Shown: positions 1 through 64,000 of the stretch, piece by piece
Position numbering within the stretch: the stretch's first letter is position 1
Layout: every line of letters starts with the position of its first letter
Source of the DNA: Polyangiales bacterium
Lineage (GTDB): Bacteria > Myxococcota_A > Polyangia > Polyangiales > Polyangiaceae
DNA: 64,000 nucleotides
Assembly: GCA_038231275.1 (NCBI GenBank)
Contig: JBBRLQ010000031.1
Span: 1-64,000 of the forward strand
Reading direction: 5' to 3'
Translations under genes and position numbers: made by a program
The notes under the pieces: generated by a model
What the model was told of the DNA's origin: nothing
What the model saw: only the letters and a program-made list of their open reading frames with translations
The model's database searches: none

Positions 1-894
<894 letters not shown>

Positions 895-979
895 CGGAGC
901 GGGCGTCACGGTCTCTCCTCCGCGCGCCATCAGCCACTACGCGATCTACGGCGCCATCCTGCCGGACGCGGGCGCCTCG

Positions 980-2113
980 GTGTTCCATGGTCGCCTCGTC
1001 GGCGTCGCGGGCTTCTCGCGCACCGTCGCGCTGAAGCTCATCGATCCGCGCTGGGTCGAGGCGCACGGCGGCGCGCGCGCGTTCATGGAGCGCGCGCGCG
1101 AGCTGGGGCGGGTCCGTCACCCCAACGTCGTCCCGACGCTCGACGCGGTGATGGAAGAAGAGGAGCAGGTCTATCTGGTCGCCGAGTACGTCCCCGGCGA
1201 GACGCTCGATCGTCTCCTCGCGCCCCTCGCGCTTCGCGGTGAGCGCGTGCCGCCCCGCATCGCCTGCGCGCTCGTCGCCGGCATCTTGCGCGGCCTTCAC
1301 GCGGCGCACGAGGCGCGAGCGAGTCGCGGTGAGCCGCTCGGCATCGTCCACGGCGACGTCTCGCCGCGCAACGTGCTCGTCGGCGCAGACGGCGTGCCGC
1401 GCCTCCTCGACTTCGCGTTCCCGCGGCCGACGCTGCCGTATGTCGCGCCCGAGCAAGCGCACGGCGACGCGACGCCGCGCACCGACGTCTTCGGCGCGGG
1501 GATGATCTTGTGGGAGGCGCTCACGGGACGGAGCGCGCTCTTCGGCGAAGGCGACGCGGACACGGTCGACGGGCACGACGTCACGGTCGTGGAGGCGCCG
1601 AGCCGGCTCGTCCTCGGAGTGCCGCGCGAGGTCGACGTCATCACGCTGCGCGCGCTGCGGCGCGATCCGAACGAGCGGTACGCGTCGGCGAAGGACATGG
1701 CGAGGGATCTCGAGGCGTGCATCGGCGGATCGGCCGACAGCGAGATCGCTACGTGGGTCGAGGCCTGCGCGGGGCCCGAGCTGGCGCGCCGCGCGGCCGC
1801 GGTCGCCGCCATCGAGCACGCAGGCGCCGACGACGAGACCGAAGCCAGGCACGTCGCGCCTGCGCTGGCCATGCCTGTCCCCGCGTCGACGAGCAAGCTC
1901 CCGAAGGCGCCGCTCGACGAGACGATGCGCGCCCCTCGCGAGGAGGTCAATCAGGGAAGCGCGGTCCAGCTCCTCGCGTTCGCGTTCATCGGCTTCGCGG
2001 TGGTCGCGGTGGCCGGCTTCGTCGCGCTCATCGTGCGCGCGAACTCTTTGAGCGCGGAGCGCGCGCCGACGCCGAATCCCGCGGTCACTGCCGGGGACGC
2101 GTCGCACGACTGA
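980..2113 (+). CDS. Membrane-anchored Ser/Thr kinase-like protein, degenerate (probable pseudokinase)
   Basis: VALK, HPNVV, HGDVSPRN, DFA, YVAPEQ, DVFGAG motifs and a C-terminal TM helix. Start uncertain: kinase-like sequence continues in frame upstream to about 896. Confidence 0.8.
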   Translation: MFHGRLVGVAGFSRTVALKLIDPRWVEAHGGARAFMERARELGRVRHPNVVPTLDAVMEEEEQVYLVAEYVPGETLDRLLAPLALRGERVPPRIACALVAGILRGLHAAHEARASRGEPLGIVHGDVSPRNVLVGADGVPRLLDFAFPRPTLPYVAPEQAHGDATPRTDVFGAGMILWEALTGRSALFGEGDADTVDGHDVTVVEAPSRLVLGVPREVDVITLRALRRDPNERYASAKDMARDLEACIGGSADSEIATWVEACAGPELARRAAAVAAIEHAGADDETEARHVAPALAMPVPASTSKLPKAPLDETMRAPREEVNQGSAVQLLAFAFIGFAVVAVAGFVALIVRANSLSAERAPTPNPAVTAGDASHD

Positions 2114-2178
2114 CCATTTCCTCGTTTTTCAGGCCTCGCGCACTTGCGCGACGACCCTCGCGGCCCAATTCTAGGGCC

Positions 2179-2224
2179 CTTCCCGGTCTTCCCGGTCTTC
2201 CCGGTCTTCCCCGTCTCTCCCGGT
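2179..2224. repeat. 9-bp tandem repeat (CTTCCCGGT)x3 plus two degenerate copies, immediately upstream of mutS2
   Basis: Perfect copies at 2179, 2188 and 2197; degenerate copies at 2206 and 2215. Confidence 0.85.
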
Positions 2225-2229
2225 TCACC

Positions 2230-4623
2230 ATGGCTTCCCTCCTCTCCCCTTGCCCCACCAAGACCCGCGCCGACCTCGAGTGGCCGCGCCTCACAGCCGC
2301 GCTCGCCGAGCGCTGCGCGAGCCCGCTCGGCCAGCGCCTCGCGCGCGAATTGCCGTTCGGCGCGACGCACGAGGGTGTCCGCGCGCTGCTCGCGGAGAGC
2401 CAGGAGGCCACGCGCCTCGCCGAGCGGGGTGAGCCGTTGCCCGGCGCCGCGGTCCCCGACGTCGCCGAGGGGATCGATCGCCTCCGCGCGTCCGGCGTGC
2501 TGGGGCCGGAGGAGCTGCGCCACATCGCGCGCATGCTCTTGATGGCACGTTCGCTCCGGCGCTTCCTCGGAAGCCGCCGCGAGACCTGCTCGGCGATCCT
2601 CGCCGCGTGCGCGACCGATCCCACGCTCGACGACGCGGCCGAAGAGGTCGCGGGCGCGTTCGACCCCGACGGCACGTTGAGCGACAAGGCGAGCCCGCGC
2701 CTCCGCGAGCTGCGCGGCGAGTACCAGGCCTCGCGCGCGCGCATGCTGTCGCGACTCGAAGACCTGATGACCCGCTACTCGGCGATCCTCCAGGATCGCT
2801 TCGTCACCGAGCGCGAGGGGCGGTACGTCATTCCGGTCCGCTCCGACTCGCACGAGCGCTTCCCCGGCATCGTGCACTCCGCGAGCGCCAGCGGATCCAC
2901 GCTCTTCGTCGAGCCGCGCGCGGTCATCCCGATGGGCAACCGCCTCAAGATGCTCGAGGCCGACGTAGTACGCGAGGAGCTCGCGATCTACGCGCGCCTC
3001 TCCGCGGTGCTGGCCGACGTCCTCCCCAGCATCGAGGCGTGCGCAGCCGCCCTCGCGCGCGCCGACGTGCTCTTCGCGACGGGGCGCCTCGCGGCGGATC
3101 TCAAGCTCTCGTTCCCGACCGTCACCGACGACGCCGTCCTCGATCTGAAGGGCGCGCGCCATCCGCTCCTCGTTCTGGATCTACCGGACGTCGTCGCCAG
3201 CGATCTCTCCGTGAAGAGCGGCCACGCCATGGTCGTGAGCGGCCCGAACGCCGGCGGCAAGACCGTCGCGCTGAAGACGATGGGCCTCGCTGCGCTCATG
3301 ATCCGCGCCGGCCTGCCGATCCCCGCCGATCCGTCGAGCACGGTCGGCATCTTCCAGCTCGTCCTGTCCGACGTGGGCGACGATCAGAGCCTCTACAAGA
3401 ACTTGTCGACGTTCAGCGCGCACGTCAAAAACCTCGCGGCGATCCTCGAGGACGCCCAGCCCGGAGCGATCGTCCTCCTCGACGAGATCGCGACCGGCAC
3501 CGACCCGCGCGAGGGCGAGGCGCTGGCCGCCGGTGTCCTCGACTCGCTCTGTGCGCGCGGAGCCGCGGTCGCCGCCACGACGCACTACGAGGGCCTGAAG
3601 GCGCTCGCGCTGGCCGATCCGCGCTTCGTCAACGCCAGCGTCGGCTTCGATCTCGCAACGATGACGCCGACGTTCCGCCTCGCGATGGGCGTGCCCGGCA
3701 GCTCGAGCGCCCTCGCGGTCGCGCGGCGCTTCGGCCTCCCGTCCACTGTCATCGAGCGCGCGACGCGCTTTCTCTCGCGCGAAGAGCAAGGCTTCGAAGA
3801 TCTCGTGCGCAAGCTGAACGACGAGCGCGCCGCGGTGGACCTCGCGCGTCAGGCCGCGACCGCGCGCGAGCGAGAGGCGGAGCTCTTGCGCGATCGGCTC
3901 GCGGTGGAGCTCGCCGACGCGAAGGATCGCGAGAAGCGCACGCTCTCGCGCGAGGCCGAGCAACTCATGGCGAGCGTTCGGCGCGCGCGTGAGGAGCTCC
4001 GCGTCGTACAGCAGCGCCTCCGCGCGAAGAAGCTCGACGAGCCTGCCGCGCGCGACGCGATGAAGACCCTCGACCGCATCGCCGCCGAGGTCGCCCTGGG
4101 CAGCGAGATCGAGGCGCTCGTCGCAAAGCCGCAGCCCGACCGCGAGCCTCTGCGCAAGGGCGAGCTCCGCCGAGGCGCCAAGGTCTACGTCCCGCGCCTC
4201 CGTGCAGAGGCCGAAGTGGTGGACGTGAACGGCGACAGCGTGCGCGTCGCGGCCGGCGCCATCAAGCTCACCGTCCCATTCGCCGAGCTGCGCGCGACGA
4301 CGCCGATCGAGCCCACGCGTGCCGCCGCGCGACCCGGCCGGAACGACACCTCTGCGTCCTTCGAGGTCGCGCTACAAACCGGCGACAACTCCGTCGACCT
4401 TCGGGGCCTCCGCACCGACGACGCGCTCTCACTCGCGGTCACGTTCCTTGACCGCAGCCTCAACGACGGCCGCAGAGTGGCGTTCTTGGTCCACGGCCAC
4501 GGCACCGGCGCGCTCCGCGACGCGATCCGTCGGGACCTCCGGGGGAGCCCTTACGTCGCACAGTTTCGCCCGGGGGAATCGAGCGAGGGCGGCGACGGCG
4601 TCACCATCGTGTGGTTGCGATAG
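2230..4623 (+). CDS. mutS2: Endonuclease MutS2 (MutS ATPase plus Smr domain)
   Basis: DLEW N-terminus, SGSTLFVEP, GPNAGGKT Walker A, LSTFSAH, LLDEIATGTDP, C-terminal Smr motif HGHGTG. ATG at 2230 within the 1510-4623 ORF. Confidence 0.93.
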   Translation: MASLLSPCPTKTRADLEWPRLTAALAERCASPLGQRLARELPFGATHEGVRALLAESQEATRLAERGEPLPGAAVPDVAEGIDRLRASGVLGPEELRHIARMLLMARSLRRFLGSRRETCSAILAACATDPTLDDAAEEVAGAFDPDGTLSDKASPRLRELRGEYQASRARMLSRLEDLMTRYSAILQDRFVTEREGRYVIPVRSDSHERFPGIVHSASASGSTLFVEPRAVIPMGNRLKMLEADVVREELAIYARLSAVLADVLPSIEACAAALARADVLFATGRLAADLKLSFPTVTDDAVLDLKGARHPLLVLDLPDVVASDLSVKSGHAMVVSGPNAGGKTVALKTMGLAALMIRAGLPIPADPSSTVGIFQLVLSDVGDDQSLYKNLSTFSAHVKNLAAILEDAQPGAIVLLDEIATGTDPREGEALAAGVLDSLCARGAAVAATTHYEGLKALALADPRFVNASVGFDLATMTPTFRLAMGVPGSSSALAVARRFGLPSTVIERATRFLSREEQGFEDLVRKLNDERAAVDLARQAATAREREAELLRDRLAVELADAKDREKRTLSREAEQLMASVRRAREELRVVQQRLRAKKLDEPAARDAMKTLDRIAAEVALGSEIEALVAKPQPDREPLRKGELRRGAKVYVPRLRAEAEVVDVNGDSVRVAAGAIKLTVPFAELRATTPIEPTRAAARPGRNDTSASFEVALQTGDNSVDLRGLRTDDALSLAVTFLDRSLNDGRRVAFLVHGHGTGALRDAIRRDLRGSPYVAQFRPGESSEGGDGVTIVWLR

Positions 4624-4709
4624 CGCGCCGTACGACATTCGGGTCGTGCCCGCCGCGCACGAACGTACACTGTAAACCTGGAAGTCACGCCATTCGCGAG
4701 CGTGCGACA

Positions 4710-4725
4710 CGGCATGCCCATTGCT
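4710..4725 (+). promoter_or_regulatory. Putative sigma54 (-24/-12) promoter
   Basis: CGGCATGCCCATTGCT matches TGGCACG-N4-TTGCW with exact GG/GC spacing, 57 bp upstream of the next ATG. Confidence 0.6.
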
Positions 4726-4781
4726 GAGGGAGCCGCAGTCCCTGACGGCTCGTGACCCCTTTCTTTTTCGAGGTTTTCCCA

Positions 4782-5267
4782 ATGCTATGGAAATTTGCGC
4801 GTCGGTCGATTGTGGCGACCCGCTTGCTCGCGGGCGCTGGCGTCCTCGCGACCTTCGCCGCCTGCACGCATTCGACACCGTCGAGTGCGGCGTCGGCGTG
4901 CAACACGGATCCCTTCTCATGTGGCCCCGGAAAGACGTGCTTGGGCCCTTTAGGCTCCATCGCCTCCGGCGGGCTGACCTTCGTCTACGAGTGCGTCGCG
5001 AGCGGCACGGGCAAGGAGGGCGACACGTGCCAGGACACGTTCGGGACACCGGACGCCACGACGTGTGGAGAGGGTCTGTACTGCTACCAGTCGCAGTCGC
5101 GTCCCGGACCCGCGCGGTGCGTCGCCTTTTGTGATGCCGCGCACGCCTGCGCGTCGCCGAGCGCCGCGTGCTCGTCCTACCCGGGCGATGGGAGCATGCC
5201 CAGCGTTCGCGTTTGCCTCGACCCGAGAGTCCCTGCGGATGCAGGAGCCGCCGACGCGTCGAAGTGA
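4782..5267 (+). CDS. Cys-rich secreted lipoprotein
   Basis: Signal peptide ending in FAAC lipobox; many paired Cys; DAG-type tail. Confidence 0.7.
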   Translation: MLWKFARRSIVATRLLAGAGVLATFAACTHSTPSSAASACNTDPFSCGPGKTCLGPLGSIASGGLTFVYECVASGTGKEGDTCQDTFGTPDATTCGEGLYCYQSQSRPGPARCVAFCDAAHACASPSAACSSYPGDGSMPSVRVCLDPRVPADAGAADASK

Positions 5268-5307
5268 CGGCGGCACGACCGAGGGTCAGCTGCGCGAACG
5301 CGGGGCC

Positions 5308-6954
5308 CTAGACGCTGATCGCCCCCTTGCGAAAATCGCTCGCTGCGATCTTCACGTTCACGCACGCCGGCTTTCGTTCGCTGCGCGCGTAGGCGAACGC
5401 AGCGTCGAGCGCGGGGCCGATCTCCTCCGCCTTCTCTACCCAGAAGCCCTTGCCGCCGCACGCGTCCACGACCTTGTCGTAGCGCGTGTACTCGAGCGCG
5501 GTCGCCGGCGCGCGCTCGGGGCCGTACATCTCGACCTGGCCGCGGCGGATCTGCGTCCACGCGGCGTCGTTGCCGATGAGCGCCACGCAGGGAATTTTCT
5601 GGCGCGCCATCGCCTCGAGCTCCATCGCGTGGAGGCCGAAGCTGCCGTCGCCGTAGACGAGCACCGTCATCGCGTCGGGGCGCGCGAGCTGCGCGGCCAT
5701 CGCGTAGCCGGGGCCGACGCCGAGCGTCCCGAGCGGGCCGGGGTCCATCCACAGCTGCGGCCACTCCATCTTGAGAACGTTCGCCGCGGTCGCGACGAAA
5801 TCGCCGCCGTCGCCGATGACGACGTCGTTCTTGCCGAGACGCTTGCCGAGCTCCGCGCACACGCGAAGCGGATTCGGCGGCGACGCGTTCGACTCGATCT
5901 CCGCGGTCATCTTCGCGCGGCGCTTCGTCTCCTCCGCGCGCACGGCGTCGAGCCACGGCTGCGCCTTCTTGGTCCCGACCGCCGCCACGAGCTGCTCGAG
6001 GACGAGCCCGCTGTCGCCGTGAATCCCCACCTCGACGGCGCGGTTGCGACCGAGCTCGCCGCCGTCCAGATCCACCTGCACGATCTTGACGCCGTCGGCC
6101 CACGTCGGCGAGCGGCCGTAGTCGACGCGAAAATCGAACGGCGTGCCGAAGATGAAGACCACGTCGGCTTGCGCAAGAGCGAACTTGCGCGAGCGCGAGA
6201 AGACGCCGGTGTGCTCGATGGGCAGCGCGCCGCGGGCCATGCCATTCAAGTAGAACGGCACGCCGAACGCGTCGGCCGCCTTCTTCACAGCCTCACGGTG
6301 CGGCGACCAGCGGATCTGCGATCCCACGAGGAAACACGGCCTCTCCGCGTTCTTCAACAGCTCGGCGGCGCGCGCGATGGACCGTGCGTCGCCGGCCGGA
6401 CGCGGCGGCGCCTCGAACGGCTTCGTCGCCGGGAGATCGTTCTCTTCGTGATAGTTCATCAAGAGATCGAGCGGCATCTCCAGGAAGACCGGCCCCGGCA
6501 GGTTCGACTGCGCCACGCGGAATGCGGCGTCGATGTACTCGGCGATGCGCCGCGTCTCGGGCACCTGCACGCTCCACTTGGTGATGGGGCGCATCAACGT
6601 CACGCAGTCCATGTCTTGCAGCGAGCCCATGTCACACAGGAGCTTGGGCCCCGCGCCGCCGATGCAAATCATCGGGATGCCCGCGCGCTGCGCGTTGGCG
6701 ACGGCGGTGACCACGTCGGTGACGCCAGGTCCCGCGGTCACCGCGCACACGCCAGGTCGACCGGTCGCGCGCGCGTAGCCGTCGGCGGCGTGGCCGGCGG
6801 TCTGCTCGTGACGCACGTCGACCACGCGGATCTGCTCGTCGAGGCAGCCGTCGTAGATCGCCTGGATGTGACCGCCGCAGAGCGTGAAGAGGTGCGTCGT
6901 GCCGTGACGCTTCAGCGCCTGCGCGACCAGGCGTCCGCCGTGAACCATTCCCAT
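5308..6954 (-). CDS. Thiamine diphosphate enzyme, ILVBL/2-hydroxyacyl-CoA lyase-like (acetolactate synthase-like family)
   Basis: FTLCGGH, VRHEQTA, TAGPG, ThDP motif GDGSFG...GNDAAW, C-terminal DFRKGAISV; SD GGAGG upstream. Confidence 0.88.
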   Translation of the reverse strand: MGMVHGGRLVAQALKRHGTTHLFTLCGGHIQAIYDGCLDEQIRVVDVRHEQTAGHAADGYARATGRPGVCAVTAGPGVTDVVTAVANAQRAGIPMICIGGAGPKLLCDMGSLQDMDCVTLMRPITKWSVQVPETRRIAEYIDAAFRVAQSNLPGPVFLEMPLDLLMNYHEENDLPATKPFEAPPRPAGDARSIARAAELLKNAERPCFLVGSQIRWSPHREAVKKAADAFGVPFYLNGMARGALPIEHTGVFSRSRKFALAQADVVFIFGTPFDFRVDYGRSPTWADGVKIVQVDLDGGELGRNRAVEVGIHGDSGLVLEQLVAAVGTKKAQPWLDAVRAEETKRRAKMTAEIESNASPPNPLRVCAELGKRLGKNDVVIGDGGDFVATAANVLKMEWPQLWMDPGPLGTLGVGPGYAMAAQLARPDAMTVLVYGDGSFGLHAMELEAMARQKIPCVALIGNDAAWTQIRRGQVEMYGPERAPATALEYTRYDKVVDACGGKGFWVEKAEEIGPALDAAFAYARSERKPACVNVKIAASDFRKGAISV

Positions 6955-7008
6955 GAGACCTCCAAAGAGCGGGAAGCCTAGCCGAAGACGCGTCCGAATG
7001 GTCCCGAT

Positions 7009-8034
7009 CTAGTCCGCCGAGACCTGGATCTTGCCGCTGACGATGTCGGCCTTCAGGAGCTCCACGGCCTTCTTGACGTCCTCGGGGATGCGCGCGGCGT
7101 GCGGGCCTTCATGGACATAATCGATGGCGCCGTCCTTCACCCCGAACACGTGCATGCCGGACACGAATTTCCCGTCGACCGCCGACTGGATCGTGTCGAA
7201 GACCGCGACGTCGCCGCGCTTCACCATGCTAGTGACCACCGTGTCGGGCATCTCGTCGTGCTGATCGGCGTCGACGCCGATCGCCATCACGTGCGCGTCG
7301 TGCGCCGCCTCGAAGACGCCGTGCCCAGTGGCGCCGGCCGCGTGGTAGACGATGTCGGCGCCCGCGGAAATCTGCGCGATCGCGAGCGCCTTGCCCTTCG
7401 ACGGATCCTTGAACGCGTCGGGGGACGCGCCGACGTACGCGGCGTGGACCACGCACTCCGGGCACGACGCCTTCACGCCCGCCTCGAAGCCCGCCTCGAA
7501 CTTGCGGATGAGCGGGTTCTTCATGCCGCCGACGAAGCCTGCGTGGTGCGTCTTGGTCAGTAGCCCCGCGACCGCGCCGACGAGGAACGAGCCTTCTTCT
7601 TCGCGAAACACCAGGCCGGCGACGTTGGGTGGAGGCCCGGCGGGACCGGGCGCGTAGTCGATGCATGCAAAGTGCACATTTGGATAGCTCTTCGCCACGG
7701 CGTCCACGTCGCTCGAGAAGATGAAGCCGACGCCGATGACGAGGTCGAGCCCGCGCGACGCGAAGAGGCGGAGCGCGGCCTCGCGATCTTCGCTCCCGAC
7801 CGGCTCGAGGAAGGAGATGGCGACGCCCAGCTCCTTCTCGGCGCGGAGGAGGCCGGCGTAGGCGGCGTCGTTGAAGCTCTTGTCGCCGCGGCCGCCGACG
7901 TCGAAGACGAGGCCGATCCTGGCGCGCGCGGACGTGGTCGTGACGGCGTCCTTCGCCTTGCGCGACGGCAGGAAGGTGAGCGCCGCGCCGGCGGCGACGA
8001 GGAGCAGCGTCGCCGTCACCGGCCCGATCTTCAC
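7009..8034 (-). CDS. BMP/PnrA-family substrate-binding protein
   Basis: DVGGRGDKSFN, FREEEGSFLVG, AIGVDADQ, SMVKR motifs. Confidence 0.9.
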   Translation of the reverse strand: MKIGPVTATLLLVAAGAALTFLPSRKAKDAVTTTSARARIGLVFDVGGRGDKSFNDAAYAGLLRAEKELGVAISFLEPVGSEDREAALRLFASRGLDLVIGVGFIFSSDVDAVAKSYPNVHFACIDYAPGPAGPPPNVAGLVFREEEGSFLVGAVAGLLTKTHHAGFVGGMKNPLIRKFEAGFEAGVKASCPECVVHAAYVGASPDAFKDPSKGKALAIAQISAGADIVYHAAGATGHGVFEAAHDAHVMAIGVDADQHDEMPDTVVTSMVKRGDVAVFDTIQSAVDGKFVSGMHVFGVKDGAIDYVHEGPHAARIPEDVKKAVELLKADIVSGKIQVSAD

Positions 8035-9008
8035 ACGCTCTCCTCATGCGCGGCCGGTTGGGTGCGGACGCTCTTCGCCACCGCGAGGCCCCGCCCATCG
8101 CCGCGCGAGTCGGGCTCGATGAAGATCTTGCGCATCTGCGGCATCACCGAACGGATGCGGCGCTCCATCTCGTTGATGGTCTCCTCGACCTCCTCGACCT
8201 CCATCTTGGCGCGGAAGGCGACCTTCATCGAGAGGATGATCTCGTCGGGACCGAGGTGCATCGTGAGGATCTGCGTGATGCGCGCGACGCCCGGCGTACC
8301 CTCGGCGATCTCGATGACGCGGCCCTGCTCCTCCGGCGCGGCGCTCTCGCCGATGAGGAGGCCGTGGGTGATCTTGGCGAGCGCGTAGGCGACCGTGCAC
8401 AGGAGCGCGCCGATGATGACCGAGCCTAGAGAGTCCCAGATCTCCATGCGGGTCAGCTGCGACAGGCCGACCGCGATGAGCGCGACGGTGAGGCCGGCGA
8501 GCGCCGTCGCGTCCTCGGCGAGGACGAGCGGGATCGTCGGGTCGCGCGTCTCCATGATCGCCTGGCGCCAAGATTTGCCCTTCAGCATCACGCGGAACTC
8601 ACGGAAGGCGACGCGGAAGCTGAGGCTCTCGAAGAGGAACGACACGCCGAGGACGCCGTAGCTCCACAGCGGCGAGCCGACGTGGGTTGGGGGCGTGAGC
8701 ACATGGCTGATCCCGTCCCATATCGCGAAGGCGCCGCCGACAGAGAAGAGGATGAGCGCGACGACGAACGGCCAGAAATATTTCTCGGTCGCGCGGCCGA
8801 AGGCAAAGCGATCGTCGGCGGGCCTCGCGGCGAGGCGCAGCCCAACCAGCAGAAGGGCCTGGTTGCCGGTGTCGGCGAGCGAGTGCACTGCCTCCGCGAG
8901 CGTCGAGGTCGATTCTGACATGTACGCCGCGCCGAACTTGCAGATCGCGATCGCGATGTTGCCGACGAGCGCGGCGACTACGACCTTCTTGCTGTCGGCG
9001 CCGCTCAT
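8031..9008 (-). CDS. Cation diffusion facilitator family transporter
   Basis: EAVHSLADTGNQ and LAEDATA metal-site helices, about six TMs, C-terminal dimerisation domain (IFIEPD). Confidence 0.9.
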   Translation of the reverse strand: MSGADSKKVVVAALVGNIAIAICKFGAAYMSESTSTLAEAVHSLADTGNQALLLVGLRLAARPADDRFAFGRATEKYFWPFVVALILFSVGGAFAIWDGISHVLTPPTHVGSPLWSYGVLGVSFLFESLSFRVAFREFRVMLKGKSWRQAIMETRDPTIPLVLAEDATALAGLTVALIAVGLSQLTRMEIWDSLGSVIIGALLCTVAYALAKITHGLLIGESAAPEEQGRVIEIAEGTPGVARITQILTMHLGPDEIILSMKVAFRAKMEVEEVEETINEMERRIRSVMPQMRKIFIEPDSRGDGRGLAVAKSVRTQPAAHEESV

Positions 9009-9009
9009 G

Positions 9010-9732
9010 TCACTTGCCGGCCGGGACGCTGACGATCTTCACGCGGGTGCGCGCGGCTTGCAAGAAGCCGCTCTCCGCCTGGCGGAGGCGCTCGCCGACG
9101 AGCCATCGCTGGAAGCGCTCGCGCACGTCGTCGAGCTTCTGGCCCTTGTAGGGGTGCGCGTCGGTGCGGAAGACCTCTCGGATTTCCTCCTCGGTCGGGC
9201 GCAAGATCGACGTGACCGAGCGATCGACGTAGATCGCCGCGCGGACCTGCCTCTTGAGGAGGGCCTCGACCTCCGTCTCTTCGATGCCCTCGGCGGCCAT
9301 CGCGGCGGAGAACGGCGCTTGACCGCCGACCCGATCGACGAGCGAGACGCGCGCGCGACGGACGAGGCCGGGGAGATCGCGCGGGTCGGCGCCGTGCTCG
9401 ACCATGAGCGTGGCGAGGAGCTCTTCGGCGACGTGGCGCTCGGTGGCCGCGCGGACGTGGCGCTCCTGGTAGGGACCGGCGTTGCCGAAGGTGCTGTCCT
9501 CACCGAGCGCCTCGAGGCGCGACTCGAAGGCGAGCTCGCGCTCGGTGATGAAGCGAGGCCGCGACGAGCCGCCGGTCTCGGGAGACCAGAAGCGAACCGC
9601 GATGCGATCGACGGACGCGCGCGCCGCCGGCGGCTCTTGTGCCGACGCCGGCCCGGCGCCCGCGGCGAGGAGCGTCAATGGCATCAGACCCGTCAGAAGA
9701 CGCGCCCGAAGGACGCGGCGAACCGCGCTCAC
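9010..9732 (-). CDS. Exported hypothetical protein, possibly SurA N-terminal-like
   Basis: GTG overlaps the upstream TGA (GTGA); signal peptide ending ASA; VDRIAV...ITEREL resembles the SurA N-terminus. Confidence 0.65.
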   Translation of the reverse strand: MSAVRRVLRARLLTGLMPLTLLAAGAGPASAQEPPAARASVDRIAVRFWSPETGGSSRPRFITERELAFESRLEALGEDSTFGNAGPYQERHVRAATERHVAEELLATLMVEHGADPRDLPGLVRRARVSLVDRVGGQAPFSAAMAAEGIEETEVEALLKRQVRAAIYVDRSVTSILRPTEEEIREVFRTDAHPYKGQKLDDVRERFQRWLVGERLRQAESGFLQAARTRVKIVSVPAGK

Positions 9733-10622
9733 GTCCCCTGTCCCCCGCCCTCTCCTTCGGCGGTGAGCTTGGTGCCACGAACGCTCGCGGCCGCGGCCTC
9801 GATGCGCTCCTGCATCTGGTGTTCGTGGTGGTGCGCGAAGCCGCGGGCGGCGCGGCGGGCCTTCAGGAACTCGGCGAACGAGACGAGCGTCTCGAGCTCG
9901 CGCGGACCGAGCCCTTCGGCGAGCTCGCGCAGGTGCTGGCGGCTCGCCTCGGCGTTGCGCGTGCGGCGACCGCTCGCCGATTTGGGACCTTCGCCGTCTA
10001 TCCCGGCTGCTGCGTTGGCCGCGGCGGCGGCGGCGAGCGCGGCGCTCGAGACGCTCGGCGAGCTGCCACGATCGGAGAACGGCCCGAGGCTGTCGGGCGC
10101 CGCGTCTTCGGCCGACGGAGGGCCGTCTCCCCACGTGGGTCGCGGCGTCGCCTTGATCGCGTGCGCGTTGAGCCACGCCTCCATGAAGGTACGAAGGCGC
10201 TCGCTGCGAAACTGGAACCAGCGCTCACGCTCCGTCGCGAACGACATGAGCACGTCCTTGAACCGCCGGAACGCCCCCTTGCCGTCGATGGCCTGGGTCA
10301 GCTTCCCGCGCAGGTCGAGATCCTCGACCATCGGGATGAAGCGCTCCATCCAACGGTACTGCTCGCGCGAGCTCACCGGATCGATGCGGAGGTAGTTGCC
10401 GTCGGACGCGATGCGCACGTGCATCTGCGGATCGGCTACGCCGTCGACGACGCGCAGCACTTCACCCGTCGTCAGGTGGAGGTACGAGTGCACCTCCGGC
10501 GCGTTGTTCTCGAAGGCGTCCTCGAGCGCCTCCCAGTCGACAGGCACGTCGCGGATCGGTCCCGTGGGGACGGCCGCCGTCTGAGACCCTGCACTGGCGT
10601 GCGAGGGATCCTTTTGCGTCAT
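9729..10622 (-). CDS. UPF0158 family protein
   Basis: YLHLTTGEV, YRWMERFI, AIDGKGAFRRFKD, WFQFR...AWL motifs; SD GGGAG upstream of the ATG. Confidence 0.85.
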   Translation of the reverse strand: MTQKDPSHASAGSQTAAVPTGPIRDVPVDWEALEDAFENNAPEVHSYLHLTTGEVLRVVDGVADPQMHVRIASDGNYLRIDPVSSREQYRWMERFIPMVEDLDLRGKLTQAIDGKGAFRRFKDVLMSFATERERWFQFRSERLRTFMEAWLNAHAIKATPRPTWGDGPPSAEDAAPDSLGPFSDRGSSPSVSSAALAAAAAANAAAGIDGEGPKSASGRRTRNAEASRQHLRELAEGLGPRELETLVSFAEFLKARRAARGFAHHHEHQMQERIEAAAASVRGTKLTAEGEGGGQGT

Positions 10623-10876
10623 AGTCTCTCCCTTCGAAGCAGAGAAGCGGCAGGACCTCGAAGAGAGGCGCCTGCTCCATGGAAAGAAAGTCGAACGTCG
10701 ATCTCGCGTGCGCGATGCCTTCGGCGGGCTGGGCCGAACGAAACGTGACGCGCCAGGTTCTCGGATTTCGATGCCGTGGACCCGGACCATGTAGCGTCGC
10801 ATGGCGCGAGCCTCTCTGGAAGAGGGTGTCGCGGCCTTGTGCGACATCGTCACACAAACCTCTTCTGGAAGCCTCC

Positions 10877-11869
10877 TCAGGAAGGAGCCGCCTGGCCGCG
10901 CCTCCAGACGAGGAGCACGGTCGCGCCGATCGCGACCCAGATCATCTGCATGACGTGGACGAGGAGGGCGATCGACATCGCCACCGCCACGGTCGTGCCG
11001 AGGGGCACCGCCGAGGCCGCAAAAGCTCCGTCCGCGGCGCCGAGCTGTCCCGGCACGAGGACCCCCAGCGCGAGTGCGATCATGTTGATGCCCTGCGCGT
11101 AGAGGACCCGCGCGACCGAGAGATCCACCCCGACGGCGTGCGCGAGGACCGCGAAGACGCCGATCTGGAAGACTCGGCCGACGAGCATCGAGAGCGTCGG
11201 CCCGCGCGGAAGGAGCGCGACGTCGCGCGACGCGGTGCGGAACTCCACGAGGCTCACGCCGAAGCGGCGCGCGATGCGGGTGCCGAGCTCGCTCTGCCCG
11301 CGCGCCGCGGCGCGGATGGCCACGCCACACACCGTCAGGATCGCGGCCTGAGCGAGGAGGGCGAGGGTGACCGCCGAGACGCCCGTGATCGAGAACGCCG
11401 CGATCGCACACGGAACGGCGACGATGCCCCCGACGACGAGGGTGACTGCTTGGTTCGTCGCCCCCGCCGCGATCGCGGTCGGGACTCCTGCGTAGCGGCC
11501 CAACATCGCCACCTTCACGGCCTCCGACGACGTTCGCCCCGCCGGCATCACGCCGGCCACCGCGTAGCCGACGATCTGCGCGCGTACCAGCATCGACCAC
11601 GGCAAGAGGTGGCCACGCGCGCCGTACGCGTAGTACGTCGCGAGCGCTTCGGTGCCGATGCGCGCGCTGTCGAGGAGGAGGACCACGGGGAGCCATCGCC
11701 ACGCCGGCCGGAGCACCCTCTCGATCACGTCGGGTCCGGTGCTGCGAACCATGAACGCCACGACCGCGAGGCCCGCGAGGCCCGTGACCACGCGCACGAT
11801 CGCCGCGGTGTAGCGTCGGGTCGGCGCCGAGCCTTGCGGGGATGGCGGGGATGGATCGGCGGTCGCCAC
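10877..11869 (-). CDS. Lysylphosphatidylglycerol synthase TM-domain (flippase-like, UPF0104) membrane protein
   Basis: Multiple TMs, MPAGRTSSEAVK and VPGQLGAADG motifs; start uncertain. Confidence 0.7.
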   Translation of the reverse strand: MATADPSPPSPQGSAPTRRYTAAIVRVVTGLAGLAVVAFMVRSTGPDVIERVLRPAWRWLPVVLLLDSARIGTEALATYYAYGARGHLLPWSMLVRAQIVGYAVAGVMPAGRTSSEAVKVAMLGRYAGVPTAIAAGATNQAVTLVVGGIVAVPCAIAAFSITGVSAVTLALLAQAAILTVCGVAIRAAARGQSELGTRIARRFGVSLVEFRTASRDVALLPRGPTLSMLVGRVFQIGVFAVLAHAVGVDLSVARVLYAQGINMIALALGVLVPGQLGAADGAFAASAVPLGTTVAVAMSIALLVHVMQMIWVAIGATVLLVWRRGQAAPS

Positions 11870-11919
11870 GAAGCCGCGATGATGAACCGCGCGGAGATTT
11901 TGCGCTAGGATGTCCGCCC

Positions 11920-13188
11920 ATGCCGCGCGCTCGAACGATCTTCGCTCTCCTCGGCGGCGCCGGCGCGCTGGCCGGTTGCACCTCAATCCTCGGATCGTTC
12001 GATCAGGCGACGATCGGCGACGCGAACGCCCAAGACGGCGCCGTTTCGGACGTGCTCGGTCCTCCGAGCGACACCGGAGCCGGCGGCAAGGATGGCGCGA
12101 CGACGGGCGACGCGGACGACGGCGCGACGCCTCCGCTCGTCTGCACGCTCCCCCTTGTCGCGTGCGGGAGCGGCGCCTCCGCGGCGTGCGTAAATCTCGA
12201 CACCTCGCCCGACAACTGCGGCGCGTGCGGTCACTCGTGCGGCGGGGGGCAGTGCCTCCAGAGGCGCTGCCTCCCCTCGATCGTCTACCAGGGCACCACC
12301 GTAGGTCCCATCGCGCAGGACCTCGCCGACGTCTTCTTCGAGTCGAACGAGGATCCGTCTTTCAAGCTCCTCGCATGCCCCAAGGCTGGCTGCGTCGGCG
12401 CGCCGCGGCAGGTCACGATCATGCCGTTCTCGATCAACGCCATTCATGTGCCCGCGCCGCAGACGCTCGCATTCCTGTCGGCGCCGCAGAACGGGAGCGG
12501 CACCGAGCGCCCCGCGGTGTTCTCGTGCGCGACGACCGGGTGCCCGAGCCCACCGGTCTCGTTCGTCGCCGACGGGCTCAACGGAATCCAGGCGCGGCTT
12601 CGCTCCGCCAGCGGTGCGCTCTACGGCGTCACTGGCGGGACTGGCCTCTTTTCGACCACCTGCACGACCGGAGCCTGCGCGACGCCGGCGTCGTTCTTCG
12701 GGCCGCTGACGAGGGGCGTGCACGGCTTCGCACCGACGCAGGCGCTCGTCTACTTCATCGACGCGGCGTCGCGTGGCGGCGCAATCTCGAAGTGCGCCGC
12801 CGGCGACACGGCGTGCGCTCCGGTGATCCTGGTGCCCGGCGACGCGAGCCTCGTCGAGTCGCTCAGCGTCTTCAACGCGAAGCTCTTCTGGCTCGCCCCC
12901 GGACGCGCGGGCTTCAACGAGGGCAAGCTCCTGTCGTGCGATTTGCCGGCGTGCACGACCGTCGCGCCGCAAGCGACCGCGATCGACTCTCCCACCGGGC
13001 TCTTCGTCGACGCCAGCGGCGCGTACTGGTTCACCGCGGGGAACAAGCTCCAGCACTGCGCGGCGAACGGCTGCGTCGGCGGGCAGCAGGATCTGGTGCT
13101 GACCCTGGACACGCCGCACGACGTCATCGCCGACGACACGTTCGTTTATTGGGCCGAGAAGACGAAGATCTCGCGCATCGCGAAGTAG
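11920..13188 (+). CDS. Cys-rich lipoprotein with beta-propeller-like repeats
   Basis: LAGC lipobox; DNCGACGHSC myxobacterial Cys motif; repeated C-x4-C units and D-x-x-x-VYW propeller-like blades. Confidence 0.75.
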   Translation: MPRARTIFALLGGAGALAGCTSILGSFDQATIGDANAQDGAVSDVLGPPSDTGAGGKDGATTGDADDGATPPLVCTLPLVACGSGASAACVNLDTSPDNCGACGHSCGGGQCLQRRCLPSIVYQGTTVGPIAQDLADVFFESNEDPSFKLLACPKAGCVGAPRQVTIMPFSINAIHVPAPQTLAFLSAPQNGSGTERPAVFSCATTGCPSPPVSFVADGLNGIQARLRSASGALYGVTGGTGLFSTTCTTGACATPASFFGPLTRGVHGFAPTQALVYFIDAASRGGAISKCAAGDTACAPVILVPGDASLVESLSVFNAKLFWLAPGRAGFNEGKLLSCDLPACTTVAPQATAIDSPTGLFVDASGAYWFTAGNKLQHCAANGCVGGQQDLVLTLDTPHDVIADDTFVYWAEKTKISRIAK

Positions 13189-13194
13189 GTCACG

Positions 13195-14679
13195 TCACCG
13201 CGAGCGCGTTCGTGCGACCGCGTCCTTCCACTGCGCGAGGTGCGCCTCGCGGGCCTTCGCGGGCATCGCGGGCGCGAAGCTGCGTTCGAGCTTGAGCATC
13301 TTCGCGGCGCTGCTCACCTCGCATAGCCCTGCGCCGACGCCGGCGAGCATCGCGGCGCCGCGGCCCGTCGACTCGATCTCGGTGGGCCTCTCGACGGCGA
13401 CCGACGCAACGTCGGCCTGGAACTGCATGAGCAGATTGTTGGCCGACGCGCCGCCGTCGACGCGCAGGCGCGAGAGCGGCCGGCCTGCGTCGGACGTCAT
13501 CGCGGAGAGGAGGTCGTGGACCTCTAGCGCGATCCCTTCGAGCGTCGCGCGCGCGAGGTGGGCCGCCGTCGTGCCACGCGTGATCCCGGTGATGGCGCCG
13601 CGCGCGCCTTGATCCCAATACGGGGCGCCGAGCCCAGCGAGCGCGGGGACGAACGAGACGCCGTCCGAAGAAGGCACCTTGCGCGCGAGCTCCTCGATGT
13701 CCTTCGCGGTGCGGATGATCCCGAGGCCGTCGCGAAGCCACTGCACCGCGGCGCCGGCGATGAAGGCGCTCCCTTCGAGCGCGTACGTCGTCTTGCCGCC
13801 GATGCGCCACGCAACTGTGGTGACGAGGCCGTTCTTGCTGAGCACCGGTCGCTCGCCGATGTTCATGAGCGCGAACGCGCCGGTGCCGTACGTGCACTTC
13901 GCGTCGCCCTCGGCGAAGCACGCCTGGCCGAAGAGCGCGGCCTGCTGATCTCCGGCAATGCCGGCGATCGGAATTCCGTCCGGCAAAAACCCCGCTCCCT
14001 TCGTGCGCGCGACGATCTCCGCGCTGCCGACGATTTTGGGGAGGACGGCGGCGGGCACGCGAAAGGTCGCGCAGAGCTCGGGATCCCACTCGCAGCGCGC
14101 GAGGTTCATCAAGAGCGTGCGCGATGCGTTCGTCACGTCGGTGACGTGCGCCTCGCCGCTCGTGAGCTGGCTGACGAGGAACGAGTCCACCGTACCGAAC
14201 GCGAGCTCTCCTGCTTCGGCGCGCGCGCGGGCGCCCGGCACCTGATCGAGGATCCACGCGATCTTCGTGGCGGAGAAATACGCGTCGACGACGAGGCCGG
14301 TCTTCTCGCGAATGCGCGGCTCCTTCCCCTCGCGCTTCAGCTGATCGCACACGTCGGCGGTGCGCCGGCACTGCCACACGATCGCGCGGTAGATCGGCGC
14401 GCGCGTCTTGCGATCCCACACCAGCGTCGTCTCGCGCTGGTTGGTGATGCCGATCGCCGCGATGTCGCTCCCCTTCACCTTCGCCGTCGCGAGCGCCGCC
14501 TCGCACGAGGCCTGGACGCTCTTCCAAATGTCGCTCGGATCGTGCTCGACCCAGCCGGGCTTGGGGAAGTGCTGCGGGAACTCGACGTTATGTCGTCCCA
14601 ACGTCCTTCCGTCGTCCGTGACGACGAGCGCGGTCGAGCCGGTTGTCCCCTGATCGATGGCGAGGAGGTACTGTCCCAT
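13195..14679 (-). CDS. glpK: Glycerol kinase
   Basis: [53 protein letters not shown] motifs. Confidence 0.97.
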
Positions 14680-14765
14680 GGGGGAATCCTACGTTCGTTC
14701 GGAGCGCCTTTCCAAACGCGAACCGTTCGCGCGGGCGACGGCAATCCCAGGTACGATTGAAGCCG

Positions 14766-17417
14766 ATGCTCCGCGCCCTCCTCGTCGTCCGCCTGTTCGC
14801 GTGCGCGCTCCTCGTCGGCTGCGTCTTCGGGTGCTCCGACTCGCCGAGCGGAGGCGACGTCGTGGCCGATGCGGGCAGTGAGGCCTCGGCCGCGGACACC
14901 GCCCCAACGCGCTTCCGCGTCGGCGGAACGGTGAGCGGCCTCCACGGCACCGTCGTCCTCAGGAACAACGACGCCGACGATCTGGTCGTCGCCACCGACG
15001 GCCCCTTCACGTTCGCTACGACGGTCGCCGACGGCGGTCTCTACGAGGTCACGATCGCGGCGCAGCCTGCCGATCAGACGTGCGCGGTCGGCAACGCCGC
15101 GGGGCACGTCTCGGGGGCCAACGTCACTGGCATCAGCATCGCCTGCACGGCGAACCGCTTCTCGATCGGAGGGTCGGCCGTTGGCCTCGCGGGCACCGTC
15201 GTCGTCAAGAACGGCCCCGACGTCCTCTCGCTCTCGCAGAACGGCCCCTTCACGTTCCCCACGCTCGTCCCCGGTGGCAGCGCGTACGACGCGACGATCA
15301 CTGGTCAGCCCACCGGCCAGACGTGCACGCTCTCCGGTGGGAGTGGGACCGTCGGCACCGCCAACGTGACGACGCTCGCCGTCACGTGCGCCGCGATTTA
15401 CACCGTAGGTGGCAACGTCTCCGGCCTCGCGGGCACCCTCGTGCTCCACGACAACGGCGGCGACGCGCTCACGCTCACGGCGAACGGTCCCTTCACGTTC
15501 GCGAAGGCGCTCGCGGGCGGCGCTCCCTATGCCGTGACGGTCGCGACGCAGCCGACCAACCAGCTGTGCACCGTCCAAGGCGGCAATGGCACCGTCGCCG
15601 CCGCCAACGTCACCACCGTCGCCGTCGCCTGCGCGCCGACCTTCTCGATCGGGGGCACGGTGAGTGGCCTCACCGCAGGCACCGCGGTCCTCCAGCTCAA
15701 CGGCGGCAACAACCTCGCGGTCTCGACGAGCGGCCCGTTCACCTTCGGCGCGCGCCTCCCCGACCTCGCGACGTACGACGTGCAAATGCTCACGCAGCCG
15801 ACCGGCCAGGTGTGCACCGTGACGAACGGCGCCGGCACGGTCGCCGCCGCGAACGTGACGAACGTGGCGATCGCCTGCCGCGCCCTCACCGTCGCGGTGA
15901 ACGAGGTCCACGCTCGCCCCGCGAGCGGCGCGTACGGCGACGCGAACGGCGACCTCGTGCGCGACGGAGCGCAGGACGAGTTCGTCGAGATCATGAACAA
16001 CGAGGCCGCGACGGTGGACGTCTCCGGCTGGGTGCTCAAGGTCGGCGCGACGGTCCGCTTCACGTTCGCGGCAGGAACCACGCTGGCGCCTTCCGGACGC
16101 GCGGTCGTGTTCGGCGGCGGTACGCCCGCGGGCAGCTTCGGGGCGGGGCTCGTCTTCGTCTCGAGCGGTCTGTCGCTCACCGACGCTCCCGCCGCTCCCC
16201 TCGCGGTCGCACTCGCGTCGGCGGCCACCGCCGGCGTCACCCTCGACACGTTCACGTACGACGCGTCCACGTTCGGCGCGTCGTGCACCACGTCGTGTCC
16301 GTCGCAAGTGCGCGCGCCGGAGGGCACCGGCGCGTTCGGCTCGCACGCCACCGCGTCGGGGAGCCCTGGAATTCTTTGGTCGCCCGGCGTCGCGGCCACC
16401 GCCGCCATCCCCAAGGTGAACCCCTTCATGGGCGCGCCTGCCACCGGCGCGAGCGCCGTCAGCGTCAAATCGTGGATCGTCGTCCAGCTCGAGATGTTCG
16501 CCACGGTCTCCGACTACGACAACACCCGCCTCAAGCTCTACGCGTCGCCGTGCGCGGCCCTCGCCAACGAGGTCACGTCGTTCTCGTTCATCGGTTCGGG
16601 CATCGACCCCGCGCAGGGCCGGATGATTCCCTCGGCCGATCTCACGTTCGCGGCGACGTACTGTATCTCGGTCGCCTCGACGCTTCGCTCCGCCACCGGT
16701 ACGCCGCTCGCGGCCCCGGTCAGCTACCAGTTCGCGACGCGCCCCGCGCAGAGCGCGCCCGCGAACACGGTCGTCGTGAGCGAGTACGGCGGCTGCCGAA
16801 TGAACGGCTCTCCTGGCACGACGGCGTGCGGCGGCACCGGCGCGAACGACGAGTTCGTCGAGCTCTACAACCCAACCGCCGCCGCGATCGATCTTTCTGG
16901 GTGGTTCATCCAGCGCCGCGCGGCAGGCGGCAGCGCCGCGTGCTGGGCGACCCTGCCCGCCGGCTCGAGCATTCCGTCGAACGGCTTCTACCTCGTCGGC
17001 GGCGCCGGCTACACCGCGAGCCGCTACGCAGGCGCCCCTGCCGCCGACTACATCGGCATCGGCACACAGATCAGCGGTGGCAGCGAGAGCATCGTCCTCG
17101 TGTCGAGCGCCGGGTCGTGCACGGGAACCACCGGCGTCATCGACGCGGTCAGCGCCGGCACGATCACCGACTCGCTCGCGTCGCTGGAGCTGCCTCCCTT
17201 CCCCGGCGCCGTCGTCGACGGCACGAGCGTCGAGCGCAAGGCCTGCTTCGACTCGACCGGCGACGCCGCCGCCACGACCGGGCTCCTCCCGACCGGAGGC
17301 CACGAGCTCTTCGGCAACAGCGAGCGCATCGGCGCGAGCAACGCCGATTTCGTGCTCCGCCCCACGCCCGGCCCGCAGAACCGCACGAACGCCGCCGAGA
17401 TCCGCACCTGTCCGTGA
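14766..17417 (+). CDS. Large surface lipoprotein: four ~81-aa beta-rich repeats, two lamin-tail domains and an Ig-like (Big_5-like) domain
   Basis: VFGC lipobox; 4x (GGxVSGL...GPFTF...QP...C); LTD motifs NEV...DEFVEIMN and DEFVELYNPT...DLSGW. Confidence 0.85.
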   Translation: MLRALLVVRLFACALLVGCVFGCSDSPSGGDVVADAGSEASAADTAPTRFRVGGTVSGLHGTVVLRNNDADDLVVATDGPFTFATTVADGGLYEVTIAAQPADQTCAVGNAAGHVSGANVTGISIACTANRFSIGGSAVGLAGTVVVKNGPDVLSLSQNGPFTFPTLVPGGSAYDATITGQPTGQTCTLSGGSGTVGTANVTTLAVTCAAIYTVGGNVSGLAGTLVLHDNGGDALTLTANGPFTFAKALAGGAPYAVTVATQPTNQLCTVQGGNGTVAAANVTTVAVACAPTFSIGGTVSGLTAGTAVLQLNGGNNLAVSTSGPFTFGARLPDLATYDVQMLTQPTGQVCTVTNGAGTVAAANVTNVAIACRALTVAVNEVHARPASGAYGDANGDLVRDGAQDEFVEIMNNEAATVDVSGWVLKVGATVRFTFAAGTTLAPSGRAVVFGGGTPAGSFGAGLVFVSSGLSLTDAPAAPLAVALASAATAGVTLDTFTYDASTFGASCTTSCPSQVRAPEGTGAFGSHATASGSPGILWSPGVAATAAIPKVNPFMGAPATGASAVSVKSWIVVQLEMFATVSDYDNTRLKLYASPCAALANEVTSFSFIGSGIDPAQGRMIPSADLTFAATYCISVASTLRSATGTPLAAPVSYQFATRPAQSAPANTVVVSEYGGCRMNGSPGTTACGGTGANDEFVELYNPTAAAIDLSGWFIQRRAAGGSAACWATLPAGSSIPSNGFYLVGGAGYTASRYAGAPAADYIGIGTQISGGSESIVLVSSAGSCTGTTGVIDAVSAGTITDSLASLELPPFPGAVVDGTSVERKACFDSTGDAAATTGLLPTGGHELFGNSERIGASNADFVLRPTPGPQNRTNAAEIRTCP
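14913..15878 (+). repeat. Four intragenic tandem domain repeats (240-246 bp period)
   Basis: Units start at 14913, 15159, 15399 and 15642. Confidence 0.85.
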
Positions 17418-17462
17418 GCGGCGCCTGACGGCTCGGCCGTCGCTCGGCCATACGAAAGCTCG

Positions 17463-17762
17463 ATGCGCTCATTGCTCGTCTGCGTGATTCTCTCGATCGG
17501 ATGCGGCGGGCGCGTCGAAGGCCCCGTCGTTGGCACCGACGGCGACGCGAGCGCGCACCGCGGGGGTAGCGACGGGGGAGGCGACGACGGGGGCGGCGGT
17601 GGAACGAGCCCTTGGGACTTCCCGGTGTGCCCGCCCGATCCGCCTTCGGTAGGCACCGGCTGCGCGACGCCGAACCAGGGCTGCCGCTACATCCAGATCG
17701 GTGGAGGATGCGAGGCGTACCGCTGCGACGGCACGTGGCGCAGCGCGCCAGAGGGCTGCTGA
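17463..17762 (+). CDS. Small Cys-rich lipoprotein
   Basis: SIGC lipobox, Gly/Asp linker, CP...C...C.Y...C...C..W module. Confidence 0.7.
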   Translation: MRSLLVCVILSIGCGGRVEGPVVGTDGDASAHRGGSDGGGDDGGGGGTSPWDFPVCPPDPPSVGTGCATPNQGCRYIQIGGGCEAYRCDGTWRSAPEGC

Positions 17763-17801
17763 TCGCTCGCCCCTGCGCGTCTCACAAGCTACGCTGATCC
17801 A

Positions 17802-19046
17802 GTGCGCCGGCTTGCGATGCTCTCTTTTTCTATCGCGCTCGCGGCGTGCGGTCTCGAGCTCACGGGAACGGGCGCGGCGCCGGACGGCGACATGGACGGG
17901 GGCGACGCGTCCGCGAGCGATGTCGCGGCCGGGAACGACCGGACCACCTCGGGCGATGGTGACGTGGACGAAGGCGTTTTGGAAGGCAGCCCTGGCTTCG
18001 ACGCCGGAGACGGCAGCGTCAAGGACGTCGTCTCCGGCGATGCACCGAGCACGACGGCGCGAAAGAAAGCCATCACGGTCGACCACACCAAGGTCCCCGG
18101 CCCGCTCGCCGACTTTCCGATCTGGATCGATTTGGTCGACCCTCAAGTCGCCGCGCGCGCGCAGCTCGATGGTCGCGATCTGTTCTTCACCGCGAGCGAC
18201 GGGACGCCGCTCGCCCACGAGGTGCAGAGCTGGAATCGCGCCCAATCTCATCTGAGCGCGTGGGTGCGCGTTCCGCAGCTTTCGGACACCGTGTCGACCG
18301 TCATCTATTTGCGCTACGGCGATTCCAACGGGGCGCCAGCCGCTGCGCCCGCGACGGTCTTCTCGAGCAACTTCGTGTCGGTGTGGCATCTGGATGACGC
18401 GCTCACGACGACGGCGATCGCGGACGCGACGGGCACGCACGCTGGCATCGGCGTGGGGCTCGCGCCTTCGCAGCAGGTCGCGGCGAAGCTCGGAGGCGGC
18501 GTCGCGTTCACGGGCGGCGGCGACGAGATCACCTTCACCAATCCGCTGACCGGCAACGGCCCGCACACGTTTTCGATGTGGGTGTCGCAGCAGGCGACGA
18601 CCGACAATGACGCGCTGCTCGTCCTCGGCAGCGGCGCGTGTGGGCAGTCGCGCTGGTTTCACAGCCGGTTCAACGCGTCCACCGTCGCCGTCGGCTTCTA
18701 TTGCAACGATTGGTCGAACCCCAACGTCAACGTGGTGAGCGCCGGGTGGACGCTGCTTCACTGGGTGTTCGAGGGCGCGAACGGCGTGAGTCGCATCTAC
18801 AGAGACGGCGCGCTCGTCGCCGGGCCCTTCACGCATTCGGGCACCGCCGTGGCGACGCAAGGCACCGGTGGCCACATCGGAAATGCGCCCGCCGCGTGGG
18901 GGACGAACATGGGCGTCCACGCGACCCTCGACGAGGCGAGGATCGCGACGGTCGCGAGATCGCCTCAGTGGATCGCCGCAGAGTTCGCGAACCAGAGCTC
19001 GCCCTCGACCTTCACCTCCGTCGGACCCGAGCAAGCTGCGCCGTGA
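17802..19046 (+). CDS. DUF2341 plus LamG/concanavalin-like domain lipoprotein
   Basis: LAAC lipobox; DLFFT...LAHEVQSW...AWVRVP...IYLRYG (DUF2341-like); VWHLDD...DEARI (LamG-like). Confidence 0.8.
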   Translation: MRRLAMLSFSIALAACGLELTGTGAAPDGDMDGGDASASDVAAGNDRTTSGDGDVDEGVLEGSPGFDAGDGSVKDVVSGDAPSTTARKKAITVDHTKVPGPLADFPIWIDLVDPQVAARAQLDGRDLFFTASDGTPLAHEVQSWNRAQSHLSAWVRVPQLSDTVSTVIYLRYGDSNGAPAAAPATVFSSNFVSVWHLDDALTTTAIADATGTHAGIGVGLAPSQQVAAKLGGGVAFTGGGDEITFTNPLTGNGPHTFSMWVSQQATTDNDALLVLGSGACGQSRWFHSRFNASTVAVGFYCNDWSNPNVNVVSAGWTLLHWVFEGANGVSRIYRDGALVAGPFTHSGTAVATQGTGGHIGNAPAAWGTNMGVHATLDEARIATVARSPQWIAAEFANQSSPSTFTSVGPEQAAP

Positions 19047-19086
19047 AGGTGGCGCGTGAGTCCGCGCGGCTCCGCGCGTTCGAGGC

Positions 19087-20829
19087 TCAGCCTCGCTTCG
19101 GGCGCGCGAAGATCGAAGAGAGCACGAGCACCGCGCCCGCGCCGATCGCGACGTAGCCGCACACGCGCGCGAGCTGGTCCTCGCCGCGGAAGTGGAGTTG
19201 GAGCGCCGCGACGCCGGCCGCGATGCCGATCGCGGTGTAGATGATCTGCCGCCCGATCGCGTAGAGCGTGCGTGCCCCCTCGTTCATGCCGCGGACGCGC
19301 ACCTCCATCTCGCCGCGCGTGGCGCGCGTGAGGTACTTGCGGAGATCGTCGGGGAGCGTCACCGCGCCCATCGCCATGTCGCGGACCGTTTCCATCGCGA
19401 TCTGCGTGAAATCGCGGTTCCCCAGCACGAAATCCTGCATGTACGGCTGGATGATCCCCATCGGGTTGAGCTCGGGATCGAGCAGCGAGCACGAGCCGTA
19501 CAAGAGGATGATGGTGCGCTCGAGCAGCACCCAGTCGCGCGGGATGTGGAACGCGCTCGACAGCTCCTTCAGGCCCACGTTCATCTTGCGCAGATCGAAC
19601 AGGCTCTCGAAGCCGCGCTGCGGATCGATCTTCACGTCCTTCAGGTTGAAGCTCTCGAGCTTCACCTCGTCTTGGAAGCGCTTGTGGAAGTACTCGATGA
19701 CCTTTTCGCTCACGACCTCGTCGCTCGTGCGCGTGAGGAAGCCCATCTTGCGCAGCGCCTTGATGAGGCGATCGGTGTCGCGGCGGATGACGCCCTCGAG
19801 GAACTCGGGGATGCCCTCGCGCATCTCCGGCGAGAGGCGCGCGACCGCGCCGAAATCGAGCAAGACCAGCGAGCCGTCGCTGTCGACCAGGATGTTCCCG
19901 GGGTGCGGATCGGCGTGGTAAATGCCGTCGATGAAGATCATCTGGCAGTAGGCCTGCACGAGGCGCTTCGCCAAGTCCTTCTTGTCGATGCCGGTCGACT
20001 CGATGCCGGCGAGATCGGTGATCTTCCTGCCGGACACGAAGGTGCTCGTGAGCACGCGCTTGGTCGACAGCTCGCGGACGGGGACCGGGAAGCGGATCCT
20101 CGGATTTTTCTCGAAGTTCTTGGCGATCGTCTCGACGTTCTTCGCCTCGAGCTCGAAGTCGAGCTCCTGCCGCAAGAGCTCCTTGATTTGGTGGTAGTAG
20201 CCGTCGAGCCCCTGCAGCGGGACGAACCACTGCACGATCATCATGATGCGGCGAATGGTCGTGAGATCGAGCTTCACGATCCGGTCGATGTCCTTGTGCT
20301 GGACCTTCACCGCGACGCGCGTGCCGTCCTTGAGGCGCGCCTCGTGGACCTGGCCGAGCGAAGCGCTCGCGATGGGCGTGCGCTGGAAGTCGTCGAAGAT
20401 GGCGTCGACCTTCTTGCCGAGATCCATCTCGATGCGATCGGCGATCTCCTCGAAGGCGCGCGGCGGCACCTGATCCTGCAGGCCCTCGAGCTCGCCGCGG
20501 AACGCCTCGGGGAGGAAATTCGCCATGATCGACAGCGCCTGGCCGACCTTGATGAAGAGTCCCTGAAGCTCGAGGATCGTCTCGTACACGCGGCGCGCGT
20601 TCAGCTTGTGGATCGCGCCGATGCGCTCGCGCTTGTACGCCTGCCCGAACATCCGCCCCTTGGCGGAGAGCCACACGTAACTGAAAATGACTTGGAACGT
20701 CGTCGAGTAGGCGCGGATGAAGCGCCAGTTGTCCGACGCGGGATTGCGGTAAACGATCGCGGGCGCTTCGCCCTTCTCACCCGTGCGGGCGAGGCTCGAT
20801 CCCTCGGTTTTCAGACCCGCTTGCGCCAC
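19087..20829 (-). CDS. ABC1/UbiB (AarF) family atypical kinase
   Basis: FIKVGQ, LQDQVPP, ASASLGQVH, AVKVQ, HADPHPGN, LDFG. GTG at 20829 preferred because TACGCT lies 6 nt upstream; ATG at 20847 is an alternative. Confidence 0.92.
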   Translation of the reverse strand: MAQAGLKTEGSSLARTGEKGEAPAIVYRNPASDNWRFIRAYSTTFQVIFSYVWLSAKGRMFGQAYKRERIGAIHKLNARRVYETILELQGLFIKVGQALSIMANFLPEAFRGELEGLQDQVPPRAFEEIADRIEMDLGKKVDAIFDDFQRTPIASASLGQVHEARLKDGTRVAVKVQHKDIDRIVKLDLTTIRRIMMIVQWFVPLQGLDGYYHQIKELLRQELDFELEAKNVETIAKNFEKNPRIRFPVPVRELSTKRVLTSTFVSGRKITDLAGIESTGIDKKDLAKRLVQAYCQMIFIDGIYHADPHPGNILVDSDGSLVLLDFGAVARLSPEMREGIPEFLEGVIRRDTDRLIKALRKMGFLTRTSDEVVSEKVIEYFHKRFQDEVKLESFNLKDVKIDPQRGFESLFDLRKMNVGLKELSSAFHIPRDWVLLERTIILLYGSCSLLDPELNPMGIIQPYMQDFVLGNRDFTQIAMETVRDMAMGAVTLPDDLRKYLTRATRGEMEVRVRGMNEGARTLYAIGRQIIYTAIGIAAGVAALQLHFRGEDQLARVCGYVAIGAGAVLVLSSIFARPKRG

Positions 20830-20864
20830 ACGTGTAGCGTACCTCATCTTCCTCGCGAGACCCC

Positions 20865-22610
20865 ATGTCCCTCCCCATGACCTTCCCCACGCGCCTCCGC
20901 ACTGTCTTGGTCCTGCCGGCCGTGTCCCTCGCGCTCGTCGCGCTCGTCGCGTGCGGCTCGCGTCCCAAGCCGCTCCCACCTCCTCCGCCGACGATGTCGT
21001 CCGCCGCCGCGACCCTGCCGGCGTCGGTCGGGGCGCTCGCGAAAGGGGCGATCCTGTTCGATGATCTCGGGACGCACCGGCGCGTGATCTCGACGGCGTC
21101 GCCCGAGGCGCAGAAGTATTTCGATCAAGGGCTGCGCCTCGCGTACGGGTTCAACCACGACGAGGCGACGCGCTCGTTCGCGCGCGGCGCGGAGATCGAT
21201 CCGGGCTGCGCGATGTGCCTCTGGGGCGCGGCGTACACGATGGGGCCGAACTACAACGTGCCCATGCTGCCCGATCGCGCGAAGGCGGCGTGGGAGGCGC
21301 TGGAGCGCGCGAAGTCGTTGACGGCGAAGGTCACGCCGGTCGAGGCGGCGCTCATCGGAGCGCTCGCGAAGCGCTACAAGGGGCCCGAGCCCGTCGACCC
21401 CGCGGCGATGGAGCCGTTCAGCGCCGCGTACGCCACTGCGATGAAAGAGGTCGCGACGACGTACCCCGCCGACGACGACGTGCAGGTCCTCACGGCCGAG
21501 GCGAGGATGGACGTGCTTCCGTGGAAGCTCTGGTCGCTCGACGGCAAGCCGGCCGCCGACACCGAGGAGATCGTCGATCAGCTCGAGACGGTCCTCGATC
21601 GAAATCCAACGCACCCCGGCGCGAACCACTATTACATCCACGCGATCGAGGCCTCGACGACTCCGGAGAAAGGGCTGCCCGCGGCGGAGCGACTCGCGGG
21701 GCTCATGCCGGGCGCCGGGCACATCGTGCACATGCCGGCGCACATCTTCCAGCGGGTGGGGCGCTACGCCGACGCGTCGGCGGCGAACGAGAAGGCGGCG
21801 GCGGTCGACGAGGCATACCTGAAGAAGGTGAAGGCGCCGGGCTACTACCCGATGTACCTCGGGCACAACTACGGCTTTCTCGCGTTCTCGGCCTCTATGG
21901 AAGGGCGGAGCGCGACGGCGATCGACGCGGCACGTCGCGCGGCGAAGGCGATGCCGCCCGGGATGATCGACATGATGCCGGGGATGGACTTCTTCGTGGC
22001 CGAGCCGATCCTCGTGCTCGTGCGCTTCGGGAAGTGGGACGAGCTCCTCGCCGAGCCGCGGCCCGATCCGAAATACGCGGTTTTTACCGGGCTCTGGCTT
22101 CATGGCCACGGAATGGCGCTCGCCACGAAGGGCAAGCTCGAAGAGGCGCGCGCGGACCACGCCGCGCTGCTCGAGGTCGCAAAGGCGGCACCGGCGGGGA
22201 TGACTGCGGGCAACAGTCAGGCGAAGGACGTCTTCGCCGTCGCTGCAAAGGTCCTCGAGGCGCGCATCGCGTCGCACGAGCCGAAAAGGAAAAAAGAAGA
22301 AGCGCTCGCGCTTTGGGCAGAGGCGGTGGCGCTCGCCGACGGGCTCGCGTACTCGGAGCCCGACGACTGGTTCTACTCCGTGCGGGATCTCCAGGGCGCG
22401 GCGCTCCTCGCGGCGCACCTGCCGGGTAAGGCCGAGGCGGTGTTCCGTAAGGACCTGGCGCGACGGCCGCACAGCGGGTGGGCGACGATCGGGCTCCTGC
22501 GCGCGCTCGCCGCCCAGCACAAGGGCGGCGCGGAGGCGAAGGCGCTCGCCGAGGATCTCGCGAAGGTGTGGGCGAACGCGGACGTGAAGCCGCCGTCGAG
22601 CGCGTATTAG
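20865..22610 (+). CDS. TPR-repeat lipoprotein
   Basis: LVAC lipobox; FDQGL..AYGFNHDEA, HPGANHYYIH, HMPAHIF motifs and helical repeats. Confidence 0.8.
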   Translation: MSLPMTFPTRLRTVLVLPAVSLALVALVACGSRPKPLPPPPPTMSSAAATLPASVGALAKGAILFDDLGTHRRVISTASPEAQKYFDQGLRLAYGFNHDEATRSFARGAEIDPGCAMCLWGAAYTMGPNYNVPMLPDRAKAAWEALERAKSLTAKVTPVEAALIGALAKRYKGPEPVDPAAMEPFSAAYATAMKEVATTYPADDDVQVLTAEARMDVLPWKLWSLDGKPAADTEEIVDQLETVLDRNPTHPGANHYYIHAIEASTTPEKGLPAAERLAGLMPGAGHIVHMPAHIFQRVGRYADASAANEKAAAVDEAYLKKVKAPGYYPMYLGHNYGFLAFSASMEGRSATAIDAARRAAKAMPPGMIDMMPGMDFFVAEPILVLVRFGKWDELLAEPRPDPKYAVFTGLWLHGHGMALATKGKLEEARADHAALLEVAKAAPAGMTAGNSQAKDVFAVAAKVLEARIASHEPKRKKEEALALWAEAVALADGLAYSEPDDWFYSVRDLQGAALLAAHLPGKAEAVFRKDLARRPHSGWATIGLLRALAAQHKGGAEAKALAEDLAKVWANADVKPPSSAY

Positions 22611-22631
22611 AGCATCTGGTATCGTCCTCCA

Positions 22632-23498
22632 GTGGGCGTAGGAGGACGCGGCGAGCGGTTCTGCGCGGCCCGGCCGGGGTGGACGCCGTCGGCCGCGCTC
22701 GAGGCCGCCCTAGCGTCGGCGTTCGACGTCGCGCGCGCGGCGCGGCCCGATCTCGCGGTCGATGAGAGTGCATTCCTCACGTATCTCGCGGCGCGCGTCG
22801 AGCCGCCGGATCCGAACGCGATCGCGCGCGTGCACGTGGCCGATGTCTACCTCGCGTGCGCGTGCGCGGCGGGCGACGCGCGTTCTCGGGCGATCGACGC
22901 GTTCGCCAAGGCATACCTGGTCGACGTCGGCGCGTACCTCTCCGCGAGCGGCAACGCGGGACTCGCCGACGAGGTCCGGCAGATCTTGCTCGAGCGCTTC
23001 TTCGTCGGCGGCGTCGCCCCGCCCAAGATCCTCGATTACACGGGGCGCGGCCCATTGCGCGGTTGGGTGCGCGTCGCCGCCGTTCGTGCCGCCCTCAGCA
23101 TCCGGCGCACCGAGAAGAGCGGCGACCCCGACGAGCTCGACGCCCTCGTCGCCTCGGTCGATCCCGAGCTCGACGCGCTGAAGCTGCAATTCAAGGACGA
23201 CTTCCGCCGCGCGCTCGTCGACGCGCTCGACGCCCTCGGCGAACGCGAGCGCGCGCTCCTCAAGCTGCACTACCTCGACGGCGTGCCGGTCGAGCGCCTC
23301 GCCACGATCTACGGCGTCCATCGCGGGAGCGCGTCGCGCTGGCTCTCCGCCGCACGCGAGGCAATCATGGAGCGGACGCGCGCCCTCCTCCGCGAGCGCC
23401 TCGCCCTCACCGACTCGCAGTTCACGAGCGTCGCCGCGCTCGTGCAGAGCCAGCTCGACCTCAGCCTCCGCCAGCTCCTCCGCACGCGCGGGCGCTGA
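22632..23498 (+). CDS. RNA polymerase sigma-70 factor, Myxococcales-type (ECF-like)
   Basis: DVYLACACAAG, YTGRGPLRGWVRV, region-4 HTH (LATIYGVHRGSASRW). Confidence 0.82.
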   Translation: MGVGGRGERFCAARPGWTPSAALEAALASAFDVARAARPDLAVDESAFLTYLAARVEPPDPNAIARVHVADVYLACACAAGDARSRAIDAFAKAYLVDVGAYLSASGNAGLADEVRQILLERFFVGGVAPPKILDYTGRGPLRGWVRVAAVRAALSIRRTEKSGDPDELDALVASVDPELDALKLQFKDDFRRALVDALDALGERERALLKLHYLDGVPVERLATIYGVHRGSASRWLSAAREAIMERTRALLRERLALTDSQFTSVAALVQSQLDLSLRQLLRTRGR

Positions 23499-23612
23499 CA
23501 GAAGGTCGCCATTCTCATCGTCGACGGCGCGCCGATCGAGGACCCTGATCCTACGCCCAACTCGACGCGCGACGCCTGTCACGCGGCAGGGCGAATCGGC
23601 GATACTCCCCAT

Positions 23613-25892
23613 ATGGTCGGAGCATCGCGGTGCGCAGGGCTCGTGCTTGTCGGTGCGCTCATGGCGTGTGTGCAGCCGACACCGCGCGTCCCGCACCCGT
23701 CGCCGGCCTCCTCAATCGCGCCGTCCTGCCGCGCCGGCGAGCGCGTCACGATCACGCGCGACGACTGGGGCATCGCCCACGTCCGCGCGCCGACCGACGA
23801 AGAGGCCGTCTTCGGCATGATGTACGCGCAAGCCGAGGACGACTTCGCGCGCATCGAAACGAACTACCTGGTCGCGCTCGGCCGCCTCGCCCGAGCCGAC
23901 GGGGAGAGCGCGATCTGGCAGGACTTGCGCCAGCGCCTCTACGTCCGCGACGACGCGCTTCGTGCGGCCTATGCGACCGCTCCGTCGTGGCTCCAGAAGC
24001 TCATGGACGCGTGGGCGGGTGGCCTCGATTGTTACCTCGACACGCACCCCGAAGTTCGTCCGCGCGCGCTCCCGCGCTTCGAGCCGTGGATGGCCCTCTC
24101 GTTCACCGAAGGGAGCATCGGCGGCGACATCGAACGGATCTCGCTTCCCGAACTCCGCAGGTTCTACGGAACCGAGACCGAGCGCGCGCAGAAGGTCGAC
24201 GGGCCGCCGCGAGCCGACCGCGCGATCGCCGAGCTGCTCGACGAGCGCTCGGCCTCGAACGGCATCGCCCTCGCACCCGCGCGTACCGAAGGCGGCCATC
24301 CGCTCCTTCTCATCAACCCGCACACTTCGCTCTTCTTCCGGTCCGAGCTGCACGTGACGAGCGATACCGGCCTCGACGTGTACGGAGCGGTGACGTGGGG
24401 GCAGCCGTTCGTCTACCAGGGCTTCAACCGGCGCCTCGCCTTCATGCACACGTCGAGCGGCGTGGACGCAGTCGACGAGTTCCGTGAGACGATCGCACTT
24501 CGCGGCGGGGGTAAGGGGCGCGTTTACCGCTACGGCGCGGAGGAGCGCCCGGTCACGACGTCCGAGATCGACATCCCCTACAAGACCGACGCCGGCGCGA
24601 TGGCGTCGCGCCGCTTCACTGTCTACCGCACGCATCATGGTCCGATCGTGCGCGCGGAAGGGGACGCGTGGATCAGCTTCGCGATGATGGATCGGCCGAC
24701 CTTGGCGCTGGAGCAGTCGTTCCTCCGCACCAAGGCCCGGTCGCACGCGGAGTACATGCGGGTCATGGACCTCCGCGCGAACTCGTCGAACGACACGGTG
24801 TACGCCGACGCCGATGGGGTCGTCGCGTACTTGCATCCCCAATTCGTGCCGCGCAGAGACGACCGATTCGACTACCTGCGCCCCGTCGACGGGAGCGATC
24901 CGCTCACGGACTGGAAAGGCGAGCACGCGCTCGGCGAGCTGCCGGCGGTGGTCAGCCCGCCCGGAGGCTTCATCCAAAACACGAACGATTGGCCGTTCTC
25001 GGCGGCGGGAAAAGACAGCCCCGCGCGCGAGCGGTTCCCGCGGTACATGGATACTCACGGGGAAAATCCCCGCGGCCTGCATGCCCTCGCGCTCCTCGAA
25101 GGGAAGACCGCGTTCACACCCGAGCGCCTCCGGGCTGCCGCCTTCGATCCGCTGATGCCGGCGTTCGCGCGAATGATCCCCGCCCTCGTCGCCGCGCACG
25201 ACGCGTCGCCGCCGTCTGCGCAAAAGACACGGCGAGGCGACGCGGTCGGTGAGCTGCGTCACTGGGATTTCCGGTGGGACCTCGCTTCGGTCCCGACGAC
25301 GCTGGCGATCGCCTGGGGCGAGGAGGTCCTGCGGAGGTGCGAGGCGGCGACGGACGGCCCCATCGCCGCGTACGCCTGCGCGTGGTCGTCGGCTCCCGCC
25401 GGCAACCCACTCGCGTCGTTCGACGCCGCGCTGGCCAAGGTCGAACGGGACTTCGGCACATGGCGCGTCGCGTGGGGAGACGTGAACCGCGTGCAGCGGC
25501 GCGCCGCCGGGCCGGCCGATGACGCGCCGAGCACAGCGGTGCCCTTCACTCCCGGTGTTTGGGGCTCGCTCGCTTCGCTTGCCACCGTCACGCCGGCGGG
25601 CACACGCCGCCGCTACGGTGCGAGCGGCAACAGCTTCGTCGCGATCGTGGAGCTGTTACCCGATGGGCCGCGTGCGATGGCGGTGACCGCCGGCGGGGCG
25701 AGCGGCGATCCGACGTCACGGCACTACGCCGACCAAATGGATCGCTACGCGAGCGGCCGTCTTCGCCCGGTGTATTTTCGCGCGCAAGACCTCGCCGGTC
25801 ACACCGAGCGTGTCTACCGCCCAGGCGACCGCCCACGCGCATCGGCCGATCAGCGGAGCGCGTCGGGCGTCGGGACTCCGTCGCGCTTGTAG
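23613..25892 (+). CDS. Penicillin/glutaryl-7-ACA/AHL acylase family Ntn-hydrolase (peptidase S45)
   Basis: RDDWGIAHV, YAQAED, catalytic SNG, LLINPH, THHGP, IQNTN; lipoprotein-like signal. Confidence 0.92.
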   Translation: MVGASRCAGLVLVGALMACVQPTPRVPHPSPASSIAPSCRAGERVTITRDDWGIAHVRAPTDEEAVFGMMYAQAEDDFARIETNYLVALGRLARADGESAIWQDLRQRLYVRDDALRAAYATAPSWLQKLMDAWAGGLDCYLDTHPEVRPRALPRFEPWMALSFTEGSIGGDIERISLPELRRFYGTETERAQKVDGPPRADRAIAELLDERSASNGIALAPARTEGGHPLLLINPHTSLFFRSELHVTSDTGLDVYGAVTWGQPFVYQGFNRRLAFMHTSSGVDAVDEFRETIALRGGGKGRVYRYGAEERPVTTSEIDIPYKTDAGAMASRRFTVYRTHHGPIVRAEGDAWISFAMMDRPTLALEQSFLRTKARSHAEYMRVMDLRANSSNDTVYADADGVVAYLHPQFVPRRDDRFDYLRPVDGSDPLTDWKGEHALGELPAVVSPPGGFIQNTNDWPFSAAGKDSPARERFPRYMDTHGENPRGLHALALLEGKTAFTPERLRAAAFDPLMPAFARMIPALVAAHDASPPSAQKTRRGDAVGELRHWDFRWDLASVPTTLAIAWGEEVLRRCEAATDGPIAAYACAWSSAPAGNPLASFDAALAKVERDFGTWRVAWGDVNRVQRRAAGPADDAPSTAVPFTPGVWGSLASLATVTPAGTRRRYGASGNSFVAIVELLPDGPRAMAVTAGGASGDPTSRHYADQMDRYASGRLRPVYFRAQDLAGHTERVYRPGDRPRASADQRSASGVGTPSRL

Positions 25893-27304
25893 ACGACGCC
25901 CCCCTTCATGACGAACGACACCCGCTCGAGCGCGGTGACGTCGGCGAGGGGATCGGCGTCCACAGCGACGAGATCGGCGAGCCTTCCAACCTCGATCGCG
26001 CCTAGCTCCTTGCCGCGATCGAGGAGGTCCGCGGCCACCGTCGTGGCCGACTGGATGGCAGCCATCGGCGTCATTCCGTACTGGACCATGAACCCGAACT
26101 CGCGCGCCTGGAGCTGCGTCCACGGGAACCCGCCCGCGTCGGTGCCGAACGCGATGCGCACGTTCTTCTTAACGGCCTTTCCGAACGCGACGCGCTCGGC
26201 GTCGACGAGCTTGGGCCACACCCCTTTGCGCGCCGGCGCGACGTCGATGCCGACGCCGATGGTGGGGCACCAGTAGACCTTGGCGCGCACCATACGATCG
26301 AGCAGCTCGTCGTCCAATCCGTCGCCGTGCTCGATCGTGTCGACGCCGGCGCGAAGGGCAGCGTCGATGCCGTCCCACCCGATCGCGTGCGCCGCGACGC
26401 GCTTGCCGAGCCGGTGCGCCTCCCGCACGATCGCCTTGGCTTCTTCGTCGTTGAAGTTGACCATCGAGCACACCGCGTGTGCGCACGGGCCCTCGGACGA
26501 CGTGAAATAGCGACGATCGGCGTAGAATTTGATGAGATCGGCGCCGTACTTCACCTGCTCGCGCACAGCGCGCGTGACACCGTCGACGCCGTCGGCGATC
26601 TGCACGCCTTCCGGCATCTTGAGCTCCCACGAGTAGCCGAGGACCGGGTACATGCCGGTGGGCGCGAGCGCGCGCGTGGCCACGAAGAGGCGTGGCCCGG
26701 GGATGACGCCCCGCTCGATCGCCTTCTTCACGTCGACGTCGGCGTACATCGCCCCTTCGGTCTCGAGATCGCGCATCGACGTGAACCCCGCGAGGAGCGC
26801 GGTGCGCGCGGCGGCGGTCGCGCGGATGGCGCGGTACGGGATGCTCTCCTTCAAGATCTGCTCGTCGTACTCCTCGGAGGTCGCATCGCCTTGGAGGAGG
26901 ACATGCGTGTGCGCGTCGATGAGTCCCGGCAGCAGCGTGGCGCCGTGGAGATCGATTCGACGATTCGGCGGCGCGCGATCTTGGAGCTGCGCGCGCGTGC
27001 CGATCTCTTTGATGCGACCGTCGACGACGAGCACCGCGACGTCCGCGCGCGGCGTGGCGGCGATCCCATCGATCATCTTGGCCGCCAGGATCACGGTGGG
27101 CTCGCCGGGCCCCGCGTCCGCAGTGGCGACGCGCGGCGTCGGCGTGAGGGGAGCGACCGGAGCGTTGAGCGTTGCTTGGCTCAGCGCAGGAGGCTCGCCC
27201 GATTGCCGGTCACTTTCGCTGCGCGCACACCCGACCGGCAGCAGCGAAAGCGTCGCCACGACGAGAGCTCGGACCTCGAGGCTACGGAGGAAGACCATCG
27301 TCAT
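25850..27304 (-). CDS. Metal-dependent amidohydrolase (Xaa-Pro dipeptidase-like), lipoprotein
   Basis: PGLIDAHTH, IKFY, AAHA, IEHG, FGTDAG, ADLVAVDADPL. Confidence 0.9.
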   Translation of the reverse strand: MTMVFLRSLEVRALVVATLSLLPVGCARSESDRQSGEPPALSQATLNAPVAPLTPTPRVATADAGPGEPTVILAAKMIDGIAATPRADVAVLVVDGRIKEIGTRAQLQDRAPPNRRIDLHGATLLPGLIDAHTHVLLQGDATSEEYDEQILKESIPYRAIRATAAARTALLAGFTSMRDLETEGAMYADVDVKKAIERGVIPGPRLFVATRALAPTGMYPVLGYSWELKMPEGVQIADGVDGVTRAVREQVKYGADLIKFYADRRYFTSSEGPCAHAVCSMVNFNDEEAKAIVREAHRLGKRVAAHAIGWDGIDAALRAGVDTIEHGDGLDDELLDRMVRAKVYWCPTIGVGIDVAPARKGVWPKLVDAERVAFGKAVKKNVRIAFGTDAGGFPWTQLQAREFGFMVQYGMTPMAAIQSATTVAADLLDRGKELGAIEVGRLADLVAVDADPLADVTALERVSFVMKGGVVYKRDGVPTPDALR

Positions 27305-27387
27305 GGCGCCACGATGAACGAGAACGCGGGAGTGGGAAAATAAGCCGGTCCCGCCGCCGGTCTCCCGCGCCGCGCGGCGCGGTCGCG

Positions 27388-28446
27388 CTACCGCGACGTG
27401 GTGGCGCGCAGGGCGATCGCCGCGGCGAAGAGCTCGTCGTGCGCGGCCGGGCGCGCCGCGCGGATCGTGATATTTTCGCGTGTAGGGTACACACGATTGG
27501 TCAAGAGCGTCACGACCGTCTGCGCGTCGGGATCGATCCAGACGCTCGTGCCCGTGAAGCCGAGGTGACCGAAGGTCCGTGGCCCCATGCGCGTCCCGGC
27601 GCTCGATCCCTCGGGGCTCTTGCCGTCCCATCCCGCGAGCAGCGATCCACCTTGCCGCGGACGCGTCATCCACGCGAGTCCCGGTTCGTCCCGCACGGCG
27701 TCGTGCGCCGCCGCGCCGAGGGCGATGACGGCCGCGACCGTCCCGAACATCCCTGCGTGCCCCGAGCCGCCCGTTCCCGTTAGCGCCCACGCGTTCTCGT
27801 CGTGGACCACGCCGCGCACGACGCCACCACGCCACGCCACGTCCTCGGTCGCCGCCACGCGCGCATCGAAGTCCTTCCCGCCCGCGCGTTCGGCGAGCGT
27901 GCGCGCGGTGCCGAGCGTGTCCTCGAGCCCGAGGCGCTTCACCACGACGCGCTCGATCGCCTCCCCCGCGTCGCGCGCGCCGACGTGACGCGCGAGCGCG
28001 ACGCCCGCGAGGACGTAGCCGAGATCGCTGTAGACCGGCGCGAAGCCTCCGCGTGGAGCCTCTCCTTTCGCGTCCGCCCTTCGCGCGTCGCCCGCACGCG
28101 CGATCGCGGACGGGACGTCGACGGACTCCCCCGCGAGGAGCGGCGCATACAGAGGAAGGTGCGCCTCGAGCCCTGCGCGATGCGCCAGCAGCAGCTCGAG
28201 CGGAACCGCTCCGCTCGCGGTTCCCTTAGCCTCCGCGACGAGATCACCAAGCGTCGCGCGCACGTCGAGGCCGCTCCACCCGATCGCGAGCGCCGTCATC
28301 GGCTTCGTGAGGCTCGCGAGATCGAAGTACGTCTCTGTCGCGCCAGCGGTGGCCGTCACCCACACGCCCCCCTGCGCAGCGGCCGCCCCGGTCGCGACGA
28401 CACCCGCAACCCCCTCTTCGATAAGCCGTTCGATGAGCGCCTTCAC
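27388..28446 (-). CDS. Serine hydrolase, beta-lactamase/class C family
   Basis: FDLASLTK (SxxK), LLAHRAGL, YSDLG, GVVHDEN, GHAGMF, GHLGFTGT. Confidence 0.88.
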   Translation of the reverse strand: MKALIERLIEEGVAGVVATGAAAAQGGVWVTATAGATETYFDLASLTKPMTALAIGWSGLDVRATLGDLVAEAKGTASGAVPLELLLAHRAGLEAHLPLYAPLLAGESVDVPSAIARAGDARRADAKGEAPRGGFAPVYSDLGYVLAGVALARHVGARDAGEAIERVVVKRLGLEDTLGTARTLAERAGGKDFDARVAATEDVAWRGGVVRGVVHDENAWALTGTGGSGHAGMFGTVAAVIALGAAAHDAVRDEPGLAWMTRPRQGGSLLAGWDGKSPEGSSAGTRMGPRTFGHLGFTGTSVWIDPDAQTVVTLLTNRVYPTRENITIRAARPAAHDELFAAAIALRATTSR

Positions 28447-28493
28447 TGCCGAGTCCTTTGACCGTCGCCGCGTTCGCCAAGTACCCTTTGAGC

Positions 28494-29705
28494 ATGGCCG
28501 AGTTCGTGTGGGAAGCGCGCGCGCGTACAGGCGAGCTTCGCAAGGGCAGCATGGAGGCGGACGACGCCGACGCGGTGAACAACCGCCTGCGTTCGCAGCA
28601 GCTCACGCCGACCAAGGTCAAGAAGAAGTCCAAGGGCTTCAACTTCTCGCTCGGCTCCGGCGTCAACGCGAAGGATCTCGTCACCTTCACGCGACTCTTC
28701 GCGACGATGATCGATGCCGGTCTCCCCATCGTCCAGTGCCTCGAGATCTTGCAGGGCCAGACCGACAACAAGGCTTTCGCTACCGTGCTCCGCGACGTGA
28801 AAGCGAACGTCGAGCAGGGCTCCACCTTCAGCGACTCGCTCCGCAAGCACCCGAAGGTGTTCGACGCGCTCTACGTCAACCTCGTCCAAGCCGGCGAGGT
28901 CGGCGGCATCCTCGACACGATCCTGAACCGTCTCGCGGTCTACAACGAAAAAGCCGCGAAGCTGCGTCGCCAGGTCCGCGGCGCGATGGTCTATCCGAGC
29001 GCCGTCCTCGTGATCTTCATGGTCGTCCTCGGCATCTTGCTCGGCTGGGTCATCCCGTCGTTCAAGACGATCTTCAAAGATCTCGGCAGCAAGGACGACT
29101 TGCCGGCCCTGACCGAGATCGTCATCAAGGTCAGCGAGATCTTCGTCGGCTACTTGCCGCTCATCGTCCTCGGGCTCGTCGGCCTCGGCGTGCTGGCGGT
29201 CACCATTTACCGGAGACCACGCGGAAAACGGTTCGCGCACAAGGCGATCTTGGCGATGCCCATCGTCGGCATCGTCATGAAGAAGATCGCCGTCGCGCGC
29301 TTCACGCGAACGCTCGGCACGCTCCTCGCGTCGGGCGTTCCCATCCTCGACGCGCTCGAGATCGTCGCGAAGACCGCCGGCAACGTGGTCATCGAAGAAG
29401 GCATCATGTACACGCGGCAGAAGATCAGCGAGGGCAAGAACATGGCCTCCCCGCTGATGGAGACGAACGTCTTCCCGCCGATGGTCGTGCAGATGGTCGG
29501 CGTCGGCGAGCAGACCGGCGCGCTCGACGCGATGCTCAACAAGATCGCCGATTTCTACGAAGAAGAGGTCGACGTCGCGGTCGCCTCACTGACGAGCCTC
29601 ATCGAGCCGATCATGATGGTCGGCATCGGCGGCACCGTCGGCGTCGTCCTCATCGCGATGTACCTCCCTATTTTCAGCATCGCCGGCAAGATCAAGGCGG
29701 ACTGA
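28494..29705 (+). CDS. pilC: Type IV pilus platform protein PilC (T2SS F family)
   Basis: FTRLFATMIDAGLPIVQCL, AGEVGGILD, GEQTGALDAML, AMYLPIF. Confidence 0.95.
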   Translation: MAEFVWEARARTGELRKGSMEADDADAVNNRLRSQQLTPTKVKKKSKGFNFSLGSGVNAKDLVTFTRLFATMIDAGLPIVQCLEILQGQTDNKAFATVLRDVKANVEQGSTFSDSLRKHPKVFDALYVNLVQAGEVGGILDTILNRLAVYNEKAAKLRRQVRGAMVYPSAVLVIFMVVLGILLGWVIPSFKTIFKDLGSKDDLPALTEIVIKVSEIFVGYLPLIVLGLVGLGVLAVTIYRRPRGKRFAHKAILAMPIVGIVMKKIAVARFTRTLGTLLASGVPILDALEIVAKTAGNVVIEEGIMYTRQKISEGKNMASPLMETNVFPPMVVQMVGVGEQTGALDAMLNKIADFYEEEVDVAVASLTSLIEPIMMVGIGGTVGVVLIAMYLPIFSIAGKIKAD

Positions 29706-29730
29706 TCAAGACGCTCCCCCGAGGGGCCGC

Positions 29731-31056
29731 ATGAAGCTCGGCACGGCCCAGAGCGACGGATTGGCGACGAGGCTCGCGTGGGTCACCGCGCTGCGCCTCG
29801 GCTTCTTGATGCTGCTCCTCGGAGCGCTGGCGACGTCGTACCTGCGCGGCGGGCTCGAGGACTATCCGCACACGATGCGGATCGTGTTCCTCACGATCGG
29901 CGCGTCGTTCGCGCTCGGCGCGGCGTACGGCGTCGCGCTGCGGCGCGGGAAAGACCTCGCGCGCCTCGCGATCGCGCAGATCGTTTGCGATCAGCTGACG
30001 TGGACCGCGATCGTCTACGTGTCGGGCGGCGCGACGAGCGGCGCCACGTCGTTCTACGCGCTCACGTGCCTCCTCGGCGCGATCCTCGCGGGTGAGCGCG
30101 GCGCGGCGGTTGCGGCGGCGGTCGGCGCGTCCTTGTACGGCGTCATGTGTGCCGCGTTCGCGCTGCATTGGATCTTGCCGCCCTCCGATCAGGGAGCCGC
30201 CAACTATACGACCGAGGTCCGCGAGCTCATCTATCCGCTACTCGTGAACCTCCTCGGGATCGCGGTCGTCGCGCTCTTGGCGGGGTACCTCGCGGTGCGC
30301 CTTCGCCTCACGGGCGGCGCGCTCGAGGACGCACAACGTCGCGCGCTCGAAGCCGAGCGGCTCGCCGTCCTCGGCACGCTCGCGACCGGTCTCGCGCACG
30401 AGATCCGAAATCCGCTCGGCTCGATCTCCGGCTCGATCGAGATGCTGCGCGAGTCGCCGGCCCTCTCCGCGGAGGACAAGCAGCTGTGCGGCATCGTCCG
30501 CCGCGAGGCCGCGCGCCTGAACAACCTCGTCACCGACATGATGGACTACGCGAAGCCGAGATCGCCGAACCCCGAATCGGTGGACGTCGCGGCGCTCGCG
30601 CGGGAGGTCGTCGAACTCGCGGCGCGTTCGGACCGGAGCGGCGCGGGCGACGTGACGGTGAGCTACGAAGGGCCGCAACAGGCCACGCTCGCGCGGTGCG
30701 ACGGCGCGCAGATGCGTCAGGTCTTGTGGAACCTCGTGCGCAACGCAGTGCAGGCGAGCGGCGCGGGCTCACAGGTGACGGTGCGGGTGGTGCCAGGTCC
30801 AAAGACCGTCGCGCTGTCGGTGCAGGACCGCGGCCCAGGCCTCCCCGAAGAGGCGCGCGCGCGCATCTTCGACGCGTTCTACACGACGCGCTCGCATGGC
30901 GTCGGCATCGGGCTCGCCGTGGTGAAGCGCATCATCGACGACCACGCCCCCTTCGGCGCGCGGATCGACGTCGCGAGTCCCGACGGAGGCGGCGCGCGGT
31001 TCACGGTCGAGCTCTCGACGGTCCTCACGCGTCGGCTCCCGCTCGCGCCGCGGTGA
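29731..31056 (+). CDS. pilS: PilS-like membrane sensor histidine kinase
   Basis: About six N-terminal TMs, AHEIRNPL H-box, NLVRNA, DRGPG, GVGIGL; directly downstream of pilC. Confidence 0.75.
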   Translation: MKLGTAQSDGLATRLAWVTALRLGFLMLLLGALATSYLRGGLEDYPHTMRIVFLTIGASFALGAAYGVALRRGKDLARLAIAQIVCDQLTWTAIVYVSGGATSGATSFYALTCLLGAILAGERGAAVAAAVGASLYGVMCAAFALHWILPPSDQGAANYTTEVRELIYPLLVNLLGIAVVALLAGYLAVRLRLTGGALEDAQRRALEAERLAVLGTLATGLAHEIRNPLGSISGSIEMLRESPALSAEDKQLCGIVRREAARLNNLVTDMMDYAKPRSPNPESVDVAALAREVVELAARSDRSGAGDVTVSYEGPQQATLARCDGAQMRQVLWNLVRNAVQASGAGSQVTVRVVPGPKTVALSVQDRGPGLPEEARARIFDAFYTTRSHGVGIGLAVVKRIIDDHAPFGARIDVASPDGGGARFTVELSTVLTRRLPLAPR

Positions 31057-31239
31057 CGGCTACGCAGCACGCAACCGCACGGTTCGTGCCGGCATCCAAT
31101 GGACGAATTGTGAGCGATTTCGTAAACATGGAACAAGGTGAATCGGGCCGGTTGCTGTCCCGTCTGACCTGCAGCAAATAGAAAGACCCCCGCGGCGTGC
31201 TCCTGAGCCGCCCCGCGCGGGAACCCGGAAGAAAGCCCC

Positions 31240-31893
31240 ATGAAACGCACCCGCTTCTCGCGCGCCTCGCTCGCCTCCCTCGCGCTCCTTGCCTGCCTCG
31301 CCTTCGCAGGCTCCGCCTCGGCCGACGAGGGCGCGCAAAAATTCGTCCAGTCCGAGCACGTGAAGCTCGAGTTGCTCCTCCGCCAGCCGGCCTCCGCCGC
31401 GCGCGACGGGCAGGTCACGCACACGCTCGACACGATGGTCGACTACGACGAGCTCGCGCGCCGCGCCTTCGGGCAGCCGTGCCCGATGAACCACTCGTCG
31501 TGCACGAACCACTGGGGCGAGCTCACCGCGCAGCAGCAGGAAGAGGTCGCCGGCCTCCTGAAGCGCCTCGTCGAGAAGAACTACCGGAAGAACCTGATCA
31601 AGACGCTCGACTACGAGGTCACCTACAAGGGTCAGAAGGAAGTCGGCGGCGACTCGAAGATCCGCACCGAGGCGAAGAGCAAGCTGAAGCCGCGCGATCC
31701 GGCGGTGCAGGTCGACTACGTCGTGAAGCCGGCGTCGAACGGCGTGGGGTACCGCGTCGTCGACATCGTGACCGAGGGCTCGAGCCTCACGAAGAACTAC
31801 TACGATCAGTTCCACAAGATGCTGACGACCGCGGGCCAGGGCTATCCGCACATCGTCAAGAAACTGAACGAGAAGATCGCGAAGCCGGACTGA
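31240..31893 (+). CDS. MlaC/Ttg2D-family periplasmic phospholipid-binding protein
   Basis: Signal peptide; VDYDELARRAFG...W, VDIVTEGSSL..NY..QF. Confidence 0.82.
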   Translation: MKRTRFSRASLASLALLACLAFAGSASADEGAQKFVQSEHVKLELLLRQPASAARDGQVTHTLDTMVDYDELARRAFGQPCPMNHSSCTNHWGELTAQQQEEVAGLLKRLVEKNYRKNLIKTLDYEVTYKGQKEVGGDSKIRTEAKSKLKPRDPAVQVDYVVKPASNGVGYRVVDIVTEGSSLTKNYYDQFHKMLTTAGQGYPHIVKKLNEKIAKPD

Positions 31894-31915
31894 GAGCGAA
31901 CGTCGTCGAACGGGC

Positions 31916-33052
31916 TCAGTTCGCGAGCTCGCAGAGGTAGGGGCGCGGCGTCGTGCCGTCGTCGGCGTGCGCGAGCTGCGTGTCATACGCCGACGTCGAC
32001 AGGCTGATGTACGCGAACGCGGTGTTCGCTCCGCTCGGCTGGTTGTCTCCCCACTCGAGCGGGTACTGCGTCACCGGCGCGCCGTCGGCCCACGCCCACG
32101 TGCCTCCCTTGCCGCGCACGAGGCCGATCCAGATCTCCGGGATCGGGGCCGGCGGCAGGAAGGACGCGAGCTCGCGCGCGAGCTGCTCTCGCCCTTCGCG
32201 CGTTTCGAAGACGACGAGCCTGGCCCCGTTCGACGTGCAGCGATCGGCGGCCTCCTGCGCGGTCACCGCCTCCGGGAAGTATTGGTACCGGTGTGGCGGC
32301 GTTCCGCGGGTCGCCACGCACGTCGGCTGGTTGCAGAACCTGGCGGTCGTGCCGACGGGCTCGCGCTCGCATACGACGGCGGCCTGCCCGACTCCGAGAT
32401 CGGGGGTGACCGTGACCCAGGATTGATCGATGGCCGCGCGCGCGAGGACGCACGTGGGCTTTGGCCCGCTCGCATCGGGCAAGAGCCTGGGGATATCCCT
32501 CGCGCTCCCGTCGACGTGGGCGTAGCACCCGTCGCAGTTCCGGCTCCAGCCAGGCTCCATGACCGTAGACCCGAAGGGGACATAGGTGGGCGGCGCGGCC
32601 ACGGTATCGAGATTCAAGCCCACCCAGAAGTCGGCTTTCTTCCACGCCAGCACGTTCGCGAACTCGGTCTCGCTCACGAACGTCACGAGATGCCCGCCTG
32701 TGTTCTCACACTCCGCTCGCGCGGCTTCGATTTTGGCGACCGAGGGCAACGCGAGGTAGCAGTGATCCGTCGCGGGATCGAGCAACCCGCCATCGCACAT
32801 GATTTGACACGCGTTGCAGCCGGGGGCCGCCCCATCGGCAGGGTCACAGTGCTCGCCCGCATCGAAGTCGATGATCCCATCGCCGCAAAAGCCCGAGGGA
32901 GTAGGGGGATTTCCTGCGTCGCCCGCGTCGAATGGCGCCACGCCGGCCGTAGAAATGTTGGGGAGGCAGGACACGGCGGCCATGAACGCGGGCACGCCCA
33001 CCCCCAGCGCCACCGCCGAAAGAATCAGCCGCAGTTTCGCGCGGTCCTCCAC
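31916..33052 (-). CDS. Lipoprotein with two C-type lectin-like domains
   Basis: AVSC lipobox; CGDG..D..E.CD motif; two units of C...GG/A.LV.F...W(V/I)GL...CE; WGDNQP in the second. Confidence 0.8.
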   Translation of the reverse strand: MEDRAKLRLILSAVALGVGVPAFMAAVSCLPNISTAGVAPFDAGDAGNPPTPSGFCGDGIIDFDAGEHCDPADGAAPGCNACQIMCDGGLLDPATDHCYLALPSVAKIEAARAECENTGGHLVTFVSETEFANVLAWKKADFWVGLNLDTVAAPPTYVPFGSTVMEPGWSRNCDGCYAHVDGSARDIPRLLPDASGPKPTCVLARAAIDQSWVTVTPDLGVGQAAVVCEREPVGTTARFCNQPTCVATRGTPPHRYQYFPEAVTAQEAADRCTSNGARLVVFETREGREQLARELASFLPPAPIPEIWIGLVRGKGGTWAWADGAPVTQYPLEWGDNQPSGANTAFAYISLSTSAYDTQLAHADDGTTPRPYLCELAN

Positions 33053-33108
33053 GATCGTTACCGTAGCAAAGGCGGTGCCCGTTGCGCCAAACGGCGTAAG
33101 ATAAGAAG

Positions 33109-34701
33109 GTGATGACCTCGGCGGCGACGGCGCAAGGCGAGCGGACTCGCGTGGATGTCGCCGAGAAGTACCGGTCCCTCTTCATCATCGGCCAGGGCGG
33201 AATGGGCAGCGTCGAGGTCGCCCTCGAGCGCGCAGGTACCGAGTTTCAGCGCATCGTGGCGCTGAAGCGCATGCTCCCCGCGGCCGCCAGGGACAAGCGT
33301 CACGTCGACATGTTCCTGCGCGAGGCGCGCCTCGCCGCGCTCCTCAGCCACCCCAACGTCGTCCACGCGTTCGACTTCGGCGAGGCCAAGGGAGAGCTTT
33401 ACCTCGCGATGGAGTACGTCGAGGGGGAGCCGCTGTCCCACGTCGTCACCTCCGCGTTCGAGAAGGAGGGGCGATTCGCACCGGCGCTGGTCGCGTACAT
33501 CTTCTCGGAGATCTGCGACGGCCTCCACGCTGCGCACGAGCTGAAAGACGTCAGCGGGAAATCGCTCAACGTAGTGCACCGCGACGTGTCGCCGCACAAC
33601 GTGATGGTGGCGTACGAGGGGCACGTGAAGCTCCTCGACTTCGGCGTCGCGAAGATCGAAGACGATCGCGGCGTCACCAAGACCGGCGAGGTCAAGGGGA
33701 AGACCGGGTACATGTCGCCGGAGCAGGCGATGGGGGATCCGCTCGATAGGCGGAGCGATCTCTACGCGATCGGCGCGGTGCTCTTCGAGTGCCTCGCGGG
33801 GCGGCGCATGTGGACGGGCACCGACATGGAGGTGATCCGCAAGCTCGCGCTCGAGGAGGCGCCGCGCCTCGAGGTCGACGCGCCGGGGACGCCGCAGCCC
33901 TTGTGCGATTTGCACGCGCGGCTCGTCGCGCGCGATCGCGACGCGCGGCCTGCGACGGCGCGGGACGTGGCGGACGAGCTTCGCGCGTTCGTGGCAGAGA
34001 CCGGAACGCGCCCCGACGCACGGGTGATGCGCGCGGTGATGGCGCGCCTCTTCGCGAACGAAGAGCAGCGCCGTAAGACCCAGCTCACCGACGCGCTCAC
34101 GACCGTCGTGGAACCCGCCCGCATCGCGACGCTGCGCGCGAGCCTCGGTCCCATGCTGCCGATTCCGGAGCATCTCCTCGCGCCGCAACAGGCCGGCGAG
34201 GGAGAGGTGCGCGCTTCTGCCGCCACGCTCGCCGCGTACCCCTCTGCGCCGCCCCCTGCGATGGCACCGGCGCAGGCGCCCGCGATGGCTCCTGGGTTCG
34301 TTGGGGAGCCGCCAGACTCGACGAGCGCGTTCATCGCCGCGCCTCCACTTCTGTCTCGATCGCGCGTGATCGCCGTCGCGCTCGTCCTCCTCCTCGCCGC
34401 GGGTGGTGCAGGCGCCTCCGTTCTTCTCCGCCGCACCGCGACCGCGACGCCGACCCCGACTGCGATCGCGACTCCGACGCCGACTCCGATCGCGACGCCG
34501 ACGCCGACGCCGACGCCGACTCCGATCGCGACGCCGACTCCGACTCCGATCGCGAAGGGCACCGCCACCGCTCCCGTTCGCCCGCGCGGCGGAGGGGGCG
34601 GTCCGCGCGTGAAGCCTGCGCCCACGCCTCCTCCTAGCGCGACGCCGACCCCTCCTCCCACCGCGAAGCCGCTCGATGTCGATCCGAACGCCGTCCCTTA
34701 G
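33109..34701 (+). CDS. Membrane Ser/Thr protein kinase (Hanks type) with Pro/Thr-rich extracytoplasmic tail
   Basis: GQGGMG, VALK, HRDVSPHN, DFG, YMSPEQ all intact; TM; PT repeats. Confidence 0.93.
   Translation: MMTSAATAQGERTRVDVAEKYRSLFIIGQGGMGSVEVALERAGTEFQRIVALKRMLPAAARDKRHVDMFLREARLAALLSHPNVVHAFDFGEAKGELYLAMEYVEGEPLSHVVTSAFEKEGRFAPALVAYIFSEICDGLHAAHELKDVSGKSLNVVHRDVSPHNVMVAYEGHVKLLDFGVAKIEDDRGVTKTGEVKGKTGYMSPEQAMGDPLDRRSDLYAIGAVLFECLAGRRMWTGTDMEVIRKLALEEAPRLEVDAPGTPQPLCDLHARLVARDRDARPATARDVADELRAFVAETGTRPDARVMRAVMARLFANEEQRRKTQLTDALTTVVEPARIATLRASLGPMLPIPEHLLAPQQAGEGEVRASAATLAAYPSAPPPAMAPAQAPAMAPGFVGEPPDSTSAFIAAPPLLSRSRVIAVALVLLLAAGGAGASVLLRRTATATPTPTAIATPTPTPIATPTPTPTPTPIATPTPTPIAKGTATAPVRPRGGGGGPRVKPAPTPPPSATPTPPPTAKPLDVDPNAVP
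34441..34554 (+). repeat. Low-complexity (IA)TPTPTP coding repeats
   Basis: Repeated acgccg/actccg/atcgcg hexamers encoding TPTPTPIA. Confidence 0.85.
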
Positions 34702-35677
34702 CCTCGCGCTCGCCCTCACGCTCTTCGCCGCGGTTCCTGCGCGCTCGGCGCTCGCGCAAGAGGATCCCGGAAAGGCCGCCATCCGGGAGCGCTTCCGCGC
34801 CGGGATGGAGAAGTACCAGCAGGGCGCGTACCGCGAGGCGATTGGCTACTGGGAGGCGATCTACCGCGAGATGGGGGCGCGCGACGGCTACCGGCTGTCG
34901 TTCAACCTGGCCCGCGCGTACGAAAAATTCAGCGATTTTACCGTCGCGGCCGAGCGATACGAGTCGTTCCTCACCGAGGTCGAGGTGCGGCGCCAGGAGA
35001 GCAAGCCGCTCGATCCCGTCGTCGAGAAAGAGGAGAAGGAGGCGAAGGATCGCCTCGAAGAGCTGCGCGCGAGCAAGGGGCGCTTGAAGGTGAACGCCGC
35101 GCGGCAGTCGCTCGACGCGAAAGTCGACGAGTCCGATCGGCGCGCCGCCGGCTTCGTCGCGTACGTCGCGCCGGGGCCGCACGTGATCGTCTTCGTGCGC
35201 GGGAGCGCGACGATCGAGAAGCGGGAGGTGCAAGTGAAGGCGGGGGAGCTGCTCGAGATCGAGCCGCCGCAGGCCCCCGAGCCGGTCGTGCCGCCACCGA
35301 TCAAGACCACGCGCGAGGTGTCCCACCCGTTCACGCCGGCGGTCTTGTACGCGGTCGGAGCCGTCGCGGTCGTGAGCGTCGTCGTCCCGATCATCACGTA
35401 CGCGCACGCGGCCAACGTGAAGCGCGATCACGACGGGATGCTCGACGGGAATGGAAACACCGACGCGTCGCAGATCAAGCAGGCGCGCACGCTGGAGGAC
35501 GACTACCTCACGGCGCGCACGACCGCGTACGCGACGCTGGCGATCCCGGCGGCGCTCGGCGCGATCACCGGCGGCCTCGTCGCCTGGTATTTCCTCGGCA
35601 CGAAGGAGCGGGAGATCGTCGTCCGCCCCGAGGCGTCCCCCACCGGCATGGGCCTCGCGAGCGAAGTCCGTTTCTGA
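34676..35677 (+). CDS. TPR/PEGA-like exported membrane protein
   Basis: Signal peptide, TPR-like helices (FNLARAYE), PEGA-like beta segment (VAPGPHVI), C-terminal hydrophobic segments ending in F; overlaps the kinase by 26 bp. Confidence 0.75.
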   Translation: MSIRTPSLSLALALTLFAAVPARSALAQEDPGKAAIRERFRAGMEKYQQGAYREAIGYWEAIYREMGARDGYRLSFNLARAYEKFSDFTVAAERYESFLTEVEVRRQESKPLDPVVEKEEKEAKDRLEELRASKGRLKVNAARQSLDAKVDESDRRAAGFVAYVAPGPHVIVFVRGSATIEKREVQVKAGELLEIEPPQAPEPVVPPPIKTTREVSHPFTPAVLYAVGAVAVVSVVVPIITYAHAANVKRDHDGMLDGNGNTDASQIKQARTLEDDYLTARTTAYATLAIPAALGAITGGLVAWYFLGTKEREIVVRPEASPTGMGLASEVRF

Positions 35678-35686
35678 GGATTCGGC

Positions 35687-37009
35687 CTACTCGCCCTTCT
35701 CGATGCCGTATTTGCGGAGGTACGCGCGCACGTGGTGGCGCTCCATCCCACTCTGCCGCGCCATCTCACTCACGTTGCCCTTCGCGGTGCGCGACAGGCT
35801 CGTGAAGTAGTCGCGCTCGAACGCCGAAATCGCGCCGCGCTTGGCCTCGCTGAAGGCCGTCGCCGCTTTGTTGCTCTGCGAGTCGCCCGGCGTGTCGCGC
35901 GCGAGGGTGAGCACGTCGTCGATCGCGCTCGGCGTCTCCGCCAACGTCGCGGCGACGCTCGTCACGTTCACGAGCTCGCGCACGTTGCCCGGCCAGTCGT
36001 ACGAGCCCATGCGCGACGAGATCCACTGCTCGACGACCTTGGCGTGCTCGGAGCGCCCGACCCGCGCGCAGATGTCCTCGATGAGGAGCGGCAAGTCGCT
36101 GAGGCGCTCGCGCAGCGACGGCAGCTCGACCCGGATCTGCGCGATGCGGAAGAAGAGATCGCTCCGGAAGCGCCCGGCGTTCATCTCCGCGCCGAGATCG
36201 CGGCGCGTGGCGGCGAGCACGCGCACGTCCATCGCCTCGAAGGCGTTGCCGCCGACGCGCTTGATCTGACGCTCCGCGAGGGCGCGCAGCAGCTTGGGCT
36301 GGAGCTCGATGGGAAGCTCGCCGAGCTCGTCCAAGAAGAGCGTGCCGCCGTCGGCCTCCGCGAGCGCTCCCTTGCGTCGCTCGGTCGCGCCGGTGAACGA
36401 GCCCTTCTCGTGACCGAAGAGCAAGCTCTCCGCCAACGCCTCCGGGATCGAGCCGCAGTCGACGACGACGAACGGGCCGTCCTTGCGAGGGCTTGCGTCG
36501 TGGATGGCCTTGGCGACGACCTCCTTGCCGGTCCCCGTCTCGCCGAGGATGAGGACGCTGAGCGGCGTCGCGCTCACCTTCTCGAGGACGCTGAAGACGC
36601 GGCGCATCTTGGGCGAGTTGCCGACGAGGCCGCCGAAGCGCTCCGTGAACCCGACGTCGACGCGATGCTTCGCGGTGGGCTCGATGACGAGGCTCGACTG
36701 CCCGACGGTGAGCTCGCACGTCGTGGTGATCACGACCTCGCGCACGCGGACCGCTCCAATGAACGTGCCGTTGGTGCTGCCAAGATCCTTGACGAGGATG
36801 CCCTCGTTCGTCGCGCGCAGCTCGCAGTGCAGCGAGCTGATCTCTTGATCGGTCATCGGCAGCTGCGTGTTCGGATCGCGCCCGACGACGATGGGGTCCA
36901 CGTCGATCGCGATCTCGCGGCCGTCCTTCGTCTTTGCGGTCCCGCCGCGCACGAACCAATGGACGACGCGGGCGTGGGTGGCGGCAGCGCGTGTAGAGCC
37001 GTCTGTCAT
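35687..37009 (-). CDS. FHA-domain sigma54-dependent transcriptional activator
   Basis: FHA (VGR...ISSLH...DLGSTNGT), [32 protein letters not shown]. Confidence 0.93.
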   Translation of the reverse strand: MTDGSTRAAATHARVVHWFVRGGTAKTKDGREIAIDVDPIVVGRDPNTQLPMTDQEISSLHCELRATNEGILVKDLGSTNGTFIGAVRVREVVITTTCELTVGQSSLVIEPTAKHRVDVGFTERFGGLVGNSPKMRRVFSVLEKVSATPLSVLILGETGTGKEVVAKAIHDASPRKDGPFVVVDCGSIPEALAESLLFGHEKGSFTGATERRKGALAEADGGTLFLDELGELPIELQPKLLRALAERQIKRVGGNAFEAMDVRVLAATRRDLGAEMNAGRFRSDLFFRIAQIRVELPSLRERLSDLPLLIEDICARVGRSEHAKVVEQWISSRMGSYDWPGNVRELVNVTSVAATLAETPSAIDDVLTLARDTPGDSQSNKAATAFSEAKRGAISAFERDYFTSLSRTAKGNVSEMARQSGMERHHVRAYLRKYGIEKGE

Positions 37010-37129
37010 GCGCTTCTACCTTATCGCGCCCCGACCCCGAACGTCCCCGGAACCGCCGACCTTTGTGCCTGGACCTCTCCGCGTCCAGGTGGGAGATAGG
37101 AAATTCAGCCCATTTGAGCGGTTCGCGCG

Positions 37130-37145
37130 CGGCACATCCCCTGCA
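37130..37145 (+). promoter_or_regulatory. Putative sigma54 promoter, divergent from the FHA-EBP gene
   Basis: CGGCACATCCCCTGCA with exact -24 GG / -12 GC spacing. Confidence 0.55.
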
Positions 37146-37172
37146 ACCGCTAGAATGGAACGGGAGGCTATC

Positions 37173-38048
37173 GTGTCCCACCTCTTCTCGCAGCACGGTC
37201 TCGGAGCCATCGCCCTCGCCGCCGTCGCGCTCGCTTCGGTCGAGGGCTGCGCGGCGCATCACTCGGCCACGCCGGGCGACGACGACACCACGCTCCTCGC
37301 GCAGGACGGCTCGGACACGTCGGCGGCCGAGAACGACACCGAGACGATCTCCTCGTCATTCATCGCGGCGAGCGGATCGCTCGGCCTCGCATCCGGCGCA
37401 GACCTCGCCGGCGGGCAGCTGTCCGCGGCGAACCTCGGCGACGGCACGCGCGCGGAGTTCTACCCCGCCGGCTGCCTCACGGTGACGAGCGATCCGACCT
37501 CACGCGCCGCCACCTACGCGTTCGATCACTGCAGCGGCCCGTACGGCCTCCTCGACGTGACCGGCGTCGTCAAGGTCACGTCTTCGCCGTCGCCGGCGAC
37601 GGCGGGCGCGACGCGACTCGTGCTCGACTTCGTCGGCACCGGGCTCAAGATCAACCGGGCCACCGCCGATTGGAGCGCGCACGCGGAGATCGCGTCGACG
37701 GCGCTCGGCGCGCGGACGATGACGTGGCGCGCCACCCTCGCGGGAACGACCGCGCGCGGCCGCGCCTTCACGCGGACCAACCAGAAGACGGTCGCGTGGA
37801 CGGTGGGCCAGGAGTGCGTGCTCGTCAACGGCTCGTCGGACGGCAACGTCACGGGCCGGCAGATTCACACCGACGTCATCCACTACTCTCGGTGCAGGGG
37901 CGAGTGCCCGGCCCCCGGCAGCGAGATCCGCATCACCAATGCGAACACCGGCAAGACCGTCGACATCACCTACGACGGCGGTCGCCAGGCGACGTTCACC
38001 GGCCCGACCGGCGGCCAGACGCAGATCGTGCTCGCCTGCGGGCTGTGA
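37173..38048 (+). CDS. Hypothetical lipoprotein (beta-rich, Cys pairs)
   Basis: SD GGGAGG before the GTG; VEGC lipobox; C-terminal CP.PG...LAC. Confidence 0.75.
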   Translation: MSHLFSQHGLGAIALAAVALASVEGCAAHHSATPGDDDTTLLAQDGSDTSAAENDTETISSSFIAASGSLGLASGADLAGGQLSAANLGDGTRAEFYPAGCLTVTSDPTSRAATYAFDHCSGPYGLLDVTGVVKVTSSPSPATAGATRLVLDFVGTGLKINRATADWSAHAEIASTALGARTMTWRATLAGTTARGRAFTRTNQKTVAWTVGQECVLVNGSSDGNVTGRQIHTDVIHYSRCRGECPAPGSEIRITNANTGKTVDITYDGGRQATFTGPTGGQTQIVLACGL

Positions 38049-38060
38049 TTTCGTGAGCGA

Positions 38061-38108
38061 AGTGAACGGTCTTCTCGTCGAGTGAACGGCGTGCGCGCGA
38101 AGTGGGCG
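38061..38108 (+). repeat. Phased direct repeats AGTGAACGG, 20-bp period
   Basis: AGTGAACGG at 38061 and 38081; AGTGGGCG at 38101. Confidence 0.6.
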
Positions 38109-38220
38109 CGGTTGCACTGCGACGTGCGCTCGTTCGCACGACGGTCCCCAGATCGCCGCAGATCGCAGGCGATTCGTCGTCGCTCGAGGTTGGTCTACAT
38201 GATGCAGTCCGTCGGCTTCG

Positions 38221-39330
38221 ATGAACAGAATCTCTTGCGCGCTGGCGATGGCAGCGCTCGCAGCTCTCGTTGCAGGTTGCACCGACCGAACCCACGCCGC
38301 AGCTACCGAGGACGAGCACGTCGGAACGACCTCCGCCGCGCTGACGGTCTTCGGATCGGGCTGGTCGCTCGTCAATTCCGGGGGCACGGCCACGCAGTGG
38401 TCCTATGACTCCGGCGGAGGGACCGTCGTTGGGAGCCACTATGGGACCGGCGGCTACCAAGTCGACTTCAACGGGATCCCAAACTCGAACCCCAGCATCG
38501 CGCACGTAACGGCGTTCGGCGGCACCGCGCACTGCAAGGTCGGGTGGGGGCACCTCGGCGACTCGACCAAGTCGACGGTCTTGGTCAACTGCTATACGGC
38601 GGCGGGGACGCTCACCGACAGTGGATTCATCGTCTTCATCGACGCCCGCGCCGGCAACACCAGCAGCAACAAAAGCGGGTTTTTGACCGTGTCCGGCGGC
38701 AGCGCACCGACGGTCTCGAACGAGTGGAACTGGTCCGGGGGGACGAGCACGGTGACGTGGAATGGGGACGAGTACGTCATCCAGGTCGCCGGCGTGTCCT
38801 ACTCGAGCGCCAGCGCGCAGGTCACCGCGATCGGACTCGACTCGACGCGATGCAAGGTCGAAGCATGGGGAACCGCATGGGCGGCCGGCAAGGTGTGGGT
38901 GAAGTGCTTCGACACGCTAGGGCGGCCCGCGCCAGGGAGCTTCGATCTTTCGTACCTCGACGGCTCGGAGATCCCCGACAACGACGGCGGTCACACGCTG
39001 ATCAAGCACGGGGTCGTGGACACGAGCTTCTCGGGCGGCGTTGGCTACGCGCCGTGCTCGGCGATCTCCTTCTCGGCCGCTCCGAGCGGGTCGCAGGTCC
39101 TCGTGTCGATGACCAACGCGGGTCCCGTCAACGGAACGACGAGCGTCGTCCCGCTCGTCACGGCGCAGGGGAGCGACAATTCGTACTGCAACGTCACGCA
39201 CTGGAGCGTCGCCGCGGACGGCACCGTGAGCGCCGGCGTGGCCTGCATGGATGGATCGGGGACCCCCATCAATGCCTCCTCGGTCAACTTTGCCACGACC
39301 TTCACGAGTCGATTCCACTGGCATTGCTGA
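38221..39330 (+). CDS. Hypothetical lipoprotein with three internal disulfide-containing repeats
   Basis: VAGC lipobox; 3x VTA.G...C.V..W...V.C....G....F. Confidence 0.75.
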   Translation: MNRISCALAMAALAALVAGCTDRTHAAATEDEHVGTTSAALTVFGSGWSLVNSGGTATQWSYDSGGGTVVGSHYGTGGYQVDFNGIPNSNPSIAHVTAFGGTAHCKVGWGHLGDSTKSTVLVNCYTAAGTLTDSGFIVFIDARAGNTSSNKSGFLTVSGGSAPTVSNEWNWSGGTSTVTWNGDEYVIQVAGVSYSSASAQVTAIGLDSTRCKVEAWGTAWAAGKVWVKCFDTLGRPAPGSFDLSYLDGSEIPDNDGGHTLIKHGVVDTSFSGGVGYAPCSAISFSAAPSGSQVLVSMTNAGPVNGTTSVVPLVTAQGSDNSYCNVTHWSVAADGTVSAGVACMDGSGTPINASSVNFATTFTSRFHWHC

Positions 39331-39415
39331 TCGCCAAGGATCGCTCTCTACGACTCTCGCAACGCGGCGACGGCACGACTCCGTCTGACGTCTGACACAA
39401 AAGGATCCGTCTCTC

Positions 39416-41053
39416 ATGAAGTGCCAACTCGTCGTCGGGATCGTGATCCCATCATTGGCCGTGCTCGGTGGCGCGTGCGGCGGAGATGCGCCAGCCGACG
39501 GCGTCGCCCAGGGCCAAATGGTGCACCACGTCGGTACGGTCGCTCAGGCGTCCATCTCCGACCCTCAGCAGATAAGGGACATTCGCACCGTCAATCCGGC
39601 GGCCGGAATCATCCCGGTGCCGGCAGGATACGGGACGTATTGCAGCCTGATGAACGCCTCCGGCACCTTCAGATTCAACTGGGGCGGCGCCGGGAGCGAC
39701 GCGTGCGCGCCTTATCAAAATACCGGCACGTGGACCGTTCAGCGGGCGGGGCTCTGGTCGGTGAGCCACAACAACAACGCCATGGTCCAGTGCACCTCGG
39801 CGGGCGGCTTTGGCCTCGGCATGTGGTACGGGTCGGGTGACTCGGCGCTCATCGCTGCCAAGAATGGCGCGACCGGCTCGAGCGTCAACTGCGTCTTCAC
39901 CGTCGCGCCCTTCGCCCTTCCCATTTGGGGGAGCCCGATCAGGCTCTACGACTACACGCAGTACAACCAGTGGGGCTACAGCGTCTACGACGGGAACACC
40001 TACAAAATGCCGTGGAGCCCGACCGGTAGCTCGCAGGCGGCCGACGATCTGCAGAAGTACTCGCACATGCTCTGCGGGCCGGGACAGGGGACGCCGGGAG
40101 ACGCGGCGAACAAGCCGTGCACGACGACGGCGAACTGCGACCCCGGAATGATCTGTCACCACTTGGTCGCGTGGGATCAGGCGGCGTGCATCAACCCGCG
40201 GTGCGCCTCGGTCAGCCTCGACCGGACCGGCAAGGAGACGGTCTATGCGACCTCATGCGGCGTCGGCGCCATGGACGGCTGCAACGGCACCACCGAGCCG
40301 GTCGCGTTCGACGCGGTCGAGGGCGCGTACGACTGGAGCACGCTGATCGACACTCCGCTGATCGCGATGGCGGACGGCCTCGTGGTTGGCTCGCAGTGCC
40401 GGGATTGGCAGGACAACGGCGGAGGCCAAGCCGGCAACTGTCAGCAGGAGCTCTTCATCGAGCACCAAGTCGGAACCGGCGTGTACGCCGAGCACTTCGT
40501 CGCCATGTACCACCACATGGATTGGACGGGGAACGGGTGGCAAGACCCGAAGACCCTCGCGTGGTCGACCCTTCCTCCAGTAGGCACCGCCGTTCACAAG
40601 GGTGAGCAGGTCGGCCTCATCGGGCACTCGGGAAACGCCGGGAGCAACCACCTCGATCTCAGCGTCGTCAAGCTCACCAACCTGACCGGCGCGCGCGCCT
40701 ATCCGCTGGTCCCACAGAACGTGAACTACAACACGTGCGGGGGAAGCGCGCCGGCCTGCCCACTCGGCTACGGCTGCCAGCTGCGAAACAGCCCCAGCAC
40801 GAACTGCGCAACGCAAGGGACGAACGCGTGCGATTGCGTGAGCGGCTGGGGTGTCAATGGTGGTCCCGGCATCATCGATCCCTTCGGGTGGGCGGGCGTC
40901 GGCGTCGAGCCGCAAGCGTGGATGTTCATCGGCCTGCCCTCGTCCGCCACGTACTCGACCGTCACGCCCGGGGCCTACAGCATCAATCTCTTCGCGACGC
41001 CGGCGCCCGGAGAGCCGGTGATTCCCCCCACGGTCGGTCCTACGGTGCAGTGA
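39416..41053 (+). CDS. Cys-rich lipoprotein with a degenerate M23 peptidase-like domain
   Basis: GGAC lipobox; YDW...TPLIAMADG.V, YHHM, V.KGEQVGLIGHSGN..SNHLD. Confidence 0.72.
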   Translation: MKCQLVVGIVIPSLAVLGGACGGDAPADGVAQGQMVHHVGTVAQASISDPQQIRDIRTVNPAAGIIPVPAGYGTYCSLMNASGTFRFNWGGAGSDACAPYQNTGTWTVQRAGLWSVSHNNNAMVQCTSAGGFGLGMWYGSGDSALIAAKNGATGSSVNCVFTVAPFALPIWGSPIRLYDYTQYNQWGYSVYDGNTYKMPWSPTGSSQAADDLQKYSHMLCGPGQGTPGDAANKPCTTTANCDPGMICHHLVAWDQAACINPRCASVSLDRTGKETVYATSCGVGAMDGCNGTTEPVAFDAVEGAYDWSTLIDTPLIAMADGLVVGSQCRDWQDNGGGQAGNCQQELFIEHQVGTGVYAEHFVAMYHHMDWTGNGWQDPKTLAWSTLPPVGTAVHKGEQVGLIGHSGNAGSNHLDLSVVKLTNLTGARAYPLVPQNVNYNTCGGSAPACPLGYGCQLRNSPSTNCATQGTNACDCVSGWGVNGGPGIIDPFGWAGVGVEPQAWMFIGLPSSATYSTVTPGAYSINLFATPAPGEPVIPPTVGPTVQ

Positions 41054-41171
41054 GTGGAGCGAAGCGCAGCGGAGCGAAACGCATCCTGGCCGTGAGGAGC
41101 GAGCGCCCTCAAAAACTCGCCGGTCCGCGTGGCGATGACGCGAGACGCGCGCTCTGCTAGAACCCGGCGTC

Positions 41172-41675
41172 ATGGCGCTGAAGAACATCCTGCCGGCCTG
41201 TGGCCTCTACCGCACAACGAAGCCCCTCCCGGAGCACGACGCCGAGGTGCCCGCGGGCAGCCTCGTGTATTTCCACAACCACTCCGACTCGGGGCTGCCG
41301 GTCGTCATCGCGCCGGAGCACAACATCATGAACCGCTGGCATTTCCACGGTGCGGGCATTCCGTTCCGCGGTCTGTCGTGGGCCGACAGCCTGGTGAAGC
41401 TCCCGAACGAAGGCTTCTACTCGCTCCGGAAGGGGCTCGAGTTCGAAGGCGGCTCGTGGCCGAAGAGCACGCTCGTCCAGCTCGGATACACGAAGGCCGG
41501 CGATCCCATCCTCTTCATCGCGCAGCAGCGGGCGACGATGGAGGAAAACGATCTCTTCTTCTCGGACCGCGGCGTCGGCATCACGCGCGACCAGCTCGCC
41601 GTCCTCGAGCCCCTCGGCATCTTCATGGAGCCCGTCGCCGAAGGCGCCCACACCACCGGCACCCACGCTCACTGA
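41172..41675 (+). CDS. Hypothetical protein
   Basis: Good GC3 codon bias; YFHNH motif; no family recognised. Confidence 0.7.
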   Translation: MALKNILPACGLYRTTKPLPEHDAEVPAGSLVYFHNHSDSGLPVVIAPEHNIMNRWHFHGAGIPFRGLSWADSLVKLPNEGFYSLRKGLEFEGGSWPKSTLVQLGYTKAGDPILFIAQQRATMEENDLFFSDRGVGITRDQLAVLEPLGIFMEPVAEGAHTTGTHAH

Positions 41676-41678
41676 GGC

Positions 41679-42107
41679 TCACTCCTTCGGCTCCTCCGGA
41701 GCCGGAGGCGGCGGCGCGCTTTCGTGGGTTCCCGAGAGGCCCGTGAATTCGACGCCGACGATGACGCCGTCGGGTTCTTCTTGGACCCACACGACGCGCC
41801 CTTTGCGGGGAGGGCCGTCGCCGGTGCCGACGTCGATCTCGAACTCCTGGCCGACCGCGATCTTTTCTTCGAGGATGACGCGAACGCCGCCGCGGCTAAC
41901 GTTGAGCGCCCAGCCCTCGTGGTGGAGCTTGCCCTCGGCGTCACGGAAATAGACGCGCGTTGACACCTCGCGTCGGGCTCCGCCACGGCGCATCGCGTGC
42001 TGCCCTTCCTCGTCGCTGGCACCCGTCAGAGGGGACGCCGACGGCGGGGCCGCGGGGGGTGTGGGTGGCGTGGGATTACGGCGGTTGGTCACGGCGCGTC
42101 CAAGCAT
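41679..42107 (-). CDS. PilZ-domain protein
   Basis: RRGGAR (RxxxR) and NVSRGG (N/DxSxxG) motifs; GRVVW...GVEF. Start uncertain. Confidence 0.8.
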   Translation of the reverse strand: MLGRAVTNRRNPTPPTPPAAPPSASPLTGASDEEGQHAMRRGGARREVSTRVYFRDAEGKLHHEGWALNVSRGGVRVILEEKIAVGQEFEIDVGTGDGPPRKGRVVWVQEEPDGVIVGVEFTGLSGTHESAPPPPAPEEPKE

Positions 42108-42338
42108 CCTAGCAGGTCTTCAAAAGAGGAATGGAAAGAGGCGCTTAGACCCGGGCGGCGGATCGCCCCGCCGAGGCTCCCGCAGGCGGCGGAAGTCTCC
42201 GCTCCACGACGAGCGCTTGACGTCGAACCGCGCGGGGAAGAGAATTTGGTGCGTCAATCCAAGATCATCCCGTACGGTTTCCCGGTGGCGAGGATTTGAA
42301 ATAGGTACCCTGGGGGGTGGCGGCGAGAAGAACCCACA

Positions 42339-42761
42339 GTGACGCCTCAACAACTAAAAAAAGCCCTGGTCGCGGCAGGATTCGAAGTCTTCCGCACGCT
42401 TGGCGATGATGTCGTTCTCGCGGACCGGGTGCGCGAGAACCTCATCATGGACTCGGGCGTCCGGCTCAGGTCGGGGGAGCCGCTCCAGGTGAAGGTGGTC
42501 CTTCGGGCCCAGCGCGTCGACTTTCCGAGCGAGGAAGAGGGCGAGCTCTTCGCCCGGGTGCGCGCGTACGGCAAAGAGGTCGTCTCGATGGGCTTCGCCG
42601 AGATCGCCGCGACCGCCACGAAGGTCACGGATCCGGCCGACGCCGAGCGCACGCTCGACACGTTCTACGAGGTCACCTTCGCGAAGGACGTCGGCGACAT
42701 GGAGTCGGCTCTGCCTGAGCTGAAGTTCGCCATGGCGCTCGACAAAGCCGTCCGAAAGTAG
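42339..42761 (+). CDS. Hypothetical protein
   Basis: Codon bias consistent with coding; LADRVRENLIMDSGV motif. Confidence 0.7.
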   Translation: MTPQQLKKALVAAGFEVFRTLGDDVVLADRVRENLIMDSGVRLRSGEPLQVKVVLRAQRVDFPSEEEGELFARVRAYGKEVVSMGFAEIAATATKVTDPADAERTLDTFYEVTFAKDVGDMESALPELKFAMALDKAVRK

Positions 42762-42838
42762 CCGCCGGCGCGCGCGCGTCGCTCGAGGGCAATGCGCGCT
42801 GGGCATCGAAGGGCGTTTTGCGCTAAGACCGCCCTCCC

Positions 42839-44680
42839 ATGCTCGACCTCTTCCGGAAGCGGGGCCTTTCCTCGATCGTCTACGGCGTCATCATCGTGGC
42901 GACGATCCTGGTCTTCGTGATCCAGTTCCGCCCAAACGCCGGTCAGCAGACCGCGTCGCTCAAAGAAGCGTGCGTCGTCCTCGTCAAAGGCCACTGCGTC
43001 AACCCCAAGTCGTACAAGGCGGCCTATCGCCTCCTGATCCCGCGCGACTCCCAGGGCAACTTGCTCACGGCGCGCGCGCGGCAGATGCACCTCGGTCAGG
43101 TCACTGCCGACGGGCTCGTCGAGCGAGAGCTGCTCGTGAGCGAGGCCGACCGCATCGGCGTCCGCGCGACGCCCGACGAGGTCGACCAAGAGATCCTGAA
43201 CGGCTTCATCCACGTCTCGATCCCCAGCGACAACCCGTTCCTCGCGAGCTCGCTCCGCGTCGCCGACGGGAAAATCTACGCCGGCTTCAAGGATCAGAAG
43301 ACCAAGCAGTTCGACTACAAGGTCTACGAGCGCAGCATCCGCATGCTGACGGGCAAGAGCGCCACCGAGTTCAAGGAGGAGCAGGAGCGCGAGCTCGTCG
43401 CCGCGAAGATGCGCGACATGATCCGTTCGCCCATCCGCGTCTCCGACGCCGAGGCGCTCGAGATGTACGTCTCCGAGAAGAGCAACGCGAAGGTCTCCTA
43501 CGTGGAGCTGAAATCGACGTGGCTCGGGCGCTGGGCGACGACGGTGAGGGACGCCGACGTCGACGCGTGGCTCAAGGACAAGACCAATCAGGCGATCGTC
43601 GACTCGACGATGACCGGGCGCGAGAAGGACAGCGCGCCGGTGAAGGATCACATCCGGCATATCCTCGTGAAGGTGAGCCCCGACGCGCGCACCGAGGACA
43701 AGGCACTGGCGCTCGGCCGCATCGCGAAGGCCTACGGCCGCGTGAAGGCGGGCGAGGCGTTCGCCGACGTCGCGCGTGAGGTCAGCGAGGACACCAGCAA
43801 CACGCACGGCGGCGACGTCGGCGACAAGACCGACGGCTTCGTCGAGCCCTTTAAGCTCGCCGCCGACGCGCTCAAGCCCGGCGAGATGACGAACGAGGCG
43901 ATCGAGACCCAGTTCGGCTACCACCTCATCTACAAAGACGATCCCGCGAAGAAAGACGACGTGATCGCGAAGCTCAAGAGGGGCGCGGCGCGGCAGCTCT
44001 ATCTGAAGCACGTCACGCTGGAGCTCGGGAAGACGCTCGCCGCGAAGGTGCGCGACGACATCAAGGGCGGCAAGAGCGCGGAGGACGCGGCGAAGGCCGT
44101 GGTCGCGCAGTACACGAAGGCGCCCGAGAAGCTCCCGGCGATTGCGGTGCACGGCGCGGCCAAAGCGACGGGTGCGAAAGACGCGAAGGACGCGGGCGCG
44201 GCCGACGCGACCACCGCGGCCGGCGACGGCGGCGCGCCCAAGCCGGCGGCCATCGAGCCCAAGGCGCCGAGCGCCGACACCGATCCCGATCGCCCCCAGG
44301 TGCAGACGTCGGCCGGGTTCAACAAAGGCGGCGACGCGATCAGCGAGCTGTCGAACGACACGTCGGCCGAGGTGAACAAGTTCGCCTTTTCGAGCAAGGA
44401 CGGCGACGTGATGGCCGAGCCGCTCCGCACCGACGGCGGCTACATGGTCGTGCAGCTCAAGGAGCACAAGACGTCGTCGAAGGAGGAGTTCGACAAGGAG
44501 CGCGAGACGTACGTGCAGACGCTCCTCGCCGCCAAGCAAGCCGAGTCGCTCGCCCTCTACGTGAAGCGCCTCCGCGAGTCGAGCAAGGCCGACGTGAAGA
44601 TCGACGAGAATTTCACGAAGGAAGCGACCGGCAAGGACGGCGGCGCGCCGAGCGACTTCGACGAGGACGAGCAGCAGTAA
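42839..44680 (+). CDS. PpiD/SurA-type periplasmic chaperone with parvulin PPIase domain
   Basis: N-terminal TM, SurA-like region, HILVK...FADVAREVSED...GGDVG...ETQFGYHLI. Confidence 0.88.
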   Translation: MLDLFRKRGLSSIVYGVIIVATILVFVIQFRPNAGQQTASLKEACVVLVKGHCVNPKSYKAAYRLLIPRDSQGNLLTARARQMHLGQVTADGLVERELLVSEADRIGVRATPDEVDQEILNGFIHVSIPSDNPFLASSLRVADGKIYAGFKDQKTKQFDYKVYERSIRMLTGKSATEFKEEQERELVAAKMRDMIRSPIRVSDAEALEMYVSEKSNAKVSYVELKSTWLGRWATTVRDADVDAWLKDKTNQAIVDSTMTGREKDSAPVKDHIRHILVKVSPDARTEDKALALGRIAKAYGRVKAGEAFADVAREVSEDTSNTHGGDVGDKTDGFVEPFKLAADALKPGEMTNEAIETQFGYHLIYKDDPAKKDDVIAKLKRGAARQLYLKHVTLELGKTLAAKVRDDIKGGKSAEDAAKAVVAQYTKAPEKLPAIAVHGAAKATGAKDAKDAGAADATTAAGDGGAPKPAAIEPKAPSADTDPDRPQVQTSAGFNKGGDAISELSNDTSAEVNKFAFSSKDGDVMAEPLRTDGGYMVVQLKEHKTSSKEEFDKERETYVQTLLAAKQAESLALYVKRLRESSKADVKIDENFTKEATGKDGGAPSDFDEDEQQ

Positions 44681-44718
44681 CCAGCAGCCGCCGGCCGTAG
44701 GAAGAGGAGCGCGTCTTG

Positions 44719-46014
44719 ATGGAGAGCCTGCGGGCGCAAACGACGGTCCTCGCCAACGGCCTGCGGGTCATCACGACGCCGCAACCGCAGCTCCATCGCG
44801 CGCACGTCGCGTGCTACGTGCGCGTGGGATCGCGCTTCGAGGAGAAGGCCATCAACGGCGTGAGCCATTTTCTCGAGCACATGCTGTACCGGGGCACCGA
44901 TCGGCTGCCCTCCGCGCACGAAGTGAACCTCGCGTTCGAGCAGCACGGCGGGTACTTGTATGCTGCAACTCAGGCCGATTTCGGCGTCTATTCGCTGACG
45001 TTGCCGCCCGAGTCGCTGGCGACCACGTGCGATCTGTTCGCCGACGTCCTGCTTCGGCCACGCTTCTTCGACATCGAGATCGAAAAGGGGATCGTAGAAG
45101 AAGAGATCCGCGAGGACCTCGACGACGACGGGCGGCAAATCGACGCCGACAACCTCTCGCGCGAGCTGATCTATCCGACCCATCCGCTCGGCTTCACGAT
45201 CACAGGCACGGCCGAGACCGTGCGCGGGTTCGACGTGCCAACGCTCGCGACGCACCACGCGCGGCACTACACGGCGGCGTCGAGCGTGCTCGCGTTCTCT
45301 GGCGCGGTGATCCACGCCGAGGCGGTGGAGCTGGCCGAGAAATGGTTCTCGGCGATGCCGCGCGGCGAGCGGGTAAAGACGGAGGCGCCGACGCACGCTC
45401 AGAAGAAGCCGCGCGTGCGCATCGTCGACGACCAAGGCAGCCAGACCGATCTGCGCGTGTGCTTCCACGCGCCCGCGGAGGGAGCGAAGGAGCGACCGGC
45501 GCTCGACATGCTGATGCGCCTCATCGACGACGGCATGTCGACGCGGCTCTACCATCGCATCTGCGACAGCCAAGGCCTCTGCTACGACGTCACCTGCGGG
45601 TACGACGGCTACGAGGACGACGGCGTCGTGGACTTCGCGGCGGGCGTCGCGCACGAGCGCACGGCGAAGGTGACCGGAGAAATCTTGGCGCTGATGCGCG
45701 AGCTCGCCAACGACGGGCCGAGCGAGGACGAGATGGCGAAGGCGAAGCGGCGCGCGCGGTGGGAGGTCACGCAGCTGGCGGACTCCGCCGAGGACCTCGC
45801 GGGCTTTTACGCGCACACCGCGATCTTCGGCCACGACACGACGCCCGAGGCGGAGCTGCAGAAGACGCTCGCGGTTACGCTCGACGAAGTGCGCGAGATG
45901 GCGCGCACGCTGGCGCAGCCGGACCGGCTCAACGTGCTCGCGGTGGGGATGCTCGATCGCGGGGAGGACCGACGGCTCGTCGACACCGTGAAAGAGTGGA
46001 AGGGCGGCGCTTAG
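44719..46014 (+). CDS. M16 family zinc peptidase
   Basis: LANGLRV, VGSRFE, inverted zincin HFLEH, EKGIVEEE. Confidence 0.92.
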   Translation: MESLRAQTTVLANGLRVITTPQPQLHRAHVACYVRVGSRFEEKAINGVSHFLEHMLYRGTDRLPSAHEVNLAFEQHGGYLYAATQADFGVYSLTLPPESLATTCDLFADVLLRPRFFDIEIEKGIVEEEIREDLDDDGRQIDADNLSRELIYPTHPLGFTITGTAETVRGFDVPTLATHHARHYTAASSVLAFSGAVIHAEAVELAEKWFSAMPRGERVKTEAPTHAQKKPRVRIVDDQGSQTDLRVCFHAPAEGAKERPALDMLMRLIDDGMSTRLYHRICDSQGLCYDVTCGYDGYEDDGVVDFAAGVAHERTAKVTGEILALMRELANDGPSEDEMAKAKRRARWEVTQLADSAEDLAGFYAHTAIFGHDTTPEAELQKTLAVTLDEVREMARTLAQPDRLNVLAVGMLDRGEDRRLVDTVKEWKGGA

Positions 46015-46907
46015 CCTAGCTTCGCGTCGAAGTGCGCGAGCAGCGCGGCCGCCAACGGATCGGGCTGCGTCCAGTGCATCATGTGGCCAGCCCCCGCCAG
46101 CGTGACGCGCGAGAGGTTCCCGATCGCCGCAAGCCGATCCTCCTCGTCGGGCGGATGCCAGCCGAGCGGACCGCCTTCGACGTAGAGCGTGGGCGCGGTG
46201 ATCTTCTTCGCGAACTCGACGAACAGGTTGCGGAAGAAGGGCATCGGCGACGTCGTGCGGTGAAGCGGATCGTGCTTCCACGCGACCTTGCCGTCGCCGG
46301 CGTCGCGCGTGAGGTGGTGGAGACGCTCCTCGAGCACCGCGTCGCCGACGTTCGGGTGATTTCCCTTCAAGCGGCGTAGGGCATCCGCGCGATCCATCGC
46401 GCGCTCGGCGCCCCGCTTCCGGGCCGCGCGGACGCCGTCGATCCAGCTCCGCGCGCGCACGGGCCCGACCTCGAAGCCGTTGTCGGGCGGGCCGAGACCT
46501 TCGAGCAGCGCGAGCTTCGTGATCCGCTCGGGGAACGTGCCGGCGTAGAGCGTCGAGACGGTGCCGCCCATCGAGTGACCAACGAGATAGAGCGGCGACG
46601 GAGCGACCAGATCGTCGACGAGGTCGGCGACGTCGAAGACGTAGTCCATGAAGTGGTAGTAGCCGCCGGCAGGGACGCGCGCGGTCTCGCCGTAGCCGCG
46701 GAGATCCGGCGCGAGGACGCGGAGCCCTCCAGCGACGAGCGCGGGGGCGACGAGATCCCAGGTGGCGCCGCCGTCCATGAAACCGTGAAGGAGGAGCGCG
46801 GTCGCGCGGAAGTCGGGCGGCGCCCACTCGAGGACGCGGTAGTCGAGGCCATTGGCGACGACGCGGAGGACGTTGGGAGGACCAGGTCGGGATCGGGGTT
46901 CGTTCAC
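46011..46907 (-). CDS. Alpha/beta-fold hydrolase
   Basis: LHGF, DLRGYG, GHSMGG nucleophile elbow, AGHMMH. Confidence 0.9.
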   Translation of the reverse strand: MNEPRSRPGPPNVLRVVANGLDYRVLEWAPPDFRATALLLHGFMDGGATWDLVAPALVAGGLRVLAPDLRGYGETARVPAGGYYHFMDYVFDVADLVDDLVAPSPLYLVGHSMGGTVSTLYAGTFPERITKLALLEGLGPPDNGFEVGPVRARSWIDGVRAARKRGAERAMDRADALRRLKGNHPNVGDAVLEERLHHLTRDAGDGKVAWKHDPLHRTTSPMPFFRNLFVEFAKKITAPTLYVEGGPLGWHPPDEEDRLAAIGNLSRVTLAGAGHMMHWTQPDPLAAALLAHFDAKLG

Positions 46908-46935
46908 GCGTCGTCCAGCCTACTATTGGACGAGG

Positions 46936-47745
46936 ATGGACGCCGCAGCCCTCTCGCTCGCGCTAGTCGCCGCGCTGCGCGGACCTGTCTCGACGGGGGG
47001 CGGCCATGCGACGGCGCTCGTGGACGCACCTGCCGGAACGGTCGTGAGCGCGGTCGAGCTCGACGGCTGCCGCGCGACGCCGCGAGGCGCGACCGAGCGT
47101 GCGCCGGTCACGTGGGCCATCGCGTTCGACCCCGCGTTCGCCGAGAAGGAGCGCTTCCGCGACGCACGCCAAATTGCGCTGTATTTCGTTTCGCACGTCC
47201 AGGCCGGCGACCGCATGAACGTCCTCGTCGTAGGGCCGGATGCGACGCGCTCGTCCGGCTTCCACGGCCTCGAAGACCTCGTGGCGCTCCGCGCGCCGAT
47301 CGACAGTGCGCTCGATCCGACGACGCCTCGGCACGACGACGCCGGCGCGTGGGATCTCCTCTCTCTGGCGCGCTCTGAGGGTCGGGTGGCGCCGAACACG
47401 CCGGGCGAGGCCTCTCTTCACGTCGCGGTCGCGATCGACGGCGCGCGTGGGGGAGCGCGCGTGCGCGTGTCGGGCGAGGCAGTGGAGCTCGACGAGATCC
47501 TCCCGCCGGGCACGTCCCAGTCTCGGGGCCCGCGCCTCGTCGCAGAGGTCGCCGGACGCCTCGCGGCCGTCTCACGCGCACACTTCGACGTCACGTGCGC
47601 GACGCCCGAGCCGCAGGACGCGACGACGGCGACGACGACGACGACGACGAGCGGCGCGGAGGGACGGACGTTCCTCATCGCGGGAGCGGCGGCCGTGTGT
47701 GCGCTGCTCGTCGCGCTCGTCTGGCGCGCCGCGCGCCGCGGATGA
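46936..47745 (+). CDS. Hypothetical exported protein with C-terminal TM anchor (possible degenerate vWA fold)
   Basis: N-terminal hydrophobic segment, AIAFD...GDRMNVLVVG, poly-Thr linker, TM followed by RAARRG. Confidence 0.55.
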   Translation: MDAAALSLALVAALRGPVSTGGGHATALVDAPAGTVVSAVELDGCRATPRGATERAPVTWAIAFDPAFAEKERFRDARQIALYFVSHVQAGDRMNVLVVGPDATRSSGFHGLEDLVALRAPIDSALDPTTPRHDDAGAWDLLSLARSEGRVAPNTPGEASLHVAVAIDGARGGARVRVSGEAVELDEILPPGTSQSRGPRLVAEVAGRLAAVSRAHFDVTCATPEPQDATTATTTTTTSGAEGRTFLIAGAAAVCALLVALVWRAARRG

Positions 47746-47760
47746 TACGTTCGGGCCCGG

Positions 47761-48762
47761 ATGGCCCATACGATCACCCTCATCCCCGGGGACGGCATCG
47801 GCCCCGAGGTCGCCGAGGCCACCAAGCGCGTCCTCGCCGCCGTGGGCGTCCGAATCGACTGGGAGACGCACGACGCAGGCGCCGCAGTGGCCGAGAAGCG
47901 CGGCACCACGCTCCCCAGCGAGGTGCTCGACTCGGTCCGCAAGAACAAGGTCGCGCTCAAGGGTCCGATCGGCACGCCCATCGGCAAGGGCTTCCGCTCC
48001 GTCAACGTGACCTTGCGGCAGGCGCTCGATCTCTACGCGAACGTCCGCCCCGTCCGCAGCCTCCCCGGCGTCGAGCCGCGCTTCGAGGGGACCGACATCG
48101 TGATCGTCCGAGAAAATACGGAAGATCTGTACGCCGGGCTCGAGCTCATGATCATGCCGGGCATCGCACAGTCCATCAAGCTCATCACCGAGAAGGGGTG
48201 CCTCCGCATTTGCGAGTACGCGTTCGCGTACGCCGAGCGCATGGGCCGCAAGCGCGTCACCGCGGTGCACAAGGCGAACATCATGAAGCTCTCGGACGGC
48301 ATGTTCCTCGAGGTCTTCCGCAAGGTGGCGCTGGCCCACCCGAAGATCGAGCCGGCCGAGATGATCGTCGACGCGACGGCGATGACCATGGTCAGAAACG
48401 CCAACCGCCTCGACGTCATCGTGACCGAGAACCTGTACGGCGACATCTTGAGCGATCTCGCGGCGGGCCTCGTGGGCGGCCTCGGCATCGTCCCCGGCGC
48501 GAACATCGGCGAGGGCGCGGCGATCTTCGAGGCGGTCCACGGCACCGCGCCGGACATCGCCGGCAAGGGGATCGCGAACCCTACCGCGCTGATCCAGAGC
48601 GCCGTGATGATGCTCCACCACATCGGCGAGTCGGCCGCCGGCGATCGCATCGAGCACGCCCTCGTCGAGCTGTACCGAAGCCGCGCGGCGCTCACCGGCG
48701 ATCTCGGCGGCACGGCGACCACCGACCAGTTCACCGACGCGCTCTGCACACGCGTCGCCTGA
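47761..48762 (+). CDS. Isocitrate dehydrogenase (NAD-type) / isopropylmalate dehydrogenase family
   Basis: PGDGIGPE, SVNVTLRQ, RENTEDLY, HKANIMK, NLYGDILSD, EAVHGTAPDIAGK. Confidence 0.92.
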   Translation: MAHTITLIPGDGIGPEVAEATKRVLAAVGVRIDWETHDAGAAVAEKRGTTLPSEVLDSVRKNKVALKGPIGTPIGKGFRSVNVTLRQALDLYANVRPVRSLPGVEPRFEGTDIVIVRENTEDLYAGLELMIMPGIAQSIKLITEKGCLRICEYAFAYAERMGRKRVTAVHKANIMKLSDGMFLEVFRKVALAHPKIEPAEMIVDATAMTMVRNANRLDVIVTENLYGDILSDLAAGLVGGLGIVPGANIGEGAAIFEAVHGTAPDIAGKGIANPTALIQSAVMMLHHIGESAAGDRIEHALVELYRSRAALTGDLGGTATTDQFTDALCTRVA

Positions 48763-48849
48763 CCAAGACCCGCGGAGCGCCCGACGGGCGACCCGCGCGG
48801 ATCGTCTTCTTGCTCCTGATGCCGCCGCGGGCCTTCGAGCAAGCCTCGC

Positions 48850-49743
48850 TCATCTGAAAATCGCGAGCGTCGCGCCCAGGACGACGAGCGCCGCGCCCAC
48901 CGCCTCGCGCGGCGATGGAGTCGCGCCCATCGCCAGGGCTCCGATCGCGAGCGAGCCCACCGTCTCGCCGGGCGACGCCATCGCGACGATCGCCGGCGGC
49001 ACGCTGCGCGCGGCGTTCTGGAGGAGCGTGTGCCCGACCAGGGTAGGCACGAGCCCCAGCGCGAGCACGGCCAGCCACGAGGACGCCGGCGCGCTCGTCC
49101 CCTGGACCGCCCGGAGCGCCATCGGCGCGAGGAGAAGCGTGCATACTGCATACACGGCGCCCGCGTAGGGCAGCGGCGGCATCGCGTCGCGCAAGCCCCG
49201 CGCGGCGGCGACGTACGCGCCGAACACGACCACCGCGCCGAGGACCATCAAATCTCCGCCGAGCCGGTGCTCGCCCTCCCCGGCGCCGCTCGCGACGACG
49301 AGCGCCCCCGCGGTCGCCACGACCACGCCGATGCTCTCGCGCCGGGTCGGACGGATCCCGAACGCGGCCCACGCGACGAGGACCACGCTGAGCGGCTCGA
49401 GCGAAACCAGTGACACCGCGGCGGGGAGCGACGTCGCGGCGAGGCCCATCATGAAGAGCGCAAAATGCGCCGCGAGAAGCGCGCCGGCGCCGAAGAGGGC
49501 GAGGCGATGGCGAGGCGAGAGCGCGGCGACAGCGCGCGCTGTGGCGAGGGGTTGGAAGAGGAGCAGCAGCGTGCCCGCGACGAGGGTGCGGCCGGCGGCC
49601 ACGGCGATCGCGGGCACCCCGACGGCGAGTCGGGCGAGCGGAGACGCGGTAGAGAACGCGAGCGCCGCGACGAAGACGAGGAGGGCGGCGCGGGACGCGC
49701 GCATGCGGTCACGTACCACTTTTCGGGCGGGACCGAGCGCCAA
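48850..49743 (-). CDS. DMT/EamA family transporter
   Basis: About ten TMs in two EamA halves; AAHF, GDLMVL, LVGHT. Start may be the ATG at 49704. Confidence 0.85.
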   Translation of the reverse strand: MALGPARKVVRDRMRASRAALLVFVAALAFSTASPLARLAVGVPAIAVAAGRTLVAGTLLLLFQPLATARAVAALSPRHRLALFGAGALLAAHFALFMMGLAATSLPAAVSLVSLEPLSVVLVAWAAFGIRPTRRESIGVVVATAGALVVASGAGEGEHRLGGDLMVLGAVVVFGAYVAAARGLRDAMPPLPYAGAVYAVCTLLLAPMALRAVQGTSAPASSWLAVLALGLVPTLVGHTLLQNAARSVPPAIVAMASPGETVGSLAIGALAMGATPSPREAVGAALVVLGATLAIFR

Positions 49744-49822
49744 TTGCCCGTTCCGTTCGGACGTCGTTCCCTCTAGCGTGTGTCACTGGGCCTCACTCGG
49801 GCCCGGGCAAGAGGAGACGACG

Positions 49823-50377
49823 ATGAGGTTATCCAAGACGGCGCGGCGCATCGCGCTGGGCTCGATACTGGCAGCGACGGCCATCTCGGTGTCGGGTACG
49901 GCGCTGGCGGCGTTCCAGGCGCACATCTCGATCAAGGGAAAGAAGCAGGGGCAGTTCAAGGGGGAGGGCCAAGACAAGCGCAAGGACAAGTGGATGCCGG
50001 TCCTCTCGCTCTCGTTCGGCGTCAAGTCCCCGCGCGACACCGCCACCGGCCAGGCCACCGGCAGGCGCCAGTACGAGCCGGTGTGCTTCACGAAGGAGGC
50101 GGGCAGCGCGACGCCGCAGATCCTGACCGCGGTCGCCACCAACGAAGTGCTCTCCGAGGTGAGCTTCGAGCTCACCAAGGCCGGCCCGGGCGGCGAAGAA
50201 TATGTCTACCAGACGATCAAGCTCACCGACGCGACGGTCTCCAGCGCGCGGCAGCACATGGAAGCCGCGCCGACCAAGGGGCCCGTCGACGAGGTCTGCT
50301 TCACGTTCCGCAAGATCGACGTCGAGAACAGGGACGGCAAGACCTCCTACGCCGACGACTGGACCGCGACGCCGTGA
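49823..50377 (+). CDS. hcp: Hcp/TssD-family tube protein with an N-terminal Sec signal peptide (orphan)
   Basis: SD GAGGAG; signal ending ALA; IKGKKQG.FKGE, SPRD.ATGQATGRRQYEP..FTK...ATPQ, NEVL, I.LTDA.V, FTFRKI, DDW. Confidence 0.88.
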   Translation: MRLSKTARRIALGSILAATAISVSGTALAAFQAHISIKGKKQGQFKGEGQDKRKDKWMPVLSLSFGVKSPRDTATGQATGRRQYEPVCFTKEAGSATPQILTAVATNEVLSEVSFELTKAGPGGEEYVYQTIKLTDATVSSARQHMEAAPTKGPVDEVCFTFRKIDVENRDGKTSYADDWTATP

Positions 50378-50414
50378 TGCGGGTCGACCTCTGCACCGCC
50401 CAAGGGAGGCGAGG

Positions 50415-51170
50415 CTAGAACCGCTCTTTCGGCTCCTCTTTGCTCAACACCTGCACGTTCGGCAGAACCTCTTTCGCGAACCGGTCGCGCACGTCTTTCG
50501 CGCGGGGCTCGTCGTCGCGCGAGGGGATCGCGACGCCCACGACAAGGCACGCCTCCTTCCCCCATACCGGGTAGGTTCCATACGCCGCCGCGTACGACTC
50601 ACGCGACGCCATGGTGGCCGTCCTCGCCATCACGGGATCGATGTCGATCGGCACCGGCGCGATCTTCGCGCCCCCGGGCACCTTGTTCCACATGACCGCG
50701 ACCGGCGCGTCGTGCTTCAGCTCGACGTCGAACGCTTCGAGCATCGGCGTCGCCAGCACCTCGAAGCTCTTCGCGCACGCGCCCTGTACGCTGTTGTCCT
50801 CCACGTGCGTGATGAACGCCGCGACGATCGCGTGATGATCCTTGCCGTAGCGGAAGCCCACGAGGCTCGGCACGCCCCAGAACCGAACGCGCATCCAATG
50901 CTCCGCGTCCGGGAGCGGCACGCGAATGCTGTTCTGCTTGTCGGTGCGGCCGTCGCTCACGCCGATCTTGAGCTGCTCAAGCGCCGCCGAGTGCTCGCTC
51001 CCGCCCTTGCCCTTGTCGCCGTTCGCGGTCGACCCGTCGTCCTTCGGAGGCGGCGCGGCCATGACCACGCGCAGCGGTTGCGTGGACGAGCTGCACCCGA
51101 CCGCCGCGAGCGCCGCGAGCACCGCCGGAAAAAAAGCAATCGTTGCGGCGGCTCGCGTCATCTCCTTCAT
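50415..51170 (-). CDS. Hypothetical lipoprotein
   Basis: AVGC lipobox; good codon bias; no family recognised. Confidence 0.65.
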
Positions 51171-51279
51171 CTTGGACGAAACACCGCCCCGGCGCATTCC
51201 AATCTTGGCGACAAGTTGGCGGCCTGGGGTGCGTTCGGGGCGATTTTGCGGTAAAGCCGTGGCTCAGGAAAACCCCATC

Positions 51280-53076
<1,797 letters not shown>

Positions 53077-53111
53077 CGCGCCTGTCGAAATCGCGTTAGC
53101 CTAGCGCGTCG

Positions 53112-55109
53112 ATGGCCACTGCTGCCCGTCCTTCCGGGTCCGACGCGCGTCTTCTCTCGGCGCTCGAGCGGGCGTTCGCGAAGCACGCAGGCGCCGATGG
53201 GGTCATCGACGTCGCCGAGCTGAAGAGGGCGCTGGGGCTACGGAGCGAGTACCTGGCGCGGCGCGTCTTGACGGCGTTCGATCTCGACGGCGACGGCGTC
53301 ATCAGGAAGGACGAGTTCCTCGAGGGCGTGCGCAAGCTTTGCCTCGGGAGCGACACCGAGAAGCTCATGTTCGCGTTTCGTCTCCATGACCACGACGGGG
53401 ACGGGACGCTGAGCCGTGACGAGCTCTTTCGCATGATCGCGATCGGGCTCGCCGAGAACGACGTGGCCGAGCGCGCGACGCAGCCGCCCGACGCGCTCGC
53501 CAAGGCGCTCTTCAACATGGCGGACACGAACAAGGACGGGAAGATCTCGTTCGAGGAGTTCGAGGCCGTCGTACGGCGGCGGCCGGCGCTGCTCGAGAAG
53601 ATGACGCGCAGCGAGGCGGTGTGGATCGCACCGAACGAGGATCTGCTCGTCTGGCTCGACCCGCACCAGGCGCGCGAATCGCGGTTCTCTCGCCTGCTCG
53701 AGAACGGGTGGGCGCCGGTCGTCCTCTTGGTCCTCTGGGCGGCCGTCAACGTCGGCCTCTTCGTGAACGCGATGATTCGCGGCGCGCACGACGGCGCGAA
53801 CCCCATCAACCAGGCCGGCCGCGCGCTCGGCGCGTGCATCAACTTCGACGGCGCGCTCCTCCTCTTCCCGGTGATGCGTCGCCTCCTCACCTGGGTGCGC
53901 TCGACCTGGCTCGGCCGCGCGATCCCGGTCGACGAGGCGATCACGTTCCACCGCATCGTCGGGCACACGCTGGTGGCGCTCGGCGTCGCGCACGGCACTG
54001 CGCTCTTGGTGAGCTACGGAATCGGACACCGGAGCGGCTCTGTCGAGCACCTCCTCTTCGTCACCGAGCGCGGGCTCACCGGCGTCGGGCTCCTGATCGT
54101 CATCTTCGTGATGTGGGTCTTCGCGCTCGCGCTCGTGCGCAGATCGGCCAAATTCGAGCTCTTTTACTTCACGCACCTCCTCTACGTGGTGTGGTTCGCC
54201 CTCGCGATCGCGCACGCGCCGCAGTTTCTGTTCTGGGCCGGCGTGCCGCTGCTCGGCTTCGTCATCGAGCAGATCTTGCGCCTCGCGCGGCGCGGAAAGA
54301 AGACGGTCGTTGCCGGCGCGCAGGCGCTGCGGTCCGGCGTGACGCGCCTCGAGCTGTCCAAGCCGAAGGGCTTCGCGCACCGGGCCGGCGACTATGTCTT
54401 TCTCCGCATCCCCGAGATCGCCAAGCACGAATGGCATCCGTTCACCGTGTCGAGCGCGCCGGAGAACGAGACGCTCACGGTCCACGTCCGCACGCTCGGC
54501 AACTGGACGACCGCGCTTCGGACCCGCGTAGAGCGCGACGAGGCGACGCCCGGTGGAGCGCAGCTCGTCGCGTTCGTCGACGGCCCCTACGGTTCGCCGA
54601 GCGCGCACATCGAGCGGTCGCGCCACGCGGTCTTCATCGGCGCGGGCATCGGCGTGACGCCGTTCGCCGCGGTGCTCGAGAGCCTCGTGCGCCGCGAGAC
54701 GAGCGCGCACCCCTCGAAGCTCGAGAAGGTGCATTTCTTTTGGCTCAACAAGGACCAATATTCGTTCGAGTGGTTCGCCTCGCTCTTGAAGGAGCTCGAG
54801 AAAATCGACGAGAAGGCGCTCCTCGACATCCACCTCTGCATGACCGCGGGCCGCACCGGCGCCACGGCGCTCGCCCTCGAGGTCGCGCGCGAGATCCTCC
54901 ACGCGTCGGGGCGCAGCGACATCATCACCGGCCTCCGAACGCACACTCACATGGGCCACCCCGACTGGGAGAAGATGCTCGGCGCGATCAAAGTGCAGCA
55001 CGCGCCGAACAAGGTGGACGTGTACTTCTGCGGCCCCGTCGGGCTCGCCAACAAGATCCGCGTCGTGAGCCAGCACCTCGGCATGAGCTTCCGCCGGGAG
55101 CAGTTCTGA
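53112..55109 (+). CDS. EF-hand-containing NADPH oxidase (NOX5/RBOH-like ferric reductase superfamily)
   Basis: Four EF-hands; 6-TM heme-b domain with H280/H294 and H355/H368; HPFT, DGPYG, GAGIGVTPF, FEWF, FCGP, C-terminal EQF. Confidence 0.93.
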   Translation: MATAARPSGSDARLLSALERAFAKHAGADGVIDVAELKRALGLRSEYLARRVLTAFDLDGDGVIRKDEFLEGVRKLCLGSDTEKLMFAFRLHDHDGDGTLSRDELFRMIAIGLAENDVAERATQPPDALAKALFNMADTNKDGKISFEEFEAVVRRRPALLEKMTRSEAVWIAPNEDLLVWLDPHQARESRFSRLLENGWAPVVLLVLWAAVNVGLFVNAMIRGAHDGANPINQAGRALGACINFDGALLLFPVMRRLLTWVRSTWLGRAIPVDEAITFHRIVGHTLVALGVAHGTALLVSYGIGHRSGSVEHLLFVTERGLTGVGLLIVIFVMWVFALALVRRSAKFELFYFTHLLYVVWFALAIAHAPQFLFWAGVPLLGFVIEQILRLARRGKKTVVAGAQALRSGVTRLELSKPKGFAHRAGDYVFLRIPEIAKHEWHPFTVSSAPENETLTVHVRTLGNWTTALRTRVERDEATPGGAQLVAFVDGPYGSPSAHIERSRHAVFIGAGIGVTPFAAVLESLVRRETSAHPSKLEKVHFFWLNKDQYSFEWFASLLKELEKIDEKALLDIHLCMTAGRTGATALALEVAREILHASGRSDIITGLRTHTHMGHPDWEKMLGAIKVQHAPNKVDVYFCGPVGLANKIRVVSQHLGMSFRREQF

Positions 55110-55768
55110 TGCGTGTGCGCGCGCTCGAGATCGTGCTCGGCCTGACGGTGCTCTTCGGCGCGGCGAGCGCGGGGTGCCAGGGCACGGTCGTCGCCGCTGC
55201 CGATGGGGACGGCGGCACGAAGGCCATGGGGCCTTCGTGCGCGAGCTGCCACATGGCCGACTACCTCCAGGTGAGGACGCCGCCGCACGAGGGCGTGAAG
55301 CCGACCGCGTGCGCCGTGTGCCATACGCAGACCGGCTGGCATCCTTCTGTGCTCGATCACCCGTGGCCGCTCACCGGCAAGCACGAGAAGACCGACTGCT
55401 TTCTCTGCCACAAGGACAAGCCGCCGGTCTTCAAGGGGACGAAGAAGGCCTGCTACGCGTGCCACGCCGCCGAGTACGACAAGCCACCGTTCGCCGATCA
55501 CATGCTCTTCCAGAAGGCGTGCGAGGAGTGCCACACGACGACGGACTGGAAGACGCTCGTGCCGCACCCGATCTGGCCGCCGGAGCCGGCGAAGGAAGAG
55601 GACGCGGGCGCGCAGCACGACGCCGGCCACGCCGAGCCGCACGACGCCGGCGCGGGGGTCAAGCCGAAGCCAAAGCCGCCGCCGCCCAAGCCGACGGGCT
55701 CACCGACGACGCCGCCAACGGGCAAGCCGCCGGACGTGACGACCGGCGGGAGTCGGCACGGTCGGTAG
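55109..55768 (+). CDS. Pentaheme c-type cytochrome lipoprotein
   Basis: ATG overlaps the NOX stop (TGATG); SAGC lipobox; CASCH, CAVCH, CFLCH, CYACH, CEECH; Pro/Lys-rich tail. Confidence 0.9.
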   Translation: MRVRALEIVLGLTVLFGAASAGCQGTVVAAADGDGGTKAMGPSCASCHMADYLQVRTPPHEGVKPTACAVCHTQTGWHPSVLDHPWPLTGKHEKTDCFLCHKDKPPVFKGTKKACYACHAAEYDKPPFADHMLFQKACEECHTTTDWKTLVPHPIWPPEPAKEEDAGAQHDAGHAEPHDAGAGVKPKPKPPPPKPTGSPTTPPTGKPPDVTTGGSRHGR

Positions 55769-55777
55769 CGCGTTCGA

Positions 55778-55999
55778 TCACGCCGCGCGCTTGATGCAGC
55801 AAGCCCAGCGCATGCCGTCCTGCGACGTGAAGTCGACGTGCCTGTCCGTGTCGTAATACGGCACGATGTGGAGGCGGCCCGGGCGCGGAAGGAAGGGGAC
55901 CTCGATGCCAAGCATGGAGCCGGGGACACCGACCAGGACCGGCGGGATGACCTGCTCGGCCAGCTCGTTGCGCATCCAAAAGTGCCTGAGCATCATCAT
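55778..55999 (-). CDS. Small hypothetical protein (73 aa)
   Basis: Strong GC3 codon bias from MMMLRHFW to WACCIKRAA. Confidence 0.5.
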   Translation of the reverse strand: MMMLRHFWMRNELAEQVIPPVLVGVPGSMLGIEVPFLPRPGRLHIVPYYDTDRHVDFTSQDGMRWACCIKRAA

Positions 56000-56099
56000 G
56001 GGCGACTGACGCCACCCGACCGACGTTGTCGCACCGAAAAACGACGCGATTGAGACTCCGCGGAGGCGCGGCGAGAACCCGCGTCTTTCGGGGCAGTTG

Positions 56100-56594
56100 C
56101 TAGCGTTTGCTCCGCGCAGCTGCCTTCTTCGGCGCGGGCTCATTGGCCGCGGCCTTCTTGGGGGCCGGCTTCTTCTTTGGCGCGGCGGCCACCTTCGCCG
56201 GGGCCGCGATCGCGCGCTTCACGGTTGGCTTCGCCGCCTCGACGCGCGCCGGGCCCTTCTTCGACGCGGTTTGCGCGAGGGCGTGCGCTCTTCGGACCCA
56301 GGCGCCGAGGCGCAGGCCGTCGCCGTGCATCACGGCGGGCAAGAGCACCCAGTGGCTCATCGTCATGGTTCCGGCGACCCACGGCGACGCGCCCGGCATT
56401 TTCATCGCCTCCGAGTAGGCGATCTCGTTCGGCAGGCGGACGCCGATGCGCCCGAGCTTCCACACGAGGCCGAAGATGTTCCCGCTGGCGAAGAGGCCAT
56501 CGCACCCGAACATGCGTTTCTTGGACACCCCCGCGAGCCCATTGGCCGCGGCGTCCAGCACCGCCGCGAGCTCGTCGAGCGAAACGTCTGCCAA
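56100..56594 (-). CDS. TfoX/Sxy N-terminal domain protein with Lys/Ala-rich tail
   Basis: KRMFG..GLF..G.IFG motif, MSHWV; SD GGAGG before the TTG. Confidence 0.78.
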   Translation of the reverse strand: MADVSLDELAAVLDAAANGLAGVSKKRMFGCDGLFASGNIFGLVWKLGRIGVRLPNEIAYSEAMKMPGASPWVAGTMTMSHWVLLPAVMHGDGLRLGAWVRRAHALAQTASKKGPARVEAAKPTVKRAIAAPAKVAAAPKKKPAPKKAAANEPAPKKAAARSKR

Positions 56595-56667
56595 GAGTCA
56601 CCTCCGATTTCCGGGTGGAGGATACCTGCAACCAACGGAAATGCTTGTCGGTTCGCGGACACCGAAC

Positions 56668-56745
56668 TGAACGCGTTCAAAATCGTGCTTGCCGGCGTGA
56701 ATCACGACCCTATCCTCTTCGTCGGACGTTTTGAACACGTTCAAA
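56668..56745. promoter_or_regulatory. Two palindromic operator sites TGAAC-N2-GTTCA (likely TetR operators)
   Basis: TGAACGCGTTCA at 56668-56679 and TTTGAACACGTTCAAA at 56730-56745, upstream of an operon ending in a TetR gene. Confidence 0.7.
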
Positions 56746-56764
56746 TAACCTCAAAGGAGGCCTC

Positions 56765-57232
56765 ATGGAACCGTCCACCTCGTTCCTCGTCCCCGTTTAC
56801 GGCGCGTATGCCCTCGTCAGCGTCACGCTGACCATCTTCCTCGCGCGGACGCTCTTCAAGAACGGCGCGGTGTTCCTGGAGGACGTCTTCAAGGACACGC
56901 CGAAGATGGCCGACGCCGTGAACCACCTGCTCGTCGTCGGGTTCTACCTGCTGAACCTCGGCTACGCGTCCCTCATCATGAAGGCCAACGGCGGCACGAC
57001 GGTCATCGCGGCGGTCGAGGTGCTCGCGTGGAAGCTCGGCGCGCTGCTCATGTCGCTCGGCGTCATGCACTTCCTGAACATGTACCTCTTCTACCGGATC
57101 CGTCGGCGCGCGCGGATCGCCGTTCTGCCGCCGCCCGTCGCGCCGCAGATGCGCCTGCCCAACGGGAGCGGTGGGCAACCGTTTCCGAACGCGGCCGAGC
57201 CCGTGCACGCGTGGCGTCCGCAGAGGGCGTGA
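56765..57232 (+). CDS. Small integral membrane protein
   Basis: SD AAGGAGG; three TMs; NG.VFL.DVF...ADAVNHLLVVGFYL.NLG. Confidence 0.85.
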   Translation: MEPSTSFLVPVYGAYALVSVTLTIFLARTLFKNGAVFLEDVFKDTPKMADAVNHLLVVGFYLLNLGYASLIMKANGGTTVIAAVEVLAWKLGALLMSLGVMHFLNMYLFYRIRRRARIAVLPPPVAPQMRLPNGSGGQPFPNAAEPVHAWRPQRA

Positions 57233-57233
57233 C

Positions 57234-57665
57234 GTGGACTCCCTCTTGGTCCTCTACGACGAGCGCTGCGCGCTTTGTATTCGATGCCGCGACTGGCTGA
57301 TGCGGCAAAGGAGCTTCGTGCCGCTCGGCTTCCTCGCGTGCGGCTCGCACGAGGCGCGCAATCGCTACGGCGCGGTGCCGTGGCTCGGCGAGGAGCTCGT
57401 CGTGGTGAGCGACGATGGGGACGTGTGGGTCGGCCCCGCCGCGTTCCTCGTCGCGCTCTGGGCGCTCGAGGAGTGGCGCGAGTGGTCGTACCGCCTCAGC
57501 GGCCCCGAGCTCGCGCCGCTCGCCGAGCGGTTCTTTCACGCGATCAGCGGCAACCGGCGCGCGATCGCGGCGCTCCTCAAACCGGATCCGTGCGCGGGAG
57601 GCACGTGTAAGCTCCCGGCCGGCCACGCGGCGCCTCAGCACGCGCCGCGCGCCGCCTACCGATGA
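57234..57665 (+). CDS. DCC1-like thiol-disulfide oxidoreductase (DUF393)
   Basis: VLYDERCALC (DxxCxxC) N-terminal motif. Confidence 0.8.
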   Translation: MDSLLVLYDERCALCIRCRDWLMRQRSFVPLGFLACGSHEARNRYGAVPWLGEELVVVSDDGDVWVGPAAFLVALWALEEWREWSYRLSGPELAPLAERFFHAISGNRRAIAALLKPDPCAGGTCKLPAGHAAPQHAPRAAYR

Positions 57666-58348
57666 CGGACACGAAGAAGGCGACGCCGAAGAAGCGAGAG
57701 CTCACGCGCGAGAAGATCCTCGCGAGCGCGCTCTCGCTCTTTCGGCGTCGCGGCTTCGAGAAGACCACGATGCGCGACGTCGCGCGCGCGGCGAAGGTGG
57801 CCTTGGGCGCCGCGTATTATTACTTCCCTTCGAAGGAGGCGCTCGTCCTCGCCTACTACCACGACACGCAGGACGAGCACTCCCGGCGCGCGCGCGCGGC
57901 GATGGCCAAGGAGCCGACCTTGCGAGCGCGCCTCGGCGCCGTCATGCACACGAAGCTCGACGTGCTGGAGCGCGACCGCAAGCTCCTCGGAGCGATCTTC
58001 CGCAGCGTCGCCGATCCCGACGATCCGCTCAGCATCTTCGGTGCGACGTCCCGCGGCGTGCGCGAAGAGAGCCTCCAGCTCTTCGAAGACGCGCTCTCGA
58101 CCTCCCCCGACGCCGCCGGCGCGATGCTCGAGCCGGAGACGCGGCGCATCGTGTCGCGCGCTCTCTGGGGCCTGCACATGGGCCTCCTCCTCTATTACCT
58201 GCACGACGCCTCACCGGCTCAGGAAAAGACGCGCGCGCTGACCGACGGCGCGCTCGACCTGGCCGTGCAGCTCGTCTCGGTGGCGCCGCTTCTCGGCGGG
58301 CTCACCGATCCGCTGGCCGGGCTGCTGCGCGACGCAGGGCTCACCTGA
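57662..58348 (+). CDS. TetR family transcriptional regulator
   Basis: GFEKTTMRDVARAAKVALGAAYYYFPSKEAL HTH. Confidence 0.92.
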   Translation: MTDTKKATPKKRELTREKILASALSLFRRRGFEKTTMRDVARAAKVALGAAYYYFPSKEALVLAYYHDTQDEHSRRARAAMAKEPTLRARLGAVMHTKLDVLERDRKLLGAIFRSVADPDDPLSIFGATSRGVREESLQLFEDALSTSPDAAGAMLEPETRRIVSRALWGLHMGLLLYYLHDASPAQEKTRALTDGALDLAVQLVSVAPLLGGLTDPLAGLLRDAGLT

Positions 58349-58426
58349 CGACCTCACTGTAAAGCTCTGAAAAGAATGGACGTCGAGCCCCGGGGTTTTG
58401 GGTCAAACTGAGGGTAGCCGCAAAAA

Positions 58427-59716
58427 ATGGCGAGCCTCCCCAACAAGAGCACCTGGCCGAGGCGCATCCCCTGGATCGCGCTGCTCCTCGCCATCGTCGG
58501 AGGCGGCGTCGCGTACTGGCGCTACGTGCTCGCGCACCCGCCGCCGCCCATCACGTACAAGACCGCGCCGCTGGAGCGCCGGAAGATCACCGGGCGCGTC
58601 ACCGCGAGCGGCACGCTGCAGGCCGTCGTCACCGTGCAGGTCGGCACCCAAGTATCGGGGCGCCTCCAGAAGATCAACGTCGACTTCAACTCGCAGGTAA
58701 AAAAGGGCGAGCTGCTCGCGAAGATCGATCCCCAGCTGGTCCTGGCGAACGTCGCGCAGGCGCACGCCAACTACGTCTCGGCGCTCGCCGGCGTCGTCCA
58801 GGCAGAGGCGAAGTCGCGCGACGCCGAGCGCGTGTACAAGCGAACGAAGGCGCTGAACGAGCAGAACCTGGCCCCCCTCGCCGACGTCGAGACCGCCGAG
58901 ACGAGCCTCGCGGTCGCCAAGGCCGGAATCGACGTCGCGAAGGCGTCGCTCGAGCAGTCGAAGGCGCAGCTGAACCAGACCGAGGTGAACCTCTCGTACA
59001 CCAGCATCTTCTCGCCGATCGACGGCGTCGTGATCTCGCGCAGCGTCGACGTCGGGCAGACCGTCGCGGCGTCGCTCCAGGCGCCGGTGCTCTTCACGAT
59101 CGCCGAGGACCTACGCAAGATGCAGGTGAACACGAACGTCGCCGAGGGAGACGTCGGTCGCCTCGCCCCCGGCATGGCGACGTACTTCACGGTCGATGCG
59201 TTCCCCGGCCAGCGGTTCAACGGGAAGATCTCGCAGATCCGGAACGCGGCGCAGACCGTCCAGAACGTGGTCACGTACGACGCGGTCGTCGACGTCGACA
59301 ACTCCGATCTGAAGCTGCGCCCCGGCATGACCGCGAACGTGACGGTGATCTTCGATTCGCGCGACGCGGCGCTCGCGATGCCAAACGCCGCCATGCGCTT
59401 CAAGCCGCCGCCCGCGATGCTCGGCGCGTCGAGCGCATCCAGCGCGGCGGCAGCGCCGACCGGCAGCGGCTTGGGCCAGGGCGGGCAGCGACGACAGCGC
59501 GGCGAGAAAGAGACCGACACGCGCACCGTCTGGGTGCTGCACGGCAACGCGGCGACCCAGGTGACGATCAAGCTCGGCCTCTCCGACGGAACCGTCACCG
59601 AGGTCGTGAGCGGCGACGTCAAGGAGGGCGACCTCGTCGTCACCGACGCGACCTCCGCGACCGGCGCGCCCACAGCGGCCGGCGCCAGCCCGGTGCGCGC
59701 GGGCAGGATGTTCTGA
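58427..59716 (+). CDS. MacA-like efflux periplasmic adaptor subunit
   Basis: TM, VGTQVSG...VKKGELLA, SPIDGVV, LRPGMTA. Confidence 0.92.
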   Translation: MASLPNKSTWPRRIPWIALLLAIVGGGVAYWRYVLAHPPPPITYKTAPLERRKITGRVTASGTLQAVVTVQVGTQVSGRLQKINVDFNSQVKKGELLAKIDPQLVLANVAQAHANYVSALAGVVQAEAKSRDAERVYKRTKALNEQNLAPLADVETAETSLAVAKAGIDVAKASLEQSKAQLNQTEVNLSYTSIFSPIDGVVISRSVDVGQTVAASLQAPVLFTIAEDLRKMQVNTNVAEGDVGRLAPGMATYFTVDAFPGQRFNGKISQIRNAAQTVQNVVTYDAVVDVDNSDLKLRPGMTANVTVIFDSRDAALAMPNAAMRFKPPPAMLGASSASSAAAAPTGSGLGQGGQRRQRGEKETDTRTVWVLHGNAATQVTIKLGLSDGTVTEVVSGDVKEGDLVVTDATSATGAPTAAGASPVRAGRMF

Positions 59717-60420
59717 TGGCCGAGCCGCTCATCGAGCTGACCGATCTCACGAAGATCTACGTCACCGGCGACGTCGAGCTGCACGCGCTCGACGGCGTGT
59801 CGCTCACGATCACCGAGGGGGAGTTCGTGGCGATCATGGGGTCGAGTGGCTCCGGAAAATCCACGATGATGAACGTCATCGGCTGCCTCGATCGCCCGAC
59901 CCTCGGCACCTATCGCCTCAGCGGTCGCGAGGTCAGCGGCATGAGCAAGAGCGATCTCGCCGAGGTCAGAAACCAGCTCATCGGCTTCGTGTTCCAGCAG
60001 TTCAATTTGCTCGCGCGCACCAGCGCGGTCGAGAACGTCGAGCTGCCCCTCGTCTACGCCGGCGTCGGCTCGCGTGAGCGACGGCGGCGCGCCACCCACG
60101 CGCTCGAGCGGGTCGGCCTCAGCCAGCGCCTCGAGCACCACCCCAATCAGCTCTCGGGCGGCCAGCAGCAGCGCGTCGCGATCGCACGCGCGCTCGTCAA
60201 CGAGCCCAAGGTCATCCTGGCAGACGAGCCCACCGGCGCGCTCGACTCCAAGACGAGCGTGGAGGTGATGGCGCTCTTCCAGGAGCTCTGGCACGCGGGG
60301 ATCACCGTCGTCGTCGTCACCCACGAGCCCGACATCGCCGCGTACGCATCGCGCGTCGTCGTCATGCGCGACGGCAAGGTCCTCTCCGACGAACGCCACG
60401 AGCCAGAAAAGGCGGCGTGA
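59716..60420 (+). CDS. ABC transporter ATP-binding protein (MacB/LolD-like)
   Basis: [26 protein letters not shown]. Confidence 0.95.
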
Positions 60421-60421
60421 C

Positions 60422-61651
60422 GTGAACCCGCTCCTCACGCTCCGCGTCGCGCTGCGAGCGATTCTGCGCAACAAGATGCGCGCATTCCTCACCACGCTCG
60501 GCATCATCATCGGCGTCGCCGCGGTGATCGCGATGATGGCGATCGGCGCCGGCGCGAAGGCGCAGGTCGAGCAGGCGTTCGCCGCGATGGGGACGAACTT
60601 GCTCATCATCCTCCCAGGATCGACGTCGACGGGCGGCGTTCAAGGAGGCTTCGGCTCGATGCCCACGTTGACGTGGGACGATCTCGCGGCCATTCGCGCC
60701 GAGGTCCCTACCGTGAAGGCCGCCGCGCCGACGATGCGCTCGAACATGCCCATCGTGAGCGAAGAGCAGAACTGGACGACCGGCGTGACCGGGACCTTGC
60801 CCGAGTACTTCGAGATCCGCAGCTGGCCCATCGCCCTCGGCGCGGCGTTCACGCAGTCGGACGTCGACACCGGCACCAAGGTCGTCGTGCTCGGCCAGAC
60901 GGTGGTGGAGAAGCTGTACGGCGCCAGCGCAAACCCGGTCGGCCAGAGCGTACGCATCGGGACCACGCCGTTCACGATCGTCGGCGTCGCCGCGAAGAAG
61001 GGGCAGTCGTCGACCGGTCAGGACTACGACGACGCGGCGTTCATCCCCGCGACCACCTTCGCGCAGAAGGTGCAGGGCGGCCTGAGTAAGTACCTCACCG
61101 GCCAGATCATGGTCGCCGCGACCTCGTCCGACACGACCTCGCGCGCGCAGAGCGACATCGCGTCGCTCCTCCGCGATCGGCACCACATCGCGCCGGGCAT
61201 GGACGACGATTTTTCCTTGCGCAACCTCTCCGAGATCGCCGGCGCGCAGCAGCAGGGGACCGACACGATGACCACGCTCTTGGCGAGCGTCGCGGCTGTA
61301 TCGCTCCTCGTCGGAGGCATCGGCATCATGAACATCATGCTCGTCAGCGTGACCGAGCGAACGCGCGAGATCGGCGTGCGAATGGCCGTCGGCGCGAAGC
61401 CGCACTACATCCTCGCGCAGTTCCTCATCGAGGCGCTGAGCCTCTCGTTGGCGGGCGGGCTCCTCGGCGTCGTCGTCGGCCTCGGCACCGCGACGTGGCT
61501 CGCCGCGCGCTTCAAATGGCCGATGCTCGTCCAGACCGACGTGATCGCGATCTCGGTCGGCTTCAGCGCGTTCGTGGGGATCGTGTTCGGCCTCTACCCG
61601 GCCCGCAAGGCGTCGCAGCTCGATCCGATCGACGCGCTTCGCTACGAGTGA
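60422..61651 (+). CDS. ABC transporter permease (MacB/FtsX-like)
   Basis: [41 protein letters not shown]. Confidence 0.95.
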
Positions 61652-61654
61652 GCG

Positions 61655-63325
61655 TCAGGGACCAGGAGCGGGCGGCGGGGGAGCCGGCGGCGCGGGCGCA
61701 GGACCGGGCGTGATCGTGATCCCCTGCGCGCCGGGCGGCGGAGGAGCAGGAGGCTCGTCGGTCCTTTGTTTGCCGGGCTTGCCATCGTAGCAATCCCACC
61801 CCGCGGGAAGCATCGTCGAGCGCTCACATTTGGCCGTCTCGATGCCGCGCACCGACGAGAGATCGGTCCCGCTCATGTCGACGCGATCGAGGACGGCGCC
61901 GGTCATGTTCGCGTCGTCGAGCTTCGCGTTGATGAGCAGCGTGCGCGACAGATCGGCGCTCGAGAGATCGGCGCCCGCAAGGTTCGCCCAGCCGAGATCG
62001 AGGCGAGAGAGATCGGCGCCGACCAGGTTCGCCCCCGCGAGGTCGCGCTCGCCATTGCGGAGGATCGCGACCACTGCCTCGCGCCCCGCCGGAGTGGAGC
62101 GGTGCAAGCGACGCCACGCTCCCGCCGCGCCGACGCGGCCCACGGGGTCCAGCGCGACCGACACGAGGAGCACGCCGAGGACGGAAATCGAGCGCCACCG
62201 CATCGACGACATCGGCACCATCAACGTCGCCGTCGCGAGCCCGGCCGCCACGACCAGCGTGAGACCGAAGACGCCGGCGGCCTCGAGGGGCAAGAGGTAG
62301 CCGGGCAGCATCGCGCCGATCGCGAGGAGGATCCCGATGACCCCGGCCTTCGGGCGAGCGCCGATCACCGCAGCGTCGATGGGCACGTCGGATTGATAGC
62401 CGGAGGTCCGCGACGGCTTCGGCGCAGCAGGCGCGGCTGGGCGTGGCGCGGCGGCGTGCGGGCGCGCCGGTCCCGGCATCGTCACCGTGAGATCCGTGCG
62501 AATGCGATCGAGATCGGCGCGCAGCTCCGCGACGCTCTCGTGGCGCTGCTCGGGAAGGGCGGATACGGCCTTGCGGTAGACGGTGCCGAGTCCGGCCGCC
62601 TTCCCGGTGAGCTCGCGCTCCGAGGCGTCGTTCGGCTCGTGCTCGGTGACGAGGAACGCGAGGAGGTGCCCGACGCTGAGCACGTCGCTGCGGGCATCGA
62701 GGGCCGCGCCGTCCTGCGCCTCCGGCGACGCGTACGCGCCGTAGCCGAAGAACCCTTCGCGATCCCCCTCGAGCGAGTCGGACAGCGAGACCATGCCGAT
62801 CTCGGAGAGCACCGGTGCGAGCTCGTCGTCGAGGAGGACGTTGTCGGGGCAGAGCCCTCCGTGCACGAGGCCCGCGCCGTGGATGCCTTCGAGCGCGTCG
62901 CACACGCGCGCGACGAAAGAGAGCCGCTCGCGTAGGGGCCATCGCAAGACGACGAGATCGGCCGCCGTCCCGTTTGCGCACGGGTTGGACACGAAGGCTT
63001 CGACCGCTTCGGCGACCGAGTGGACGTCTTGCACACCCGTAGTCCCCGCGAGGACGATGAGCGAGCTCGCCGCGCCGAGGATGCGCGTTCGCTCGCCTTC
63101 CGTCGCGCACGCGTCGACCACCGTCAAGGTCACGTGCTTCTCGTCGCTCTGCACCGCGTCCCACACACTCATGAGCGGGCGCTGGACGAGCTTCTTCGCA
63201 AGGCGCAGCCCGAATTTGTCGGCTGCCTTGAGAGCGCGGCCGTGATCGGCGGACCTTCGCATCGACGGCGGGAGTGACCCCGCGCGATCGCGTTCGCCAG
63301 GAGGCGGAATGGAGAGCATCAACAA
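61655..63325 (-). CDS. Pseudokinase-TM-pentapeptide repeat protein
   Basis: Kinase fold with HGGLCPDN, SEIG, YASPE, RSDV; about three TMs; A(D/N)L-x-x pentapeptide repeats; Pro-rich tail. Confidence 0.8.
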   Translation of the reverse strand: MLMLSIPPPGERDRAGSLPPSMRRSADHGRALKAADKFGLRLAKKLVQRPLMSVWDAVQSDEKHVTLTVVDACATEGERTRILGAASSLIVLAGTTGVQDVHSVAEAVEAFVSNPCANGTAADLVVLRWPLRERLSFVARVCDALEGIHGAGLVHGGLCPDNVLLDDELAPVLSEIGMVSLSDSLEGDREGFFGYGAYASPEAQDGAALDARSDVLSVGHLLAFLVTEHEPNDASERELTGKAAGLGTVYRKAVSALPEQRHESVAELRADLDRIRTDLTVTMPGPARPHAAAPRPAAPAAPKPSRTSGYQSDVPIDAAVIGARPKAGVIGILLAIGAMLPGYLLPLEAAGVFGLTLVVAAGLATATLMVPMSSMRWRSISVLGVLLVSVALDPVGRVGAAGAWRRLHRSTPAGREAVVAILRNGERDLAGANLVGADLSRLDLGWANLAGADLSSADLSRTLLINAKLDDANMTGAVLDRVDMSGTDLSSVRGIETAKCERSTMLPAGWDCYDGKPGKQRTDEPPAPPPPGAQGITITPGPAPAPPAPPPPAPGP

Positions 63326-63435
63326 GACCCTCGGCCAGCGAATTTAGGTCCAGCGAGGCGCACGCACCAGTTGTATGTTCTCAAGTGGCTGTCTCGCATT
63401 TCGACGCAGCTGTTTCGCAATCGCTTGGAGGCTGG

Positions 63436-64000
63436 ATGGCGGACCCGAAGTCGCGCTCGAACCCCCCGAAGTCGCGCTCGGTGCCGCCGAAGCGGCGCTC
63501 GATGCCGCCGCAGCCGCCCGCCGGCTCTCGCATGCCGCGCCCGATCGCCTCGATCGCCGGCGCGCCGAAGGGGCGCTTGCGAAAGATCGATCCGTCCGCG
63601 AACGCTCCGGCGCCCGCTCCGAAGCCGACGCGCGAGGACGCAGGGCCGCCGCCGCTCCCGCCCGCGAAGAGGCGTTCGCTCCCGCCGAAAGCGCGGTCGC
63701 TTCCTCCCAAGGCTCCGTCTCTCGCACCGACCGCGCTCATCCTTCCGAAGGGCCCGGCGGCCTTCGTCATGGAAGAGCCGAAGCGACGCTCGATCGTCCC
63801 TACTTCGACGCCCGACGACACGGGCAGCGAGGCCCCTTCCATCCTGGTCGTCGACGACGACGACGCCGCGCGACGCCTCATCGTTCGCGCGCTCCGCACG
63901 CTCTACACGGTCTACGAAGCCGCCGACGGTGAAGAGGCGGTCCGCGTCCTCGAGCGCGTCCCGCCCGTCGCATGCGTCGTCACCGACATCATGATGCCGC
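63436..64000 (+). CDS. Response regulator receiver protein with a long Pro/Ser/Lys-rich N-terminal extension, 3'-truncated (absent from the ORF track)
   Basis: SD GGAGG, ATG at 63436, frame open to the window end; ILVVDDD...AADGEEA...VTDIMMP from 63841. Confidence 0.85.
   Translation, partial: MADPKSRSNPPKSRSVPPKRRSMPPQPPAGSRMPRPIASIAGAPKGRLRKIDPSANAPAPAPKPTREDAGPPPLPPAKRRSLPPKARSLPPKAPSLAPTALILPKGPAAFVMEEPKRRSIVPTSTPDDTGSEAPSILVVDDDDAARRLIVRALRTLYTVYEAADGEEAVRVLERVPPVACVVTDIMMP

Follow-up and report, generated by a model that had tools for sequence, protein, structure and literature searches.

Human NOX5 and the NOX5-like proteins of cyanobacteria combine four N-terminal EF-hands, a six-helix dihaem-b membrane domain with HX13H/HX12H ligand spacing, an FAD/NADPH domain and a terminal Phe. 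The PDB entries 5o0t/5o0x, titled 'Putative ferric reductase', are presumably the NOX5-like protein of Cylindrospermum stagnale. SpNOX of Streptococcus pneumoniae and other bacterial NOX without EF-hands likewise have a ferric-reductase domain (FRD), a dehydrogenase and an exposed outer haem. In vitro and in the absence of O2, the outer haem of SpNOX passes electrons straight to cytochrome c (PMC11564096, PMC5676040). The accessible parts of the SpNOX literature describe a constitutively active enzyme without EF-hands and with no identified partner; horse or bovine cytochrome c is an assay reagent there, and the existence of a protein acceptor is put forward by the authors as speculation (PMC5676040, PMC11564096). 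In the MsrQ-MsrP system, a haem-b membrane protein with a ferric-reductase domain also passes electrons to a dedicated periplasmic protein (PMC11564096, PMC5676040). MsrQ has neither a fused dehydrogenase nor EF-hands, and it is paired with a molybdoenzyme instead of a cytochrome. Its electrons come from the quinone pool or from the cytosolic flavin reductase Fre. In the porin-cytochrome clusters PCC3 and PCC4 of Fe(II) oxidisers, multihaem cytochromes c that serve extracellular electron transfer are encoded next to inner-membrane proteins which, as in the ferric-reductase domain, carry two HX13H motifs; in the accessible text these inner-membrane proteins are proposed quinone-active cytochromes b that lack an NAD(P)H domain and a Ca2+ sensor (PMC5566968). 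A literature search found no paper describing a NOX-family enzyme with a dedicated multihaem cytochrome partner, in agreement with an earlier note on this DNA whose author knew of none.

The window, by which we mean the whole 64,000-nucleotide stretch of DNA that was analysed, carries such a combination of genes. The first gene has the following features:

53112..55109, + strand: NOX5-like gene, an open reading frame translated into 665 amino acids plus stop, with the C-terminus FRREQF
53139..53606, + strand: cytoplasmic EF-hand regulatory region, approximately residues 10-165 (Pfam EF-hand_7/1/6/5/8)
53694..54287, + strand: transmembrane ferric-reductase domain, approximately residues 195-392 (Pfam Ferric_reduct, hydropathy, invariant His)
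54300..55106, + strand: cytoplasmic dehydrogenase domain (FAD_binding_8, NAD_binding_6; HPFT, GAGIGVTPF, FCGP, C-terminal Phe)
55107..55111, + strand: TGATG stop/start overlap of the two genes (sequence)

The EF-hand, ferric-reductase, FAD and NAD domains of the 665-aa protein all scored above the Pfam gathering thresholds, and its layout is that of NOX5. Among solved relatives human NOX5 ranked best (E 2.7e-116); the cyanobacterial homologues are 41-42% identical. The EF-hand region matched EF-hand_7 (1.3e-22), EF-hand_1 (2.4e-21) and also EF-hand_6, with a degenerate first loop followed by three canonical Ca2+ loops. In an alignment of 49 clade members, the EF-hand residues D57, G62, D93 and G98 are invariant and D95, D97, E104, D138, D142, G143 and E149 at least 90% conserved. 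The Ferric_reduct match spans residues 258-365 (43.1 bits). The six-helix dihaem-b domain provides H280 and H355 as ligands of the inner haem and H294 and H368 as ligands of the outer haem, spaced HX13H in TM3 and HX12H in TM5; all four are invariant across the homologues. FAD_binding_8 covers residues 402-497 and NAD_binding_6 residues 507-651, and the dehydrogenase domain matched the solved chains 5o0x/8cak ('Putative ferric reductase') with 248 bits. The segments GRALGACINF, HPFT, DGPYG, GAGIGVTPF, FEWF, FCGP and the terminal Phe are present in the translation and invariant or nearly so among homologues; HPFT, GAGIGVTPF, FCGP and F665 are conserved in the clade members. In a search of NCBIfam, neither this protein nor the cytochrome reached the cut-off of any family.

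The second gene begins within the stop codon of the first. The junction reads TTC TGA TGC, so that the stop at 55107..55109 shares its A with the ATG at 55109..55111. Its features are:

55109..55768, + strand: pentahaem c-type cytochrome of 219 amino acids plus stop, probably a lipoprotein (translation; Pfam Cytochrome_C7)
55109..55177, + strand: putative signal peptide ending in Cys23, with the weak lipobox SAGC (sequence; Cys23 conservation)
55238..55534, + strand: compact five-haem core, residues 44-142 (alignment of homologues)
55556..55726, + strand: low-complexity linker rich in Pro, Thr and Lys (sequence)
55727..55765, + strand: conserved C-terminal motif PPDVTTGGSRHGR (alignment; family consensus P-D-[VI]-x-[TS]-x-[AP]-S-R-R)

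The reading of the pair that the earlier note had given from the letters was thus upheld: four EF-hands, one degenerate and three canonical, were recovered by Pfam and by the loop residues, the NOX-type His spacing, the FAD/NADPH motifs and the terminal Phe were all found in the translation and are conserved among homologues, the TGA of the oxidase overlaps the ATG of the cytochrome gene, with overlap or near-abutment kept throughout the clade, and translation of 55109..55768 gives a 219-aa partner with five CxxCH motifs. The locus differs from SpNOX in the EF-hands and in a cognate cytochrome encoded in the same putative operon.

The comparison covered eighty loci in species-representative genomes, taken as the best 80 among 239 relatives. 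Fifty-five of them have a 5- or 8-haem cytochrome gene starting at -13 to +9 nt from the NOX end. Complete downstream cytochrome frames on the same strand number 53 (5-haem in 43, 8-haem in 10); the candidate start lies in this interval in 53/53, and the TGATG junction itself recurs in 22/53. At two further loci (L023, L029), counted among the 55, the start of the cytochrome gene is visible before the contig ends. At 21/80 loci the 1.6 kb or more of available downstream DNA held no cytochrome gene, and 4/80 were uninformative. The linkage suspected in the earlier note, a CxxCH-rich gene following EF-hand ferric-reductase homologues, therefore holds for 55 of the 76 informative loci among these best 80 of 239, all of them in one clade (UFBoot 98 / SH-aLRT 88). 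As 55/80 loci carry the pair and form one clade, the pairing is not a matter of chance. The sampled genomes of relatives gave the same linkage pattern as the locus set. The clade is nested among cytochrome-less NOX5-like genes of myxobacteria and cyanobacteria, and the tree requires one state change, with loss of the cytochrome inside the clade in 0/55 members whose downstream DNA could be read. Within it, identity drops to about 50% for the NOX and to 34% for the cytochrome. The cyanobacterial NOX5-like genes, in contrast, had no adjacent cytochrome gene in 6/6 loci. Two genomes (G037, G199) each hold one cytochrome-linked and one cytochrome-less paralogue, a distribution that fits different jobs for the two kinds. 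The loci nearest to the window pair are from Polyangiaceae/Myxococcales MAGs, an indirect sign of a myxobacterial origin. An apparent NOX-cytochrome fusion at one locus (L015, an 898-aa open frame) was rejected as an alternative frame in high-G+C DNA; the junction there is also TGATG.

Beyond the two genes, no third neighbour was conserved: the commonest flanking ORF family occurred in 4/41 loci. The pair itself is thus the unit. The PEPCK gene located 35 nt upstream was ruled out as a module member, as it is not conserved at the other loci. The comparison of flanking ORFs revealed no conserved porin or iron-uptake gene beside the pair, a difference to the PCC3/PCC4 clusters, which include a porin. 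A promoter and terminator scan of 50800..56300 yielded no promoter-like site, and its 3 terminator-like sites compare with 3.2 expected; in DNA of 68% G+C the scan was uninformative.

The five haem-binding motifs of the cytochrome are CASCH, CAVCH, CFLCH, CYACH and CEECH, and all 15 of their Cys and His residues are invariant in an alignment of 51 homologues. The Cytochrome_C7 score of the window protein is 28.3 bits (Pfam cut-off 24.8); at E <= 0.01 this family was detected in 51/51 homologues, besides Cytochrom_c3_2 in 42/51 and Cytochrom_CIII in 27/51. A profile search added weak matches to NrfH (E 2.9e-5) and MtrC. With the class III (c7/c3) and NrfH/MtrC-type cytochromes it has in common a dense packing of CxxCH haems, whose distal ligands would mostly be His. 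It differs from them in lacking a close solved relative and in an arrangement of five haems in about 100 residues followed either by a Pro-rich tether and a private C-terminal motif or by an extra three-haem domain. H84 and H92 are the invariant His residues outside the motifs, H60 is at least 90% conserved and one more lies near position 131; three or four such residues thus face five haems, in a protein whose haem-free model is poor (pLDDT 64). That AlphaFold2 model, built from 51 sequences without haems, had a pTM of 0.27. Foldseek with this low-confidence model returned no PDB match at E <= 10, VIA-align wide only a Z of 2.3 to collagen peptides via the Pro-rich tail, and the ESM Atlas only generic c7-like clusters with scores of 0.89 or less. 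Genes for cytochrome c assembly are present in the genome.

The N-terminus of the cytochrome, MRVRALEIVLGLTVLFGAASAGC, has the shape of a signal peptide with a weak lipobox (A-S-A-G-C against the pattern L-[AS]-[GA]-C). Conservation of Cys23 reaches at least 90% among the 51 homologues, and most homologues match a loose L-x-[AG]-C; the protein is a candidate lipoprotein, probably lipid-anchored. In most five-haem homologues the linker comprises 64-133 residues with a Pro fraction of 0.11-0.36. Among 16681 ORF-like segments scanned in the genome, no second convincing copy of the C-terminal motif came up, and its role as a general sorting tag was rejected for this genome. In four genomes that yielded no NOX homologue (G016, G026, G027, G036), large polyhaem proteins contain this haem module too, hence the cytochrome family is not restricted to NOX.

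The pairing coincides with a change in the enzyme, located at two positions:

54003..54005, + strand: Leu298, four residues past the outer-haem ligand of TM3, where the O2-reduction centre of NOX2 has His119
54024..54029, + strand: Gly305-His306, within loop C, which joins TM3 to TM4 on the periplasmic side (alignment; loop placed by hydropathy)

His119 of NOX2 belongs to the putative O2-reduction centre (PMC9568551) and is reported as one of four positions that separate ROS-forming NOX from metalloreductases (PMC3591440). The aligned position held His in 0/52 cytochrome-linked rows, 52/52 having F, L, I, V, Y, M, A or T, versus His in 17/20 cytochrome-less rows. Cyanobacterial NOX5-like proteins and human NOX5 both have a His aligned with Leu298, in contrast to the hydrophobic residue and the additional loop-C Gly-His of the cytochrome-linked clade. 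Gly305-His306 is present in 52/52 cytochrome-linked rows; a His at this place was found in 0/20 cytochrome-less rows. Further clade-specific changes, at positions 224, 236, 238, 301 and 366, likewise concentrate near the outer haem on the periplasmic side. Three cytochrome-less sisters (L069, L073, L092) lost the His119 equivalent and did not gain a cytochrome. Since a single evolutionary event underlies the pattern, His loss and cytochrome gain have to be seen as one phylogenetic observation, not 52. At the sequence level, the loss of the O2-centre His together with the invariant Gly-His is a second line of evidence, unforeseen in the earlier note.

We interpret the pair as a Ca2+-gated transmembrane reductase that transfers electrons from NAD(P)H to cytochrome c, derived from NOX5 but with a dedicated cytochrome in place of O2 as acceptor, and assign this reading a probability of roughly 0.6. 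Electrons probably go to the cytochrome rather than into superoxide because the two proteins are always co-encoded and the O2-centre His is lost. Binding of Ca2+ to the cytoplasmic EF-hands would switch on the enzyme, and electrons of cytoplasmic NAD(P)H would then pass outward via FAD and the inner haem b to the outer haem b. From there they would be transferred, by physical contact and directly from haem b to haem c, to the periplasmic pentahaem c7-like cytochrome, which would replace O2 or be strongly preferred over it. The reduction of cytochrome c by the outer haem of SpNOX gives a precedent for this transfer. Translational coupling would supply enzyme and cytochrome in fixed proportion, the Pro-rich tether and the family-specific C-terminal motif may serve to dock the cytochrome, either onto the enzyme or onto some other partner, and the cytochrome would hand its electrons to a further periplasmic or more distal acceptor. 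A complex prediction with the NOX transmembrane domain (residues 185-400), two haems and the mature cytochrome (residues 24-219) resulted in ipSAE values of 0.00 and 0.01 without controls and is not evidence either way.

Alternatively, the enzyme may have remained a superoxide-forming NOX5, with the cytochrome acting downstream of the ROS, as superoxide relay, in periplasm detoxification or as redox signal, and not as direct acceptor of the outer haem. The nearest solved relative is indeed a true NADPH oxidase, and two further NOX elements are kept: R237, at the Arg position of the O2 centre, which from its position in TM2 and the NOX5 alignment would correspond to Arg54 of NOX2, is Arg in 46/52 clade members, and in TM4 T323 (at least 90% conserved) and the invariant G324 would likewise correspond to Thr178-Gly179. 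The enzyme may therefore retain some O2 reduction, and in principle an O2 site could have been re-created by the new invariant His306. Cytochrome c is moreover the classic superoxide acceptor and was so used in the assays of PMC5676040. However, the O2-centre His is missing in 52/52, and mutations of His-119 in NOX2 cause chronic granulomatous disease (PMC3591440). A diffusible intermediate needs neither a remodelled periplasmic face nor an invariant loop-C Gly-His, and strict one-to-one translational coupling is commoner for subunits than for scavengers. We regard retained superoxide formation as the main role as unlikely.

A reversion to an FRE-like metal reductase appears quite improbable. 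The outer haem would then reduce chelated Fe(III) or a small oxidant, with the cytochrome as electron buffer or second outlet for iron acquisition. The absence of His119 is an FRE signature according to the accessible text of PMC3591440, and SpNOX exhibits a weak ferric reductase activity in vitro (PMC11564096). On the other hand, the Thr-Gly pair is kept and the clade is placed inside EF-hand NOX5-like sequences, and not among FRE, in a tree that took in no FRE sequences; iron-uptake genes are not conserved beside the pair, and a small-molecule acceptor leaves the constant retention of the cytochrome unexplained. That the gene order is kept for another cause, such as co-regulation of independent periplasm-facing functions, or that the module runs inward from cytochrome to NAD(P)H, is highly improbable: the binding of the two proteins is a prediction and the cytochrome module family is also found without NOX, but the pair is retained in 55/55 without loss, the stop/start overlap is kept, the periplasmic face changed along with the pairing, and an inward flow to NAD(P)+ would be uphill in potential and against the membrane potential.

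The Ca2+-gated cytochrome reductase may also be taken further, to an enzyme that would be the first of the NOX family to have its protein acceptor hard-wired, and this extended version we consider unlikely. It pictures a quinone-independent, Ca2+-gated wire of seven to ten haems, running from NAD(P)H via FAD and two haems b to five or eight haems c. His306 in loop C of the NOX would serve as inter-protein ligand, the sixth ligand of one cytochrome haem that seemingly has none of its own. Tether and private C-terminal motif would pass electrons on, to the outer membrane or to an acceptor outside the cell, and a Ca2+ signal would lead within milliseconds to extracellular reduction or remote ROS formation by the myxobacterium.

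For one lineage, the clade offers a natural and genetically defined answer to the question of a protein acceptor for NOX. It supplies an enzyme, its putative cognate acceptor and 55 sequence pairs, with built-in controls in paralogues that have no cytochrome but retain the O2-centre His and in some cases lie in the same genome. The switch from His to Phe or Leu and the loop-C Gly-His are candidate determinants of acceptor choice. If the proposed mechanism is true, NOX chemistry extends beyond the reduction of O2, and bacteria would possess a route for electrons of cytoplasmic NAD(P)H across the membrane that bypasses the quinone pool and is under direct Ca2+ control. Such a route would be relevant to extracellular electron transfer, to the redox signalling of social and predatory myxobacteria and to the evolution of ROS-forming NOX.

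The two genes of the pair, and the domains of the oxidase, lie as follows.

53112..55109, plus strand: NOX5-like open reading frame, 665 codons
residues about 29-156: EF-hand pairs (Pfam, above the curated cut-off, as for the next three)
residues 258-365: Ferric_reduct
residues 402-497: FAD_binding_8
residues 507-651: NAD_binding_6
55109..55768: cytochrome gene, 219 residues, its first base being the last base of the NOX5-like stop codon

The earlier note had described this pair correctly in all details: every motif named for the NOX5-like protein was found in the translation, the claimed overlap of stop and ATG is an A common to both codons (TTC TGA TGC), and the 219-residue product with five CxxCH motifs was confirmed by translation, with the motifs within residues 44-142. 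The putative signal peptide of the cytochrome ends at Cys23; the haem motifs are followed by a Pro/Thr/Lys-rich stretch and a C-terminal ending PPDVTTGGSRHGR. The protein matches the Pfam family Cytochrome_C7. The G+C content is uniform over the region.

NOX5-like matches were obtained in 9 of 41 genomes (40 relatives and the window's own, E <= 1e-10) and in 8 of 401 genomes across the phylum (E <= 1e-30), thus the distribution of the enzyme is patchy. A search with a ten-homologue alignment against 185,579 species-representative genomes yielded 239 confirmed relatives, and the best 80 of these were analysed as loci with up to 4 kb per side, the flanks being scanned by script for frames rich in CxxCH. 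The earlier note had proposed to score how often such a gene follows EF-hand ferric-reductase homologues: among the best 80 of the 239, 53 loci have a same-strand multi-CxxCH frame, with five motifs in 43 and eight in 10 loci, and its candidate start codon lies -13 to +9 nt from the last NOX codon. Two more loci, L023 and L029, are partial cases: their sequence continues for just 329 and 229 nt after the NOX gene, and in both a signal peptide with two initial CxxCH motifs is already encoded there. No such frame followed the NOX gene in 21 loci with 1.6-4 kb downstream, and the downstream DNA of four (L054, L088, L089, L093) was too short to score. The exact TGATG overlap occurs in 22 of the 53 linked loci; the other junctions abut within a few bases or have a TTG start inside TTTTGA. 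The genomes G037 and G199 each contain a linked and an unlinked paralogue. The two genes travel as a pair with no third gene: the commonest other flanking family was present in 4 of 41 linked loci with full flanks, and the adjacency of the upstream PEP carboxykinase is not kept in related loci. In two genomes (L016/L021 in G174, L007/L012 in G025) the NOX5-like gene is apparently split into two overlapping frames, one for the EF-hand part and one for the membrane and dehydrogenase part. A frameshift, pseudogene formation or faulty assembly could account for this; G174 nevertheless retains the five-haem gene downstream. The neighbours in the window are:

49826..50377, plus strand: isolated T6SS_HCP protein (Pfam, 3.2e-26; type VI secretion Hcp family) with an apparently signal-like N-terminus
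about 51256..53076, plus strand: GTP-type PEP carboxykinase (PEPCK_N and PEPCK_GTP), ending 35 nt before the NOX start
56100..56594, minus strand: TfoX_N protein downstream of the pair, convergent with the cytochrome gene, with a long basic C-terminal tail rich in Ala/Lys/Pro
57171..57665, plus strand: DCC1-like thiol-disulfide oxidoreductase, overlapping the start of the next gene by 4 nt
57662..58348, plus strand: TetR-family regulator (TetR_N and TetR_C_23)
58427..59716: apparent HlyD/MacA-type ABC gene, judged by eye
59716..60420: apparent MacB-type ABC gene, judged by eye

A maximum-likelihood tree was calculated from 78 NOX sequences, leaving out L047 and L072 (translation frame-shifted in the membrane domain) and the C-terminal fragment L067. 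One branch separates 55 sequences, i.e., all linked ones together with L023, L029 and L093, from the other 23 (SH-aLRT 87 in a quick search, UFBoot 98 and SH-aLRT 88 in a careful search), and a single change is enough to explain the linked and unlinked states. With six cyanobacterial sequences as outgroup, the linked clade is nested within unlinked myxobacterial NOX5-like genes. The root rests on this outgroup since the tree was built without eukaryotic NOX5/FRE sequences; the polarity of the histidine change treated below is identical under any root outside the linked clade. Members of the clade originate from metagenome-assembled genomes labelled Polyangiaceae, Sandaracinaceae, Labilitrichaceae, Myxococcaceae and others, with identities to the window down to 50 % for the oxidase and 34 % for the cytochrome. 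Loss of the cytochrome was not found among members with a readable downstream region. The eight-haem versions, which carry an extra three-haem domain behind the linker, are found at two or three separate points of the clade, and a few five-haem cytochromes lack linker and tail.

Column-by-column contrast of 52 alignable linked with 20 unlinked sequences revealed 15 discriminating positions. Ten of them are situated in that half of the membrane domain which faces the periplasm, as assigned from the hydropathy profile and from the EF-hand and dehydrogenase domains, which are known to lie inside.

224: loop A
236, 238: outer end of TM2
298, 301: outer TM3
305-308: loop C
366: outer TM5

The sharpest contrast was observed at position 298, which follows the outer-haem ligand His294 by four residues. 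Of the 20 unlinked sequences 17 have His here, as does human NOX5 by alignment, against none of the 52 linked sequences (Phe 34, Leu 7, Ile 4, Val 2, Tyr 2, Met 1, Ala 1, Thr 1). The position corresponds to His119 of NOX2; the NOX2 cryo-EM study places a putative O2-reduction centre at His115, His119 and Arg54 beside the outer-haem propionate (PMC9568551). In loop C, Gly305-His306 is present in 52/52 linked sequences, with His there in 0/20 unlinked ones. Thus the acceptor side was rebuilt on the branch where the cytochrome gene appeared. Both changes fall on a single branch, so their correlation counts as one event; weight is added by the two states having been held since without exception. 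Other residues were kept, namely the Arg of the O2 centre in 46 of 52 linked sequences and a Thr-Gly pair (T323 in at least 90 %, G324 invariant). Both O2-centre residues were lost in L069, L073 and L092, the unlinked sister group of the linked clade (Asp, Gly or Ser for Arg54; Arg or Ala for His119); no co-directional partner gene was present in the flanks in view. In a single case, an unlinked NOX5-like gene with the O2-centre His (L033:3977-5986) is divergently adjoined by an 811-residue frame with 10 CxxCH (L033:1543-3978, minus strand), and an additional 9-motif frame lies upstream.

In an alignment of 51 cytochromes, the five CxxCH motifs keep all fifteen Cys and His without variation; Pro65, Trp77, His84, Gly90 and His92 are invariant too. 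Conservation reaches at least 90 % for His60 and for the putative lipobox Cys, and an additional His near residue 131 was seen by eye in most rows. The alignment suggests that just three or four distal His are conserved although there are five haems, so the sixth ligand of one haem may be of another kind or come from outside the protein. All 51 match Cytochrome_C7; the closest PDB profile matches were NrfH (E 2.9e-5) and MtrC (about 0.007-0.05), and a haem-less model, itself poor, gave no fold match. A collection of 5.8 billion proteins contained 31 relatives of similar length, unnamed or annotated as hypothetical or c7-like. Most long-tailed cytochromes retain the C-terminal motif P-D-[VI]-x-[TS]-x-[AP]-S-R-R. 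A second convincing copy was not found at the ends of this genome's open reading frames, which speaks against a sorting tag of general use. NOX partners are not the sole carriers of the haem module: the cytochrome profile matches repeated modules in large polyhaem frames; the full profile including the tail was covered only by NOX-adjacent cytochromes. The window's own genome has a cluster of such frames:

contig C2, about 602,000-611,300 (locus L102): polyhaem cluster with frames at 4112..5212, 8843..10033 and 10045..13314 of the locus, minus strand, and CxxCH counts of 10, 14 and 21

Its modules match the profile with E down to 2.6e-35; the cluster might carry electrons onward from the pair, or might be no more than a set of paralogues. 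Module-bearing polyhaem frames also occur in G016, G026, G027 and G036, genomes in which this query found no NOX homologue. The window's genome has three matches to PF01578, a family of cytochrome c assembly proteins.

Among all solved structures, human NOX5 was the top match of the window protein (E 2.7e-116, two stretches, residues 10-665), followed in order by DUOX1, chains named 'Putative ferric reductase' and NOX2. The latter chains comprise a dehydrogenase domain (5o0x/8cak) and a membrane domain (5o0t), which we take to be those of the cyanobacterial NOX5. Among the rival readings, it is unlikely that the enzyme still forms superoxide for which the cytochrome would serve as a sink further down. 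A metal reductase of FRE type, to which the cytochrome would be an accessory, appears improbable, and mere co-regulation of the two genes, or electron flow in the reverse direction, can be largely discounted. In NOX enzymes electrons pass from NADPH via FAD, inner haem and outer haem to O2, and in human NOX5 short extracellular linkers leave the acceptor site exposed (PMC11088703). The b haems of NOX and haems of the c7/c3 type are compatible in their low potentials. SpNOX is a near precedent by its in vitro behaviour: it can pass electrons directly to cytochrome c under anaerobic conditions, and the authors of that work consider that O2 is perhaps not what the enzyme reduces physiologically and that the acceptor may be a protein, as in MsrQ-MsrP (PMC11564096, PMC5676040). 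MsrQ-MsrP, in which an FRD protein has a protein of the periplasm as its acceptor, is likewise near, and so are the PCC3/PCC4 porin-cytochrome clusters with FRD-like cytochromes b (PMC5566968). No description of a bacterial NOX5-multihaem system, of a myxobacterial NOX5 or of a superoxide-related EF-hand NADPH oxidase of Myxococcota was found in the full-text literature outside subscription journals, and a NOX-multihaem cytochrome pair was absent from the titles and abstract openings of the matches listed on bacterial NOX and extracellular electron transfer. On the most parsimonious view of these data, we consider it probable (roughly 0.6) that the linked clade represents a NOX5 derivative whose outer haem would reduce the co-encoded cytochrome, and in which Ca2+ control via the EF-hands would be retained, since the EF-hand loops are conserved.
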